DNA of 64,000 nucleotides from Ranitomeya imitator (Eukaryota): the NCBI RefSeq assembly GCF_032444005.1, contig NC_091283.1, positions 191,704,001-191,768,000 on the forward strand, written 5' to 3'. Positions 1-64,000 of this stretch are shown here, in pieces (within the stretch, counting starts at the first letter, position 1; each line of letters starts with the position of its first letter). The notes under the pieces are model-generated. The model ran no database searches and was not told where the DNA came from. It was given only the letters and a program-made list of their open reading frames with translations. The translations under genes and the position numbers were made by a program.

Positions 1-799
1 TTAGTTCCCTTTTGTAGAAGGATACCTTTTTTTTTTCTTTTGCTGTTTTTGTAATGCTGAAGCAAATTCCGAATATGCAGATGTGAACTATCCAAATATG
101 GAACGTGCGGTTTTAAAGGCAAACCATGGACTTCTGCTTTTCAGCTCATTTGTGTAACTTGAATGTCTTGGTATTTTTTTTTTAACAAAGCAAGAGAAGA
201 AAGCAATTAATACAGATACATACAATGTAAGCGTGAATAATCGATTAAAAAAAAGTAGAGAAATAAGATGGGATGGCATTACCGATCGCCGTAAATAATC
301 TGTTCACTTTATTGTACGAGTTGTTACAATTACAAGTATAATAAATATACCGCTTGGGCCCCTGTGCCAGTACACAAGTTGTACAAATGGTATGTATGCC
401 CCAGCATTATGCCTGTAATGAAGAAGAATACAATTTAGAGCTTTAGGCAGAGAAAATTCTCCTCTACTTAGTAGTGCTTCCTGAAAAGCTAGAGGCTCTG
501 AGATTGAATCTTGTGGAAGAACCCAAGTCAAGAAAAGCAAATAATTTATTAATTAGATATAATGAGCAAAGACAGATGCCAGTGGCATCACCCACAATGT
601 CCTGAGCTGTCACAAGATAGGGGATCCATGCAGTATGCCTGTAATGAAGGAGAATACAATCTAGAGCATTTGCATATGAAAAAAAAATCTGGGAATGAGC
701 CAATAAATATAGTGCTTCCCAGCCTATTAATATCACCTCACAGCTGTCTGCTTTGTTTTTACTGGTTATTAAAAAAGGGAGGACCCCCTAAAAAAAGAT

Positions 800-2015
800 T
801 ATGTGGGTTTCCCTCTATTTTTAATAACCAGCAAAGGCTAAGCAGACAGCTGCAGGCTGATATTAATAGTCTGGAAAGGGCCATGGACATTGGCCCCTCC
901 CCAGCTTAATAAAACCAGTCCTCGGCCGCCACAGAAATGGCACATCTATTAGATGCACCAATTCTGACGCTTAGCCTCGGCTCTTCCCAATTGCGCTAGT
1001 GCGGCGGCAATTGGAATAATGTTTTTTGGGGTTGATGTCAGCTATGTAATGCCAGCTGGCATCAAGCCCAGGGGTTAATAATGGAGAGACACCTCCATTA
1101 CTCACCCCGTAGTCAGAAGAAATAAATACACACAGAAAAGTCTTTTCACTGTAAAAAGCACTCCCCAAGAATTACCCTCTTCTACCAAATTATTACCCCA
1201 AAAAAGTATTCCACAGAGGTCCGCTGTAGTCCATAATTGGAAGGTCTCATGGTGATCCCCGTCTTCTTTGTCCAGTCTATGGAGCTCCGTTCAGAGAACG
1301 CAGCTCCATAGACTGGAGCAGCAGCCACTGCCGGCTCTCACGCTGCGTAGTGCGAGAACCCGGCCTCTATGACGAGCCCTGACGTCATTAAAGTTATCGT
1401 TGTTCACAGCTGTTAGACTGTTGTTAACTTACTGAAGTCATCACTCGCAGCGTGATGACTTATTGCTGGTTCTCACCCTGTGCAGTGTGAGACCCGTCAG
1501 TGTCTGTAGCTCCAGTTTGTGGACCCGCGTTCTATGAATGGGGCTCCACAGACTGGACAAAGAAGACAGGTATCATTGTGGGACCTCCATTTGGATTACG
1601 GCGGACCCTGTTGATTTTTTTATGGTAATAAATAGGTGAAAGAAGGAATTTGTCAAGAGTGCTTTTTACAAATAAAGGAATTTTGTGTGTTTGTGATTCT
1701 ATGTTTTCACTAAGGGGTTAGTAATGGGGGGTCTCCATTACTAACCCTTGTGCTTGATGTCAGCAAACACTACACAACTCACATCAACCCCAAAACCATT
1801 ACCTCGATTGCCAATGCACCAGGGTAATCAGGAAGAGCCAAGGCTAAGCACCAGAATTGACGTATCTAATGGTAACACCACTTCTGTGGCGGCTGAGGGC
1901 TGGTCTTATTAGGCTGGGAAGGGGCCAATATCCATGAATCTTCCATCCTATTAATATCATTCTGCAGCTGTCTGCTTAACCTTTGCTTGTTAATAAAAAT
2001 AAGGAGAACCCCACG
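800..2015. mobile_element. Large foldback (palindromic) non-autonomous DNA element
   Basis: About 800-1100 is an inverted copy of about 1715-2015, and 1215-1330 is an inverted copy of 1510-1610. Related fragments lie near 10270-10560 and 50490-50760. Confidence 0.65.
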
Positions 2016-2087
2016 CAATATAAAAAAATGTATTGCTAAAAAGCTGCCGGATAATCTCCACAACGCTTATTAAATATCTGAAGCTAT

Positions 2088-2088
2088 C

Positions 2089-2144
<56 letters not shown>

Positions 2145-2183
2145 ATTCTATCTATCTATCTATCTCATATCTATCTATCTAAT

Positions 2184-2226
<43 letters not shown>

Positions 2227-2280
2227 CATATCTATCTAATATCTATGTATCTAATTATATCTATCTATCTATCTATCTTT
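2088..2280 (+). repeat. (TCTA)n / GATA microsatellite
   Basis: Visible tetranucleotide array. Confidence 0.95.
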
Positions 2281-2539
2281 CTTTCTATATCTGTATTTAA
2301 GACTGCTTTATTAAATAAGAAAGTTAGCTTTAAATGACAGATAATCATTGTATGTAAAATGTGATGTTAGAAATGCATGGCATACGGATTGAATACAGAT
2401 GTCATACGGATGCTAGTTGAGAAAAATTGCATTGCACACGCATGACACTCGCCCTACTTTTCTAGATCAACATTGGAGTGATTTTTTTACGCAGGTGAGA
2501 TCGAACCTTTAGGCAGAGAAAATCCTCTTCTGCTTAGCA

Positions 2540-2615
2540 GTGCTGTCTGTGGCTCACTGCTAAAGTTGCTGCCTACAAAGTTAGAGGCTCTGAGGTTGAT
2601 TCCTGGGGAAGAACA
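2540..2615 (+). mobile_element. Possible decayed tRNA-derived SINE head
   Basis: A-box-like TGGCTCACTGC and B-box-like GGTTGATTCC with tRNA spacing; a diverged duplicate of the surrounding segment lies at about 440-600. Confidence 0.3.
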
Positions 2616-3029
2616 TAATTCAAGAAAAGCAAATAAATTATTAACAAGATATAATGAGCAAAGGCAAATACCAGGGGGCCTCTCCCTCAACATCCCGAGC
2701 TGTCGGAGAAGAGGGCGCCCATGTTTCAAATTATCTGAGTTGGAGGAGGAAAGTAGAAGAAAATTAAGTAACATAGCACACGTGATAACGCCCTCGGATG
2801 GATGCAGGGATTTATAGATTTTTCGTTACTATTAGGAAAAATGCATTTTAATGTACACCTCCGCCTCCACTGCTTATTCTACTCTAAATACACATGACTA
2901 TTCCTGACACATATTTGGATGTGGAGGTTTGAGGCGATGTCGGTGCATAATGCGACATTTGCATATCTATTTACAGATAGTTTTGCCTAAGTCGCCGCCT
3001 TATGCTGTTTCCCTTCCTCCCCCCCGCAG

Positions 3030-3092
3030 AGTAAAGACATCAGTGCCCAGCAGCAGGAGGATCTGATGAAGCTGGTGTCTGAGCTGCAAGGG
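3030..3092 (+). CDS. ARHGAP4: ARHGAP4 exon ([21 protein letters not shown]), F-BAR
   Basis: ccccgcag|AGT...GGG|gtgagt; 63 nt, phase 0-0; matches srGAP F-BAR segment. Confidence 0.9.
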
Positions 3093-6000
3093 GTGAGTAT
3101 GGGGCGGAGGACAGAGGAGAAGTTTACTTCGAGTCATCATAACATAACGTCACATCTGGCGGAGACTCGAGTCATCCGTCATGTATTCATGTGATTCAGC
3201 GTGCTGGAATCTGGGTCTGTCAATGTAAAAGGCCATCCGGGTAATTACATAAACATGGCAGCTCTGTGAGCCCGGCACGACAGTGTGCAGAAGCCGCGGG
3301 CAATCCCAGCTCACGGTGTCCGCAGAGCTCACGCCTGAAAAGGGAGCGATCTTACAGCATTATACTATAATGTTATGGAAAATTAAGGCTGGTTTCAGAT
3401 TTGCGTTTTTTGCTGCTGCGTTTTAGCGCAAAAAAACGCACGCGTTTCTTTTCTATACTTAACATTAAAAACGCATGCATTTTTTTACATGCGTTTTGCC
3501 GCGTTTTGACGACGCATGCGTCGTTTCTATGCTTGCGTTTTGTTGCGGAAATGCAACATGTAGTATTTTCTAGAGGCTTTTTTTGCCGCAAAAAAAGCAA
3601 TGCGTTTTTAAGCACATGCGTTTGCTTGCGTTTTTAAACGCATGCATTTCAATAGAAAAACACAAGAATACACACTAATAAGCCAACCCCCAACCCTAAC
3701 CCTAAGGGGATCCTAACCCTAACCCTAGGGATCCTAACCCTAACCCTAGGGATCCTAACCCTAACCCTAACCCTAGGGATCCTAACCCTAACCCTAACCC
3801 TAGGGATCCTAACCCTAACCCTAGCTATTTCTGTTTATAGTGGGTTTTCTAGTTGATTTTGATGATTGGCAGCTGTCACACATTTCTCATCATGCGTTTC
3901 AAAAACGCAAACGCAGGAAAAAACGCGTCGAAACGCCGCATTTTTTTTACCACATGCAAAGACGCATGCATCTAAAAAACGCAGCGTTTGCACGCGTTTA
4001 CATGCGTTTTTTTCACCACCTGCGTTTGCGTTTAAAACGCTGCGTTTTTAAACGCAAATGTGAAACTAGCCTTATAAAATATGTTTCCCGTGCACGCTCA
4101 CATATTTTAAATATGGGGTTATGTCACCCTCGAAAGAGATTAATAGGTGGGTGACTTTCTAGATTAGAAAAACATGGCTGCTTTATCCGTTGTTTGCTCG
4201 AATTTACATTGCAGCTAAGTTCCACTGAAGTAAATGCAGCTGACCTGCAATGCCACACCCAACCAGTGGACAAGTGTGGCGCTGTTCCGGCAACTTTTTG
4301 CCACATCCCAATCCATACGCATTTACCATTTCTTTACCAAAAACGCAGATTTCAGCAGCGTTTTTAGACCTCAAGGGGAACAGTTTTCATGAAATCACAT
4401 CCACTTTGTTTGGACAGTTAGCCACATCAGAATTTCTGTACAAAAAAAAGCATCATTTAAAAAAGCAGCGTTTACCCTACATGTGAACACGGCCTAAATT
4501 TCCAAGCAACGTGGATGTGGTTCCATGAACTCTCCGGTCTCTAAAGACGCTGCTGAAATCTGCGGTTTGCTTCTTTCTTTCCTCTACAGTCTTCTATGTG
4601 AATTCTGAAAAAAAAAAAGCAAGGAAAAAAAATGCTGTTAAATTTTTAAGTGCAGAATCAGTGCTTTTCTGTAGTATTGAAAAAGCGTTAAAAGCTTCAC
4701 ATCGGCGCCAAAAAGGCATCAGATAAGAGAGAAAATGCTGAAAAGAAACAGAGAAAACACACAGAGAAGAGTATTATTGCGTTGTGTGGTGAAGACACCT
4801 GCAGAAAAAAAAAGTATTGGAAAAAACTCTGCTTTTACGTCATGTGTGAACACGGCCTCAGCATTTGTTATGGGTTTAATAGAGAAAAAAATATCAATCA
4901 CGTCATTTTTTTTTACACCATTTACTGATCCTCGTAAATAATCTGATCACTGTGTTGTGCGGATTGTTACGATTACAGAGACACCAAATATGTCCGTGTT
5001 ATTTGCCGATTTGTGAGGTTTAGTATTTATCCCCATCTTATCCCCATCCCTGTATGCATGGCTCCTTATCCCCATCCTTGTCTGCATGGCTCCTCATCCC
5101 CATCCTTGTATGCATGGCTCCTCATCCCCATCCTTGTCTGCATGGCTCCTTATCCCCATCCTTGTCTGCATGGCTCCTTATCCCCATCCTTGTCTGCATG
5201 GCTGTTATGATCTGGTGGTTTAGGAACAACATGAGACAAGCTCTGAAGGAGGTGGTATCTGTACTGACCGCAAACCCTGAACCTAGCAGCGCAACTAAAA
5301 ATAGCCGTGGGGGGTACCTGACGCTCCCTAGACCCCTCGGCACAGCCTAAGATCTAACTTCCCCTAAAGATGGAAACAGGAAACCTATCTTGCCTCAGAG
5401 AAAATCCCCAAAGGAAAGATAGCCCCCCACAAATATTGACGGTGAGAGGAGGGGAAAATAACATACACAGAAATGAAATCAGATTTTAGCATAGGAGGCC
5501 AGTCTAGCTTGATAGATAGGACAGGAAAGGATACTGTGCGGTCAGTATAAAAACTACAAAACAATCCACACAGAGTTTACAAAATCTCCACACCTGACTA
5601 AAGGTGTGGAGGGTAAATCTGCTTCCCAGAGCTTCCAGCTAACAGAAAAAATCCATACTGACAAACTGGACAAATATATAATGCACAGAACAATAACTCC
5701 ACAACATGTGGACTGAAATGAGCAAAGCCAGAACTTATCTTTGCAGAACTGGTCAGGAAACCAGGAGAATCCAAGCAGAGATGAATCCAGCCAGGAAACA
5801 TTGACAAGTGGCACAGGCTGAAGAAAGAGCCAGACTTAAATAGCAAACGATAAGTGGAGGCAGCTGATGACAGCTAACTCCAAGGAGCAGCCATACCACT
5901 AGAAACCACAAGAGGGAGCCCAAGAGCAGAACTCACAAAAGTGCCACTTACAACCACCGGAGGGAGCCCAAGAGCGGAATTCACAACACATGGCTCCTTA

Positions 6001-9000
6001 TCCCCATCCTTGTCTGCATGGCTCCTTATCCCCATCCTTGTCTGCATGGCTCCTTATCCCCATCCTTGTATGTATGGCTCCATATCCCCATCCTTGTCTG
6101 CATGGTGACTTATCCCCATCATTGTCTGCATGGCTCCTTATCCCCATCCTTGTATGCATGGCTCCTTATTCCCATCCTTGGTTGCATGGCTCCTTATCCC
6201 CGTCCTTGTATGCATGGGTCCTTATCCCCGTCCTTGTCTGCATGGCTCCTTATCCCCATCCTTGTCTGCATGGCTCCTTATCCCCATCCTTGTCTGCATG
6301 GCTCCTCATCCCCATCCTGATATGCAAGGCTCTTTATCCCCATCCTTCTCTGCATGGCTCCTCATCCCCATCCTTTTATGATTGGCCCCCCATCAAAAAA
6401 CATTTTTTAGAAAATAAACCATTATACTTACCTTCCTGCGCTCCCTTGCAGTGTCTTGTTTCGGTGCCAGCAGCTGCTTTATGCTTGTAAGCAGTGCATG
6501 GCAGGGACGTCATGCGCTGCTCGCAAGCAGAGCACAGCTGCCGGAATACTCACCGCTCCCCACTCCGGAACTATGTGCGTGGAGGGCTGGGAGTATTCAT
6601 TGCTATTAAGCAGCGTGCACAGTGTCAGCCGCTATGCAGTCACATGTGCCTCTACTTAAGAGAAATTAATATTCACCTCTCTCCACGCCCCTTGAGAGTG
6701 GAGAGAGGTGAATATTCATTTTTCTTAACTAGCGGCCATACGTGATTGCCCAGCAGTTGCAGGAAGCTGGCTGCTGCTGACGCTGTGCAGGCACAGGCTT
6801 TAGCTGCAGCAGCTGGCTGCTGCCACCTGTGACCCGCCGCTACCGCTCCCCCTCCATGTTCTGGACACCTCACTCGAGTATTAGCTGAGGGGGGCATTGT
6901 CAGCACAAAAGAAATGTGCTGAAAAACGAGGTTTATACTCGAGTATATACAGTAATCTATTTATGAGCAGAGATGCGACCCCGACGAGGAGAAGCTATGA
7001 TGGAGATGTCGGAGAGCAGAGAGGTGAGTATTAGAAGTTGGAACAAAGCCCAGTCGTGGTGGGGCTTAACCCTCTGATCTGGGATAGTCCTGTTGAATCC
7101 AGAACGGTTGGGAGCTATGCTTTATGGAGGACCTGTCATTACCCATAAATATTTTTTATATCTGGTGTAAATTATTCTTCCTTATTCCTTAATCCGGCAA
7201 TGTTTTCATTTTATTCCTGCACCTCTTTCTTCCTGAGATACGACCCCCTCTTCCCTGTATATATTTCTAGTCTTTTTTTTTTTTTTAGCCAAGTGGGTGT
7301 GCTTGTCAACTCTTTTCTGTGGCAACCCTTTTGATGACCACGCCCAGTTGGCTAAAATACTAGGTTTATATACAAGGAAGAAGATGTCATATATCAGGTA
7401 CAGAGAGGCACAGGAACATAAGAAAAACTTCACCGGATTCAGGAGAAAAGCGGCATTTACATCAGGTAAAAAAAATACATATTTATGGTAAGTGAAGGGT
7501 CCCCTTTTAGTATTTGGCTATGCTTTATTTCCTGAACACCTAATTTATAGTTTATACAGTGGGGCAAAAAAGTATTTAGTCAGTCAGCAATAGTGCAAGT
7601 TCCACCACTTAAAAAGATGAGAGGCGTCTGTAATTTACATCATAGGTAGACCTCAACTATGGGAGACAAACTGAGAAAAAAGAAATCCAGAAAATCACAT
7701 TGTCTGTTTTTTAACATTTTATTTGCATATTATGGTGGAAAATAAGTATTTGGTCAGAAACAAAATTTCATCTCAATACTGTGTAATATATCCTTTGTTG
7801 GCAATGACAGAGGTCAAACGTTTTCTGTAAGTCTTCACAAGGTTGCCACACACTGTTGTTGGTATGTTGGCCCATTCCTCCATGCAGATCTCCTCTAGAG
7901 CAGTGATGTTTTTGGCTTTTCGCTTGGCAACACGGACTTTCAACTCCCTCCAAAGGTTTTCTATAGGGTTGAGATCTGGAGACTGGCTAGGCCACTCCAG
8001 GACCTTGAAATGCTTCTTACGAAGCCACTCCTTCGTTGCCCTGGCGGTGTGCTTTGGATCATTGTCATGTTGAAAGACCCAGCCACGTTTCATCTTCAAT
8101 GCCCTTGCTGATGGAAGGAGGTTTGCACTCAAAATCTCATGATACATGGCCCCATTCATTCTTTCATGTACCCGGATCAGTCATCCTGGCCCCTTTGCAG
8201 AGAAACAGCCCCAAAGCATGATGTTTCCACCACCATGCTTTACAGTAGGTATGGTGTTTGATGGATGCAACTCAGTATTCTTTTTCCTCCAAACACGACA
8301 AGTTGTGTTTCTACCAAACAGTTCCAGTTTGGTTTCATCAGACCATAGGACATTCTCCCAAAACTCCTCTGGATCATCCAAATGCTCTCTAGCAAACTTC
8401 AGACGGGCCCGGACATGTACTGGATTAAGCAGTGGGACACGTCTGGCACTGCAGGATCTGAGTCCATGGTGGCGTAGTGTGTTACTTATGGTAGGCCTTG
8501 TTACATTGGTCCCAGCTCTCTGCAGTTCATTCACTAGGTCCCCCCGCGTGGTTCTGGGATTTTTGCTCACCGTTCTTGTGATCATTCTGACCCCACGGGG
8601 TGGGATTTTGCGTGGAGCCCCAGATCGAGGGAGATTATCAGTGGTCTTGTATGTCTTCCATTTTCTAATTATTGCTCCCACTGTTGATTTCTTCACTCCA
8701 AGCTGGTTGGCTATTGCAGATTCAGTCTTCCCAGCCTGGTGCAGGGCTACAATTTTGTTTCTGGTGTCCTTTGACAGCTCTTTGGTCTTCACCATAGTGG
8801 AGTTTGGAGTCAGACTGTTTGAGGGTGTGCACAGGTGTCTTTTTATACTGATAACAAGTTTAAACAGGTGCCATTACTACAGGTAATGAGTGGAGGAAAG
8901 AGGAGACTCTTAAAGAAGAAGTTACAGGTCCGTGAGAGCCAGAAATCTTGATTGTTTGTTTCTGACCAAATACTTATTTTCCACCATAATATGCAAAAAA

Positions 9001-12000
9001 ATGATAAAAAAACAGACAATGTGATTTTCTGGATTTTTTTTTCTCAGTTTGTCTCCCATAGTTGAGGTCTACCTATGATGTAAATTACAGACGCCTCTCA
9101 TCTTTTTAAGTGGTGGAACTTGCACTATTGCTAACTGACTAAATACTTTTTTGCCCCACTGTATGTGGGATATCACAAAGCAAACAAATTACTTCTCCTC
9201 AAATGATTAATTGTATTTTTATACTTGTGAAAAGAGGAAGTCAGACTTCTAGGTTAGTTCTCTTCATATATGGACTACTAGAATGTATAAAGGGGAATTT
9301 GGGCTGTAAGAAGTTATCAACTATCCAAAGATCAACTGAACCCTCTCCCAATTACCAGAAGAGAGATGACTTGTATCCCCCTTTTTGGAATGGAGACATT
9401 CAAGCCTGCTGCCACCCCATTGAAAATGCATGGGACTTACGGAAGGACCTTATTTCTTACAGTCCTATAGAGATTGATGGAAGTGGCAGCGCACATCACA
9501 TGCGCGACCACATCACATGCGCGACCACATCACATGCGCGACCACATCACATGCGCGACCATATCACATGCGTAACCACATCACATGCGCGACCACCTCT
9601 CTGCTCAAATATGGGGCACTAGTCCTTCATTTTTTTATAGGAATACCCGTTTAAATACATGCAAATAGAAAACTGTTAATTGCCTGCATCTATTTCGGAT
9701 CTTTAGGCCTCAAAACCAAAAATAAGATTGTATTTACCAGTAAAACTTTATTTTTTTTGTATAATTAGTAACAACTTATCTTGGACTTTTTTTCTGAGTT
9801 ACAGTCTGTATCATACTTCATAGCTGTATTAACTCTAGAGTTGAAATCTCCCAGCATTCCCTGCTGGTTCAGTGATTGCAGAGCGCCTGTTCTGGTGATT
9901 TGCATTCAGTAATCTACCGTATCACACAAACCGGCGCCTGGAAATCAGCGGTACAGTTCTCGCTGTTCCCTGGGCCTGGTGCTGAAGACAACTCATATCA
10001 CTGTCCCCTGCTTGCCCTGCGATCAGTACTATCATGGGAAAATGTTGAGCATTGTATTCAACTGTTAACAGTGAGAGCAGACGGCGACTGATGGGACTGC
10101 TACTCCCATCAACCTACACCTGCTGCTGCTAATAATAGCGAGAGCAGGAGGCGACTGATGGGACTACTACTCCCATCAGCCTACACCTGATGCCGCTAAT
10201 AACAGCAAGAGCAGGAGACGACTGATGGGAGTATTCATCTGCCTGTACTATAAATAAATAATAAAAATGATGTGGGTTCCTCTGTATTTTTGATAACGAG
10301 ACAGGCAAAACTGACAGCTGTGAGCTGCAACCCTCAGCTGTCAGCATTAGCAAGGCTGGTTATCAAAAGTAGAGTGGTCCCCACACTGTATTTCTTAATT
10401 ATTTAAATAAGTAATTTAAAAAAAACGGCATGGTATTCTCAGTGGTAAGGGGCCATGGATATAGACCCACAGCCTGAAAAGAGCAGCCTGCAGCCTCCCT
10501 AGAAAAGGCACATCTATTAGATAGCGGTGGCAAGTGGGGTTCATATTTGTGGGGTTGGTGTAACCTTTGTATTGTCTATCTTTTTTTAATTTATTTATAG
10601 CTCATGCGGCGTCTGATGAATACTCCCATCAGCTGCCTCCTGCTCTTGCTGTTATCAGTTGAATACAACTCTCAACATTCTCCCCTGCTACTGCTGATCA
10701 CAGCGCCAGCACCCGTGCCAGGGATCAGCGCTAACAATACCGCTGTTCCCAGGCACCGGAACATGTCACACTAATGACACACGGATGTCATCAGTGTGCA
10801 TGTATGCAGGATGTGTTGCAGCTCGTGCCTCTGTTAAAAAACGGACATGTCATCGTGTTTTGCCCATGGACACACGGTCCATGGAAACACACTGACATGT
10901 GCACAGAACCATTCATTTGAATGGGTCTATGTGTGTCAGTGTCTCCAGTACGTGTGAAAACTGTCACCGCACATACTGAACACACTGACGTGTGAAATAG
11001 GCCTAAAGAAGGAAGCAAAAATTATCTGATCCCGAGCATGAAAATGACGACTTTAGCAATTTCAGCTTTTTGGTGTTATTGTTTATTTGAAAGAGTTTTT
11101 CATGGTAAAAGCATTAACCATGAGAACAGTGCCACTGCCATGGGCTATGAAATTGACCACCACAGTGCGCTCATAACAGTGCCAGCCATGACATGCCCAT
11201 AACTCTGCCGGTCACACCATTACAATAACTGTGACAACAGACAAAACTCGCTTGTGCTGCCCCTGACAAACTCATCTGGGCTACATCTACACTGCTCAAA
11301 AAAATAAAGGGAACACTAAAATCCCACATCCTAGATATCACTGAATAAATATCCCAGTTGTAAATCTTTGTTCATTACATAGTGGAATGTTGAGAACAAT
11401 AAAACCTAAAAATTATCAACGTTAATCACAACTAATATCCCACTGAGGTCTGGAGTTGGAATGATGCTCAAAATCAAAAAAGTGGAAAATGAAGTTACAG
11501 GCTGATCCAACTTCAGTGGAAATGCCTCAAGACAAGGAAATGATGCTCAGTAGTGTGTGTGGCCTCTGCGTGCCTGTATGATCTCCCTACAATGCCTGGG
11601 CATGCTACTGATGAGGCGGCGGATGGTCTCATGAGGGAACTCCTCCCAGACCTGGACTAAAGCATCCACCAACTCCTGGACAGTCTGTGGTGCAACATGA
11701 CGTTGGTGGATGGTGCGAGACATGATTTCCCAGATGTGTTCAATCGGATTTAGGTCTGAGGAATGGGTGGGCCAGTCCATAGCTTCAATGCCTTCATCTT
11801 GCAGGAACTGCTGACACACTCCAGCCACATGAGGTCTGGCATTGTCCTGCATTAGGAGGATCCCAGGGCCAACCGCACCAGCATATGGTCTCACAAGGGG
11901 TCTGAGGATCTCATCTCGGTACCTAATGGCAGTCAGGCTACCTCTGGCGAGCACATGGAGGGCTGTGCGACCCTCCAAAGAAATGCCACCCCACACCATT

Positions 12001-15000
12001 ACTGACCCACTGCTAAACTAGTAATGCTGAAGGATGTTGCAGGCAGCAGATCACTCTCCACGGCGTCTCCAGTCATGTCTGTCACATGTGTTCAGTGTGA
12101 ACCTGCTTTCATCTGTGAAGAGCACAGGGCGCCAGTGGCAAATTTGCCAATCCTGGTGTTCTGTGGCAAAGGCCAAGCGTCCTGCACGGTGTTGGGCTGT
12201 GAGCACAACCCCCATCTGTGGACATCGGGTACTCAGACCATCCTCATGGAGTCGGTTTTTAACCGATTGTGCAGACACATGCACATTTGTGGCCTGCTGG
12301 AGATCATTTTGCAGGGCTCTGGCAGTGATCCTCCTGTTCCTCCTTGCACAAAGGCTGAGGTAGCAGTCCTGCTGCTGGGTTGTTGCCCTCCTACGACCCC
12401 CTCCACGTCTCCTGGTGTACTGGCCTGTCTCCTGGTAGCGCCTCCAGCCTCTGGACACTACACTGACAGACACAGCAAACCTTCTTGCCACAGCTCGCAT
12501 TGATGTGTCATCCTGGATGAGCTGCACTACCTGAGCCACTTGTGTGGGTTGTAGAGTCCGTCTCATGCTACCACGAGTGTGAAAGCACAACCAACATTCA
12601 AAAGTGACCAAAACATCAGCCAGAAAGCATTGGTACTGAGATGTGGTCTGTGGTCCCCACCTGCAGAACCACTCCTTTATTGAGGGTGTCTTGATAATTG
12701 CCAATAATTTCCATCTGTTGTCTATTCCATTTGCACACCAGCATGTGAAATTGATTGTCAAACAGTGTTGCTTCCTAAGTGGACAGTTTGATTTCACAGA
12801 CGTTTGATTTACTTGGAGTTATGTTCTGTTGTTTAAGTGTTCCCTTTATTTGTTTGAGCAGTGTATATACACCGTGCCTGTTTCACCAATGAACAGAAGT
12901 GCAATCATTTTATTTTGCTTTCAGGAAAGTGCTGGTGGTGAATCTGTCAGCAGGCTGTTACCATCTAATCTGAGAACAGCATAATGTAAAGACGGAGACC
13001 CTGATTCCAGCGATGTGCCACTTATTGGGATGCTTTTTTTGTAGTTTTTACAAAATCACAGTTTTAGTGACAGGAGATTATCACTAGAAGGCTAGTATTC
13101 CTGCTGCCAGGCAGTCCAACCACTGATTGGCAGCTTTCTGCATATGCACAGTGTATATAGAAAGGAGTCAATCAGAGGTGTGGTGTGGTTGCAGGAGCTC
13201 CGGTGTTGGTGAGGCGGTAGCTTCGGTAGTGATGAGGAGGCAGCGGGGTCAGTGCAGGCTGTAGGCTTTCCTGAAGAGATGGGTTTTCAGGTTACGTCTG
13301 AAGGATCCGAATGTGGTTGACAGATTCCCTTTAAGTTATCTTGAAAACTGATGGGCGGTAATGTTCTTGGGTGGAGTTGTCCTTTCGTTACACTTTAGTT
13401 ATGGGTGTTCCCGTGAGGCTGTAGTTTTCTTGTCTTCTGGTGACATAATATCAGTACAGTTTGGACCTATATCGCACTATGTTATATTCTTGCTTTTTTG
13501 TTTATGTATGACCTGAATCTTTATCTTCTTAATAAATAGCGCCATACAAGGCAAAGATAAAATACCATACTGTACCTAAGTAACAATGCCATACATTGTC
13601 TTATACAGCACCACAGTCCAGAGATAATATACCATACTGTGCCTAAACAGCAGTGTCATATATTGCCTAAATAGCACCATACAGTGCAAGGATAAAATGC
13701 CGTACTGTGTCTACGTAACAGTCATACATTGCCTAAATAATTAGCACCATACAATGCAAAGATAATATACCGTAGTGTATTTAAGTAAAAGTGCCGAACA
13801 TTGCCTTATATAGCACCATACAGTGCAGAGATAATATACAGTAGTGTACATTGCCTTAAATAGCTCCATACAGTGCCTAAATAGCAGTGTCATACATTAC
13901 CTAAATAATACCATACAGTGCAAGGATAAAATACCGTACTGTGCCTACATAGCAGTGTCATACATTACCTAAATAATATCATACAGTGCAAGGATAAAAT
14001 ACCGTACTGTGCCTAAATAGCAGTGACATACATTGCCTAAATAAATAATACCATACAATGCAAAGATTATATACCGTACCGTGCCTAAGTCTCAGTGTCA
14101 CATAATGTCCAAATAAATTGTACCATACAGTGCAAAGAAAATATACTGTATTGTACCTAAGGAGCAGTGTAACGTAATATCCAAATAAACAGCACCATAC
14201 GAGGATAGTTTACCGTACTGTGCCTAAGTAACAGTGTCATACATTGCCTAAATAGTACCATACAGTGCAGATGTAATATACCGTACTGTGCCTAAATAGC
14301 AGTGCCATACATTGCCTTAGATAGCACCATACTGTGCACAGATAATATCATGTACTGTGCCTAAGTAACAGTGTCATAGATTGCCTAAATAAATAATACC
14401 ATGCAATGCAAAGATAATATACCGTACGCTGCTTTAGATAGCACCATACAGTGCAGATAATATACCGTACTGCGCCTCAGTACCACTGCCATACGTTGCC
14501 TAAATAGAGGTGCACATACCGATGATTTGTGCAGATTTCCCTCAATCCAGCTATTATCTCGGTGAAACATGACTTCTCTTCTCGCTGACAGGCCATGAAG
14601 ACGTACCAGCTGTACCACAACGACTGTCTAAACTCGGAGCACAAACTGCGGGAGGCAGAGAAGCAGGACGAGAAGCGCACGGGCAAAGTGAGCGAGCAGA
14701 CGCTGAGCTCACCGGTGGCTGAAAGAGGGCCGAGACGAAGCTCGCTGAAAAAGAGCGAGAGGCTTGTTGAGAAGGTAAGGAGGGTCTTGGTGCAAAAATA
14801 TGTATCGCGGCTTCGGCCACTGACTTATAGAAGTGCTGTCCTGTTATGTTGCGGTGGGACCAGTGGTCTTGTACTGCTGGCCATTTACATGAGTTAGCTA
14901 GCCAATATGCTACAATATATCTATTGGTTTTTTTTTAGAGGTTGAAGAAATACCTGGAGAATAGTCAAAAATGCACCAAGGCCCGAAATGAATATCTCAT

Positions 15001-18000
15001 CAACTTGAACACGGTGAACTCCAACCTGAACAACTACTATATCAATGATGTCAGCGACCTGATCGATGTAGGTGGCTCCTGCGGTTCTCTCCTTCATTCT
15101 GGATCATCAGTCATGCCCCCCTAGTAATGTTCCCACTTTTTCCCCGGCAGTGTTGTGATCTTGGCTTTCACCTTTCCCTTGGGAAGACTATGCGAGTATT
15201 CTTGCAGGCTGAGGAACGAGTTCAAGCCTCCCGACACCAAGGTCTTCAGGCCATTGAAGGGGCCGTTGACAACTTGGATGCACAGGCTGACAAACACAAG
15301 ATGATGGAGATGCGGGGTGACGCCTTCTGTCCTCCAGCACGATTTGAATTCCAGCCCCATGAGGGCGATGAGGTATGGAACCTGCTCGTCTTTTGGGGGC
15401 GTCCAAAATAAATATGTAGGTTTTTTTGTAAATACATATGTCATGTTCTTCTTCTCCAGGTGTTGGAGGTCCGATCTGAGCCACTTTTTCACCAAGAGCT
15501 GATCACCAGATTTCAACATATTCAATCGAGACTGGAAAGCGAGCATCTAGAGACTGAAGAGGTACGTTACACCTTAAAGGGATTATTACAAGTTGAGAAT
15601 TGGACTCTGAAATGCCCCGACGTACTGAAGTGGTGGCTGTAAATTTAGCATCTACTGTATAGGACTACGCTATTCAGTTATCTCCATCAGTCCTATGGAC
15701 TTTCGGACTGCTGGGGAGGAAAAACATGTGCTCTTTTTGGGGCAGATTTGTTCATGCATTATGGTTGTACCTATACTCCTTTCTAGACTTTGTTCGTATT
15801 GCTTTGCAGGACCCTGTCCTTCAGCCTTGTTAGTAATCTGTTGACACAGGGCGGGAGCCTTGAGAACCGCCTCCTACCTGATGGCATTCTTGGCCCTCCT
15901 TATGATTAGCAGGCCTGACACGGTGTGATATGTTCATCATGCCACAACGTTGACCTTGTGCCAGATCAGCTAATCAAAAGAGGAGCCGGTGGTGGCGAGA
16001 GGTAAGAGATGGTTCTCCTCCCGTGTGGCGGCCATAGATTACTGATGTGGCTGATGGACTGAGCCCGTGAATCGATTCACACCAACATTCCCATTATCCT
16101 TTCGCATGCCTCGGTTGAACCTGAGGGACATCTCAACAGAACCCTCACCAATTCCATTCTAAGTCACTGGTGTCCTTTGGACATTGGTCAATTCTGGTGG
16201 GGCCTATTATATAATAGATCCAGAATTGCATTGTTGTTGTTTCTATGTAATGGAAGTCAGAAAGAAAATGTGAGCAGAGCCTTATGCAGAATATTCAGTG
16301 TTACTGAGCAAGATTGACCAGGTTATGGGACATACGTATGGGTCCTCAACTTTATTCCATGCTTATTCATATATGTGATTCGTGGAGCTTAGCTGGATGA
16401 AATGAGGTGGGTCTGGGCATGGCAAATTACTGAAAATAATATGGAGGACCCTTTCACCACCAAACGTTGTAGAAAGCTAATTGAAATTGGGAGCAATCAA
16501 CATTTGCATTCTGAGCCTGTTTTCTTTTCAGGTGAACAAGACACTTAAGGCTACTCTCCAGTCTCTACTAGACCTCATTGGAGCAGATGACTTTGACTTG
16601 TCCGATGCATTTCAGTCCAGCCAGTCCACAGAATCCTTAAAATCCACGGGATCAGACACCAGCAGTAAGACAAGCACGGCAAAAAGACGGGCCAACCAGC
16701 AGGACACAGAGACCTTCTATGTTACGGTGAGAAGGAAATAGGTAGGAGAACAATATGGGGCTTGACCTTTTGAGGTCGGGGGCCATAAATGTGAGGACCA
16801 CACAGAAAAAAATGCAGTTATGACGGCCCTCAATGGAAGTTTGGGAAGAATTATATAAATGACCATTCAAAGATACCCAACAATGCCACCATTCAAGATC
16901 TACTCATTCTCCTGGTGTCTCACTACGGTTCCATTCACCAGGCTAATTGCCCATGTTGTACTTTAGCACAATAAGCTGTCACTCAACATCACTAGTAATT
17001 ACACGTCTTCATCCCATAGCAGCAAGTGAATGGGCCATTAGTCTGGTATGGAATGACTGGTTGTTAACCTAGATTCTTCAGGAGGGGCTGTCTGCTTTAT
17101 AAAACCCCCTTTTAAAGGCCCTCTTACGGAATTCAGTGTTAATAGAGGAGGATCCCGTATTCAAGACACTCAACAAAGGGCAACTCTTTCTCTGTGAAGG
17201 ACTTGGCGCATCCATGATCTACATGGACAAGGAATTAAAAGTATCTAGGACTTCAACATCAACCATCCTCATGATGAGAAATAGGTGGAGGTCCAAGCTC
17301 AGTTCAGTCTAATTTTTCTTAAATATCTGCTAAAGAAAACCCTTTTAATGATCTAATGTATCAATTTTGGCATCATCATGTGGAGATACTGTGCCGGTTG
17401 CAGAATTAGTAGGTGTAGAGTAACGTCCCGTGGATGGTCCCTGCTGTTCTGATGCTTCCATGTTTGGTGTAGCTGATATCTGCTTACTTGTATTTTTCTT
17501 TTCTGTTTTAGAAATTGCAGAAGTATCTTGCAGGGAGAAGCACTATATGTAAATTACAGTCAAAGCGAGACCGGCTGAAGGAAGCCATAGATAAAGGCAA
17601 GTGGATTGTGCTCAGTAGAACTTGGAGTTGTCCAGTTTCTGGTCAAATGTCTTCCAGTTTTTTGCCAAGAATCTCTAAATGATCCCGTAAACCTCAAAAG
17701 CAACGCTCTTCTCTTTCATAGGTTTGCATTGTCATTTACTTATGTGTCCGCCTCCCCAGCCATCCTCTAGCTCTGTTCACACTTGTGCAGAAGTGGGCAA
17801 AGCAAGAGAGCAGCTGGGCAAGCGGTATTGACCTCTGCCGCCATCTTCATTACTATGGATGGGGAGAGTGCTCGGTTCAATGCTAATGAAGACAATGATC
17901 ATGGGGGGCCTGACTTCTGACATGTGAAAATTTAGGAACCCTTTAAGGCTATTAGTGGCTGCCATCAAGATTGGTTATTTTGATCATATTGACACAAGAT

Positions 18001-21000
18001 TCCCTTCTATAAGTCTCCGCCATACCAGTAGAAGTTCTGGCAACCTGGTCAATACTGCTGCCTTCAAGATTGGGTATTTTGATCATATTGACACAAGGTT
18101 CCCTTCTATAAGTCTCCGCTATACCAGTAGAAGTTCTGGCAACCTGGTCAACACTGCTGCCATCAAGATTGGGTATTTTGATCATATTGACACAAGGTTC
18201 CCTTCTATAAGTCTCCGCTATACCAGTAGAAGTTCTGGCAACCTGGTCAACACTGCTGCCATCAAGATTGGGTATTTTGATCATATTGACACAAGGTTCC
18301 CTTCTATAAGTCTCCGCTATAACAGTAGAAGTTCTGGCAACCTGGTCAACACTTGGAGGAGGCCCTCCAGTTTTCACTGTCTCCTTTATATACAAGCTTG
18401 CTTGCACAGAACAGCGCCACTCTTGCCTTTATGTAGTTCCTGGTATTGCAGCTTACATCTAATGACTTAAAGTGTAACCATCTTTTTAATTTTTAGTTCA
18501 TAAATCAATAGTACACATGAAAATAAGAAACTTTGTAATATCTCTTATGAGATAACTCCTCTTCTTTCTCCTCCTGGACTGAACTTTCTATGTCAAAATT
18601 CTCAATTTACAGTTAAAATTTGCATTCATTGAAGACAAGTTTTCCCAGTACTGAGATAGGAGATGACAGTTGGTGCTCATAGTATTCTATGGAGGAGGCG
18701 GAGGCAGGCACAGACATTCTACTGCAAGTTCTCCTGAAACGACTGTTTACATTTTAAACATATAGTAAAAAAAAAGTTAAATTGTAACTATTTCAGGAGA
18801 ACTTGCAGTAGAATGTCTGTGTTGGCCTCTAGCTTCTCCTCTCTCCATAGAATTTTATAAGCACCAACTGTCACCTCCTATCTCAGTAGTGGAAAAATTT
18901 GTCTTTGCTGAACACAGATTTTTTTCCCCCGTTAATTGAGAGTGAAAGATTAGTAGTCCAGGAGGGGAAATAAGCAGATTTCTCTGATAAGATATATTAC
19001 AAAGTGTCTTATTCTCATAGATAATATTCATTTATGAAATGAGAATTGAAACCACTATTACTTTTTAAATGATTTTGAGCTGCAATACCAGACACAGCCT
19101 GTGGACCAGAGTGGCGCTGTTTCCCCAAAAAATCTTATGTAACCTTTTAAAGATAAAAATGTATTTTGTGTCCACTTATCTGTCCTTCTTTCCATTAAAT
19201 GATATTATAATAGCATATTATATAGCAAAGTACATCGAGATCTGCTAAGCAATGGTTATTTCCTAAGCTGCTCTAATAAGTAGATGTATTCAAATGATAT
19301 ATGAGAACAGCTGAGGAAGTTGCCGTATTTCTGTGTGTTCTGCAATTTCTCACTGTTTCCATTTTCCTCTGCAGCTGCTGAGTCACACAGTCACATCTCT
19401 GGGTATGTACGCTGTATGTTCTCTGTATTGGGGGGTACAGAGGAGGAACGGGAAGTAGAATCTTTAGCCGATATGGATTTATTTAGTATCCGTTAAAAAA
19501 ACATAAACCTCACACCACAAGGCAATGATTGACCCTGGTTCCTGCTTTCCCCACTGATTTCCTTTTCTTCTTATTACAAGGCTGCAAGTTAAATAAAAAA
19601 TGTTTTCTGTAGCCACCACTAGAGGGAGCCATAGAGCTCACAGCATACTGTTTTATCATGTAGACTGCTGAACTACTCAGCTCCCTCTAGTGGTGACTAC
19701 AGGTAGCTGACATTTTTAACTGTGCTTCTCAGCTCCCTATAGTGGTGACCACAGGCACACATAATTAGGTTATATCATTCAGTTCTATATATTCAGGGGA
19801 TTTGAAGCATTATATAAAAAACGTGTAATGTTGCTAAAATGTACAAAATGTTTTAGATCATAATAACAAAATATGGACATTTAACATTAAATTTTGTCCT
19901 TTGCTTTGGAGCTTTTGTATGGGTGACCAGTTGTTCCATTTGACAATATCTTGAGACCAGGGGAGAACCAGTCCCCTCCCATTATGGCAATCGGTGGGAT
20001 TAACCATTATGACCTATCCAATGGATAGTTAAGTAAATAAGGCAGCACACTGCAGCGCTAGAACATACAAACTTGAAAAACAAAATTTGAACTGCATTAC
20101 TGCACTAGAAATATGAAAAATGAGAGCTTATAGCGCATAAAAATGGCCAATTTTATGTGTACCTGGTAGCCCCTTTACGGCATCTCTCTTATACCAGGTC
20201 CTACACTTGCCTTACCTCGCTGAGAATAAACGTCTCCATCTGAATGGGTACATGTGAAACATCTTCTTAGACTAGAATTCTCTCTCTCTGTGGAGGGGTA
20301 TTAGACCTGCTGTAATTAAAACACCTGAAGCTAGGAGGTGGAGTGCACGATCAGAAGGCTAGAGAATACATTTCAAAAACCTGACCTGCACATCCAAACA
20401 TAGACTCAGTGTGAACAGGTGCTGAACCTAGAGTCACCAACTCGTATACAGTTAAGTAAATAAGGCAGCACACTGCAGCGCTAGAACATACAAACTTGAA
20501 AAACAAAATTTGAACTGCATTACTGCACTAGAAATATGAAAAATGAGAGCTTTTAGCGCATAAAAATGGCCAATTTTATGTGTACTTGATAGCCCCTTTA
20601 CTGCATCTCTCTTATACCAGGTCTACCAGGTACACATAAAATTGGCCATTTTTATGCGCTAAAAGCTCTCATTTTTCATATTTCTAGTGCAGTAATGCAG
20701 TTCAAATTTTGTTTTTCAAGTTTGTACGTTCTAGCGCTGCAGTGTGCTGCCTTATTTACTTAACTGTATACGAGTTGGCGACTCTAGGTTCAGCACCTGT
20801 TCACACTGAGTCTATGTTTGGATGTGCAGGTCAGGTTTTTGAAATCTATCCAATGGATAGTTGACGATTTATGTAGACTGGAATACCCCGATTGTTGCCC
20901 TTTTTGAATTTTGCTGCCCCTTAGTCCAGGATTAGAGAAAAAGTTATGTGTTTTTTTTCCCACCAAAACAGCGCCACTACTGGGCACAGGTTGTATCTGG

Positions 21001-24000
21001 TATTGCAGTGCATTCTTATTCATGTTTCGGGCTGAGCTGCAGTAAGGCATACAAAACTTAGACAAGACTGGCATTGTCTATAGGTGCAAAGCCAGCCGCT
21101 TTAATAAACAAAGCCTTTATTAAGCGGCGTGTATATAAAAGTAACCCTTGGAATTTTTTCCTTTTTTATTTGATCCTGTCTATTGGATACCATCCTGTTT
21201 AATGATAAATGACTCTAATAAAGTTTGTGTCTTTATGTAATGGAGGCCAGAATATCTTCTATGTTTATTGCCTCTGTTATATTATAAGGTAGGGGATACC
21301 GGCAAATTTGGCCGCAACACGGGTCCAGCATGACCAAAAATTGCAGTAGCAAAATGCAGGTCAATGGGGTTGCATTGCGACCCATGGGCTGCAATAAGTC
21401 ATAAAAAATCACAACCAATTGGATTTTTTGTGGTTTGGTTGTTGCGGTCACGGTACCCTACGGGTACCAACATGACCCCATTCACCTACATTATGCTGCA
21501 GCATAGAGCAATCTTTTTGCTGCTTTATCTGTGTTGCAACTTCAGTTGCCGCGTAGCCCCAGCCTTTATGTGAAGCGAGGATTTGCATGTGGGTGAATTG
21601 TATGTCCCACGGTTGGTTTCAGGCAGGAGTCCAGCACCAGTAAGTCTCAAAGGGCGAGAAGGCAGAGACCGTCCTCCCAGTATAACCACAAACTGTTTAA
21701 CGGGGACTTGGAGGAGTTTGTGCAGGTACCCGCCATATCTGCTGCCCTTTTCTTTGCTTCCTGATCTGGCTCATATTCCCTTTTGGGGAATTTACTGCAG
21801 TGTTGCTCGCTCCAGAAGCCTTCGCTGCATAGGACTCTCCCTGCCGGTGCAAATATCTATCACCTCGCTGCTGAATGATCTCACGGTCTGAGCTTCTGCT
21901 GCTGATAGGACCCTTATTTTAGGTTTCTCTTTTCCCTCTCTTATTCCACATGACCTTTTTTATTTCTGTATTTCAATTTTTATACCTAACACTGCCAGCC
22001 ACTCTTCCCCATGCCCCCATAGTGCCCGATATTGTACTTCCATATAAGTGCCAGCCTTAAAGGGGACCTGTCACTAATTCTGTCTTCTCTTGTTTTTCCC
22101 AAGAAATAACAATTCTCATGTATCTTTTTTTTCAATTCTGCGTTGTCCCATTCCTCTGATATTCCGCCTGGACATTTAGGAATAAATTGACAATAAGGTG
22201 TTACCTTTCACTTATGAAAGAAGTGTGTCCCCGCACAGTCCGACACTTTCAATGTTAGTGGACAGTAGCAGATTCGGTAGGCACACACTCCCTCAACAGG
22301 TAACCCATGTGAGTGGACCCTACTGTCTTAGCGTTTGTAACACATGACACAATGAAGCCTGATGCCTATTAAACTGTAAGTGATTGACTGCTGCCTTCAT
22401 GCATGGCACTTGCAACAGGATCATAAGTGGGTGCTGTTGTGCCTAATAGCTCAGCATTGATAAACCAACATATAGATGCTCAAATCTCTACTTTGGTGAC
22501 ATGCACCTTTTATTATGCCTCTATTTCATAGTTACCAACAGTCTGTGAGTATGCCGGGACTGTCTCTATTTTTTGGCAGTCTAGAAAAGCAGTGGAGCTT
22601 GCTTAATAAGGACCTGTCACTTGCTCTAAAAACTGAGTTAAATACCTTGGCAAAAATCTTCGCGTTCCCCTGATTATACCGCTCTTTTCCATTTTGCACT
22701 GCGTCGCTCCATTGCTGAGATATTAACATTTGTTGCTTTCAGATTGTAGTACGTGAAATCTCTGCTTGTAGCGCAACTGGGCGTTTCTTCAGAGTCTTCT
22801 CTGGGGCGTGTGCCTTCGCTCATCCCTCCCACACGCTGCCAATCACAGCTCGGCATCCAATTCTGCAGTCTGTCAGACTCAAAGGCTGCCTAGCTATGAT
22901 TTGCAGTGTCTGGGAGTGAAGGATGATAGCACGTGACCCAAACCACATTGAAAACTCTGAAGAATCGCTCAGTTGGTCTACAAGAAGAGATTTCACATAC
23001 TGCGATCCAGAAGAAACAAATATGAATTTATCGGAAATGGAGCAACACAGCGCAAAATAGCGAAGTGGCACAAAATCCCCGTCACTCATTTTTTTAAAAA
23101 AGGTATTGAGCTCAATCTCTTGGATCAAGTGACACGTCAGCTTTAAACCACACCACAGAGTTGAAGGTTGCATCCAGTTTAGCTTTCACTGAGCTGAGCT
23201 GGACTAAATCAGCAAAGTTAGTATATATACAGTCTGTATTTTGCCCTCTTTTTGCTCACACAAGGAACTTTATCTTTAAAACCTCTTATCACCTATCACT
23301 CGTCATTATCTCTCTTCCTCTGCGTAATCTCTACTTCTTCCCTTTTGCCCACCCATATTTACTTCCCTTCTCATGTTGCACCATTCTACAGTATGTGCTC
23401 TGCTTTCTATGTCTTGTGTGACCCTATCTGTATTGAAAACGTGTTATACAGCATATTACTGCGGGTATAATGGGATAAACCTACAAATATCCATACATAA
23501 ATGATTGTAATGGGGTGATGATGAAGAAAAGGGACCTAAACTTTTAAGGGCACCTACTTATTCCTTTATAAAGGTATGCTCTTGAGTTAGCGCTACAGAT
23601 TTTTAAAGGGTGATTCCATTTACCATTTATAATATTTATAATGAATATCAATAGTACAAAAACGACCCTACATTAAATCCCATAGTTATTTTATGACATT
23701 GGTCATTCTTATTTCCAAGTCTCCCGTTACATCTGAGGACAGTGCACAGATTTGGCGATGCTTCACCCTGTGTTCATTAAAGTTTCTTCTGTAATATAGA
23801 TGATAATTCAGCAGGAGTATGGATGTTGCGTTATCCAAAATTTGAGGTAGTCTTAAAAAAAAAACAAAAGATTCCTATGAAGCCAAGCCTAGATTTGGAT
23901 TGATCACAAGATCCTCCATGAGACCTTCCTGAAAATGTTCCCGGCCTCCTCCATCTAGAGCATGACACCTTCCTGAAGATTCCCCTGACCACCTACATGT

Positions 24001-27000
24001 GTAGCATAACACCTTCCTGACAGTTCTGACCCCCTTCATTTGTAACATGACATCTTCCTAAAGGTACCCTTGACCTCCTCCACATGTAGCATGACACCTT
24101 CTTGAAAGTTCTTCTGACCTCCTTCACCTGAAGCATGACACCTTCTTGAAGGTTCTCCTGGTCTCCTCCATGTGGAGCATGACACCTTTCTGAAGGTTTC
24201 CCAGACCTCCTTCACATGTAGCATAACACCTTCTTGAAAGTTCTTCTGACCTCTTTCACCTGAAGCATGACACCTTCTTGAAGGTTCTCCTGGTCTCCTC
24301 CATGTGGAGCATGACACCTTTCTGAAGGTTTCCCAGACCTCCTTCACATGTTGCATGACAGCTTCTTGAAAGTTCTTCTGACCTCCTTCACCTGAAGCAC
24401 GACACCTTCTTGAAGGTTCTTCTGGTCTCCTCCATGTGGAGCATAACACCTTTCTGAAGGTTTCCCAGACCTTCACATGTAGAATGACACCTTCTTGAAA
24501 GTTTTTCTGGTCTCCTTCATCTGTAGCATGACACCTTCCTGAAGTTTCCCCTGTCCTCCTCCACCTGTAACATGACACCGTATAGAAGGCTCTCCTGGCC
24601 TCCTCCACCTGTAGCTTAATACCTCCTTGAAAGTTCCCCTGACCTCCTTCACATGTAGCATGACAACTTCTTTAAAGTTCTTCTGACCTCCATCATCTCT
24701 AGCATGTCACTTTTCTGAAGATTCCCTTGACCTCCTCCACGTTCAGCATGACACCTGCTTGAATTTCTTGTGGCCTCCACCATGTGTAGCATAATACCTC
24801 CCTGAAGGTTCCCCTGTCCTCCTCCACCTGTAGCATGCTTCCTTCCTGAAAGTTCCCCTGACCCCCTGTATTTGTAGCACCAGAGCTTCTTAAAGGTTTG
24901 TTCTGTAGTATGACATCTTCTTGTAGGTTCTCCTGGCCTCCTCAATCTGGAGCATGACACCTTCATGTCCTGGATGGTTGCATCATGATCCACCTTGTCC
25001 CCCTCGCTGTTGCTGTGTATTTGATCTTATAGAGGGGGAGATTTATTTATACGGAAGCAGACCAGGACAAATCTTGATACCTACAGACACTGAGGGCATC
25101 ATAATCCAAAGAAGCGACCACTTTGGACTTCACAGATCGGGAATTAGAAATTGACTTATAGTTTTGCTAGGCTCTTAACTTTCTCATCTACAAAAATGTA
25201 CTTTTTTGATTTTTTTTTTTTGTATTCTGCACTTGAATTTGCTAAATCTGAAGCCTACCTCTGCTTTCTATAAGTGTCATATTGACTCTGCACTATTTAC
25301 TATGAGTGATTTCCCTTCCGATATCCCTTGCGCGATCACAGGAGCCTCATTCTGCTTGTGCTTCCAATTAACCCTTTACAGACCGATCCTCTCTTTGTCC
25401 TTCCCCCCCCCCTCAACTCTGCTTGCAGGAGACGGCGGTACCTGTCCCGAGCCAAGGTACATTTCAGTAATTCTTCTCTTCATGCATGGCTTTCAGCGCT
25501 GTTGTGTCTGCTTGTAGTCTTCATTGTTGCTTTATTTTCCAGTTGGTTATTTCATATGTCATCTTATTGTTTTCTGTATGGTTAGAGGTTGTGGGATTAA
25601 ATAGTAATGGCCAGAAGTAGAACATTCACCAGGACTCTGCCCCTGCATAGCTCCCATCCAGCCAATGATCTCTATGATCAGCCCAGGAGGTCTGGCCAGA
25701 TAGGAGCCACTTGGTCTTTAATTAAGGAGCATTTTGTGGGTCTGTGTCTCAAGTTTTTGTTTGCCCCTGTTTTCCAAAAACCTACAATATCAGAAGTTTT
25801 AATCGGTGGTGGTCAGAGCGTTGAGACCCCCGATCGCTGAAACAAAGAGAAGAAGGACACTCTAAACGAGTGTTGAGTCCTATTGAGACTACTCAATAGA
25901 AAGTCAATGAACTTGTCGTTAGCAAACGCTGCCTCTCCTAGTTTCAGCCTCTTCCTCTTTCAGGACGACACTGATCATAACTTCTGTCATTTATGCCAAA
26001 AGTTTTTTTTTTAATTACTTTTATTTTTTTTCCGAAGAGGTGCTTTGCAGAATACAAATTATTATCTAAAGTGTTCAGATGGGTTACAAATAATAAAATA
26101 ATTTAATATTTATCCTCACTAATCCACTGTAATTCCCGTTCTGCACTTTCGCAGTCCGTGATAGTCTGCGCTGCCTGGTCCCGTTCTCGACACACTGGAA
26201 GGACGGGACCAAAAAGAACAGATGAGCAAGGACTGGGTTAGGGACTGAACTGGAGCTGCCGGGGTTCTAAGAGCACAAATTATTGATAATTTTAATATTT
26301 TTAGCAGTCTGAACACTTTAAAATCATCTTTTTCCCCAGAATGCCCCTTTAAACTGAACGCAGAAAAGATGCTAGCTACTTCCTTTTTCACCGATGTAAC
26401 CATTAAGCCACACTTCTGAGCAATCCCTGTTTTTAAGTTATTAAAAAAATATTTTCAACCAGTCTGAACACTTAAATGTTTTTATTTTCCCCCAGAAAAT
26501 GCCCCTTTAAACAAAATTAGAGTAGGAGGAGAAGCTAGCTACTTCCTTCTTCATGGATGTAACCACTGAGCTACACTTCCAAGCAATCCTTCTTTTTAAA
26601 ATCGATAAAAAAATATTTTTAACCAGTCTGAACACTTGAAAAAATGGTTTTATTTTCCCCAGAATTCCCCTTCAAACCAAATTAGGAGGAGAAGCTAGCT
26701 ACTTCCTTCCTCCCCGATTTAACCATTGAGCCACACTTCCAAGCAATCCCTGTTTCAGTTCATAAAAAATATTTTTAACCAGTCTGAATGCTTAATTTAA
26801 AAAAAAAAATGTTCCTCAGAGATGTCGCTTTAAATAAAACTAGGAGGAGAAGCTAGCTACTTCCTTCTTCACCGATGTAACCACTGAGCCACACTTCTAA
26901 GCAATCCATGTTTTCCAACGTGATAAAAATGATCGCTCTATAGGCTCCAACCTAGATTGAAGTCATTGTCACATCTTATCTAATGAATAGTTAAAGGGAT

Positions 27001-30000
27001 TGTCCAGGCTTAGAAAAACATGGCTGCCCTCTTTCAGAAATCTAGCTAACACGGCTGTGATGGCAGATGTCCATGTCTTGCCGGAGTGACACTTTATATA
27101 CTCCTCGTGATAGCAGCCGAGGAAGTATTTTCTTGTAAAAAAACAAACAGGATGTGGCGAGAGGTGGCATCACGTTCTTCTATTCTGGAGGAAGTCGGCC
27201 AAACACATCACTGTATTGAATGGCTTCTCGGAAGGCTTAGTTGTCCCATGGTTCAATGGTCTCCAAGACTGCGTGAAGACTTCCCAAGACTTCCCCGTGT
27301 TGCAGGCAGCTGAATAGTTGTGTATGTAGGGTGGACTCTGGTAGAATACTGATTGGTAGCCCCCTTCCGTTGTATTTAGTTTATCATGGGCTTCATTGGC
27401 TTTCCCCATCCTTTCCCCCCACCGTGTATTTCTGCCCGGTCAGCAGTTATAGCCGCTAATCTCAACGTAGTGACAATGATACCAAAGACTAAGACGTCTT
27501 CCGGCCTGCTCATGCCATTTTCTTGTCTTTTCTCTTGGTGTCTCGACCACCCAGAGTTCAGGAGAAGCCATTCCACGGGTCGTATCGAGCTGTATCCGCT
27601 TCATAAACCTGCACGGTGGGTAAACTCGTCAGAGGCAACTGATATGGCATCAATAACTAAGGGTGAAGAATTTGCTAAATCTGCGATCAATAATCAAGGT
27701 TTTTTGGGGGGAAACTCCTTATTTTCATCTTAAAGATAACCTATCACTTGCCGTAAATACATCATTATTTTTACCTGGTGTAAATGCCGCCGTTCTCCTG
27801 AATCCGGCGATGTTTTTCTTTTGTTCCTGCGCCTCTCCGTTCCTGAGCTACGGCCTCTTCTTCCCTATATAGAAATCTAGTCTTGATAGCCAAGGGGGTG
27901 TGATTCTTAAAACGACTCGCAGAGAAAAAGTTTAGGATCGCGCCCACTTCTATAACAAATCGTTGTTGTACTCCTCTTCTTCGTCCATTCTGGAGATGTT
28001 GCCTCCTGTTCCTTGTATATAAATCTAGTCTTGTTAGCCAAGGAGGCTTGGTCCTCTGGTCTCCTCCTCCTGTGGGCGTTTTCTCGATGACCACACCCAC
28101 TTGCCCAACAATTCTAAATTTGTATATGTAGAAATGGGGCCATATCTCAGGAATGGAGAGGCGCAGGAACAAAAGAAAAACATCGCCGGATTCAGGAGAA
28201 CAGCGGCATTTACTCAGGATAAAAATATTTCACATTTATGGGAAGTGACAGGTTCCAATTTAAAGATCTGTCTTGTGCTTTGCTGCTGTATGTAATGACA
28301 TGTGACGAGTATTTGTGACATTTTTGGCGTATACTTTTCTATAGGTCTACAGCACGAGGGTATATTCCGTGTCCCAGGGTCACAGGCCCAGGTGAATGAG
28401 ATTCGCAGTGCCTTTGAAAGAGGTTCGTATAACATAAGGGTGACACTGACGGAAAAATGGGGATAGATTACCTTCTGGGCCACAATCTCGGAATGTAGGA
28501 CTTTTAACAACACTGCTGTTTTATTTTTTTTTATGCCACTTTTGCTATTTATGTCACTTATGCATTTACATTCATGGTAACTACATATAGAACACAGTTT
28601 ATCAGGATTCTTTTCCCTTGTGCTATATTTGCTATGGAGTGGCGCCATCTACTGGTGACATGTTGAATGGCATGATATTGTTAGCGTTTTATATTATTTA
28701 TTTTCCATAAATCAATAATAATAGGAAACTAATTAGAAAAAAAATATGTTTCTTTCTCCTGTTCTCCTGATCTTTCACTATTCAATTTACTGGTAAAATC
28801 TTTATTCAGTGAAGGCGATAACAATAACAGTTGCTGCTCGTAAAACTCTATGGAGGAAGAAGGAGGAGTTAGAGGAGTGACAGCAGAATGTCTGTCTGGC
28901 TCCTCCCCCTCCATAGAACTTTATAAGCACCAACTGCCATTTCCTGCTTGAGTAATGGAAAGGTCTGTCTTCACTGAAGACATAGGTTACAGATTTTATT
29001 GTAACCATGAATTGAGAATAAATGATCAGTCCTGAAGGAGAAAATAGCTGATTTCTCTGATGAGATATATTATAAAAATGATTATGTTAACTCGTAAAAT
29101 AGAAAATTCAAACCGTAGTTACTTTATAACATTTTTTTTTAGGTATGTATTAAAGGTCTGTTCTCTTATATATAATACCACTTATCAAGCTGATAAAAAC
29201 GGGTTCATTTCCCTTCAATTAAAGCAACCTTTAATAGCTGCATACATAGTGATACCTAGTGCACCGCCCCTTTAAGCCCTGCCTTCTCACTGTCTACTTG
29301 TTACTGGCTCTGGGGACATAGTAAACCTTCCTGAAATGACACCTTTTTGGGTCTTTTGGGATTTTTCCAACAGGCGGACTAATCTGTGCTCCTTTCCAGG
29401 TGAGGACCGGTTGGACTCCAGCTACACAGGGAATGATGTGGACTCGGTGGCGGGGGTCCTGAAGCTGTACTTCCGGGGACTGGAGAAGCCGTTATTTCCA
29501 AAAGACATGTTCAACGAATTACTGTCCTCTCTCCGTGAGTGTATTCTATCTACAGTGGACATGTTGGGAGTGGCTGGATGTGTCACCAGATCACACATAT
29601 AAGCTGCATACATGATCAAATACAGCTCTTACACCTGATTACACTGGTATATTTACTATGAAAATTCATGTCAGAATGGCTGACACTCTTTTGAAAGTTT
29701 TCCTGACTAATATTAAAATGAGCATTTTACAACTCCAGCTGGAGCAGTACAGCCCCCATTGGGTTGCCCATAGTTTTGCGCCCCCTAACCCGTATGCCGT
29801 TATCACTGCCATCAACCAGGCTAGCATTGCTCACCTTATACCCCAAGCACATGAATTGTTTTTTAAGAAAATACTGCTATATTTATATTTTGTCTTTTGG
29901 CCCTCTATATTTTTTCTGCTTTTTATTTTTACTTACATACAACGCAAAATGTAAAATGTAAAAACTTAGTTATAATTTTTTTTATCTTATTTACACCTAC

Positions 30001-33000
30001 ATTTTTATGTAACTATTTCATTACCTTATCCCTAACCCTGGCCCTGATCCTAGCCCTTACCCTAGCCACATCATAGCCACCACTCTAGCACTAACCCTAG
30101 CCCCTACTATAGCCCTAACCCCAATCCTAGCCCTAACTCTACCTCCATTATAGCCCCCACTACAGCACTAACTCTAGTCCTCACCGTTCCCCAAATTCTA
30201 GCCCCCACCCTAGCACTAATCCTAACCCCAATCCTAGCACTAACCCTAGCCCCATCTTATCCACCACTCTGGCCCCAACCCTAGCCCCAATCCTAGCCCC
30301 CACTCTAGCCCCAACCATAGCCCCAATCCTAGCCCCCACTCAAGAACTTACCCTAGCCCTCACACTTGCCCTGATCCATCCCCGATCCTAGCCCCTACCC
30401 TAGCCCTAACCCTAGCTCTCCTAGCCCCCACTCTGGCACTAACCCTAGCCCCGATCCTAGCCCCCACTCTAGCCCTAACCTAACCTGTTGTGAATTCTGT
30501 TATCGAACTCCCTCCTGTGGTCATGAATGGTACTTCGGCGAGTTCTGTCCATGGACTCCCTCTGGTGGCTGTGAGTTGTGCTGCTGCTTCTGAGGTACCT
30601 TCCTCAGGTGACGGAGTTTATTCGTTGGCTGGCTGCTCTATTTAACTCCACTCAGATCGTTACTCCATGCCAACTGTCAATGTTCTTGTACTGGTTCAAT
30701 TCGCTCTTGGATCTTTCTGGTGACCTGTCTACTCCAGCAGAAGCTAAGTCCCTGCTAGTTATTATTTGTTCATTGTTTTCTCGTCCAGCTTGCTGTCATG
30801 ATATTGTTTTGCTAGCTGGAAGCTCTGGGATGCAGAGTGGCACCTCCGCACCGTGAGTCGGTGCGGAGGTCTTTTTGCACACTCTGCGTGGTCTTTTTGT
30901 AGTTTTTTGTGCTGACCGCAAAGATACCTTTCCTATCCTCAGTCTGTTTAGTAAGTCGGGCCTCTCTTTGCTGAAACCTGTTTCATTTCTGTGTTTGTGA
31001 CTTTCATCTTTACTCACAGTCAATGTGTGTGGGGGGCTGCCTTTTCCTTTGGGGAATTTCTCTGAGGCAAGGTGGGCTTTATTTTCTATTTCTAGGGCTA
31101 GTTAGCTCTTAGGCTGTGAAGAGGCGTCTAGGCCGTGTTAGGTACGCTCCACGGCTATTTCTAGTTGTGTGATAGGATTAGGGGTTGCGGTCAGCAGAGT
31201 TCCCACTTCCCAGAGCTTGTCTTGTGTGAGTTTAACCATCAGGTCGTTCCTGGTGCTCCTAACCACCAGGTCCATAACAGTACAGCTGGCCCAAAGTATT
31301 AATGCATCTCAATAGAGGGATAAGAGAAGTTCTGAGACCATTTTTTTTTCTTTGCAGTGTGTTTTGTCTTTCTTTTCCCCTTAACCTTTGGGTGGTTTAA
31401 GACACAGGTGTAAATATGGACATTCAAGGTCTGTCCTCTTGTGTAGATCATCTCACTGCAAGGGTACAAAACATTCAAGATTTTGTGGTTCAGAATCCGA
31501 TGTTAGAGCCTAGAATTCCAATTCCTGATTTGTTTTCTGGGGATAGATCTAAGTTCCTGAATTTCAAAAATAATTGTAAATTGTTTCTAGCTTTGAAACC
31601 CCGCTCCTCTGGTAACCCCGTTCAACAAGTAAAAATCATTATTTCTTTGTTGCGTGGTGACCCTCAAGACTGGGCATTTTCCCTTGCGCCAGGAGATCCT
31701 GCATTGCGTGATGTAGATGCGTTTTTTCTGGCGCTTGGATTGCTTTATGATGAACCTAATTCAGTGGATCAGGCAGAGAAAATCTTGCTGGCTTTGTGTC
31801 AGGGTCAGGATGAAGCGGAGGTGTACTGTCAGAAGTTTAGAAAGTGGTCTGTGCTTACTCAGTGGAATGAGTGTGCCCTGGCGGCAATTTTCAGAAAGGG
31901 TCTTTCTGAAGCCCTTAAGGATGTCATGGTGGGATTTCCCACGCCTGCTGGTCTGAATGAGTCTATGTTCTTGGCCATTCAGATCGATCGGCGCTTGCGT
32001 GAGCGCAAAACTGTGCACCATTTGGCGGTATTCTCTGAGCATAGGCCTGAGCCTATGCAGTGTGATAGGACTTTGACCAGAGTTGAACGGCAAGAACACA
32101 GACGTCAGAATGGGCTGTGTTTTTACTGTGGTGATTCCACTCATGCTATCTCCGATTGTCCTAAGCGCACTAAGCGGTTCGCTAGGTCTGCCACCATTGG
32201 TACGGTACAGTCTAAATTTCTTTTGCCGCTACTCTGATTTGCTCTCTGTCGTCCTATTCTGTTATGGCATTTGTGGATTCAGGCGCTGCCCTGAATTTGA
32301 TGGACTTGGAGTTTGCCAGGCGCTGTGGTTTTTTCTTGGAGCCCTTGCAGCATCCTATTCCATTGAGAGGAATTGATGCTACGCCTTTGGCCAAGAATAA
32401 GCCTCAGTACTGGACTCAATTGACCATGTCAATGGCTCCTGCACATCAGGAGGATATTCGCTTTTTGGTGTTGCATAATCTGCATGATGTGGTCGTTTTG
32501 GGGTTGCCATGGCTACAGGTCCATAATCCAGTTTTGGATTGGAAATCTATGTCTGTGTCCGGCTGGGGTTGTCAGGGGGTACATGGTGATGTTCCATTGC
32601 TGTCAATTTCGTCTTCCACTCCTTCTGAAGTCCCTGAGTTTTTGTCAGATTACCGGGATGTATTTGAAGAGCCCAAATCCGGTGCACTACCTCCTCATAG
32701 GGATTGCGATTGTGCTATTAATTTGATTCCTGGTAGTAAGTTTCCTAAGGGCCGACTGTTTAATTTATCTGTGCCAGAGCACGCCGCTATGCGGAGTTAT
32801 ATAAAGGAATCCTTGGAGAAGGGTCATATTCGCCCGTCGTCATCACCGTTGGGAGCTGGGTTCTTTTTTGTGGCCAAGAAGGATGGCTCTTTGAGACCTT
32901 GTATTGATTACTGCCTTCTTAATAAGATAACAGTCAAATTTCAGTACCCTTTGCCGCTGCTGTCTGATTTGTTTGCTCGGATTAAGGGGGCTAGTTGGTT

Positions 33001-36000
33001 CACCAAGATAGATCTTCGAGGGGCGTATAATCTTGTGCGAATTAAACAGGGCGATGAATGGAAAACAGCATTTAATACGCCCGAGGGCCATTTTGAGTAC
33101 CTGGTTATGCCATTCGGGCTTTCTAATGCTCCATCTGTGTTTCAGTCCTTTATGCATGACATCTTCCGAGAGTACCTGGATAGATTCATGATGGTATATT
33201 TGGATGATATTTTGGTCTTTTCGGATGATTGGGAGTCTCATGTGAAGCAGGTCAGAATGGTGTTCCAGGTCCTTCGTGCGAATTCCTTGTTTGTGAAGGG
33301 GTCGAAATGTCTCTTTGGAGTTCCGAAGGTTTCATTTTTGGGTTTCATTTTTTCACCTTCTACTATCGAGATGGACCCTGTTAAAGTTCAGGCCATTTAT
33401 GATTGGACTCAGCCTACATCTGGGAAGAGCCTGCAGAAGTTCCTGGGCTTTGCTGATTTTTACCGTCGCTTCATCGCTAATTTTTCTAGTGTTGCTAAAC
33501 CGTTGACTGATTTGACCAAGAAAGGTGCTGATGTGGTCAATTGGTCCTCTGCGGCTGTAGAGGCTTTTCAGGAGTTGAAGCGTCATTTTTCTTCTGCCCC
33601 TGTGTTGTGCCAGCCAGATGTTTCACTTCCGTTTCAGGTCGAGGTTGATGCTTCTGAGATTGGAGCAGGGGCTGTTTTGTCGCAAAGAAGTTCTGATTGC
33701 TCGGTGATGAAACCATGTGCCTTCTTTTCTAGAAAATTTTCGCCTGCTGAGCGCAATTATGATGTTGGCAATCGAGAGTTGTTGGCCATGAAGTGGGCAT
33801 TCGAGGAGTGGCGACATTGGCTTGAAGGAGCCAAGCATCGCGTGGTGGTCTTGACAGATCACAAGAATTTGACTTATCTCGAGTCTGCCAAACGGTTGAA
33901 TCCTAGACAGGCTCGATGGTCGCTGTTTTTCTCCCGTTTCGATTTTGTGGTTTCGTACTTTCCGGGCTCTAAGAATGTGAAGGCTGATGCCCTGTCAAGG
34001 AGTTTTGTGCCTGACTCTCCGGATGTTCCTGAGCCGGCGGGTATTCTCAAAGAGGGGGTAATTTTGTCTGCCATCTCCCCTGATTTGCGGCGTGTGCTGC
34101 AGAAATTTCAGGCTGATAGACCTGACCGTTGCCCAGCGGAGAAACTGTTTGTCCCTGATAGATGGACTAGTAGAGTTATCTCTGAGGTTCATTGTTCGGT
34201 GTTAGCGGCTCATCCGGGAATCTTTGGTACCAGAGATTTGGTGGCTAGATCCTTTTGGTGGCCTTCTTTGTCACGGGATGTACGTTCTTTTGTGCAGTCC
34301 TGTGGTACTTGTGCTCGGGCTAAGCCCTGCTGTTCTCGTGCCAGTGGGTTGTTTTTGCCCTTGCCGGTCCCGAAGAGGCCCTGGACGCATATTTCCATGG
34401 ATTTTATTTCAGATCTCCCTGTCTCTCAAAGGATGTCGGTCATTTGGGTGGTTTGTGATCGCTTCTCTAAGATGGTCCATTTGGTACCCTTGTCTAAATT
34501 GCCTTCTTCCTCTGATTTGGTGCCATTGTTTTTCCAGCATGTGGTTAGTTTGCATGGCATTCCGGAGAACATCGTCTCGGACAGAGGTTCCCAGTTCGTT
34601 TCGAGGTTTTGGCGGTCCTTTTGTGCTAAGATGGGCATTGATTTGTCTTTTTCTTCGGCTTTCCATCCTCAGACAAATGGCCAAACCGAACGAACTAATC
34701 AGACTTTGGAAACATATCTGAGATGCTTTGTTTCTGCTGATCAGGATGATTGGGTGTCCTTCTTGCCTTTGGCTGAGTTCGCCCTTAATAATCGGGCCAG
34801 CTCGGCTACTTTGGTTTCGCCTTTTTTCTGTAATTCTGGTTTCCATCCTCGTTTCTATTCAGGGCAGGTTGAGTCTTCGGACTGTCCTGGTGTGGATACT
34901 GTGGTGGACAGGTTGCAGCAGATTTGGACTCATGTGGTGGACAATTTGACATTGTCCCAGGAGAAGGCTCAACGTTTCGCTAACCGCCGGCGCTGTGTGG
35001 GTCCCCGACTTCGTGTTGGGGATTTGGTTTGGTTGTCGTCTCGTCATGTTCCTATGAAGGTTTCCTCTCCTAAGTTTAAGCCTCGTTTCATTGGTCCGTA
35101 TAAGATTTCTGAAGTTCTCAATCCTGTGTCATTTCGTTTGGCCCTTCCAGCTTCTTTTGCCATCCATAATGTGTTCCATAGGTCGTTATTGCGGAGATAC
35201 GTGGCGCCTATGGTTCCCTCCGTTGATCCTCCTGCCCCGGTGTTGGTCGAGGGGGAGTTGGAGTATGTGGTGGAGAAGATTTTGGATTCTCGTATTTCGA
35301 GACAGAAGCTCCAGTACCTGGTCAAGTGGAAGGGTTATGGTCAGGAAGATAATTCCTGGGTTTTTGCCTCTGATGTTCATGCTGCCGTTCTAGTTCATGC
35401 CTTTCATTTGGCTCGTCCTGATCGGCCTGGGGGCTCTGGTGAGGGTTCGGTGACCCCTCCTCAAGGGGGGGGGGGTACTGTTGTGAATTCTGTTATCGAT
35501 CTCCCTCCTGTGGTCATGAATGGTACTTCGGCGAGTTCTGTCCATGGGCTCCCTCTGGTGGCTGTGAGTTGTGCTGCTGCTTCTGAGGTTCCTTCCACAG
35601 GTGACGGAGTTTATTCGTTGGCTGGCTGCTCTATTTAACTCCACTCAGATCGTTACTCCATGCCAGCTGTCAATGTTCTTGTACTGGTTCAATTCGCTCT
35701 TGGATCTTTCTGGTGACCTGTCTACTCCAGCAGAAGCTAAGTCCCTGCTAGTTATTATTTGTTCATTGCTTTCTCGTCCAGCTTGCTGTCATGATTTTGT
35801 TTTGCTAGCTGGAAACTCTGGGATGCAGAGTGGCACCTCCGCACCGTGAGTCGGTGCGGAGGTCTTTTTGCACACTCTGCGTGGTCTTTTTGTAGTTTTT
35901 TGTGCTGACCGCAAAGATACCTTTCCTATCCTCAGTCTGTTTAGTAAGTCGGGCCTCTCTTTGCTGAAACCTGTTTCATTTCTGTGTTTGTGACTTTCAT

Positions 36001-39000
36001 CTTTACTCACAGTCAATGTGTGTGGGGGGCTGCCTTTTCCTTTGTGGAATTTCTCTGAGGCAAGGTGGGCTTTATTTTCTAGTTCTAGGGCTAGTTAGCT
36101 CTTAGGCTGTGAAGAGGCGTCTAGGCCGTGTTAGGTACGCTCCACGGCTATTTCTAGTTGTGTGATAGGATTAGGGGTTGCGGTCAGCAGAGTTCCCACT
36201 TCCCAGAGCTTGTCTTGTGTGAGTTTAACCATCAGGTCGTTCCTGGTGCTCCTAACCACCAGGTCCATAACACTAACCCCAATTCTAGTCCTATCTCTAG
36301 CCCCAAATCTTACCCTAGCCCCATCCTAGGTCCCACTCTAGCCCTAATCCTAGCCCCCACCCAAGCCCTAGCCCAAATCCTAGCCCTATCTGTAGCCCCC
36401 ACCCTAGACCCAATCCTAGCCCAAATCCTAGCACCCACCCTAGCCCTAGCCACGATATTAGCCACAATTCTATACCTAAGGAAGGCATTTTACTCTCCCA
36501 TAAAATGTGGCACCCCGGGCAATCGCCTCTGTGGTTCCTCTCCCCAGGCTACACCACTGCCACTGTCTGATAAGAGGCCCAGATGACAGCGCGGTTTATA
36601 CCCCCCATATTTGACACCGCAACTTGGCTTGTTTAGATGTGCTGCTTTGTACTTCCACGTCGTTTCAAGATTTCCAAGAAATTTGAACATTAATTGGACA
36701 AATTATTCTAGATCACAAGCAGAGAAGCAATCAGTGACAAACAGTCACACATAGTGAGGCAAACCGGCCTCCAGAAGAAGGGATCATAGGGATTCATATT
36801 TCATACTCGGAATTGTGTTCTAAGTGGTCCCCAAAGTGTCTTTTGTATGTGTCATACACCATTGTAATTAGTTGTATTCCTGCATGTTTATTATAAAAAA
36901 AAATCTATTTCTTACCCATCAGAACTGGAGATCCAGGATAGAGTTGCACACTTGAAGAAGTTGGTGGCACAGCTCCCCCCAACCGTCACCCTTGTCCTAA
37001 GATACCTCTTTGCCTTCTTGAACCAGTAAGTAATTTCAAGAACCCATCCAGATAATACATTAAATTAGTGCCTATATTGCTGCCCTTGGGCTTAGAGGGG
37101 TTGTCCTTTGTAGAAAATCCATTTCCAATTACCCTAATAGGAAATTCCGAATCAATTCCCCTATTCAAAACCTCAACTATTAACCAGCAAAGGACGGCTT
37201 GGGATTTGACATAATTCTGCAGTGATTTTATTGAGCATTGTGTAATACTCCATCTCACCTGCGGGGGCACTACTGGATAATTAAAGACTTGCTGTTGGAT
37301 TCTCTTGTAGCTGATCACTGTGTTCCCTACCTGCCGGATATTTTGCAATCAGCTTATTAATCCTTACAATTCTGAGTAGTTGAAATCTTGATCAGGAAAA
37401 TAAAACCTTCTACATTTCTATTTCTTCTTGTTTTCTAGTTTGTCTCAGTACAGTGATGAGAACATGATGGATCCATATAACTTGGCAGTCTGTTTCGGTC
37501 CAACATTGGTTTCCATCCCTGAAGGACAGGACCCGGTATCTGTCCAGGCTCATAGTAACGAGGTTGTGAAGACCATTATCATTTACCAAGAACGGATATT
37601 TCCGGGGCCAACAGAACTGGAGGGTCCCGTGTACGAGAAGTGCATGACGATGGAGGAGGACGAAGAATACTGGTGAGTGTCAACCTGAAGGCAAATGTCC
37701 AGAAAGGATGGACCATCCCCCATCTCAGCCCACAACCATTAACGTTGGACAGATTGGGAACGTGAATCACAGAATACTAATTGTAAATGGCCAGAATTTT
37801 TCAGGAATGTATTTACAGTTGTGTGAAAAAGTGTTTGCCCCCTTTCTGATTTCCTATTCTTTTGCATGTTTTTGACACTTAAATGTTTCAGATCACCAAA
37901 CAAATGTAAGTATTAGACAAAGATAAGTGTCACGCATAGTGTAGGAAAGACTAAGTGCAACACGAAGGGATGAGGGAAAGGGAGCCCAACACTAGGGAAG
38001 AGGGTAGTGGAGACCCCTAGGCAGATCTAACGTCACCCTGTCTTCTCTAAATGTCCCTATATAGGTTCTGCACCTATCGCCGAGCAGGATCCTAATCCCT
38101 GCCTGTCTCTGGCTATAAGCCCTGCTTAGGGAATAACGGGGTGTGCACTAGTGGATCCCCACTAACACTAAATACAGCTGGAGTAGACGAACAAGGGGAA
38201 CACTTATCTTGAGTAGACTCAGATATGTAACACAGACATCCTCCAGCAACACCAAACAGGAAGCTAGCCGACTGCTATAGCTCCAAGCCTCAATAGGTGA
38301 AAATGGAAATATCACCGGCAAATTCCAGCAGCAGGCTGGGAGTTTATAAACACCCTGGTCCAGATGTGCCAATTTGAACCGGAGAAAGGTTGACACTGGG
38401 TCAAAGAGTCAGATGGGTTAACAAGGTGTCTGCAAGGCCAAACGCAGAGACCTTCTGCAGCTAGATGCCGTGCTGCCGTCTGCAGCCTCTGTCATACCCC
38501 TGACAATAACACAAGTAATCACAAAATTCAGTTTTTAAATGAAGGTTTTATTATTAAGGGGAAAATAAATCCAAACCTACAGGGCCTGCCCTCTGTGAAA
38601 AAGTGATTGCCCGCCCCCACCCTTAATTTATGTATTAACTGCGGCTTATCACATCTTTGAGAAGCTGAGTTCAATTTCCCTAGCCACACGCAGGCCTGTT
38701 TACTGCCACACCTGTTGTTAATCAAAAAATCACTTAAATAGGACCAGCCTGATAAAGTAAAGTAGTCCAAAAGATCCTCAAAAGCTAGACATCTTTCCGC
38801 AATCCAAAGAAATTCTGGAACAAATGAGAAACAAAGTAATTGAGATCTATCATTCTGGGAAAGGTTATAAAGCCATTTTTATAGGTTTGGGACTCCAGCG
38901 AACCACAGTGAGAGCCATTATCCGCAGATAACAAAATACATGGAACAGAGATGAACCTTCCCTGGCGAGCCAACCAAAAATTACCCTAAGTGTACAGCGA

Positions 39001-39982
39001 TGACTCATCCAGGAGGTCACAAAAGACCCCACAACAACATCCAAAGAACTGCAGGCCTCACTTGCCTCAGCTAAGGTCACTGTTCATGACTGCACCATAA
39101 GAAAGAGACTGGGCAAAAATGGCCCGCATGGCAGAGTTAAAAGACGAAAACCACTACTGAGCAATAAGAACATAAAAGCTCGTCTCAGCTTTGCCAGAAA
39201 ATATCTTGATGATCCCAAGACTTTTGGGAGAATACTCTGTGGACTGACAAGACAAAAGTTGAACTTTTTGGAAGGTGTATGTCCCACTACATCTGGCGTA
39301 AGTATAACACAGCATTTTAGAAAAGGAACATCATACCAACAGTAAATTATGGTGGTAGTAGTGTGATGGTCTGGGGCTATTTTGCTGCTTCAGGACCTGG
39401 ATGACTTGCTGTGGAACCATGAATTCTGCTGTCTACCAAAAATCCTGAAGGAGAATGTTCGGCCATCTATATGTGACCGCAAGCTGAAGTGCACTTGGGT
39501 TAAGCAGCAGGACAATGATCCAAAATACACCAACACTATATAGTCTGACGGGAACAATTAAAAGTAGATTGGACCTTTCAGTGTGTTTCCGGGCCTTGTT
39601 GTAACTATACCTGACTTTTGCTGTGTGCTGTAGCTATACCGCAACCTTTCACTGCATGACCCAACCCGAGGATACGCCATTACTGTGCAGAATGTGACTA
39701 TGATGGGGTATTATTTTTTATGCCTTATGAAAGTTTTATTTTTAATCACTAAAATTAATATCTATCATTTCATTTAGTGATACGCTAGCCCTGGAGGCGA
39801 CCATTGAAGAAAGCGATCAAGAGATGCAGCAGGAAATGGCTGTCAGCGAGGATGGTAAGAAAATGCTATACTATTATCTATTATCTATCATTTATCTATT
39901 ATCTATCTGCCTATCTATCTATTATCTTTCTATTATCTATCTATTATTTATCTATCCTATTATCTATCTATTATCAATTATT

Positions 39983-40037
<55 letters not shown>

Positions 40038-43000
40038 ATCGATCTGTTATCTATCTATCTATCTATCTATCATCGATGTGTTATCTGTTATCAATCCATT
40101 ATCTATCTATCTATATATTATCTATCATTTATGTATCTATTATCTATTAGCTATCTATCTATGTTTTTTTCAGAGCTGGAAACAGTGGAGGCTTTGGCAA
40201 AGTTTGACTACTTGGCTCGAACTCCTCAGGAACTTTCATTCAAAAAGGGTGATTTGATTGTCTTGCACAGTAAGGCGTCTGGTGACTGGTGGAGAGGGGA
40301 GTCCGGAGGGCAGCGAGGCCTGGTCCCTCACAAGTATATCAACATTCCTGAGGGGTAAGAGATGGTCAGAAGGAATATGGAAACTCTGCAGCACTAAAAG
40401 TTTGGGGTCTTAGCTCCTGAGAACATTGTGCTTGTGATCTTGTGGAAGCCTCACACTGGGCAGCTGGTGATCATTGGTTGTAGCCACTGTCTTCATAGAG
40501 GTGATGACCACCAGCTCTCCATTGTAAGGACCCTGCAAAACATCCCATATCCCACCATAACGGCCCCTGTGCGTGTTATATTAGAATGAAAAAAAAGCAA
40601 GTTGTATTCTATATGTATATATAAAATATGGCCTGCTCACTAATTTTATAGCTCAGAGAAGAAGCTGGAGCAACGAGCTCTCAGGAAGGAAGCGGAGTCC
40701 AGCACAGCCGTCACACCAGACGATATTGTTGAACCCAGCAGGTAAGAGATCAGCTCGCTGGGTGTTGGGCATTTGCCTCCTAGCGTGCTGTGGTGTCTCC
40801 TCACCTGATGACAGATCTGGCAGGAGGGTATGCCCACACAAACCCTTCAACAAACCGTTCTATAATTAAAAAAAACGGACTTGGGGAAAAAAAAGAAGGT
40901 AAACAGGTTACCAGTAATCTGAGCAGCAGCGCTCAATACCAAGCAGCAGCTGCATAAAAAAGTACAATCTCAATTTCCTTAAAATGATATATAAAACATG
41001 TGCCTTGAATATCATTTTGTCCCTATAAATGCTATCTAAGGCTACAATCTTGAGCAAGAAGGCACTTCTGTAACAATATTGCAGGAACTGGAGCGGAAAA
41101 ACATTTGGGTGTGCAGTAAGGTAGTTGTATTGTTATGTAGGAAAGGGTTCTTTACAGTATAAATAGTTAATCTTTGGAATGATGTAGTAGAGTTGACACT
41201 CTAACCAATGTTTTCTCATAATTCTCTTAGGTTACGAGTAAATTCTGATAGCGCGTGCTCCCCCAGAAAACGCAGTGAGGGAAGCCCTATCCGAAAAATC
41301 AGCCCATTCATGGACGCATCCAGGATTCCTTTTCCTATGGCTCATCCTGGTCCAAGGCTGCTAAGTCACATTGAAAGGCAAGATGGAAGACAGGAGTAAA
41401 AGACATGAATATCTATCTTACTATTATCTATCTATCTATCTATCCATTATCTATCTATTATCTAACATGTATTATTNNNNNNNNNNNNNNNNNNNNNNNN
41501 NNNNNNNNNNNNNNNNNNNNNNNNNNNNNNNNNNNNNNNNNNNNNNNNNNNNNNNNNNNNNNNNNNNNNNNNNNNNNNNNNNNNNNNNNNNNNNNNNNNN
41601 NNNNNNNNNNNNNNNNNNNNNNNNNNNNNNNNNNNNNNNNNNNNNNNNNNNNNNNNNNNNNNNNNNNNNNNNNNNNNNNNNNNNNNNNNNNNNNNNNNNN
41701 NNNNNNNNNNNNNNNNNNNNNNNNNNNNNNNNNNNNNNNNNNNNNNNNNNNNNNNNNNNNNNNNNNNNNNNNNNNNNNNNNNNNNNNNNNNNNNNNNNNN
41801 NNNNNNNNNNNNNNNNNNNNNNNNNNNNNNNNNNNNNNNNNNNNNNNNNNNNNNNNNNNNNNNNNNNNNNNNNNNNNNNNNNNNNNNNNNNNNNNNNNNN
41901 NNNNNNNNNNNNNNNNNNNNNNNNNNNNNNNNNNNNNNNNNNNNNNNNNNNNNNNNNNNNNNNNNNNNNNNNNNNNNNNNNNNNNNNNNNNNNNNNNNNN
42001 NNNNNNNNNNNNNNNNNNNNNNNNNNNNNNNNNNNNNNNNNNNNNNNNNNNNNNNNNNNNNNNNNNNNNNNNNNNNNNNNNNNNNNNNNNNNNNNNNNNN
42101 NNNNNNNNNNNNNNNNNNNNNNNNNNNNNNNNNNNNNNNNNNNNNNNNNNNNNNNNNNNNNNNNNNNNNNNNNNNNNNNNNNNNNNNNNNNNNNNNNNNN
42201 NNNNNNNNNNNNNNNNNNNNNNNNNNNNNNNNNNNNNNNNNNNNNNNNNNNNNNNNNNNNNNNNNNNNNNNNNNNNNNNNNNNNNNNNNNNNNNNNNNNN
42301 NNNNNNNNNNNNNNNNNNNNNNNNNNNNNNNNNNNNNNNNNNNNNNNNCCATCTTTATATCTATCTTGAGACGTTATATGTAAATTGATATTATGACCTA
42401 ATAATAATTATATTATGATACTATTTTTTATTCGGTTACTTTTTTTTTTTTTACATTTGCTTTGTTTTGTCTTACCAGAACACCAGGGGAGAGGAGAAAC
42501 CATATGGACGGTGTGCCTAAGGGGACATTTGCAATGAAAACCTGGCAAAGCGATCGTCAAGGCATAGAAGTAGATAAGGTCATTACTTTAATGTGGTTGT
42601 GAAAAAAAGTGAAAATAGAAAACAGAGGGGAAGCTGGCGGTCCTATGTGCTGTCATACGGATGCTGCCTTGATCACCATCTTTGTCAACATTCACACACC
42701 ACTGCTGAAACGGCGGATGTTGAATTTGTGTTCATATCCAGTTAAAATACTACAGCTTAGCACTGGAAGTGTTGTCATAGGGCAAACAGACGTCTGCAGC
42801 TTTATTCAGTGCTATATTGGTAGTTTTTTTTTATCTTCTACTATGTTGTAAGTTATCATATATACTGGGGTGTAGCTAGTGTCGGACTGGGGCACAAAGG
42901 GCCTTTCAGTAACCAACTGCGGGGCACCAGTTTTTAGCTACATGCAAATGTGACAATCACAAATGTATATAACAATGATCTGGGTAGATTGCTAACTGAA

Positions 43001-43513
43001 TAAGATGCCGCCTTTGTCTGTACATAGTGATTCAAGTATATTGTGCCCAGCACTGCTCATATAAGAGGGTGGTGGCCCACCGGAGGATTCTCCTGCTCTT
43101 GTGTGGGCCAGTCCGAGCCTGGGTGTAGCTATAGGGGGGGTTAGAGGAACCAGTCACCCAACCCTGGAGCCCAATGAGTATTGTAGGGCAGATTTTGCAG
43201 GAGATCCAGGTTCTGCATCTGCTCATAGCCTGGCGGGACCTCCATGTAGACCTTCCATGAGTAATAATCTAAAATATTGCATTTTTGTCCCCCCTCTACA
43301 TGACAGGATGTGACAAAAAACATGGACAGTGTTTTCAAGGAGCTGTTGGGTAAAGCAGCGCACAGACACGGCGTCGGGGAAGAAGCAAGTGAAGTCACCA
43401 AAGCAGGGAAGCCCCGGGAGACTAAACCTCATGCACCAAGCGCATTCGAGCAAGTACGCGGGAGCCCAGCGGGCAAAAAGGGACCTCAAGGAAGAGCCGT
43501 ATTTCGAAGATGA
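3030..43513 (+). CDS. ARHGAP4: Rho GTPase-activating protein 4 (srGAP family), 5'-partial; join(3030-3092,14592-14774,14939-15067,15151-15372,15460-15561,16532-16726,17512-17596,19375-19402,21623-21725,27555-27615,28345-28422,29400-29534,36923-37025,37439-37672,39778-39854,40174-40354,40652-40741,41231-41395,42479-42578,43307-43513)
   Basis: The 20 exons have AG/GT (one GC) boundaries and compatible phases, totalling 2541 nt = 846 aa + stop. Motifs: [13 protein letters not shown], Rho[15 protein letters not shown] (Arg finger) and [25 protein letters not shown]3 AKFDY...ELSFKKGD...DWWRG...GLVPHKYI. The C-terminal [16 protein letters not shown] is diagnostic of ARHGAP4 versus SRGAP1-3. Confidence 0.93.
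3387..4071. mobile_element. MITE, probably PIF/Harbinger-type, with long palindromic arms and a central telomere-like array
   Basis: TAA|GGCTGGTTTCAGATTTGCG...CGCAAATGTGAAACTAGCC|TTA; arms rich in AAACGC; centre (CCCTAA)n/CCCTAGGGAT. Confidence 0.75.
5035..6375 (+). repeat. 28-bp minisatellite (CATGGCTCCTTATCCCCATCCTTGTCTG)n split by a solo LTR
   Basis: Tandem units at 5035-5202 and 5989-6375. Confidence 0.9.
5203..5988 (-). mobile_element. Solo LTR, Gypsy chromovirus family related to the 30486-36272 element
   Basis: TG...CA termini. The reverse complement starts TGTTGTGAATT and ends TCATAACA like the full element's LTRs, and internal homology is visible. CATGGC is duplicated at both flanks. 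Confidence 0.88.
7557..9161 (-). mobile_element. Tc1-like DD34E transposon, full length; transposase 8795-7773 with one in-frame TGA
   Basis: TA TSD, ~200-bp TIRs (CAGTGGGGCAAAAAAGTATTTAG), paired-HTH N-terminus, WSDETK / QHDNDPKH / SPDLNPIE with 34-residue D-E spacing. Confidence 0.95.
9492..9595 (+). repeat. 17-bp tandem repeat (CACATCACATGCGCGAC) x6
   Basis: Directly visible. Confidence 0.85.
11290..12863 (-). mobile_element. Tc1-like transposon (DD34E, QDNARPH type), frameshifted
   Basis: TA TSD, TIR CACTGCTCAAAAAAATAAAGGGAACACT; transposase pieces 12566-12051 and 11999-11547 ([22 protein letters not shown]). Confidence 0.92.
13201..13325 (-). mobile_element. L2-like LINE 3' fragment
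   Basis: The reverse strand encodes ...[20 protein letters not shown], a typical L2 RT C-terminus. Confidence 0.65.
13545..14510 (+). repeat. ~65-70-bp degenerate minisatellite (ACCATACAGTGCAAGGATAAAATACCGTACTGTGCCTAAATAGCAGTGTCATACATTGCCTAAAT...)
   Basis: More than ten tandem diverged units immediately upstream of exon 14592. Confidence 0.85.
14592..14774 (+). CDS. ARHGAP4: ARHGAP4 exon (AMKTYQLYH...[14 protein letters not shown])
   Basis: gacag|GCC ATG AAG...GAGAAG|gtaagg; 183 nt. Confidence 0.93.
14939..15067 (+). CDS. ARHGAP4: ARHGAP4 exon ([19 protein letters not shown]...DVSDLID)
   Basis: tttttag|AGG...GAT|gtaggt; 129 nt. Confidence 0.93.
15151..15372 (+). CDS. ARHGAP4: ARHGAP4 exon ([11 protein letters not shown]...[16 protein letters not shown])
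   Basis: cggcag|TGT...GAG|gtatgg; 222 nt. Confidence 0.93.
15460..15561 (+). CDS. ARHGAP4: ARHGAP4 exon (VLEVRSE...[14 protein letters not shown])
   Basis: cttctccag|GTG...GAG|gtacgt; 102 nt. Confidence 0.92.
16532..16726 (+). CDS. ARHGAP4: ARHGAP4 exon ([13 protein letters not shown]...STESLKS...[10 protein letters not shown])
   Basis: ttttcag|GTG...ACG|gtgaga; 195 nt. Confidence 0.93.
17512..17596 (+). CDS. ARHGAP4: ARHGAP4 exon ([28 protein letters not shown]) with GC donor
   Basis: ttttag|AAA...AAAG|gcaagt; 85 nt, ends phase 1. Confidence 0.88.
17958..18353 (+). repeat. 99-bp tandem repeat x4
   Basis: Units start at 17958, 18057, 18156 and 18255 and are near-identical. Confidence 0.92.
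18470..19060. mobile_element. Palindromic TTAA MITE (T2/Kolobok-like); related copy at about 28700-29110
   Basis: TTAA-AGTGTAACC start; inverted arms around the centre at about 18760. Confidence 0.6.
19375..19402 (+). CDS. ARHGAP4: ARHGAP4 28-nt exon ([10 protein letters not shown])
   Basis: tttccattttcctctgcag|CT...GG|gtatgt. Phase 1-2; it bridges the flanking exons in frame. Confidence 0.8.
20031..20845. mobile_element. Non-coding insertion with direct and inverted terminal repeats (Penelope-like architecture)
   Basis: 423-bp-period direct repeat followed by a ~220-bp inverted arm; flanked by a duplicated CTATCCAATGGATAGTT (20014-20030, 20846-20862). Confidence 0.55.
21623..21725 (+). CDS. 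ARHGAP4: ARHGAP4 exon ([34 protein letters not shown])
   Basis: ggtttcag|G...CAG|gtaccc; 103 nt, phase 2-0; RPSSQYN motif. Confidence 0.9.
23950..24960 (+). repeat. 44-bp minisatellite with a 132-bp higher-order repeat core
   Basis: GCATGACACC... monomers; three variant monomers recur in fixed order at about 24088-24480. Confidence 0.85.
25429..25456 (+). CDS. ARHGAP4: Candidate alternative (mutually exclusive) microexon of ARHGAP4, (G)RRRYLSRAK
   Basis: Long pyrimidine tract, ctctgcttgcag|G AGA...AAG|gtacat. Phase 2-0, the same as exon 21623-21725. TGCATG lies at 25483. Confidence 0.65.
26300..26920 (+). repeat. ~155-bp tandem repeat x4
   Basis: AGTCTGAA...GCTAGCTACTTCC units starting near 26307, 26461, 26627 and 26781. 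Confidence 0.85.
27555..27615 (+). CDS. ARHGAP4: ARHGAP4 exon ([20 protein letters not shown]), RhoGAP start
   Basis: cacccag|AGT...CACG|gtgggt; 61 nt. Confidence 0.93.
27734..28259. mobile_element. T2/Kolobok-type MITE; family copies also at about 7126-7506, 45420-45766, 46471-46828, 50184-50480 and 58256-60041
   Basis: TTAA flanks, AG..ACCTRTCAC termini, shared internal inverted motif AGGAACAAAAGAAAAACATCGCCGGATTCAGGAGAACAGCGGCATTTAC. Confidence 0.75.
28345..28422 (+). CDS. ARHGAP4: ARHGAP4 exon ([26 protein letters not shown]), arginine finger
   Basis: ttctatag|GT...AGAG|gttcgt; 78 nt. Confidence 0.94.
29400..29534 (+). CDS. ARHGAP4: ARHGAP4 exon (GEDRLD...[18 protein letters not shown]...LSSL)
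   Basis: tttccag|GT...CTCC|gtgagt; 135 nt. Confidence 0.94.
30639..30645 (+). promoter_or_regulatory. LTR TATA box (TATTTAA); copy at 35632-35638
   Basis: Lies about 30 nt upstream of the inferred R start that pairs with the PBS. Confidence 0.6.
31416..32237 (+). CDS. Gypsy gag (capsid-like + CCHC knuckle)
   Basis: 273-aa ORF; [14 protein letters not shown] zinc knuckle; apparent 1-nt frameshift near 32225 before the protease. Confidence 0.9.
   Translation: MDIQGLSSCVDHLTARVQNIQDFVVQNPMLEPRIPIPDLFSGDRSKFLNFKNNCKLFLALKPRSSGNPVQQVKIIISLLRGDPQDWAFSLAPGDPALRDVDAFFLALGLLYDEPNSVDQAEKILLALCQGQDEAEVYCQKFRKWSVLTQWNECALAAIFRKGLSEALKDVMVGFPTPAGLNESMFLAIQIDRRLRERKTVHHLAVFSEHRPEPMQCDRTLTRVERQEHRRQNGLCFYCGDSTHAISDCPKRTKRFARSATIGTVQSKFLLPLL
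32264..35638 (+). CDS. Gypsy pol: protease-RT-RNase H-integrase-chromodomain
   Basis: FVDSGA, YLDD, DAS...ELLA, HHCC, D-D35-E, GPY motif, [10 protein letters not shown]...YLVKWKGY...NSW chromodomain. Confidence 0.95.
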   Translation: MAFVDSGAALNLMDLEFARRCGFFLEPLQHPIPLRGIDATPLAKNKPQYWTQLTMSMAPAHQEDIRFLVLHNLHDVVVLGLPWLQVHNPVLDWKSMSVSGWGCQGVHGDVPLLSISSSTPSEVPEFLSDYRDVFEEPKSGALPPHRDCDCAINLIPGSKFPKGRLFNLSVPEHAAMRSYIKESLEKGHIRPSSSPLGAGFFFVAKKDGSLRPCIDYCLLNKITVKFQYPLPLLSDLFARIKGASWFTKIDLRGAYNLVRIKQGDEWKTAFNTPEGHFEYLVMPFGLSNAPSVFQSFMHDIFREYLDRFMMVYLDDILVFSDDWESHVKQVRMVFQVLRANSLFVKGSKCLFGVPKVSFLGFIFSPSTIEMDPVKVQAIYDWTQPTSGKSLQKFLGFADFYRRFIANFSSVAKPLTDLTKKGADVVNWSSAAVEAFQELKRHFSSAPVLCQPDVSLPFQVEVDASEIGAGAVLSQRSSDCSVMKPCAFFSRKFSPAERNYDVGNRELLAMKWAFEEWRHWLEGAKHRVVVLTDHKNLTYLESAKRLNPRQARWSLFFSRFDFVVSYFPGSKNVKADALSRSFVPDSPDVPEPAGILKEGVILSAISPDLRRVLQKFQADRPDRCPAEKLFVPDRWTSRVISEVHCSVLAAHPGIFGTRDLVARSFWWPSLSRDVRSFVQSCGTCARAKPCCSRASGLFLPLPVPKRPWTHISMDFISDLPVSQRMSVIWVVCDRFSKMVHLVPLSKLPSSSDLVPLFFQHVVSLHGIPENIVSDRGSQFVSRFWRSFCAKMGIDLSFSSAFHPQTNGQTERTNQTLETYLRCFVSADQDDWVSFLPLAEFALNNRASSATLVSPFFCNSGFHPRFYSGQVESSDCPGVDTVVDRLQQIWTHVVDNLTLSQEKAQRFANRRRCVGPRLRVGDLVWLSSRHVPMKVSSPKFKPRFIGPYKISEVLNPVSFRLALPASFAIHNVFHRSLLRRYVAPMVPSVDPPAPVLVEGELEYVVEKILDSRISRQKLQYLVKWKGYGQEDNSWVFASDVHAAVLVHAFHLARPDRPGGSGEGSVTPPQGGGGTVVNSVIDLPPVVMNGTSASSVHGLPLVAVSCAAASEVPSTGDGVYSLAGCSI
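36923..37025 (+). CDS. ARHGAP4: ARHGAP4 exon ([12 protein letters not shown]...[11 protein letters not shown])
   Basis: ccatcag|AA...CA|gtaagt; 103 nt. Confidence 0.93.
37439..37672 (+). CDS. ARHGAP4: ARHGAP4 exon ([23 protein letters not shown]...GPVYEKCM...EEY)
   Basis: ttttctag|T...TG|gtgagt; 234 nt. Confidence 0.95.
37816..39535 (+). mobile_element. Degenerate Frog Prince-like Tc1 transposon, 3'-truncated, with a solo LTR in its left TIR
   Basis: TA|CAGTTGTGTGAAAAAGTGTTTGCCCC; remnant [24 protein letters not shown]...[11 protein letters not shown]; QQDNDPK remnant; many frameshifts. Confidence 0.85.
37928..38505. mobile_element. Solo LTR (578 bp)
   Basis: TGTCACG...TGACA; ATAAG/ATAAC flanks; it interrupts a contiguous Tc1 TIR. 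Confidence 0.75.
39778..39854 (+). CDS. ARHGAP4: ARHGAP4 exon ([26 protein letters not shown])
   Basis: catttag|T...GATG|gtaaga; 77 nt, phase 2-1. Confidence 0.85.
39870..40162 (+). repeat. (TCTA)n microsatellite filling nearly the whole intron
   Basis: Directly visible. Confidence 0.95.
40174..40354 (+). CDS. ARHGAP4: ARHGAP4 SH3 exon
   Basis: ttttcag|AG...GG|gtaaga; [22 protein letters not shown]...DWWRGE...GLVPHKYI. Confidence 0.95.
40652..40741 (+). CDS. ARHGAP4: ARHGAP4 exon ([12 protein letters not shown]...IVEPSR)
   Basis: ttttatag|C...AG|gtaaga; 90 nt, phase 2-2. Confidence 0.85.
41231..41395 (+). CDS. ARHGAP4: ARHGAP4 exon ([23 protein letters not shown]...ERQDGRQ)
   Basis: ctcttag|G acceptor, open frame, weak phase-2 donor GA|gtaaaa; 165 nt. 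The donor is less certain, and an assembly gap follows. Confidence 0.7.
41477..42348. other. Assembly gap (N run) inside a TCTA microsatellite
   Basis: N bases. Confidence 1.
42479..42578 (+). CDS. ARHGAP4: ARHGAP4 exon (TPGERRN...RQGIEVDK)
   Basis: cttaccag|A...AAG|gtcatt; 100 nt, phase 2-0; ends in EVDK. Confidence 0.88.
43307..43513 (+). CDS. ARHGAP4: ARHGAP4 last coding exon ([16 protein letters not shown]...RAVFRR*)
   Basis: gacag|GAT...TGA; [12 protein letters not shown] motif. Confidence 0.92.
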   Translation, partial: DVTKNMDSVFKELLGKAAHRHGVGEEASEVTKAGKPRETKPHAPSAFEQVRGSPAGKKGPQGRAVFRR

Positions 43514-44256
43514 ATTTGGAGACAAGAAAGGAACGTAGAATCCATTCATTTCCATGCACCTCGCTCCCCTGGGCTCAAATCAGTATTGGAGTGCTGGACA
43601 ATAGAGGAAGGAAGGACGTGTGATAATATTTACATTCGTTTCAATGTATCAGTCTATGTTTCTGCCATAAAGAAAAGCACAGTCGTGTGAAGCTAATTGG
43701 AGCTTCTCCCTCCCCAAAAACCAGCGTGGGCCAATGTCCAACCATTAGGGAAGCACCAGGGGGGATAGAAAAAGCAGATATAGACTGTTGGCTGCGGATA
43801 GCGGCCGTGGCTCCTATCCAATTCAACAACGTTCATTTTTAACCCATTGGTATTTAGGTTTCCTGGCATCTAGACCAGATTCCTGCTCAGCAGAATGATA
43901 CCAGCAGGTTGGCACAAGCACAGCCAATAACACCACTAACGATCCCCCATCTTTTATACTGATCATACAATCAGCCAGCATTAGATTCTCCGCGGGAATG
44001 AACTAGACATTGTTAGGACGGTGACATTTCGAGAGTATCCGTCCACTTTTTTAGTACTTGCGAAGCGGCTTTCATGTTACTGTGGGGTCCGTTCAAGTTT
44101 AAATATGAGTACACTGCGAATAGCACAGGCACCGACAACAGGCGTGCAATGTCAAGGAGATTTATATAGATGTCACTAGGTGGCGCTAGCTGCATCATTT
44201 TACATTTTATGCTTGCTATTGAGCAGTTGAGTGAAGTCTATTGAGTGGTACCTTAA

Positions 44257-44588
44257 AGGGGATCTGTCACCAGGTCAAAAGTGGCCAGTTCTTGGTTTTA
44301 TTTGCTTCCCTGATTATTCTATTTTTTGTCTTTTTAAAATCCGACATGCAGTTCCAAAGATATGGGCCATTTTGTTTAGTGGTAGTTTGTTTTTTTTCCG
44401 GATCTTTTGAAACAGGGCGTGGCTTGCAGGATCCTCAGGGGCGTGGCCCCTCCGATAATAAAAAAAAAAGCCCATATCTCTGAAACCGTATGGCAGATTT
44501 AGAAAAAATAAAAAAACATAATTTTCAGGGGAGCAGCGTAAAAAAGATTAAAGCATAAAAATGGAGCCCATATTTGACATAGGCCTCT
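44257..44588. mobile_element. TTAA MITE (T2-like)
   Basis: TTAA|AGGGGATCTGTCAC...GACATAGGCCTCT|TTAA. Confidence 0.65.
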
Positions 44589-47500
44589 TTAATAGGGCTA
44601 AGTTGATCCTTAATGTAAAAATAATCATTGTTGTCAAATGGTGTTACTTTTAGTGGTATCCACCTACTTGTACTCCATGTGACCACTTTGTTTAAAAGTT
44701 CTGTTGCCGCGGGTTATGTTTGCCCACAGCCATACAGTACATTTTGGTGGTTTCGCATGTGCGGTACTGTTTTCAATCTACATTATACTCCCTATACTAT
44801 GCAGCTGAAAATCTAAGAAAACTACGTGTGTGATGTGACGAGATGGGGAACTGTAGGCCATTGTGTCTCAGCGCACAATTTGGAGCACATTTTGGGAATT
44901 CTACACCGAATTTTTAATTAGGATATGAAATTTACAAAAAAAAAGTACTTTTGTGTAATAATAAATTAGCAGATTAGATTCCTTGCCACCAATTTCAAAG
45001 CCTACTTTGCGTAATGGGAAAACCCCTTTAATGACCTTCGATGGACGTTGCTTCTCTAGAATTAAAGGGTTACACAGACCAAGGAGCAAAGCCATATGGC
45101 AGCTACATGGGCTTCTGAGAGGGGTCTCAGTCATGATTCCTTCACCTTTCGGTATTGGGTAACAAAACTTATCAGGCATTTTTGTATTGTGTGGAAAAAC
45201 TCAATACCATAATGGAGGCCTATATGGCTTTCTGTAATGTTAACTCAAAACAAAACTGAAAGTAAAACTATCCTTGTTGCCGATAGCAACCAATCAGAGC
45301 TGCGCATTCATTTCTTAAACTGTTCAGGTAAAATGAAAGCTGAGAGCTGATTAGTTGCTATGGGAAACAGACAGTTTTCATATAACTGCCCTACTGAGTG
45401 TGATATTGGGGTCACTTAAAGATGGCCTGTCACTTGCCATAAATATATATATTTTTCTCCTAGTGTAAATCACGCTGTTTTCCTGAGTCTGACATTGCTT
45501 TTCTTTTCTTCCTGCTCCTCTCAATTCCCTGTATATAAATCTAGCCTTTTTTGGCCAAATAGGTGTGGTCTTGAGCTCTTCTCTATTGGCATCTTTTGGA
45601 GGACCACGCCCAGTTGGCCAAAAAAGACGATTTATATACAACAGAGCCATATCTCGGGAATGGATAGGAGCAGGAACAAATGAAAAGCAAGGCTGGATTC
45701 AGGAGAATCTCAACATTTACATGAGGTAAAAAAAAGGCATATTTATAGCGAGTGACAGGTCCTCTTTTTTAATAACGATACAATACAATCTATGGATAAA
45801 GGTGGCACTGTTTCTAGAAGAAAGCGGCCATGTTTTTGTAGTATTGGACAACCCCTTTTAAACGTTGTCTAAAGACGTCTCAAGGCTCATACATGACAGA
45901 TATCGCTTACTAATAAAGTGACTTGACTTTAATGTGACACTTTTGTCTTTATAAAATTTCCATATTATGTAAAATTTCAAAAGACCGGAGTCCAAATTAT
46001 TCCAGATTAAAGGAATTTTACTGCTTTCCATACACTTATATCAGTAACGAGATATTCTAAATGTATTCTTCAGGCATATGCCAAATTATTGACAGTGCAG
46101 GGTGCCCTTTTTTCAAGATATATTGGTTACCCATATTCAGCCATCTATGGACCATGGTCCTATGGACCATGTTGCTCAGACTGGTCACAGGTTTTCCTGA
46201 CTCGAACTTGACAGCGTCTTGTACACGTCTGAAGGAGGCTCAAAATGCAGCTCTAAAAACTTTTGTTTGGGAGGATTCGGTAAGTTCAGTCATGATGATT
46301 TCATTAGGAACTGGGTAACACTCCACTTCTCCTGTTGTGGTGGAACACAAAAACTAGACTTACTGCGGGGAAAACGTGTAATCTACCGATCAATGGGGCC
46401 ACCTTCTTACAAAAAGTCACTTTTCAACCAGGCATCCCCTTTAATATGAACCGCCCCAAAAAACTCTTAAAGGCGACCTTTTCATTTTCATAAATTTTTA
46501 ACTTTTTTACCTGGTATAAATACCACTGTTCTGCTGAATATGGGGTCACTTTTCTTTTCTTTCTACTCCTCTCCGTTCTGGAGATATGGCCTTCTGCTTT
46601 ATGTATATAAACCCAGACTTGTTAGCCAAGGAGGCCGGAACCTCTATGTGAGCGTTTTCTCGATGATCACACCCACTTGGCTAACAAGACTAAATTTATA
46701 TATAGAGAAGAAGGAGTTATATCTCAGGAATGGAGAGGCACAGGAAAAAAAAGAAAAAACAGCTCCGGATTCAGTGGCTTTTACAAAAGGTTAAATATAT
46801 ATATATTTATGACAAGTGAAGGGTCCTCATTAGAGAAATATGCTATCCCGTGTTGATTTTTACATGATTATTTTTGTCTCTCATCTTTTTCCATTCAATA
46901 ACCTCTAATTATAAGGATGTAACAGAGCTGAGCTGTACCGATAGATGCCATATTCCGTGCTCTGCCTATAATAAGCACATAGTCATGCTGGAAAGCAAAA
47001 ATAACATTTAGTAAAAGTTGCAGGAGGGTGCATAGAAGCAAATAAAATTCACAAGAGTAGGAAAATCTCTGCCTAAAGTCTGCTATTGGAGGGAACCTAA
47101 ATCAGGCAGATTTTCTGCCTGATCATATCCGTATCAAGAGATAAGTGGCGCCACATTGTCCAGGTGCCACTTATTACTCCCTAAACCCACCAATGATGAG
47201 TGGTTGACCATTATTTTATAGCTATTTCTCCAGCAAAATAAACCATACAATATATACACAAAACATTTTTTTATTATCATCCAGGAATGAGATCTTCTCG
47301 TCTATGAGGCAGCTTACGGTTTCAATACATTTCCCATATTAATGGCACAAAAGACATGTGAGGGTTCTTTTTATGGACCTGGCACTTTTTTTCTTAGATC
47401 GTCTGTTCTTGTAGTTTTGCTTGTGGTTAAAGTCTTTTTGCTGTATGTGCATCATTTTCAAACCTCGCCCTACAGTTTTATCGCCCTCTGTCACTGCTTT

Positions 47501-47660
47501 TATCTTGGCATAACTCGGCACTCTGGCAGTTGGGTTACCGAAGCTCTAGGGTACCCATGTTCGGTGTGCCTTATCTGTTTGTAACCGTACACTATCCCAT
47601 ATCTTACTGTGATCTTCAAGTTATGGAGAATAGTTTGACTTCTTGAGTTCGGAGCCCATA

Positions 47661-47813
47661 TGGAGTCTTGGAAGAACGTCTTCGCATTGATCTTCTGCGG
47701 CTATAGATGTGTGGAGTCTAGGAAGAACGTCTTCACATTGATCTTCTGCGGCTATAGGTCTGTGGAGTCTTGGAAGAACGTCTTCACATTGATCTTCCGT
47801 GGCTATAGATGCA
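47661..47813 (+). repeat. 51-bp tandem repeat x3
   Basis: TGGAGTCTTGGAAGAACGTCTTC... units. Confidence 0.85.
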
Positions 47814-48055
47814 TAAGACTATATAACAGAGGCCTTTTACCCTATACTCCTGTGCCAGTTCTCACCAAAATACAGCTGTTTGTGCATACAGAGAAATGCC
47901 AATAAAACATGGTATTTATACCCACTTTTGTTTTGCGTGCTTCTTTGGGTTAGGTCAGCCTAAATTGGGTCCATTGGCATCATGATATTTTTAATTGGGC
48001 ATACTTAGTTGGCAGCTTCCCCCAATGCCATTGTCTATTGGTGCCAATTTGGTTT

Positions 48056-48397
48056 TCACACTTCTTTTCTGAGGGCCACACGGATGCCACCAAGTGCTTT
48101 ACCCACGGCCTCAAAGATTGGGTCACAGAAGGTACGGAGACAAGCGGCATAGAACTGGCCCAGGCATTGGATTTCCATTTGGTAACTCTTGACGCAAGGG
48201 ACTACAGCCCAGATGTGACAGAATGAAAGGCAAGCGAAAAGGAAGCCCCACAGAAGGGCCAGCGGAATGCCAAAAACAGCAGAGATCACTCGGTAAAACC
48301 AGTATTTGGTGACGGTAAAGGTGGTGTTGCTAGCCTTCCACACGCCGTCAAAGCTGTGAATGCTATCTGGTTCAGCGATTACATCCTCGAAATCCAC
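48056..48397 (-). CDS. Caveolin last coding exon ([10 protein letters not shown]...LRKEV*)
   Basis: FEDVIAEP signature; AG acceptor with branch-like CTTAAC upstream. Confidence 0.95.
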
Positions 48398-51300
48398 CTG
48401 TAAGAGATGACATGGACCAGTTAAGACCACTGCACTGTGGAACATTATACAGTTAGGGCCAGAAATATTTGGACAGTGACACAAGTTTTGTTATTTTAGC
48501 TGTTTACAAAAACATGTTCAGAAATACAATTATATATATAATATGGGCTGAAAGTGCACACTCCCAGCTGCAATATGATAGTTTCCACATCCAAATCGGA
48601 GAAAGGGTTTAGGAATCATAGTTCTGTAATGCATAGCGTCCTCTTTTTCAAGGGACCAAAAGTAATTGGACAATGGACTCTAAGGGCTGCAATTAACTCT
48701 GAAGGCGTCTCCCTCGTTAACCTGTAATCAATGAAGTAGTTAAAAGGTCAGGGGTGGATTCCAGGTGTGTGGTTTTGCATTTGGAAGCTGTTGCTGTGAG
48801 CAGACAACATGCGGTCAAAGGAACTCTCAATTGAGGTGAAGCAGAACATCCTGAGGCTGAAAAAAAAGAAAAAATCCATCAGAGAGATAGCAGACATGCT
48901 TGGAGTAGCAAAATCAACAGTTGGGTACATTCTGAGAAAAAAGGAATTGACTGGTGAGCTTGGGAACTCAAAAAGGCCTGGGCGTCCACGGATGACAACA
49001 GTGGTGGATGATCGCCGCATACTTAATTTGGTGAAGAAGAACCCGTTCACAACATCAACTGAAGTCCAGAACACTCTCAGTGAAGTAGGTGTATCTGTCT
49101 CTAAGTCAACAGTAAAGAGAAGACTCCATGACAGTAAATACAAAGGGTTCACATCTAGATGCAAACCATTCATCAATACCAAAAATAGACAGGCCAAAGT
49201 TAAATTTGCAGAAAAACACCTCAAGAAGCCAGCTCAGTTCTGGAAAAGTATTCTATGGACAGATGAGACAAAGATCAACCTGTACCAGAATGATGGGAAG
49301 AAAAAAGTTTGGAGAAGAAAGGGAACGGCACATGATCCAAGGCACACCACATCCTCTGTAAAACATGGTGGAGGCAACGTGATGGCATGGGCATGCATGG
49401 CTTTCAATGGCACTGGGTCACCTGTGTTTATTGATGACATAAGAGCAGACAAGAGTAGCCGGATGAATTCTGAAGTGTACCGGGATATACTTTCAGCCCA
49501 GATTCAGCCAAATGCTGCAAAGTTGATTGGACGGCGCTTCATAGTACAGATGGACAATGACCCCAAGCATACAGCCAAAGCTACCCAGGAGTTCATGAGT
49601 GCCAAAAAGTGGAACATTCTGCAATGGCCAAGTCAATCTCCAGATCTAAACCCAATTGAGCATGCATTTCACTTGCTCAAATCCAGACTTAAGACGGAAA
49701 GACCCACAAACAAGCAAGACCTGAAGGCTGCGGCTGTAAAGGCCTGGCAAAGCATTAAGAAGGAGGAAACCCAGCGTTTGGTGATGTCCATGGGTTCCAG
49801 ACTTAAGGCAGTGATTGCCTCCAAAGGATTTGCAACAAAATATTGAAAATAAAAATATTTTGTTTGGGTTATGTTTATTTGTCCAATTACTTTTGACCTC
49901 CTAAAATGTGGAGTGTTTGTAAAGAAATGTGTACAATTCCTACATTTTCTATCAGATATTTTTGTTCAACCCTTCAAATTAAACGTTACAATCTGCACTT
50001 GAATTCTGTTGTAGAGGTTTCATTTCAAATCCAATGTGGTGGCATGCAGAGCCCAACTCGCGAAAATTGTGTCACTGTCCAAATATTTCTGGCCCTAACT
50101 GTATACTGTTAGCTGGCTAGTAGTAGCTTAGTGTGGCTTATATATACAGTATAATCTTCCAAGGTTAGGTTAGATGGTCTTAGAAAGAACCTATCACTTG
50201 TCATATATAGAAAATGTTTTATATGGTGTAAATGCCGCTGTTCTCCTGACTCCGGCAATGTTTTTGTTTTCTTCCTGCGCTTCTCCATTCCTGAGATATG
50301 GCCCTCTCTTCCCTGTGTATTAATGTAGTCTTCTTAGCCAAGTGGGTGATGTGTTAAGAAGACTTTCACAGAGAATAGTTGAGGACCATGCCCATTTGGC
50401 TTACAATACTAAATTTATATACAAGAAAGAAGGGGCCATTCTCAGTAACAGAGAGGTTTATGTTCTTAGACTAGAAGGGGGGCCAATATCACTGGCTTTT
50501 TCCCAGGCTATTAATATCAGTCCACAGCTGTCTGTTTAGCCTTTGCTGGTTAGATGTTATAGGGGGACCCTACATACTTTTTTTCTGGGGTCCCCCTGTA
50601 AACTAACCAGTAAAGATTAAGAAAACAGCTGTAAGCTATTATTAATAGCCTGTGAACCGTTTGGGTTGTTGGCCCCTTTCCCTGATTATTAACATCAGCC
50701 CCCAGCGATCAGCTTTCCCTCTGCTGGTATGAAAATTATGAGGGAGCACACCATTTTTTAAAAAATGGTTTCTGTTAAACACGATGTACACAGCGGGTGC
50801 TGAATACAACTCCCATACTTGCCGCCTGTCACGCTCATCGCACGGAGACCAAGTGACAATGATGAGAGCTCAGGACATGGTGCCCGGGAACAGCACGAAC
50901 TGCATCGCTTTTTCCCAGGCGCCAATGCGTGTCACACTGATGACACATGAATGTCATCTTTGTGCACGTGTGCGGGATGTTTTCCGGCCTGTGGTCCCTG
51001 GAAACACATTGACGTATGCACAGACCCACTCAGCTAAAGGGGTCTATGTGGGCAAGTGTCTCCGGTACGCGTGAAAACCGTCACCACACCTACGTGTACA
51101 TGTGAAGGAGGTCTCACAGAAAGTCCACTCAAGTCTCATCAGTCACTCAGGCTGAATCTCTGTCCTTCCTACCTTCAAGATGGATTACTTTTTTACATTT
51201 TTGTTTCTAAACTTCTTCCTAGCATTCGAACTGTTTATTTTTCCATTGACAAGGCCACACCACATAGATGCTTGCTTATCATTGTTGACACAGAGAAAGC

Positions 51301-54300
51301 ACAGCAATTCTGACAATGGGGTTTGAATAGTGCATTATCTTTTTTTAGGCTTCCATAAACCTCCCTCAGCACTCTGGTATATACTGGCAATGAGTCTCCT
51401 AAAAGAACATGGCGTCAACCTCGAACTCCACCTCTGCAATGAGATATTGGGTGTATAGGAGCATTGCCCTTGCCCTCTATCTTGCCAGGGGGCGGTGCCC
51501 TCCTGAAGATTGACAGCTCGCACCTGTGGCATGTTAGAACTGTAAGCTCTCCCATGCCGCAAGCTTTGCAGGGGCACTGAACGAGGCCAAATCCACCCAT
51601 CTGGCCAAAATCAGCAGGGGCAGGGCTGCAGTCACACAAGGACCCTGGAGCTTAGGGAGGCCCAAAAAAGTCCCACATGAGAAAACAATACTATTAAAGA
51701 CCCACAATAGATGGGGGCACTGAGAGTTTGCATTTGTACCCATAAGGTTTAAAGGTACCTTAGTTATGCAACTGGCTTGCAAACCTGTGCTTCTTGTGTA
51801 GGAAACCGGCTACCGCTGATTAACTGCAGAGGTGGACGGTAAACAGCAAAATGTATACTATAGAATTAAAAATCATTTTGTTTCTGAGAACGGACAGAAT
51901 TATTAATACAAATTAAATTGCAAAACTTCTTCTTTTTATACGAAATTTGATATTTTACCCATTTAACAAGATGAGACTTACAACCATGGACGATAGCTGT
52001 CATGAAGAAACAACCCCTTTAAGGCATTACAACCATAGTCACATGGGCTGACGATAGCTGTAATGATATGAGACAACCCCTTTAAGGCTACGTGACCGTA
52101 GATCCATCTGTGTAGACGTGTAAAGTCCAGGCACACGCTGACCACAGAGTCACGGAGGGCCGGTCTGAACAGAGTCTTATTCCTTTAGGCCAAGCCTTGT
52201 GGTTGATCACTGGTATACCGTATTATCAATTTCAGATTGGAGGGGGGGGGGGGATGGGAGATTGGCCCCCGTGATTATTGCTTTATCTCAGCTCTGAAAA
52301 CCTCCAGAAACTTAAGTGTGCAGAGAATTAAAAGCTTTGCACTTTTACATTAATTAGCTTTTTGCGCAGTGTGAACATTGCATCGCCACCTTTTTAGTAT
52401 GAAGAGTTATTGCTCCGGGGACGGTCGCTAAGTCGCTGCGGGATGCACTTATAAGGTGCATTAGTGCTGGGGTTTATGAGGATTCCATTAATTCCCTCTA
52501 TATATTTGTCTCTGAGCGGAGGTGGATGTGGGCAGAGTCTCCAGCTGTCAGACCTCTTCTGCGACTTGTGACAGCAGCCCCCACCAGCAGCCACACGGTG
52601 ACCAAAGCAGACCTCGTCTGCAGTGTTAAATTTACACAGATCCCGAGTGCTTAATTCACAGGCTCGCCGTACAGAGACCCTAAAACCCCACCCAATCATC
52701 TCCGTTTTACACGGCAGTGATTATTCCTGTGCCTCTTTGTTATAATAAAGCTTATTCCGCAGTTCTGAATTATTGGATGGATGACCAACGCCAGGGCTTT
52801 CTGTTCTTAAAGGGTTATTCCCATTCCCATTTTTGTAAATAGGTATTGACGGGCAGAGCTTGTAAGTACAAGCAATTTTGCAATTTACTGCTTATTAAAA
52901 TTTGCAGCTGTTCTTGAGATATTAGCACTTTTCTTTTGTTTACAGCTAGTTGCCTTGGAGACCGACCACTGCTGCTAGACGGCAGAACATGCACAGAGCT
53001 TACAATCTCTTTTCTATTGAGCTCGTAAACACTGTTGTAAAACTGGCCCAGGTCGCTGTAAATTTGTAACCCCAGTCAGCTTTAGCACAGTGCTATCCAA
53101 TATTTCTTATCCAATCTATTTTTTTTCTAATCTCTTACAACACACTTCAAGTATATAGCACAAGCATTTATAACCAAGTACAGGGAAAAGTGGAGACCTT
53201 CCAGAAAAGTTGTCAAATCTCTTTGGTGCCTCCAAAAACTTGTGCAAAAGTTTCTGGTTTGTGATAATGGGATGCTGTCATTAGGGAGAACCACTGGTGT
53301 CCAAACGCACATTCAGAGGTGAGTATTGGGGTGTAGAGGGGGCACGGGCTGGAAGAAGGGGGAACGTTAATGTGTGTGGGGAAGTTAGGAGAGATTGCCA
53401 TCAGATGATTGACAGCTAGTGAAAGTGCTTGGTCGGCTTTACTCTAGAAAGGCTGGTATGTTCAATGCCTCCTATAGATAATTACCCAGTAAATTAGAAG
53501 AAATCTCCGAATAAGGACATCACCAGCAATTAAGGATTGCCCAGCTGAATTATTGGAAACTGCAAGATATCATACATCACATACAGCCTTAAATTTCACT
53601 ATAATGTAAATTAAAGGGTATGTGTCTGGATACTTTTTTTACTGAAACTATTGGCATGGCTATATAGGTCCTATAAAAACAAGAAAAATGATACCTGTCT
53701 TGTAGTAATCCGATGTGCCAGTGCTGAGAAATCAAGCTTTAAAGCCACATGCAAATTAGCCTGGAAGAGCACTGTGAGGACACAGACACGCCCCAATGCA
53801 CTTCTAGGTTAAATTTGCATGTGGTTTCAAAGCTTGATTTCTCAGCAGCGGTACATCGGATTACTACAAGACAGGTATCATTTTTATCGTTGTTCTAGGA
53901 CCTATATTGTCGTACCACTAGTTTCAGTAGTTAAATTGTCCTAAAAGATCCCTTCTAAGTACCCTGGAAAAGTCATGGCACCCCCAAATGTAAAGGCATC
54001 TCCTCCATATGCCCCCCCCCCCCCCCAAAGACAAGTGTATTGTGGGGATTGGATAACTTAGAAAGTGCCCTGAATTTCTAATACAATTCTAATATGTAGC
54101 AAGGATCTTAAAGGGGTTGTCCATGACCTAGGTGATCAATAAAAAGATTAGTGAGGGTCCTGGGTGTCAGACCACCACTGATTTTATATGCAGACCAGCT
54201 CCTATTATCTTCAATAAGAGCTGACCTGCAGTACACGGTAGGGGCCACTTCACAGACTACAGAGCTGTGGGGTCCTGCTCTGTTCACTGTTTACATCCAG

Positions 54301-55170
54301 CCCCGAGAAGAACGGTGGAGGGAACCAAAGGGTAGAAGTAGTGGACAAGTCCTTCGTTCATGGATGATAGAGTAGCTTTATTAAGCAATGGATAGATAAG
54401 GATGGAAAGATAGANNNNNNNNNNNNNNNNNNNNNNNNNNNNNNNNNNNNNNNNNNNNNNNNNNNNNNNNNNNNNNNNNNNNNNNNNNNNNNNNNNNNNN
54501 NNNNNNNNNNNNNNNNNNNNNNNNNNNNNNNNNNNNNNNNNNNNNNNNNNNNNNNNNNNNNNNNNNNNNNNNNNNNNNNNNNNNNNNNNNNNNNNNNNNN
54601 NNNNNNNNNNNNNNNNNNAGATAGATGATAAATAGATAATAGGTAATTAATAGATGATAGATAGATAAATGATAGATAATAGATAGATAGATGATAGATA
54701 AATAGATAATTGATAGATAATAGATAAATACATGATAGATAATATATAGATAATAGAGCTATAGATATATAGATAATAGATCTATAGATAGATGATAGAT
54801 AATAGATCTATAGATAATAGATAAATAATAGATAATAGATCTGTAGATACATAATAGATAGATGATAGATAATAATGATAGATTATACATAGATAGATAA
54901 TAGATGATAGATAGATAATAGATAAATAGATAATAGATAGATGATAGATAAATAGACAACAGATAGATATTATTCTTGTGTCAGTCCTCGGATAGACTTC
55001 ATGTTCCTATGTAATATTACAATCTTCCATACACTTCACTTCTCTCTCACCTGCACCACGTCCTGGTTGATATTTTTAGGGTCCCTCTGTACTAAGTCGA
55101 TCTCCTTGGTGAGGGTGTCAGGGAGGGTCTTGCTCTCCTTCGCAGGCTCCGGGTGCTGGATTTGGGCCAT
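48056..55170 (-). CDS. Caveolin family protein (CAV1/CAV3-like paralogue), complement(join(48056-48397,55051-55170)), 153 aa; possible upstream in-frame ATGs at 55260 and 55302
   Basis: [20 protein letters not shown]|[10 protein letters not shown] signature, scaffolding domain [20 protein letters not shown], hydrophobic hairpin, HIWAVVPC, C-terminal LRKEV. Donor CAG|gtgaga at 55051 and acceptor cttacag|GTG at 48397, at the conserved caveolin intron position. Confidence 0.93.
48450..50101 (+). mobile_element. Tc1-like DD34E transposon with intact transposase
   Basis: TA TSD; TIR CAGTTAGGGCCAGAAATATTTGGACAGTGACACAA; inner inverted pair AAAGTAATTGGACAA. Confidence 0.96.
48809..49846 (+). CDS. 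Tc1 transposase, 345 aa, uninterrupted
   Basis: [30 protein letters not shown] (D34E). Confidence 0.95.
   Translation: MRSKELSIEVKQNILRLKKKKKSIREIADMLGVAKSTVGYILRKKELTGELGNSKRPGRPRMTTVVDDRRILNLVKKNPFTTSTEVQNTLSEVGVSVSKSTVKRRLHDSKYKGFTSRCKPFINTKNRQAKVKFAEKHLKKPAQFWKSILWTDETKINLYQNDGKKKVWRRKGTAHDPRHTTSSVKHGGGNVMAWACMAFNGTGSPVFIDDIRADKSSRMNSEVYRDILSAQIQPNAAKLIGRRFIVQMDNDPKHTAKATQEFMSAKKWNILQWPSQSPDLNPIEHAFHLLKSRLKTERPTNKQDLKAAAVKAWQSIKKEETQRLVMSMGSRLKAVIASKGFATKY
53600..53960. mobile_element. Hairpin MITE (T2-like)
   Basis: Long inverted arms AATGATACCTGTCTTGTAGTAATCCGATGT / ACATCGGATTACTACAAGACAGGTATCATT. Confidence 0.65.
54390..54965 (+). repeat. (GATA)n microsatellite containing an assembly gap (54415-54618)
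   Basis: Directly visible; N run. Confidence 0.95.
55051..55170 (-). CDS. Caveolin first coding exon ([11 protein letters not shown]...[20 protein letters not shown])
   Basis: Kozak context aacATGG; phase-0 donor gtgaga. Confidence 0.9.
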
Positions 55171-55870
55171 GTTCTGTTCCTTGGTGTTTCTTACTAACTT
55201 CTTACCCTGTCGGCGTCCTGCAGCTTCTGCTGGTGAGGCTCTGCCCAGAGTGCTGCCCATGTCCAGAGGAGCCGCCCTATCCCATTTACCACTGGAGAAC
55301 ATCCCAGCACCAGGATCTGGAGCTCGCTGACTGTGACTCTGACTCTACACACATCATTGTATAGTTTTACATTGTGATTATCCAACTACATCTACGGTAC
55401 TTTTAGGAACTGTACATGGGTTGGAGAGCTAAGGGCAGGTGGCTGACTGCAGGTGTGAAGTTTTCTCATATGTACATCACTATACAGTGGCTTGAGAAAG
55501 TATTCACCCCCTTGGCTTTCTAACTATTTTGTTACATTATAACCTGTGTTTAAATATTTTTGTAATTTGATTTGTGTGTGATGCATCAGTAAAAAATAGT
55601 CTAAAGTTGGTGAAGTGAGAAAAATATAGGCATAGATTACATTTATGGGATCAAACAACTAAAAATTGGCATGTACAGTACGTATGTATTCACATCTTTT
55701 GAAGCCCCTAAAAATTTCTGGTAAAAACTATTTCCTTCATAAGTCTCATGCTTAGTGACAGGACGTCCCCCTGTGTGCAATCTAAGTGTCACATGTCTGT
55801 CAGTATATACACTTTACCTTTTCTGAAAGGCCACAGAGGCTGCAACACCATTAACAAGAGGAGCCACTAA

Positions 55871-56215
55871 CCAAACACCATGAAGACCAAGGAGATCTCC
55901 AAACACCACCGTGAAGACCAAGGAGATCTCCAAACAACACCATGAAGACCAAGAAGATCTCCAAACAACACCATGACGACCAAGGAGATCTCCAAACAAC
56001 ACCAGGAAGACCAAGAAGATCTCCAAACAACACCAGGACGACCAAGAAGATCTCCAAACAACACCATGACGACCAAGGAGATCTCCAAACAACACCACGA
56101 AGACCAAGGAGATCTCCACACAACAACATGAAGACAAAAGAGATCTCCAAACACCACCTTGAAGACCAAAGAGATCTCTAAACAACACCATGACGACCAA
56201 GGAGATCTCCAAACA
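55871..56215 (+). repeat. 31-bp minisatellite made of the transposase start region (11 copies)
   Basis: CCATGAAGACCAAGGAGATCTCCAAACAACA units; start-codon positions run from 55880 to 56190 at a 31-nt period. Confidence 0.92.
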
Positions 56216-57421
56216 AGTCAGAGACAAAGTTGTTGAGAAGTACAAGACAGGGTTCAGTTATGAAAAAATATCCCAATCTCTGAGAATCCCCTGGAGCACC
56301 ATCAAGTCCATTATCATCAAATGGAAGGAACATGGCACCACAAAAAACCTGCTAAGAGAGGGTCAGCCACCTAAACTCTCAGGCCGGGCAAGTAGGGCAT
56401 TAATCAGAGAGCACAGATACCAAAGGTAACCCTCATGGGGCTGCAGAGTTCCCAAGCAGAGACTGTAGTATCTGTCCATACGACCACAATAAGCCGTACA
56501 CTCCATAGAGGTGACCTTTATGGAAGAGTAGAAAAATGCCTTTACTTGCACACAAAAATAGTATGGCTCGTTTTGAGTTTTCCAAAAGACATGTGGGAGA
56601 CTCCTCAAATGTATGAAGGTAGGTGCTGTGGTCAGAAGACACCAAAATTGAAATTTTAGGCCACCAAGGTAAACGCTATGTCTGGCGACAAATCAACACA
56701 GCTCAGCATCACAAAACATCATACCTACAGTGAAACATGGTGGTAGCAGCATCATGCTGTGAGGATGGCTTTTGGCAGCAGGGGCAGGGAAAATAGTCAG
56801 AGTCAAAAGGAAGATGGATGGTACGAAATACAGGGATCTTCTTGAGCAAAACCTGTTTCAGTCTGTCAGTGATTTGAGACTGGGACAGAGGTTCAGCTTC
56901 CAACAAGGCAATGATCCAAAGCATACAACTAAAGCAACACTCGAGTGGTTTAAGGGGAAACATGTAAAATGTTTTGGAGTGGCCTAGTCAAAGCCCAGAC
57001 CTTTATTCAATTGAGAATCTGTGGTCAGACGGGAAGATTGCTGCTCGCCAAAGGAAATCATCTAACTTTAAGGAGCTGATGCAGTTTTGATTGAGGAATG
57101 GGCAAAAATCCTAGTGTCAAGATGTGGAAAGCTCATAGACACTTATCCAAAGTGACTTGCAGCTGAAATTACCGAAAAAGGAGCTCTAAAACGTACTGAC
57201 TTTAGGGGGTTGATGAGTTATGCACACTAACATTTTCTGTTATTTTGTTTTATTTGTTGTTTGCTTCACAATAAAAAGAAAATCAAATGTTCACAGCTGT
57301 AGGCATGTGCTCTACATGAACTGATGCAAACCCTCAAAAAACAGTGAAATTGCAGGTTGTGAGGTAGTAAAACACAAAAAAAGCTGAAGGGAAGAGGAGG
57401 TGAATATTTTTGCACTCCACT

Positions 57422-57850
57422 TGTTACAGAACCCCCCAGCACCAAGAATGTTATGCAGTATATGTATGTATAATAGTTTCCATGTGAAATGCATCAGTCC
57501 ACAGGCTGCGCCCCTGGACAAGATATTCTCTTTCTGACCTCCCCCCACCTTTGTAATTCCCACAGTAAATATCGGCAGGCTCCGGCCCCCTGCGGCTATT
57601 GTAATGTATGTCTGGCTTGTTGTTTTCCTATTGGCCTGCCCTGTGTATCTGTGTTATATATTTGTGCTGTAAGTAAAGGGTGTTCTTAGACTGGAAATAC
57701 GTGGAGAAGCAGTCAGCTTTTATATGCTCTCATGTAATCAAGAAATTCCTGCCGGCGTCCTTCATTCAGAATCTAGCAAAAGCAGCGTGGACCTCCTGAA
57801 ACCCGGGGTGGTACTGAAAGAGGTACCCCAGCTTGGTAGACCCCGTTACA
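57422..57850. mobile_element. Solo LTR (429 bp) inserted in the right TIR of the Passport-like element
   Basis: CCACT|TGTTACA...GTTACA|CCACT, 5-bp TSD. Confidence 0.82.
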
Positions 57851-58281
57851 CCACTGTACATAGATAATATTACTTCCTGAATCATCTGAGGCTTCTACTG
57901 CTTTCTACATCTCCAATGCTTTACACTGCAGCCCTGCTTGTTTATATTGACTGCTGTGTATAAGCACATACTATCAAACTTTAGAAGGAAGCCACTACAT
58001 TATGACTTTCCTATCGTATGTGGTTGGCCACGAAGTGTAAACCACCAGCCCATGATTTGACAGATGTACGAGCACCCATTGGCTTATCTCATATTTGTGC
58101 CTATTAAATGGTTTTCAATCCCTACATCATATATAAATCTGTAGTAAAATGTGGAAAATGTTAAGAAATATGAAAAATATGTGAGAAATAAAAAATATTA
58201 GAAAAAAAGTGATTTATTTTTCTGAAACAGCACCACTCTTGTCCAAATGCTCTAAAGAGCACCTGTTACTTGCCATAAATA

Positions 58282-59694
58282 CCGTATTTTTCCGACCATA
58301 AGACGCACTTTTTTTCCTCCAAATTTGGGAGGAAAGTGTGGGTGCGTCTTATGGTACGGATGTAGCATGTGGGGAGGGGGGCAGCAGTGAGTGGGATCGC
58401 ACTGTTATCCCACTTCAGGATGTCCCCGCTGCCCAGAATCAGCGCTGGAGAAACCATGTGCTCCCGATGATTAAGTGCAGTGAATATTCATTAGCGGCTC
58501 CCCGCCCACCTATCAGCTGAGCGGTGAGCCGGGAGCAGCAAATGCTTAAAGGGACTCTGTCACCTGAATTTGGCGGGACTGGTTTTGGGTCATATGGGCG
58601 GAGTTTTCTGGTGTTTGATTCACCCTTTCCTTACCCGCTGGCTGCATGCTGGGTGCAATATTGGATTGAAGTTCATTCTCTGTCCTCCATAGTACGCGCC
58701 TGCGCAAAACAATCTTGCCTTGTGCAGGCGTGTACTACGGAGGACAGAGAATGAACTTCAATCCAATATTGCAGCCAGCATGCAGCCAGTGGGTAAGGAA
58801 AGGGTGAATCAAACACCAGAAAACTCCGCCCATATGACCCAAAACCAGTCCCGCCAAATTCAGGTGACAGGTTCCCTTTAAGCAGGGACACACATGGCTT
58901 CTCCAGCGCTGATTCCTGCAGCAGCTGGGCAGGTCTGTGTGTCTGGGGGAGAGGAGGCAGCAGCAGGGGCCGGAGGAGAGAGGAGATCGCTGCATACCTG
59001 CCTGCCATGCCTGGGCTGGACACTGAGTTCTGTGCAGGAGGACCTGTGATGATGTCAGGAGTGGGCGGGCTGGAGCATCACATGGCAGCTCAGAGCCCTC
59101 CCTCTTCTTGACATCATCACAGGTCCTTCAGGCTCTCCAGTCTCCACTAGAATTTGCAGCTTCCTCATAACCTGTGCTGTGGAAAGGAAAGAGGAACTGC
59201 TCTGTGTACAGTAATGGGATGCTCCAGCTTTAACCTCACCATAGTGTGGCTGGCTGCCACATTTAAGAGGTTAGTCTTTACAAAACACAATAAAGCACTC
59301 TGCCACTCCTTTGGTGAACTATAACTCCCAGCATGTCATAGGATCTGCAGGACATGCTGGGAGTTATAGTTCTCCCATGGGATTTTAAAGCAGCACTCCA
59401 GTGTTATTTTGCAGTGCTGGAGTGGTGCTTTAAATATAAGCCCTGTGCCCCCATTCTTATACTCACCCTCCAGCATCTTCATATAGTGCTTTACAGACAC
59501 CACACTGGTCCCGCAGCTTCCAACATAATAACATACTATTATATATAATAGCACCACATATAATAGTATGTCATTTATGTTATTAAATATTTTACCACAT
59601 TTTTTACCTTCAAATATTTTTTTTCCCTATTTTCCACCTCTAAAACCTGGGTGCGCCTTATAGTCCGGTGCGTCTTATAATCCGAAAAATACGG
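58282..59694. mobile_element. Non-autonomous Tc2/pogo-like element nested in a T2 MITE
   Basis: TA|CCGTATTTTTCCGACCATAAGACGCAC...GTGCGTCTTATAATCCGAAAAATACGG|TA. Confidence 0.8.
58550..58877. mobile_element. Near-perfect hairpin T2-type MITE
   Basis: TTAA TSD; ~150-bp arms almost fully complementary. Confidence 0.88.
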
Positions 59695-60629
59695 TACATT
59701 TTTTTTACACTGATTGAAATCCCACTGTTCTCCTGAATCTGGCGATGTTTTTCTTTTGTTCCTGCGCCTCTTCGTTCCGGAGATATGGGCTCCTCTTTCC
59801 TGTGGGTAAATCTAGTATTTAAGCCAAGTGGGCGTGGTTCTCAGCTCTTCTCTGTGGGTGGGTTCTTAATGGCCACACTCACTTGGCTAAGAAAACTCAA
59901 TTTTTAGGCAAGAAAGAAGGGACCATATCTCGGGAACGGAGAGGCGCAGAAAGACAAGAAAAACAGCGCCGGATACAGGAGAACAGCGGCTTTTACACCA
60001 GGCAAAAAAAATATACATTTATGGCAAGTGACAGATCTTCTTTAATATGTTTCCCTTTATTTAAGACCTGAATGAAGATCGGGGAGTCACATAATCCTTG
60101 TGATTAACATAAGTCTTTCTATGTATATAAAGCACAGAGGTACTTACCCTTTTTTTCTACCAGTATATTTTTAGGCTTGGAGGAAACCCCCCAACAAGCA
60201 CGAGCGGGACAAACTCCATGCAACTAATGCTTAAGTTAAAGTCGTGACCCCGGTGCTGCCACCATGCTTTACTTATTTATACCAAGAGACCCTAAAGAAT
60301 TTAGAAGAACAGACACAATATATCAGGACATAATTTTAGATGAAAATTTCTCGTAAAGTTGAAATTAAATCTGTACAGCGATCTGAATTTACACATTACG
60401 GGGTTTTAACAACCTTTTTAGCATTGGAGAACCCCTGAAAAATTATTATTTTTGGGAACCCCCTAACAATTTTTTTTTTTTTGAAAAGAGAAAAAAGAGC
60501 AAAAATGTAAGAAAAAAATCTAACACAACCAGTGCACAGGAATAAGAATCTCGGTAAAAGCAGAAGAAACTAAATAAACAATGAAACGGTAAGAATAACA
60601 AAAGTACAAAGTCGCAAACAATGAATTAA

Positions 60630-61090
60630 ATAGTCAAACCCCCAAATCAATCCAGACCCCAAACATAATTTAATTAAGATCCTGATCAGTCCAACCAATT
60701 AATTCAGACCCCTAAAGAAGTGAATTCAGACCCCACACCCCTACATTTATTTAAACTCCAAGCCAGGACCCTGAATAAATTCAGACCCCACAACAGGCCC
60801 TTAATTCAGACTCCAGGCCAGACCCTTAAATAAACAAATTCAGACCCCAAACCACTGAATGAATTCAGATGCCAGATCAGACCCCTAAATTATCTCATGC
60901 CCAAACCAGACCCCTAAATGATCTCAGCCCCCAAACCAGACCTTTAAATTATATCAGACTCCAAACCAGACCCCTAAATGATCTCAAATCCCAAATTAGA
61001 CCCTTAAATTATCTCCTGCCCCAAACCAAACCCCTAAATGATCTCAAACCCCAAACCAGACCCCTAAATTATATCAGACCCTAAACCAGG
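60630..61090 (+). repeat. ~30-32-bp minisatellite (CCAAACCAGACCCCTAAATGATCTCA...)
   Basis: Tandem units ending at the L1 5' end. Confidence 0.8.
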
Positions 61091-61272
61091 CCTCTGGGGG
61101 CGTGGCCTAGCGAGCGATGTGAGCGGACGTGCGACGGATCTCTCTCCCCGCACCGCTCCTAAATCCTCACCCTTGAAGGCGCCGCCGAGCGCCGAAAACC
61201 GGGCGAAGTTGCTCCGCAGGACCCCTGGGCACGGAGGAGAGGGCCGGAGGCAGCGAAAGGAGAAGAGCGGTA

Positions 61273-62394
61273 ATGCCGCGCAAAAGACAGTCAGCGCCCG
61301 CGGCTGGCGCGAAAATCCAAGATGGCGCCGTGGCAGAGGAGGAGGCGGCCAGAGCCAGCACCGCATACCGCCGGAGGCTTGAGGTAATCGCCCGGCTGGA
61401 GCGGTTTGCTCGGACAGAGGAGGGGGGTGCCCTGCTGCTGGGCCCTGAGGGGCCAGATGAGGAGGAAGTCCCGCAGAGACAGGAGAGAGGAGGGGATGAC
61501 ACCCTCAGTGTGGTGGAGGAGCGGCTTTCTCCAGTGAAGAGGCAGGAGATGCAAGAGACAACTAACATGTCACCCACCGCCAGTCCAGTGCAGGCTAAGG
61601 ACTCTGAGGGTGCGCAGCAATCAAACGTGGGGGAACCTACACTGCAGGACATTTTCTCAGTCGTTATACACTGCAAATCTGCCCTGGCTGCGCTGAACCT
61701 AAGGGTAGACGATTTAACAGTTGAAATGAAGTCCCTTAATTCTGCTATGCGTAAAGTGGAGAAAAGAGTGGAGGTGGTGGAGGAGCGCGTGGGCAGTGTG
61801 GAAGATCAGACAAATGAACTGTTGAAAAGAGAAAAGAGATACATTCAGCGTATTGCAGAACTGGAATTTAAAACAGATGACCTGGAAAATCGTTCCCGTA
61901 GGAACAATCTAAGAATAATTGGGGTGCCGGAGAAGGTGGAGGGGAATAATCCTACGGAATACATTGAGGCATGGCTCAAAAACTCGGTGGGAGGAGCAGA
62001 CCTTACCAACCACTTTTCCGTGGAGAGGGCCCATAGAGTCCCCACCCGGCCCCTGCCGCCTGGATCCCCCCCTCGAGCTCTGCTGGCAAAAATTTTGGAC
62101 TATCGGGACCGGGAAACCCTACTAAGGAAGGCCAGGATCAGCGACGGACTGAGCATAGACGGAAATCGGATCTCCATTTATCCGGACTACTCGGCATCGG
62201 TGCAGAAACTGAGAATGAGGTTCGGCGAGGTCAAGAGGCGGCTCCGAGACCTGGACCTAAAATATTCGATGTTATACCCGGCTAAGCTCAGGGTGGTGGC
62301 GCTGGACCGTGTTCATTTTTTCCAGAACCCGGAGGAGGCTATGCACTGGCTAGATACCAATACTAAGAAAATTGGCGTGGATCGGAGCCGATGA
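61273..62394 (+). CDS. L1 ORF1p (coiled coil-RRM-CTD), 373 aa
   Basis: DLENRSRRNNLRIIGVPE, VERAHR, IYPDYS, YSMLYPAKLRV. Confidence 0.93.
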   Translation: MPRKRQSAPAAGAKIQDGAVAEEEAARASTAYRRRLEVIARLERFARTEEGGALLLGPEGPDEEEVPQRQERGGDDTLSVVEERLSPVKRQEMQETTNMSPTASPVQAKDSEGAQQSNVGEPTLQDIFSVVIHCKSALAALNLRVDDLTVEMKSLNSAMRKVEKRVEVVEERVGSVEDQTNELLKREKRYIQRIAELEFKTDDLENRSRRNNLRIIGVPEKVEGNNPTEYIEAWLKNSVGGADLTNHFSVERAHRVPTRPLPPGSPPRALLAKILDYRDRETLLRKARISDGLSIDGNRISIYPDYSASVQKLRMRFGEVKRRLRDLDLKYSMLYPAKLRVVALDRVHFFQNPEEAMHWLDTNTKKIGVDRSR

Positions 62395-62739
62395 GACTGA
62401 CGCTGAGACTTCGTCACTCATTTGTTTATACCCCCTGATGGTGATTTTTGAACTTGTCTTACAGAATGCACCCAAAAGTTTGAAATAGTGTGCTCGGCGG
62501 CGCAAAGAATATTTCATGTTGATAGCGGTGGGAGGGGGAGAGATGGACTGCAAGGGGCTCAGTTCTAGGTTGTATCAAGAGCTCTCAGTTCTCATACAGA
62601 GAAAGAAAGTTTGTACTAGTTGAATTCTATTGAGTTTTAGATGGGGAAGTTGGGAAAGGGGGATGGGAGGGGGTGGGGGGGGGGGTGTCGGGGGAGACCT
62701 GAAGGAGACTGCTCTAACTCATTGTTTTTTCTCTAGAAA

Positions 62740-64000
62740 ATGGGAGGGGACGTTAATATTATAAGCTGGAATGTTAGGGGGTTAGCGGACGCCACTAAGC
62801 GCGCGGCAATATTTCAGTATCTTCTGAAACAGAGGCCCTCGGTGATCTGCCTGCAAGAAACCCACCTAGTGGAGGAAAAAGTTGATATATTACAGAAACG
62901 GTGGGTGCGCAAGGCGTATCATTCGACGTTCTCTAGTTACGCGAGGGGAGTGTCAGTCTTAATTCACACTAATACCCCATTTGAGGAAGTTGAGGTTAAA
63001 ATTGATACGGATGGTCAATACGTTTTGCTAGTGTGTAAAATCTTTGACTGCTTAATGTGCATAGTATCATTGTATATACCTCCGCCATACTCTGGAAGGA
63101 AGATCCAGGACATATTGGAGGCTATAAGAGGTTGGGATGGGATCCCCCTTCTGGTGGTGGGTGATGTAAACAATATAGCAAATGACCACTGGGACAAGAG
63201 TAACCACGCATCACAGCGCAGGGACGGTAATGACACTCCCTTTGGTAACTATCTCAGAGAAATTGGTTGGATTGATTTATGGAGGGTCCGCAATGCCAAT
63301 ACATATTCCTATTCCTGTTACTCGACTACATACGGCTCGATGTCAAGAATTGATGTTGCCTTGGGTAACGATAGGATGAACGAACTGTTAAACGGGGTGG
63401 AATATAATCCCAGGATTTTATCAGACCATAGCCCAGTTCGGGTCTCTCTAAAGTTGTCAGGTCAGGTTGGTTTGAGGAGGGCGGGTTGGAAAATTCACCC
63501 AGTCTGGCTACAAATTTTGGACATGGCAAAGGTGGGAGTAGAGATAGAGGAATTTTTCAAAATTAATGAAGGGAGCGCGGAATGCCATGTAGTGTGGGAC
63601 ACCATGAAAGCTTATTTAAGGGGAATTTTGTTTAGGGATATCTCAAGACATAAAACAAGGACCAAAGAGCGGGATCAGGGCGTTTTAGAGGAGTTGAAAG
63701 CAGCAGAGGCGGCATTGGGGGAACATCGTACCGGGGAATCTCAGAGTCGTATGAGGGCAGCTCAGCGGGAGGTCGATCAGTTATTTTTGAAAAAGGCGGA
63801 GAGGTTGAGGGCCTTCCAGAGAGAAACTTTCTACTCGGAGGGGGAGAAAGTGGGGCACTTGCTCTCGGTAGTGGCATCCGCGCAAAGAGACTCTTCACAT
63901 GTTTACTCTATTAAGACGGAGGAGGGAAGGTTGGTTACTCAGGGGGAGCAGATCCTGGAAGTGTTCAGGAAATTTTATGGAAAATTATATACGTCCAGTG
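62740..64000 (+). CDS. L1 ORF2p N-terminus (APE endonuclease), 3'-partial
   Basis: Hand translation is open for 420 codons to the window end: ISWNVRGL, CLQETH, GDVN, SRID, LSDHSPV, WDTMKAYLRG. Confidence 0.92.
   Translation, partial: MGGDVNIISWNVRGLADATKRAAIFQYLLKQRPSVICLQETHLVEEKVDILQKRWVRKAYHSTFSSYARGVSVLIHTNTPFEEVEVKIDTDGQYVLLVCKIFDCLMCIVSLYIPPPYSGRKIQDILEAIRGWDGIPLLVVGDVNNIANDHWDKSNHASQRRDGNDTPFGNYLREIGWIDLWRVRNANTYSYSCYSTTYGSMSRIDVALGNDRMNELLNGVEYNPRILSDHSPVRVSLKLSGQVGLRRAGWKIHPVWLQILDMAKVGVEIEEFFKINEGSAECHVVWDTMKAYLRGILFRDISRHKTRTKERDQGVLEELKAAEAALGEHRTGESQSRMRAAQREVDQLFLKKAERLRAFQRETFYSEGEKVGHLLSVVASAQRDSSHVYSIKTEEGRLVTQGEQILEVFRKFYGKLYTSS

What the first reader, a model, noticed from the sequence alone, without database searches (positions are those of the whole stretch)
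25382..25490. Hidden mutually exclusive basic microexon in ARHGAP4 with neural-splicing motifs and a frame-rescuing second acceptor
Seen: the 28-nt exon 25429-25456 has the same phases (2 to 0) as the 103-nt exon 21623-21725, so either alone keeps the frame: ...[23 protein letters not shown] sits right before the AG (ctctgcttgcag) and TGCATG lies 27 nt downstream. A second AG at 25380-25381 gives a 75-nt phase 0-0 exon in the same RRRYLSRAK frame, compatible with including both exons. Established: UGC near the 3' splice site is an SRRM4 microexon motif and downstream UGCAUG is an RBFOX inclusion enhancer. From memory, SRGAP1/SRGAP3 have a short SRGRRN... exon alternative to the long exon at this position. 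Inference: this is an ancestral switch of the F-BAR/GAP linker retained in amphibian ARHGAP4.
Basis: partly seen in the sequence, partly recalled or inferred. Interest (0 to 1): 0.7.

Follow-up and report, generated by a model that had tools for sequence, protein, structure and literature searches.

The report
Known alternative micro-exon in frog ARHGAP4
The 28-base exon is real and is used instead of the neighbouring 103-base exon, but this splice form is already annotated in poison frogs and many other vertebrates, so it is an old, known switch and not a hidden one.

Summary
In detail: 25429-25456 is a 28-nt AG/GT-flanked exon with the same phases as the 103-nt exon 21623-21725, with UGC just before the acceptor and UGCAUG at +28.

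It is a real exon.
- One RNA contig in one public run (X1) joins 25456 to 27555 exactly.
- The predicted junction [20 protein letters not shown] is already RefSeq isoform X2 of Ranitomeya imitator ARHGAP4. That protein matches this window's exons residue for residue.
- The same short isoform is annotated in about 20 other frogs, salamanders, squamates and ray-finned fishes.
- Fish SRGAP1 has the same long/short exon pair in the same order and phases.

So the "ancestral switch" idea is supported, but "hidden" and "retained in amphibians" are not.

Using both exons, or neither, gives a premature stop, so the reading frame enforces mutual exclusion. The long exon encodes the first ordered segment of the RhoGAP domain. 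The micro-exon replaces it with a short basic peptide.

UGCAUGGCU at +28 is shared with a teleost, and UGC near the acceptor is present in all five ARHGAP4 loci. Tissue specificity could not be tested.

The proposed second acceptor (75-nt exon) has no read, isoform or frame-conservation support. It looks like part of the branch-point region.

Verdict: real, ordinary, already known.

The parts
19375..19402 (+). Upstream constitutive 28-nt exon (AAESHSHIS + GG of a split Gly codon). It is the donor partner for either alternative exon.
   Evidence: Loose ends at 21622 in runs X2 and X6 read ...CTGCTGAGTCACACAGTCACATCTCTG, which is this exon joined to the long exon.
21623..21725 (+). Long alternative exon, 103 nt, phase 2->0. 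It encodes (G)[34 protein letters not shown]. Its last ~17 residues are the first ordered segment of the RhoGAP domain.
   Evidence: The joint 21725->27555 is present in all four runs. PDB alignments to 2osa, 6gvc and 3cxl cover [16 protein letters not shown]. In the AlphaFold model these residues have pLDDT of about 78-89 and include a helix.
25351..25428 (+). Conserved intron block upstream of the micro-exon: ctgcttgtgcttccaattaaccctttacag (likely branch-point region), then a long pyrimidine tract, then ctctgcttgcag.
   Evidence: Nearly identical in Engystomops and partly so in Spea. The branch-point assignment is an inference.
25380..25381 (+). More likely it is the AG just after a ttaCag/ttaTag branch-point motif, and is not used.
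   Evidence: No joint to 25382. No protein with both segments. The AG lies at -49, -45 and -52 in three frogs, giving 75, 71 and 78 nt, so it is out of frame in Engystomops. There is no AG within 120 nt in Anolis or within 150 nt in Coilia.
25420..25426 (+). Two UGC triplets (25420-25422 and 25424-25426) between the pyrimidine tract and the acceptor AG.
   Evidence: TGC lies within 5-14 nt of the acceptor in all five ARHGAP4 loci, but not in Betta SRGAP1.
25429..25456 (+). Alternative micro-exon, 28 nt, phase 2->0. It encodes (G)RRRYLSRAK and is mutually exclusive with 21623-21725.
   Evidence: A contig joint 25456->27555 (GT..AG) in run X1. It matches residues 475-483 of R. imitator isoform X2, P0271, at 100%. 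Orthologous 28-nt exons exist in Engystomops, Spea, Anolis and Coilia.
25483..25491 (+). UGCAUGGCU, an RBFOX-type (U)GCAUG element 28 nt downstream of the micro-exon.
   Evidence: TGCATGGCT sits at the same offset in the teleost Coilia, and CGCATGGCT in Engystomops. The element has degenerated in Spea and Anolis.
27555..27616 (+). Downstream constitutive exon ([21 protein letters not shown]), helix A of the RhoGAP domain. It is the acceptor partner of both alternative exons.

Best explanation
25429-25456 is a genuine 28-nt alternative exon of the srGAP-family gene ARHGAP4, in a dendrobatid frog whose exons are identical to Ranitomeya imitator ARHGAP4.

The exon is spliced between 19402 and 27555 in place of the 103-nt exon 21623-21725. 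Both exons are 1 mod 3. Transcripts with both or with neither are therefore frame-shifted and run into an early stop, and would be expected to be removed by nonsense-mediated decay. Only either/or mRNAs are productive.

The long exon supplies a Ser/Arg-rich linker plus the first ordered segment of the RhoGAP domain ([16 protein letters not shown]). The micro-exon replaces all of this with a 9-residue basic peptide (RRRYLSRAK). In that form the F-BAR extension is joined almost directly to GAP helix A.

The choice of exon is probably regulated by three features:
- a distant branch point with a long pyrimidine tract;
- UGC next to the acceptor (SRRM4-type);
- a conserved downstream UGCAUG (RBFOX-type), combined with weak gtac donors on both exons.

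The pair is ancient. It occurs in ARHGAP4 from ray-finned fishes to squamates and in fish SRGAP1, so it predates the srGAP paralogues. It is already in public annotation.

Shown: the exon, its junction to 27555, either/or usage, the frame logic, the orthologues and paralogue, and the motif conservation.
Inferred: NMD, the regulators, the tissue pattern, and the effect on GAP activity.
For: RNA:
- Run X1 has a contig joint 25454->27553, which with the cut +2 is 25456->27555 (GT..AG). Its shorter side of 27 letters corresponds to 25428-25454.
- The canonical joint 21725->27555 is in all 4 runs.

Annotation:
- P0271 (XP_069604523.1, R. imitator isoform X2, 953 aa) reads [20 protein letters not shown] and lacks the long segment. 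R. variabilis X3/X4 and Phyllobates terribilis X2 do the same.
- The window's exons match P0270/P0271 with mismatches only at HSP ends, whereas D. tinctorius P0001 has internal mismatches.
- 21 of the top 120 hits, all frogs, carry RRRYLSRA[QK].
- Squamates, salamanders, gar, sturgeon, paddlefish and teleosts have RRRLLARK, RSRCLSRIQ or RRRRMSRTQ at the same place.

Genomes:
- The order up, long, micro, down and a 28-nt phase 2->0 micro-exon are found in Engystomops, Spea, Anolis and Coilia.
- Betta SRGAP1 has a 34-nt short exon in the same phase after a long exon.
- Fish SRGAP1 X1 and X3 isoforms differ by exactly this swap.

Frame: both exons give a stop in the exon 28346-28424, and neither gives a stop in 27555-27616. 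None of 485 proteins has both segments.

Flanks: the intron is conserved for about 80 nt on each side. UGC and UGCAUGGCU are conserved.

Structure: the long-exon tail aligns to solved RhoGAP N-termini and is ordered in the model. The micro-exon peptide has pLDDT below 50.
Against: - The RNA evidence in this species is one contig in one run. The tool flags that joint 'between: not known', and X1's RNA status is a guess.
- The upstream junction 19402->25429 was not seen, because 19402 lies outside the 6-kb stretch I could lay.
- X2, X6 and X7 show only the long form. Contigs drop minor variants, so this is not evidence of absence.
- RefSeq X-isoforms are computed models.
- The tissue of every run is coded, so 'neural' is untested.
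- UGCAUG is absent within 150 nt in Spea, Anolis and Betta SRGAP1.
- The AlphaFold models rest on shallow alignments of 45 sequences (mean pLDDT 75 and 67), so the structural reading is weak.
Confidence: 0.9

Rival explanations
1. The segment is a chance AG..GT open stretch in a long intron, or an occasional cryptic exon, with no biological role.
For: 380 frame-preserving open AG..GT segments lie between the flanking exons. Only one contig in one of four runs shows the joint.
Against: The same 28-nt exon, in the same phase and position, is kept from a teleost to lizards and frogs. About 80 nt of intron is conserved on each side. It is annotated as a coding isoform in dozens of species. A paralogous short exon exists in SRGAP1.
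Confidence: 0.02
2. The exon is real but works: a second acceptor at 25382 gives a 75-nt exon that allows productive mRNAs carrying both the long exon and the basic peptide.
For: The 75-nt version is open and in frame here. A 78-nt equivalent is open in Spea. The AG is kept in three frogs.
Against: There is no joint 21725->25382 in four runs. None of 485 srGAP-family proteins has both segments. The equivalent in Engystomops is 71 nt and out of frame, and the AG is absent in Anolis and Coilia. The extension is a pyrimidine tract, so an open frame costs nothing. The AG sits right after a ttaCag/ttaTag motif that looks like the branch point.
Confidence: 0.05
3. The exon is real, but its main role is to lower ARHGAP4 protein output. 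Co-inclusion with the long exon would send transcripts to decay, a poison-exon-like use, and the short protein isoform would not matter.
For: Inclusion of both exons gives a premature stop. Both exons have weak gtac donors.
Against: The peptide itself is conserved: RRR..SR.. in fishes, salamanders and frogs, and RRNSHARHQ in SRGAP1. The length is kept at 28 nt. No both-exon joint was seen. Micro-only full-length isoforms are assembled from transcriptomes (Logan-derived P0185, P0186 and P0429).
Confidence: 0.03

Closest known systems
RefSeq ARHGAP4 short isoforms, e.g. XP_069604523.1 (Ranitomeya imitator isoform X2), XP_077139764.1/XP_077139765.1 (R. variabilis X3/X4), XP_073495930.1 (Phyllobates terribilis X2)
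   Same: The junction peptide [20 protein letters not shown] is identical, the long segment is absent, and the protein is 25 aa shorter. The window's exons match the R. imitator protein exactly.
   Different: Nothing that I could find. The finding is this isoform read from the genome. I could not confirm that the window comes from that very assembly.
SRGAP1 long/short alternative exons, seen in fish isoforms X1 versus X3 (a human brain single-cell splicing study reports an 'MXE of exon 12 of SRGAP1' in microglia, PMC10548223; its position was not checked)
   Same: Same position between the F-BAR extension and RhoGAP helix A. Same order, long then short. Same phases, 2->0. The long exon ends in RLFNGNLESFIK and the short exon is a basic peptide, SRGRRNSHARHQ.
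   Different: The short exon is 34 nt, not 28. In Betta its flanks are CU-rich, with no UGC near the acceptor and no GCAUG within 150 nt. From memory only, the short form is the canonical one in mammalian SRGAP1-3.
Neural micro-exons controlled by SRRM4 and RBFOX (a recalled class, not tested here)
   Same: A short exon (28 nt) with UGC between the pyrimidine tract and the AG, a downstream UGCAUG and strongly conserved flanking introns, in a gene for a cytoskeletal signalling protein.
   Different: It is one base over the strict 3-27 nt definition. It is not a multiple of 3, so it is not a simple cassette. It is paired with a second exon. Neural inclusion and dependence on SRRM4 or RBFOX are unknown.
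Frame/NMD-enforced mutually exclusive exon pairs (a general class recalled from the FGFR2 IIIb/IIIc literature)
   Same: Each exon alone keeps the frame, and double inclusion or double skipping gives a premature stop.
   Different: The two exons are not duplicates of each other (103 versus 28 nt, unrelated peptides apart from an Arg-rich stretch). The intron between them is long here (3.7 kb), so steric hindrance plays no part.

Membership tests
srGAP family / ARHGAP4 orthologue | F-BAR (FCH) + RhoGAP + SH3 architecture, with closest kin named ARHGAP4 | tested here: met
   The closest proteins carry PF00611, PF00620 and SH3 Pfam hits and are named rho GTPase-activating protein 4. The window's exons are identical to R. 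imitator ARHGAP4.
Mutually exclusive exon pair (frame-enforced) | Two neighbouring internal exons, each of which alone preserves the frame | tested here: met
   103 nt and 28 nt, both 1 mod 3, and both give open products.
Mutually exclusive exon pair (frame-enforced) | Both together, or neither, give a premature stop | tested here: met
   With both, the stop falls in exon 28346-28424. With neither, it falls in 27555-27616. NMD itself was not tested.
Mutually exclusive exon pair (frame-enforced) | Transcripts or isoforms carry one exon or the other, never both | tested here: met
   Among the collected proteins, 132 are long, 193 short and 0 have both. The joints seen are 21725->27555 and 25456->27555, with none from 21725 to 25429 or 25382.
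Mutually exclusive exons of the tandem-duplicate type | The two exons are similar in length and sequence (homologous duplicates) | tested here: not met
   By inspection: 103 versus 28 nt, and the peptides share only an Arg-rich stretch.
SRRM4-type neural micro-exon | Length 3-27 nt (strict) or up to 51 nt (broad) | tested here: inconclusive
   At 28 nt it meets the broad limit and misses the strict one by one base.
SRRM4-type neural micro-exon | UGC motif just upstream of the 3' splice site | tested here: met
   UGC at -9 and -5 here, and within 5-14 nt in all five ARHGAP4 loci. That this motif marks SRRM4 targets is recalled knowledge.
SRRM4-type neural micro-exon | Neuron-specific inclusion and dependence on SRRM4 | not testable with these tools
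   Run tissues are coded, and only one read-laying run was allowed.
RBFOX-enhanced exon | (U)GCAUG in the proximal downstream intron, conserved | tested here: met
   TGCATGGCT at +28 here and in Coilia, and CGCATGGCT in Engystomops. It is lost in Spea and Anolis.
RBFOX-enhanced exon | RBFOX binding and RBFOX-dependent inclusion | not testable with these tools
   No CLIP or knock-down data were reachable.

The most novel reading that the evidence does not exclude
The long/short exon pair is a vertebrate-wide srGAP-family switch that predates the paralogue split. It adds or removes the first ordered segment of the RhoGAP domain under a UGC/UGCAUG code kept for about 400 million years. ARHGAP4 lost it in at least one placental mammal. 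Its effect on GAP activity or on F-BAR/GAP coupling has never been studied: my few full-text searches found only one passing mention of a splice event in a paralogue (an SRGAP1 exon-12 MXE), whose position I did not check.
Probability: 0.45. Interest if true: 0.4.

Novelty: already known. Interest (0 to 1): 0.2.

Why it matters
The exon itself adds nothing to public annotation.

For srGAP biology there is a modest point. Most functional work uses one isoform per gene, yet the family carries an old either/or choice at the entrance of the GAP domain. ARHGAP4 of non-mammals keeps both options, while the one placental intron I read shows no micro-exon. Comparing the GAP activity, autoinhibition and membrane behaviour of the two forms would be a cheap experiment.

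Tried and rejected
1. I tried to fetch orthologous loci from Xenopus tropicalis (P0202: not on record), Bombina, Microcaecilia and Hymenochirus (genes of 118-387 kb: no DNA), and wallaby and wombat (file too large). The comparison therefore rests on Engystomops, Spea, Anolis, Coilia, Betta SRGAP1 and one rhinoceros.

2. Literature searches combined srGAP names with micro-exon, splice variant, isoform names and splicing regulators. They gave only one relevant line, 'MXE of exon 12 of SRGAP1'. A look for the UGC motif in PMC7697094 found nothing.

3. I considered and rejected the second-acceptor model (see rival explanations).

4. I considered steric hindrance and U2/U12 incompatibility as the cause of mutual exclusion. 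I rejected both by inspection: the intron between the exons is 3.7 kb here, and all sites are ordinary GT-AG.

5. I first took the genome for Dendrobates tinctorius because the cluster representative P0001 carries that name. I corrected this after exon-by-exon comparison.

6. I did not rank isoform abundance from contig depths. In X1 both joint contigs have a depth of about 27, but the tool warns against reading depths this way.

7. I did not search the joined (spliced) model of this window anywhere. Natural annotated proteins were used instead.

Full report
**What is at the site**

- 25429-25456 is GAGACGGCGGTACCTGTCCCGAGCCAAG, 28 nt, preceded by ctctgcttgcag and followed by gtacat.
- The upstream exon 19375-19402 ends with two bases of a Gly codon.
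- The 103-nt exon 21623-21725 and the 28-nt exon are both 1 mod 3. Either one alone reads through into 27555-27616 ([21 protein letters not shown]).
- TGC lies at 25420 and 25424, and TGCATG at 25483.

Sequence alone does not make the case.
- 380 open, frame-preserving AG..GT segments lie between the flanking exons.
- The candidate ranks second of these on a crude splice-site score.

**Which gene and which genome**

An F-BAR exon of the window (15151-15375) finds a 978-aa protein, and the family around it is ARHGAP4 with FCH, RhoGAP and SH3 domains. The cluster representative is named for Dendrobates tinctorius. Exon by exon, however, the window agrees with Ranitomeya imitator ARHGAP4 (P0270/P0271): the only mismatches are at HSP ends that run into introns. 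The D. tinctorius protein has ten internal mismatches. The window is therefore R. imitator or something very close to it.

**RNA evidence**

Nine public runs hold parts of the locus, all stored as contigs with coded names and with 'RNA' only guessed. I laid four of them on 21610-27609.
- All four show the canonical joint 21725->27555.
- Run X1 also has a contig joint 25454->27553, GT..AG with the cut two bases to the right. That is exactly 25456->27555. The shorter side is 27 letters, the size of the micro-exon.
- In X1 both joints have short sides, as expected for two branches of an assembly bubble. In the other three runs the long-exon contig runs on undisturbed.
- No joint from 21725 to 25429 or to 25382 appears.

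Limits of this evidence:
- It is one contig in one run.
- The tool marks that joint 'between: not known'.
- The partner 19402 lies outside the 6 kb that could be laid.
- Tissues are unknown.

**Annotation already holds this isoform**

R. imitator isoform X2 (XP_069604523.1, 953 aa) reads ...[29 protein letters not shown]... and lacks the 34 residues of the long exon. R. variabilis X3/X4 and Phyllobates terribilis X2 do the same.
- In a search with the long form, 21 of the top 120 hits had RRRYLSRA[QK]. All were frogs, from Xenopus and Hymenochirus to ranids and hyloids, and some were assembled from transcriptomes.
- A search with the short form added squamates (RRRLLARKK), salamanders (RSRCLSRIQ), gar, sturgeon, paddlefish and many teleosts (RRRRMSRTQ).
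- None of the 485 proteins collected carries both segments.

**Genomic comparison**

I could fetch DNA for ARHGAP4 of Engystomops, Spea, Anolis sagrei, Coilia and a white rhinoceros, and for SRGAP1 of Betta.
- In the four non-mammalian ARHGAP4 loci the order is upstream exon, long exon, micro-exon, downstream exon. The micro-exon is 28 nt, starts GAG and ends AG|gtac.
- About 80 nt of intron on each side is nearly identical between the window and Engystomops.
- TGC lies 5-14 nt before the acceptor in all five ARHGAP4 loci.
- TGCATGGCT starts at +28 both here and in the teleost Coilia, and CGCATGGCT in Engystomops. The element has decayed in Spea and Anolis. An identical 9-mer at an identical offset across that distance is unlikely to be chance.
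- The rhinoceros intron between the long and downstream exons is only about 640 nt and holds nothing like the micro-exon.

**The paralogue**

Fish SRGAP1 isoforms X1 and X3 differ by 24 aa in seven of the ten species pairs compared (23 and 25 in two others)...YMTT-RHPNG...RLFNGNLESFIK-DSGQAIP versus ...YMTT-SRGRRNSHARHQ-DSGQAIP. In Betta the short exon is 34 nt, phase 2->0, and lies downstream of the long exon. A human single-cell splicing study lists an 'MXE of exon 12 of SRGAP1' (PMC10548223). Invertebrate srGAPs in the representative set show only the long type.

It is not an amphibian peculiarity.

**How it works**

Shown by computation:
- Including both exons shifts the frame and gives a stop in exon 28346-28424.
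- Including neither gives a stop inside 27555-27616.

Only either/or mRNAs are productive. Removal of the others by NMD is inferred.

The last ~17 residues of the long exon ([16 protein letters not shown]) align with the N-terminal segment of solved RhoGAP domains: chimaerins 2osa and 3cxl, and ARHGAP12 6gvc. They are confidently ordered, with a helix, in an AlphaFold model. The Ser/Arg-rich first half of the exon is disordered. In the short form the nine basic residues have pLDDT below 50. Both models rest on only 45 sequences.

The switch therefore decides whether the GAP domain has its leading segment or is tied to the F-BAR extension by a short basic linker. Both exons carry an Arg-rich stretch followed by Ser (RRQRPSS; RRRYLS), which looks like a basophilic kinase site. 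That is an inference, and squamates have Ala at that place.

The regulation is also inferred. The conserved ttaaccctttacag block 50 nt upstream looks like a distant branch point followed by a long pyrimidine tract. UGC next to the AG fits SRRM4-type control, and UGCAUG downstream fits RBFOX-type enhancement. Both alternative exons have weak gtac donors.

**The second acceptor**

AG at 25380-25381 does give an open 75-nt phase 0-0 exon here. But:
- no read joint uses it;
- no protein has both segments;
- the equivalent extension is 71 nt, out of frame, in Engystomops, and 78 nt in Spea;
- Anolis has no AG within 120 nt and Coilia none within 150 nt.

The extension is a pyrimidine tract, where stop codons are rare anyway. 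I read this AG as part of the branch-point motif.

**Verdict**

What remains open is its tissue pattern and what it does to the protein.

**Rule compliance**

I did not send the joined spliced model of this window to any search.

Noticed in passing
window 14592-43510 (exons): The window's ARHGAP4 exons are residue-for-residue identical to Ranitomeya imitator XP_069604522.1/XP_069604523.1. They differ at about ten internal positions from the Dendrobates tinctorius protein that heads the cluster. The genome is therefore R. imitator or a very close relative.
   Followed up: yes
window 30500-36330: A full-length Gypsy-type LTR retrotransposon sits in an ARHGAP4 intron. It has a 1140-aa open frame at 32216-35635 and near-identical ends around 30575-31300 and 35568-36300.
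   Followed up: partly
window 24500-24867: A tandem array with a 44-nt unit (about 8 copies, 71% alike) lies in the intron between the long exon and the micro-exon.
   Followed up: no
window 22847-22961: In run X2 one contig laid here differs at 14 places, mostly A>G (10 of them). The region is a high-depth repeat (22610-23009). This is either A-to-I hyper-editing of a repeat transcript or a paralogous repeat copy.
   Followed up: no
window 22610-23009 and 26810-27209: Intronic stretches have contig depth many times that of the flanks in all four runs, and many loose ends. They look like expressed interspersed repeats, not ARHGAP4 sequence.
   Followed up: no
window 38761-39540: Open-frame pieces resembling a Tc1/mariner-type transposase (…[27 protein letters not shown]…) lie in a downstream ARHGAP4 intron.
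   Followed up: no
window 19375-19402: The constitutive exon just upstream is itself only 28 nt. An older R. imitator gene model (P0273, CAJ0935670.1) skips it (…EAIDKGKQESS…), which looks like an annotation error caused by the exon's small size.
   Followed up: partly
L004 (Spea bombifrons ARHGAP4): RefSeq 'isoform X1' of Spea is only 540 aa yet carries the micro-exon peptide (P0416). This is possibly a truncated short-form transcript.
   Followed up: no
L006 13265-13909 (white rhinoceros ARHGAP4): The intron between the long exon and the next exon is about 640 nt and has no recognisable micro-exon. This suggests loss of the short form in at least this placental mammal.
   Followed up: partly

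What the first reader, a model, noticed from the sequence alone, without database searches (positions are those of the whole stretch)
48056..55302. Extra caveolin paralogue tail-to-tail with ARHGAP4, a likely whole-genome-duplication ohnologue missing from the mammalian locus
Seen: a complete two-exon caveolin converges on the ARHGAP4 3' end, 4.5 kb stop-to-stop. It is a mosaic: a CAV1-like scaffolding domain ([15 protein letters not shown]; CDP-FEAVGK) with CAV3-like KNIN-D and LRKEV. Established: in human, ARHGAP4 is tail-to-tail with AVPR2 at Xq28 with no caveolin there, whereas its paralogue SRGAP3 lies near, and convergent with, CAV3. Inference: this is the ARHGAP4-linked copy of an ancestral srGAP-caveolin block, a fourth vertebrate caveolin lost in mammals. 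It may correspond to fish/amphibian genes called cavY or cav4 (name from memory).
Basis: partly seen in the sequence, partly recalled or inferred. Interest (0 to 1): 0.72.

Follow-up and report, generated by a model that had tools for sequence, protein, structure and literature searches.

The report
Frog CAV3-like caveolin beside ARHGAP4
This poison-frog window carries an intact, expressed copy of "CAV3-like", a third muscle-type caveolin that has sat tail-to-tail with ARHGAP4 since before sharks and bony vertebrates split; mammals lack it at that site, and it has been named in print only in passing.

Summary
A two-exon, 153-aa caveolin lies on the minus strand (CDS 55170-55051 and 48397-48056). 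Its stop codon is 4.5 kb from the stop codon of a convergent gene that is a true ARHGAP4 orthologue, not SRGAP3. The assembly gap (54415-54618) sits in the intron next to an (AGAT)n array and touches no coding sequence.

The protein belongs to a strongly supported clade with frogs, a caecilian, snakes, lungfish, coelacanth and bichir. This clade is separate from CAV3 and CAV1, which the same species also carry. The caveolin-to-ARHGAP4 arrangement recurs in Xenopus, rattlesnake, bichir and a skate. True CAV3 instead faces OXTR in a teleost and the elephant shark. A bat has ARHGAP4 facing AVPR2 with no caveolin between them, and alligator also lacks a caveolin there.

The 2R-ohnologue reading therefore fits the published chromosome 1 / 3 / 7+12 / X paralogon, although the tree root is unresolved. 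The "cavY" name guess is wrong. The clade was published as "CAV3-like" in a 2026 paper on squamate gene loss, so this is a new member of a known kind. Transcript-like contigs from two studies stop matching exactly at the predicted splice acceptor. Our scan had not noted this gene on other DNA.

The parts
55051..55170 (-). Caveolin (CAV3-like) exon 1 coding part, 40 codons, from the conserved start ATG at 55170-55168; donor GT at 55050-55049
   Evidence: Sequence read. The N-terminus matches 153-aa frog orthologues P0001-P0006. The 5' end of the exon is not defined.
48056..48397 (-). Caveolin exon 2 coding part, 113 codons plus stop TGA at 48058-48056; acceptor AG at 48399-48398
   Evidence: Pfam PF01146 E=2.1e-46. 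Gapless match to CAV1 7SC0 residues 66-178. Contigs of runs X1 and X2 stop matching at 48400 and run on for 276 and 144 letters.
48398..55050 (-). Single phase-0 intron, 6,653 nt as assembled
   Evidence: The intron sits at the same position in X. laevis (14,829 nt) and Crotalus (5,187 nt) orthologues.
47300..48055 (-). 3' UTR, minimum extent; the X1 contig runs a further 505 letters beyond 47300
   Evidence: X1 record 1 is an 1,882-nt contig laid on 47300-48400 with 3 differences.
54415..54618 (.). Assembly gap (N), intronic, beside the degenerate (AGAT)n array at 54619-54969
48809..49846 (+). Intact 345-aa Tc1/mariner transposase ORF inside the caveolin intron, on the opposite strand
   Evidence: Pfam HTH_Tnp_Tc3_2 8.5e-21 and DDE_3 4.6e-17. 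Very high repeat depth over 48434-48900.
3027..43513 (+). ARHGAP4, residues about 138-978 of the dendrobatid protein; the 5' exons lie outside the window; stop at 43511-43513; convergent with the caveolin
   Evidence: tblastn of P0121. 97-99% identity to dendrobatid ARHGAP4 on clean exons. Family tree.
40174..40353 (+). ARHGAP4 SH3-domain exon
   Evidence: Best solved-structure match is the human ARHGAP4 SH3 domain 2EPD at 78 bits, against SRGAP2 68 and SRGAP1 61.
55300..55302 (-).
   Evidence: ORF 55036-55302. Orthologue annotations do not include it. Use untested.

Best explanation
The gene is the dendrobatid-frog orthologue of the vertebrate 'CAV3-like' caveolin. This is a third Cav1/Cav3-type (CavX-derived) caveolin, and its ancestral position is tail-to-tail with ARHGAP4. 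The lineage predates the split of cartilaginous and bony vertebrates. It most likely arose in the two early vertebrate genome duplications as the Xq28-type paralogon's counterpart of CAV3 (3p25: SRGAP3-OXTR-CAV3) and CAV1 (7q31).

It survives in skates, bichirs, coelacanth, lungfish, caecilians, frogs, tuatara and squamates. It is gone from the ARHGAP4-AVPR2 interval of a placental mammal and from the alligator locus.

Shown here: an intact two-exon ORF, strong purifying selection, transcript-like contigs, and full-length colinearity with the part of CAV1 that builds the 11-mer membrane disc.

Inferred: it works as a canonical caveolin. It would be inserted in the cytoplasmic leaflet, oligomerise into discs and, with cavins, shape caveolae. 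It may co-assemble with the Cav2-like gene that lies just upstream of it in Xenopus and rattlesnake, as CAV1 does with CAV2.
For: Gene model and family membership.

Clade: 100/99 split and 99/99 clade with an outgroup. Latimeria (P0016, P0415, P0443) and frogs each have three genes.

Synteny with an FCH-RhoGAP-SH3 gene:
- X. laevis
- Crotalus
- bichir
- skate, whose neighbour P0202 falls in the ARHGAP4 clade

CAV3 faces OXTR in a cyprinid and in Callorhinchus. CAV3 shares a scaffold with SRGAP3 in Callorhinchus, Heptranchias and Phyllobates.

Bat: RENBP-NAA10-ARHGAP4 facing AVPR2 (537 bits to V2R against 242 to OXTR), with no caveolin. Alligator has no caveolin either.

The SRGAP and OT/VP-receptor families belong to one 2R paralogon on human chromosomes 1, 3, 7+12 and X (PMC3826523).

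Selection: dN is 0.09 against X. laevis with dS saturated; Xenopus-Crotalus dN/dS is 0.04.

Expression: contigs from two studies match exon 2 plus the 3' UTR, stop at the acceptor and do not enter the intron.
Against: - The root of the Cav1/Cav3/CAV3-like tree is not resolved. The distant Cav2-like outgroup attaches inside teleost CAV3, an evident long-branch artefact. CAV3 itself is not recovered as one clade.
- A tetrapod-level duplication is not rejected by the 151-column protein alignment alone (AU p=0.12). It is excluded only by bichir and skate synteny.
- The skate copy is very divergent (branch 2.06, FEAVMAEP motif), and its clade membership is merely not rejected (p=0.29).
- The runs are only guessed to be RNA. 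They are contigs, and the letters beyond the acceptor were not shown, so the exon 1-exon 2 junction is not directly read.
- Tissue is unknown.
- No Cav2-like partner lies within the 8.7 kb upstream that the window holds.
- The human map positions of CAV1 and CAV3 are from memory, not tested here.
- Loss in birds, turtles, salamanders and teleosts rests only on absence from two capped searches.
Confidence: 0.85

Rival explanations
1. It is a recent, frog- or tetrapod-specific duplicate of CAV3 that landed next to ARHGAP4.
For: NCBI names the orthologues 'caveolin-3-like' or 'caveolin-3'. It has the same two-exon structure and short N-terminus as CAV3. The AU test does not reject tetrapod CAV3-like plus tetrapod CAV3 as one clade (p=0.12).
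Against: A frog-level duplication is rejected (delta lnL 48.5, p=0.003). Bichir, coelacanth and lungfish sequences fall in the same clade. Bichir and skate show the same caveolin-ARHGAP4 convergence. Coelacanth has both genes.
Confidence: 0.04
2. It is an ancient paralogue, but it arose by a local or segmental duplication before or after 2R rather than by whole-genome duplication. The ARHGAP4 linkage would then be secondary.
For: The tree root is unresolved, and CAV3 is paraphyletic in every tree. Only three of four expected paralogon copies exist. V2-type and V1/OT-type receptors themselves derive from a pre-2R tandem pair (PMC3826523).
Against: Each caveolin locus has a different srGAP-family and OT/VP-receptor paralogue nearby. 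Cav2-like partners accompany the caveolin at the ARHGAP4 locus (Xenopus, Crotalus) and at the OXTR locus (Callorhinchus), as expected if a tandem CavZ-CavX pair was copied as a block.
Confidence: 0.1
3. It is the fish/amphibian gene called cavY.
For: CavY is the only 'fourth caveolin of lower vertebrates' named in most of the literature (PMC7383883).
Against: CavY is described as a separate ancestral lineage, also present in Ciona, that forms its own clade apart from Cav1/3 (PMC12330381; PMC7383883). This protein is about 64% identical to both CAV1 and CAV3 and sits among them on short branches. No CavY sequence was available here for a direct test.
Confidence: 0.01

Closest known systems
CAV3-like (e.g. 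Pogona vitticeps LOC110078681; BMC Biol 2026;24:72, PMC13005343). NCBI 'caveolin-3-like' of frogs, snakes, coelacanth and bichir.
   Same: It falls in the same clade in my trees, with Crotalus and Sphenodon sequences. It has the same two-exon structure and the same ARHGAP4-side synteny in Crotalus. The paper reports it as a clade separate from CAV3, transcribed in Pogona, and retained after squamates lost CAV3.
   Different: The paper treats it as a squamate side-note. Its text mentions neither ARHGAP4 nor AVPR2, nor a deep origin. This copy is from a dendrobatid frog. No protein closer than 91% was found, although dendrobatid ARHGAP4, CAV1 and CAV3 annotations were. It carries private C-to-F and L-to-Q changes at conserved sites.
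Caveolin-3 (CAV3)
   Same: About 150 aa, a short N-terminus, and two coding exons split before [10 protein letters not shown]. It has a CAV3-like membrane segment (GF.FAC.SFCHIW) and a LRKE-type C-terminus. Identity is 62-65%.
   Different: It is a separate clade and a separate locus: CAV3 faces OXTR on the SRGAP3 chromosome, while this gene faces ARHGAP4. Frogs, coelacanth and tuatara have both genes.
Caveolin-1 (CAV1; structure 7SC0)
   Same: It aligns without gaps over residues 66-178. It shares the FEDVIAEP motif, [11 protein letters not shown](F)YR and CDP.FEAVGK. Identity is about 64%.
   Different: It lacks the 30-residue N-terminal extension that CAV1 sequences carry. It has two rather than three coding exons. 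It is not in the CAV1 clade (100/97).
CAV2-CAV1 tandem pair / Cav2R of Kirkham et al. 2008
   Same: In X. laevis and Crotalus a 163-164-aa, three-exon Cav2-like gene lies head-to-tail just upstream of the CAV3-like gene. The same holds upstream of CAV3 in Callorhinchus.
   Different: No such partner lies within the 8.7 kb upstream in this window. Which of these partners equals the published Cav2R was not resolved, because that paper is not held.

Membership tests
Caveolin family (Pfam PF01146) | Caveolin domain above the curated threshold | tested here: met
   157.6 bits against a cutoff of 25, E=2.1e-46, profile positions 24-132 of 133.
Caveolin family (Pfam PF01146) | Signature motif FEDVIAEP and colinearity with the disc-forming region of a solved caveolin | tested here: met
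   [10 protein letters not shown] is at the start of exon 2. There is a gapless match to 7SC0 residues 66-178 at E=2.6e-52.
Caveolin family (Pfam PF01146) | Oligomerises into membrane discs and generates caveolae | not testable with these tools
   Inferred from sequence conservation only.
CAV3-like clade (ARHGAP4-linked caveolin) | Groups with CAV3-like sequences to the exclusion of CAV3 and CAV1 of the same species | tested here: met
   100/99 split. 99/99 clade with an outgroup. A frog-specific duplication is rejected at p=0.003.
CAV3-like clade (ARHGAP4-linked caveolin) | Convergent (tail-to-tail) neighbour is ARHGAP4 | tested here: met
   In the window the stop codons are 4.5 kb apart. The neighbour falls in the ARHGAP4 clade at SH-aLRT 100. 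The same layout occurs in X. laevis, Crotalus, bichir and skate.
CAV3-like clade (ARHGAP4-linked caveolin) | Two coding exons with a phase-0 intron directly before VDFEDV | tested here: met
   Window. X. laevis after codon 40 and Crotalus after codon 43.
CAV3 proper | Locus: convergent with OXTR, on the SRGAP3 chromosome | tested here: not met
   The neighbour here is ARHGAP4. CAV3 faces OXTR in Pseudorasbora and Callorhinchus. The dendrobatid Phyllobates has a separate CAV3 on its SRGAP3 chromosome.
CAV1 | Long N-terminal extension and membership of the CAV1 clade | tested here: not met
   The extension is absent in the alignment. The gene lies outside the CAV1 clade, which has 100/97 support.
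CavY | Membership of the divergent CavY clade | not tested
   No CavY sequence was retrieved. The literature places CavY apart from Cav1/3, whereas this protein is about 64% identical to both.
2R ohnologue of CAV1/CAV3 | Each copy lies beside different paralogues of the same neighbouring families | tested here: met
   ARHGAP4 against SRGAP3. AVPR2 against OXTR. The paralogon is documented in PMC3826523.
2R ohnologue of CAV1/CAV3 | Present in both cartilaginous and bony vertebrates | tested here: met
   The skate ARHGAP4-linked caveolin is shown by synteny. The tree neither supports nor rejects it (p=0.29).
2R ohnologue of CAV1/CAV3 | Rooted gene tree dates the split to the 2R interval | tested here: inconclusive
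   Root placement is an artefact and CAV3 is paraphyletic.

The most novel reading that the evidence does not exclude
Non-mammalian jawed vertebrates keep a complete third caveolin gene pair beside ARHGAP4: a Cav2-like gene plus CAV3-like. This pair would form its own caveola system with a tissue role distinct from CAV1/CAV2 and CAV3. It would be the sole muscle-type caveolin in squamates, and would have been lost independently in mammals, archosaurs and teleosts. If so, the textbook count of vertebrate caveolins (Cav1, Cav2, Cav3 and CavY) is incomplete, and Xenopus offers a direct knockout model.
Probability: 0.45. Interest if true: 0.55.

Novelty: new member of a known kind. Interest (0 to 1): 0.4.

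Why it matters
Caveolin biology rests almost entirely on mammalian CAV1, CAV2 and CAV3. Reviews state that lower vertebrates add only CavY.

This locus shows a further Cav1/3-type gene that is under strong constraint. It has been conserved in position for well over 400 million years, and mammals lack it. That gives a clean example of differential ohnologue loss in the opsin / oxytocin-vasopressin-receptor paralogon. It also explains how squamates can survive without CAV3.

It matters for interpretation as well. Cav3 knock-down phenotypes in Xenopus, and 'caveolin-3' annotations in lungfish and caecilians, may involve this second gene.

The gene's existence is already annotated and has been noted in print. 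The gain here is therefore the deep synteny, the paralogon framing and one more species, not a new kind of protein.

Tried and rejected
- SRGAP3 identity for the plus-strand gene is rejected by the family tree. Raw similarity is misleading here: fish SRGAP1 scores higher against the window than alligator or catfish ARHGAP4, because ARHGAP4 evolves fast.
- A PDB search with the RhoGAP C-terminal exon found nothing.
- A Cav2-like partner was sought in the window by tblastn; none was found.
- Rooting the caveolin tree with Cav2-like genes spliced from X. laevis and Callorhinchus loci put the root inside eel CAV3, so I disregard it.
- The skate copy could not be placed reliably.
- Context look-ups for Latimeria CAV3-like, Rhinatrema and echidna ARHGAP4 returned no record. 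X. laevis CAV3 has no neighbour within 10 kb.
- Kirkham et al. 2008 is not held. Searches for cav4/caveolin-4 and for ARHGAP4+SRGAP3+paralogon found nothing relevant.
- Long teleost hits (P0401-P0405) looked like possible fish orthologues. They are ordinary cav3 with mis-predicted N-termini. P0401 is a Cav2-like/cav3 fusion prediction.
Only the acceptor side was examined.


Full report
**What is in the sequence**

On the minus strand there is a two-exon caveolin gene. Exon 2 runs from 48397 to the stop TGA at 48058-48056 and follows an acceptor ...ctcttacAG. It matches Pfam Caveolin at E=2.1e-46. It aligns without a gap to residues 66-178 of human CAV1 in the 7SC0 disc structure at E=2.6e-52. 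Exon 1 supplies 40 codons from the ATG at 55170 (context aacATGg) to 55051, followed by GTGAGA. The intron is phase 0 and falls directly before [10 protein letters not shown].

The spliced product is 153 aa. It is 90-91% identical to 153-aa proteins of other frogs that begin with the same MAQIQ.PEPAK sequence.

**The assembly gap**

The N run at 54415-54618 lies inside the intron and abuts a degenerate (AGAT)n array at 54619-54969. It cannot disturb the reading frame; only the intron length (6,653 nt as written) is uncertain. Nothing was filled in.

Two lines of evidence indicate that the two exons belong together. The X. laevis and Crotalus orthologues have the same two-exon, phase-0 structure. 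Contigs from two studies also behave as spliced transcripts. X1 is an 1,882-nt record and X2 a 521-nt record. Both match exon 2, and X1 also matches at least 1.26 kb of 3' UTR. Both stop matching at 48400 and run on for 276 and 144 letters instead of entering the intron. The three extra matching letters are expected, because exon 1 ends in CAG just as the intron does.

These runs are only guessed to be RNA, and the overhanging letters were not shown. The junction is therefore supported, not read.

**The neighbour is ARHGAP4**

Plus-strand exons from 3027 to a stop at 43511-43513 are 97-99% identical to dendrobatid proteins that NCBI names rho GTPase-activating protein 4. The window therefore comes from a poison frog (Dendrobatidae); the closest match is Ranitomeya, and none is identical.

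Similarity alone is treacherous here. Fish SRGAP1 out-scores alligator ARHGAP4 against the window. I therefore built a family tree of 41 proteins. The frog protein sits in a clade with SH-aLRT 100. The clade includes placental, marsupial and monotreme ARHGAP4. It also includes squamate, alligator, amphibian and coelacanth ARHGAP4. The short 'SRGAP3-like' genes of gar, sturgeon, paddlefish, bichir and lungfish, a catfish arhgap4a and a skate gene belong to it too. The clade is separate from SRGAP3 (99) and SRGAP1. The SH3 exon also matches the human ARHGAP4 SH3 domain best.

**Where the caveolin belongs**

A careful ML tree of 59 Cav1/3-type proteins has a 100/99 split. On one side are the window protein, ten other frogs, Rhinatrema, Crotalus, a Sphenodon fragment, bichir 'caveolin-3-like', coelacanth 'caveolin-3-like' and the lungfish protein annotated caveolin-3. 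On the other side are all CAV3 (sharks, teleosts, coelacanth, frogs, newt, tuatara, turtles, birds, mammals) and all CAV1.

With Cav2-like genes as outgroup, the first group is a 99/99 clade. The root position itself is an obvious long-branch artefact, and CAV3 is never recovered as a single clade.

Frogs (for example Gastrophryne, Pelobates, X. laevis) and coelacanth carry CAV1, CAV3 and this gene. Forcing frog CAV3-like and frog CAV3 together costs 48.5 lnL (AU p=0.003). Forcing the tetrapod sets together costs 16.6 lnL (p=0.12), so this short alignment alone does not reject that grouping.

The window protein is about 64% identical to both CAV3 and CAV1 of a fellow dendrobatid. That explains the 'mosaic' impression. 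Its CAV1-like F in KYWFYR replaces a C that is invariant in 11 relatives. The F is genuine, because it is present in the X1 and X2 contigs.

**Synteny settles the age**

The same convergent caveolin-to-srGAP-type arrangement occurs in four other species:
- X. laevis, where the neighbour is 988 aa
- Crotalus, 898/944 aa
- bichir, 1006 aa
- the skate Rhinoraja, where a 149-aa caveolin lies 4.0 kb beyond the gene that my tree places in the ARHGAP4 clade

The skate caveolin is highly diverged and cannot be placed by sequence; membership of the clade is not rejected (p=0.29).

By contrast, CAV3 converges on a receptor that matches human OXTR far better than V2R. This holds in a cyprinid (87.6 against 42 bits) and in the elephant shark (418 against 240 bits). 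CAV3 also shares a scaffold or chromosome with SRGAP3 in Callorhinchus, Heptranchias and Phyllobates.

In the bat Molossus the order is RENBP, NAA10, ARHGAP4, then a convergent AVPR2 only 1.1 kb away (537 bits to V2R), with no caveolin. In alligator, ARHGAP4 faces a MITF/TFE-family gene.

The L-clade profile search returned no mammalian, avian, turtle, crocodilian, salamander or teleost member. Those groups' CAV3, CAV1 or ARHGAP4 proteins are in the database. This is suggestive of loss, not proof.

**Origin**

Lagman et al. 2013 (PMC3826523) place the SRGAP family and the oxytocin/vasopressin receptors in one 2R paralogon on human chromosomes 1, 3, 7+12 and X. CAV3 lies with SRGAP3 and OXTR. 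The CAV3-like gene lies with ARHGAP4 and AVPR2. From general knowledge of the human map, CAV1/CAV2 lie at 7q31. These positions fit three of the four copies.

A Cav2-like gene lies just upstream of the CAV3-like gene in Xenopus and Crotalus, and upstream of CAV3 in the elephant shark. A catfish prediction fuses a Cav2-like fragment to cav3. This is what block duplication of a tandem CavZ-CavX pair predicts. I rate a 2R origin at about 0.7; a non-WGD ancient duplication remains possible.

**Function**

dN against X. laevis is 0.09 with synonymous sites saturated. Xenopus-Crotalus dN/dS is 0.04. The signature motif, the scaffolding region, the membrane segment and the C-terminal helix region are all colinear with CAV1. 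The most likely mechanism is that of a canonical caveolin: disc-shaped oligomers in the inner leaflet that, with cavins, build caveolae. All of this is inferred. Tissue and partners are unknown.

**Comparison with what is known**

The clade has been published as 'CAV3-like' in a paper on gene loss in squamates (BMC Biol 2026;24:72). That paper shows it separate from CAV3 and transcribed in Pogona, and proposes it as the paralogue retained after squamates lost CAV3. Its text does not mention ARHGAP4, AVPR2 or a deep origin.

The gene here is thus a new member of a known kind. Earlier notes of this scan touch only the ARHGAP4 microexon and the gypsy element in this window; the caveolin had not been noted elsewhere.

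Noticed in passing
window 48809-49846 (+): An uninterrupted 345-aa Tc1/mariner transposase ORF (HTH_Tnp_Tc3_2 + DDE_3) sits in the caveolin intron. Contig depth over 48434-48900 is hundreds to tens of thousands, so the element family is abundant in the runs and possibly still active.
   Followed up: partly
window 48295-48297 and 48187-48189 (minus-strand codons F74 and Q112): There are two private substitutions at otherwise conserved caveolin positions. KYWCYR becomes KYWFYR, where the C is invariant in 11 relatives and F is the tetrapod CAV1 state. SYLMEIQC becomes SYQMEIQC. Both are present in contigs of independent runs, so they are not assembly errors.
   Followed up: partly
window 55259 and 55302 (-): Two in-frame ATGs lie upstream of the conserved start with no intervening stop. 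The X1 contig extends 276 letters beyond the acceptor, which is longer than the 120-nt coding part of exon 1. A longer N-terminal isoform is therefore conceivable, as with CAV1 alpha/beta.
   Followed up: no
L001 4811-7905 (X. laevis); L004 1-4239 (Crotalus); L007 136-4713 (Callorhinchus): Three-exon Cav2-like genes (164, 163 and 157 aa) lie head-to-tail upstream of the CAV3-like gene in Xenopus and rattlesnake, and upstream of CAV3 in the elephant shark. None lies within 8.7 kb upstream in this window. Their relation to the published Cav2R is unresolved.
   Followed up: partly
P0401 (Tachysurus vachellii, 225 aa): This annotated protein is a fusion of a Cav2-like fragment and cav3. It implies a Cav2-like gene immediately upstream of catfish cav3.
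   Followed up: no
L010 47747-52144 (Rhinoraja longicauda): The skate ARHGAP4-linked caveolin is strongly diverged: FEAVMAEP instead of FEDVIAEP, a Gly/Ala/Leu/Arg-rich sequence, and a tree branch of 2.06. Relaxed constraint, GC-biased evolution or a changed function are possible.
   Followed up: partly
window 30500-36300 (+): A Ty3/gypsy LTR retrotransposon with a 1,140-aa pol ORF (32216-35635) and near-identical flanking repeats sits in an ARHGAP4 intron.
   Followed up: no
window 41477-42348: A second assembly gap (872 N) lies inside ARHGAP4, between the exons at 41229-41387 and 42462-42587.
   Followed up: no
window 61177-63999 (+): A LINE-like element lies here: a 405-aa ORF, then an ORF with an endonuclease-type N-terminus that runs off the window end. 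Further Tc1-like transposase remnants lie at 7776-8873 and 11550-12818 (-).
   Followed up: no
protein searches: No dendrobatid CAV3-like protein is in the database, although dendrobatid ARHGAP4, CAV1 and CAV3 are. The gene may be unannotated in the published poison-frog genomes. The lungfish and Rhinatrema proteins annotated 'caveolin-3' belong to the CAV3-like clade.
   Followed up: partly
L009 (Alligator mississippiensis): Alligator ARHGAP4 (880 aa, very long branch, only RhoGAP detected by Pfam) is followed by a convergent MITF/TFE-family bHLH gene. Neither AVPR2 nor a caveolin follows it, so the region is rearranged.
   Followed up: no
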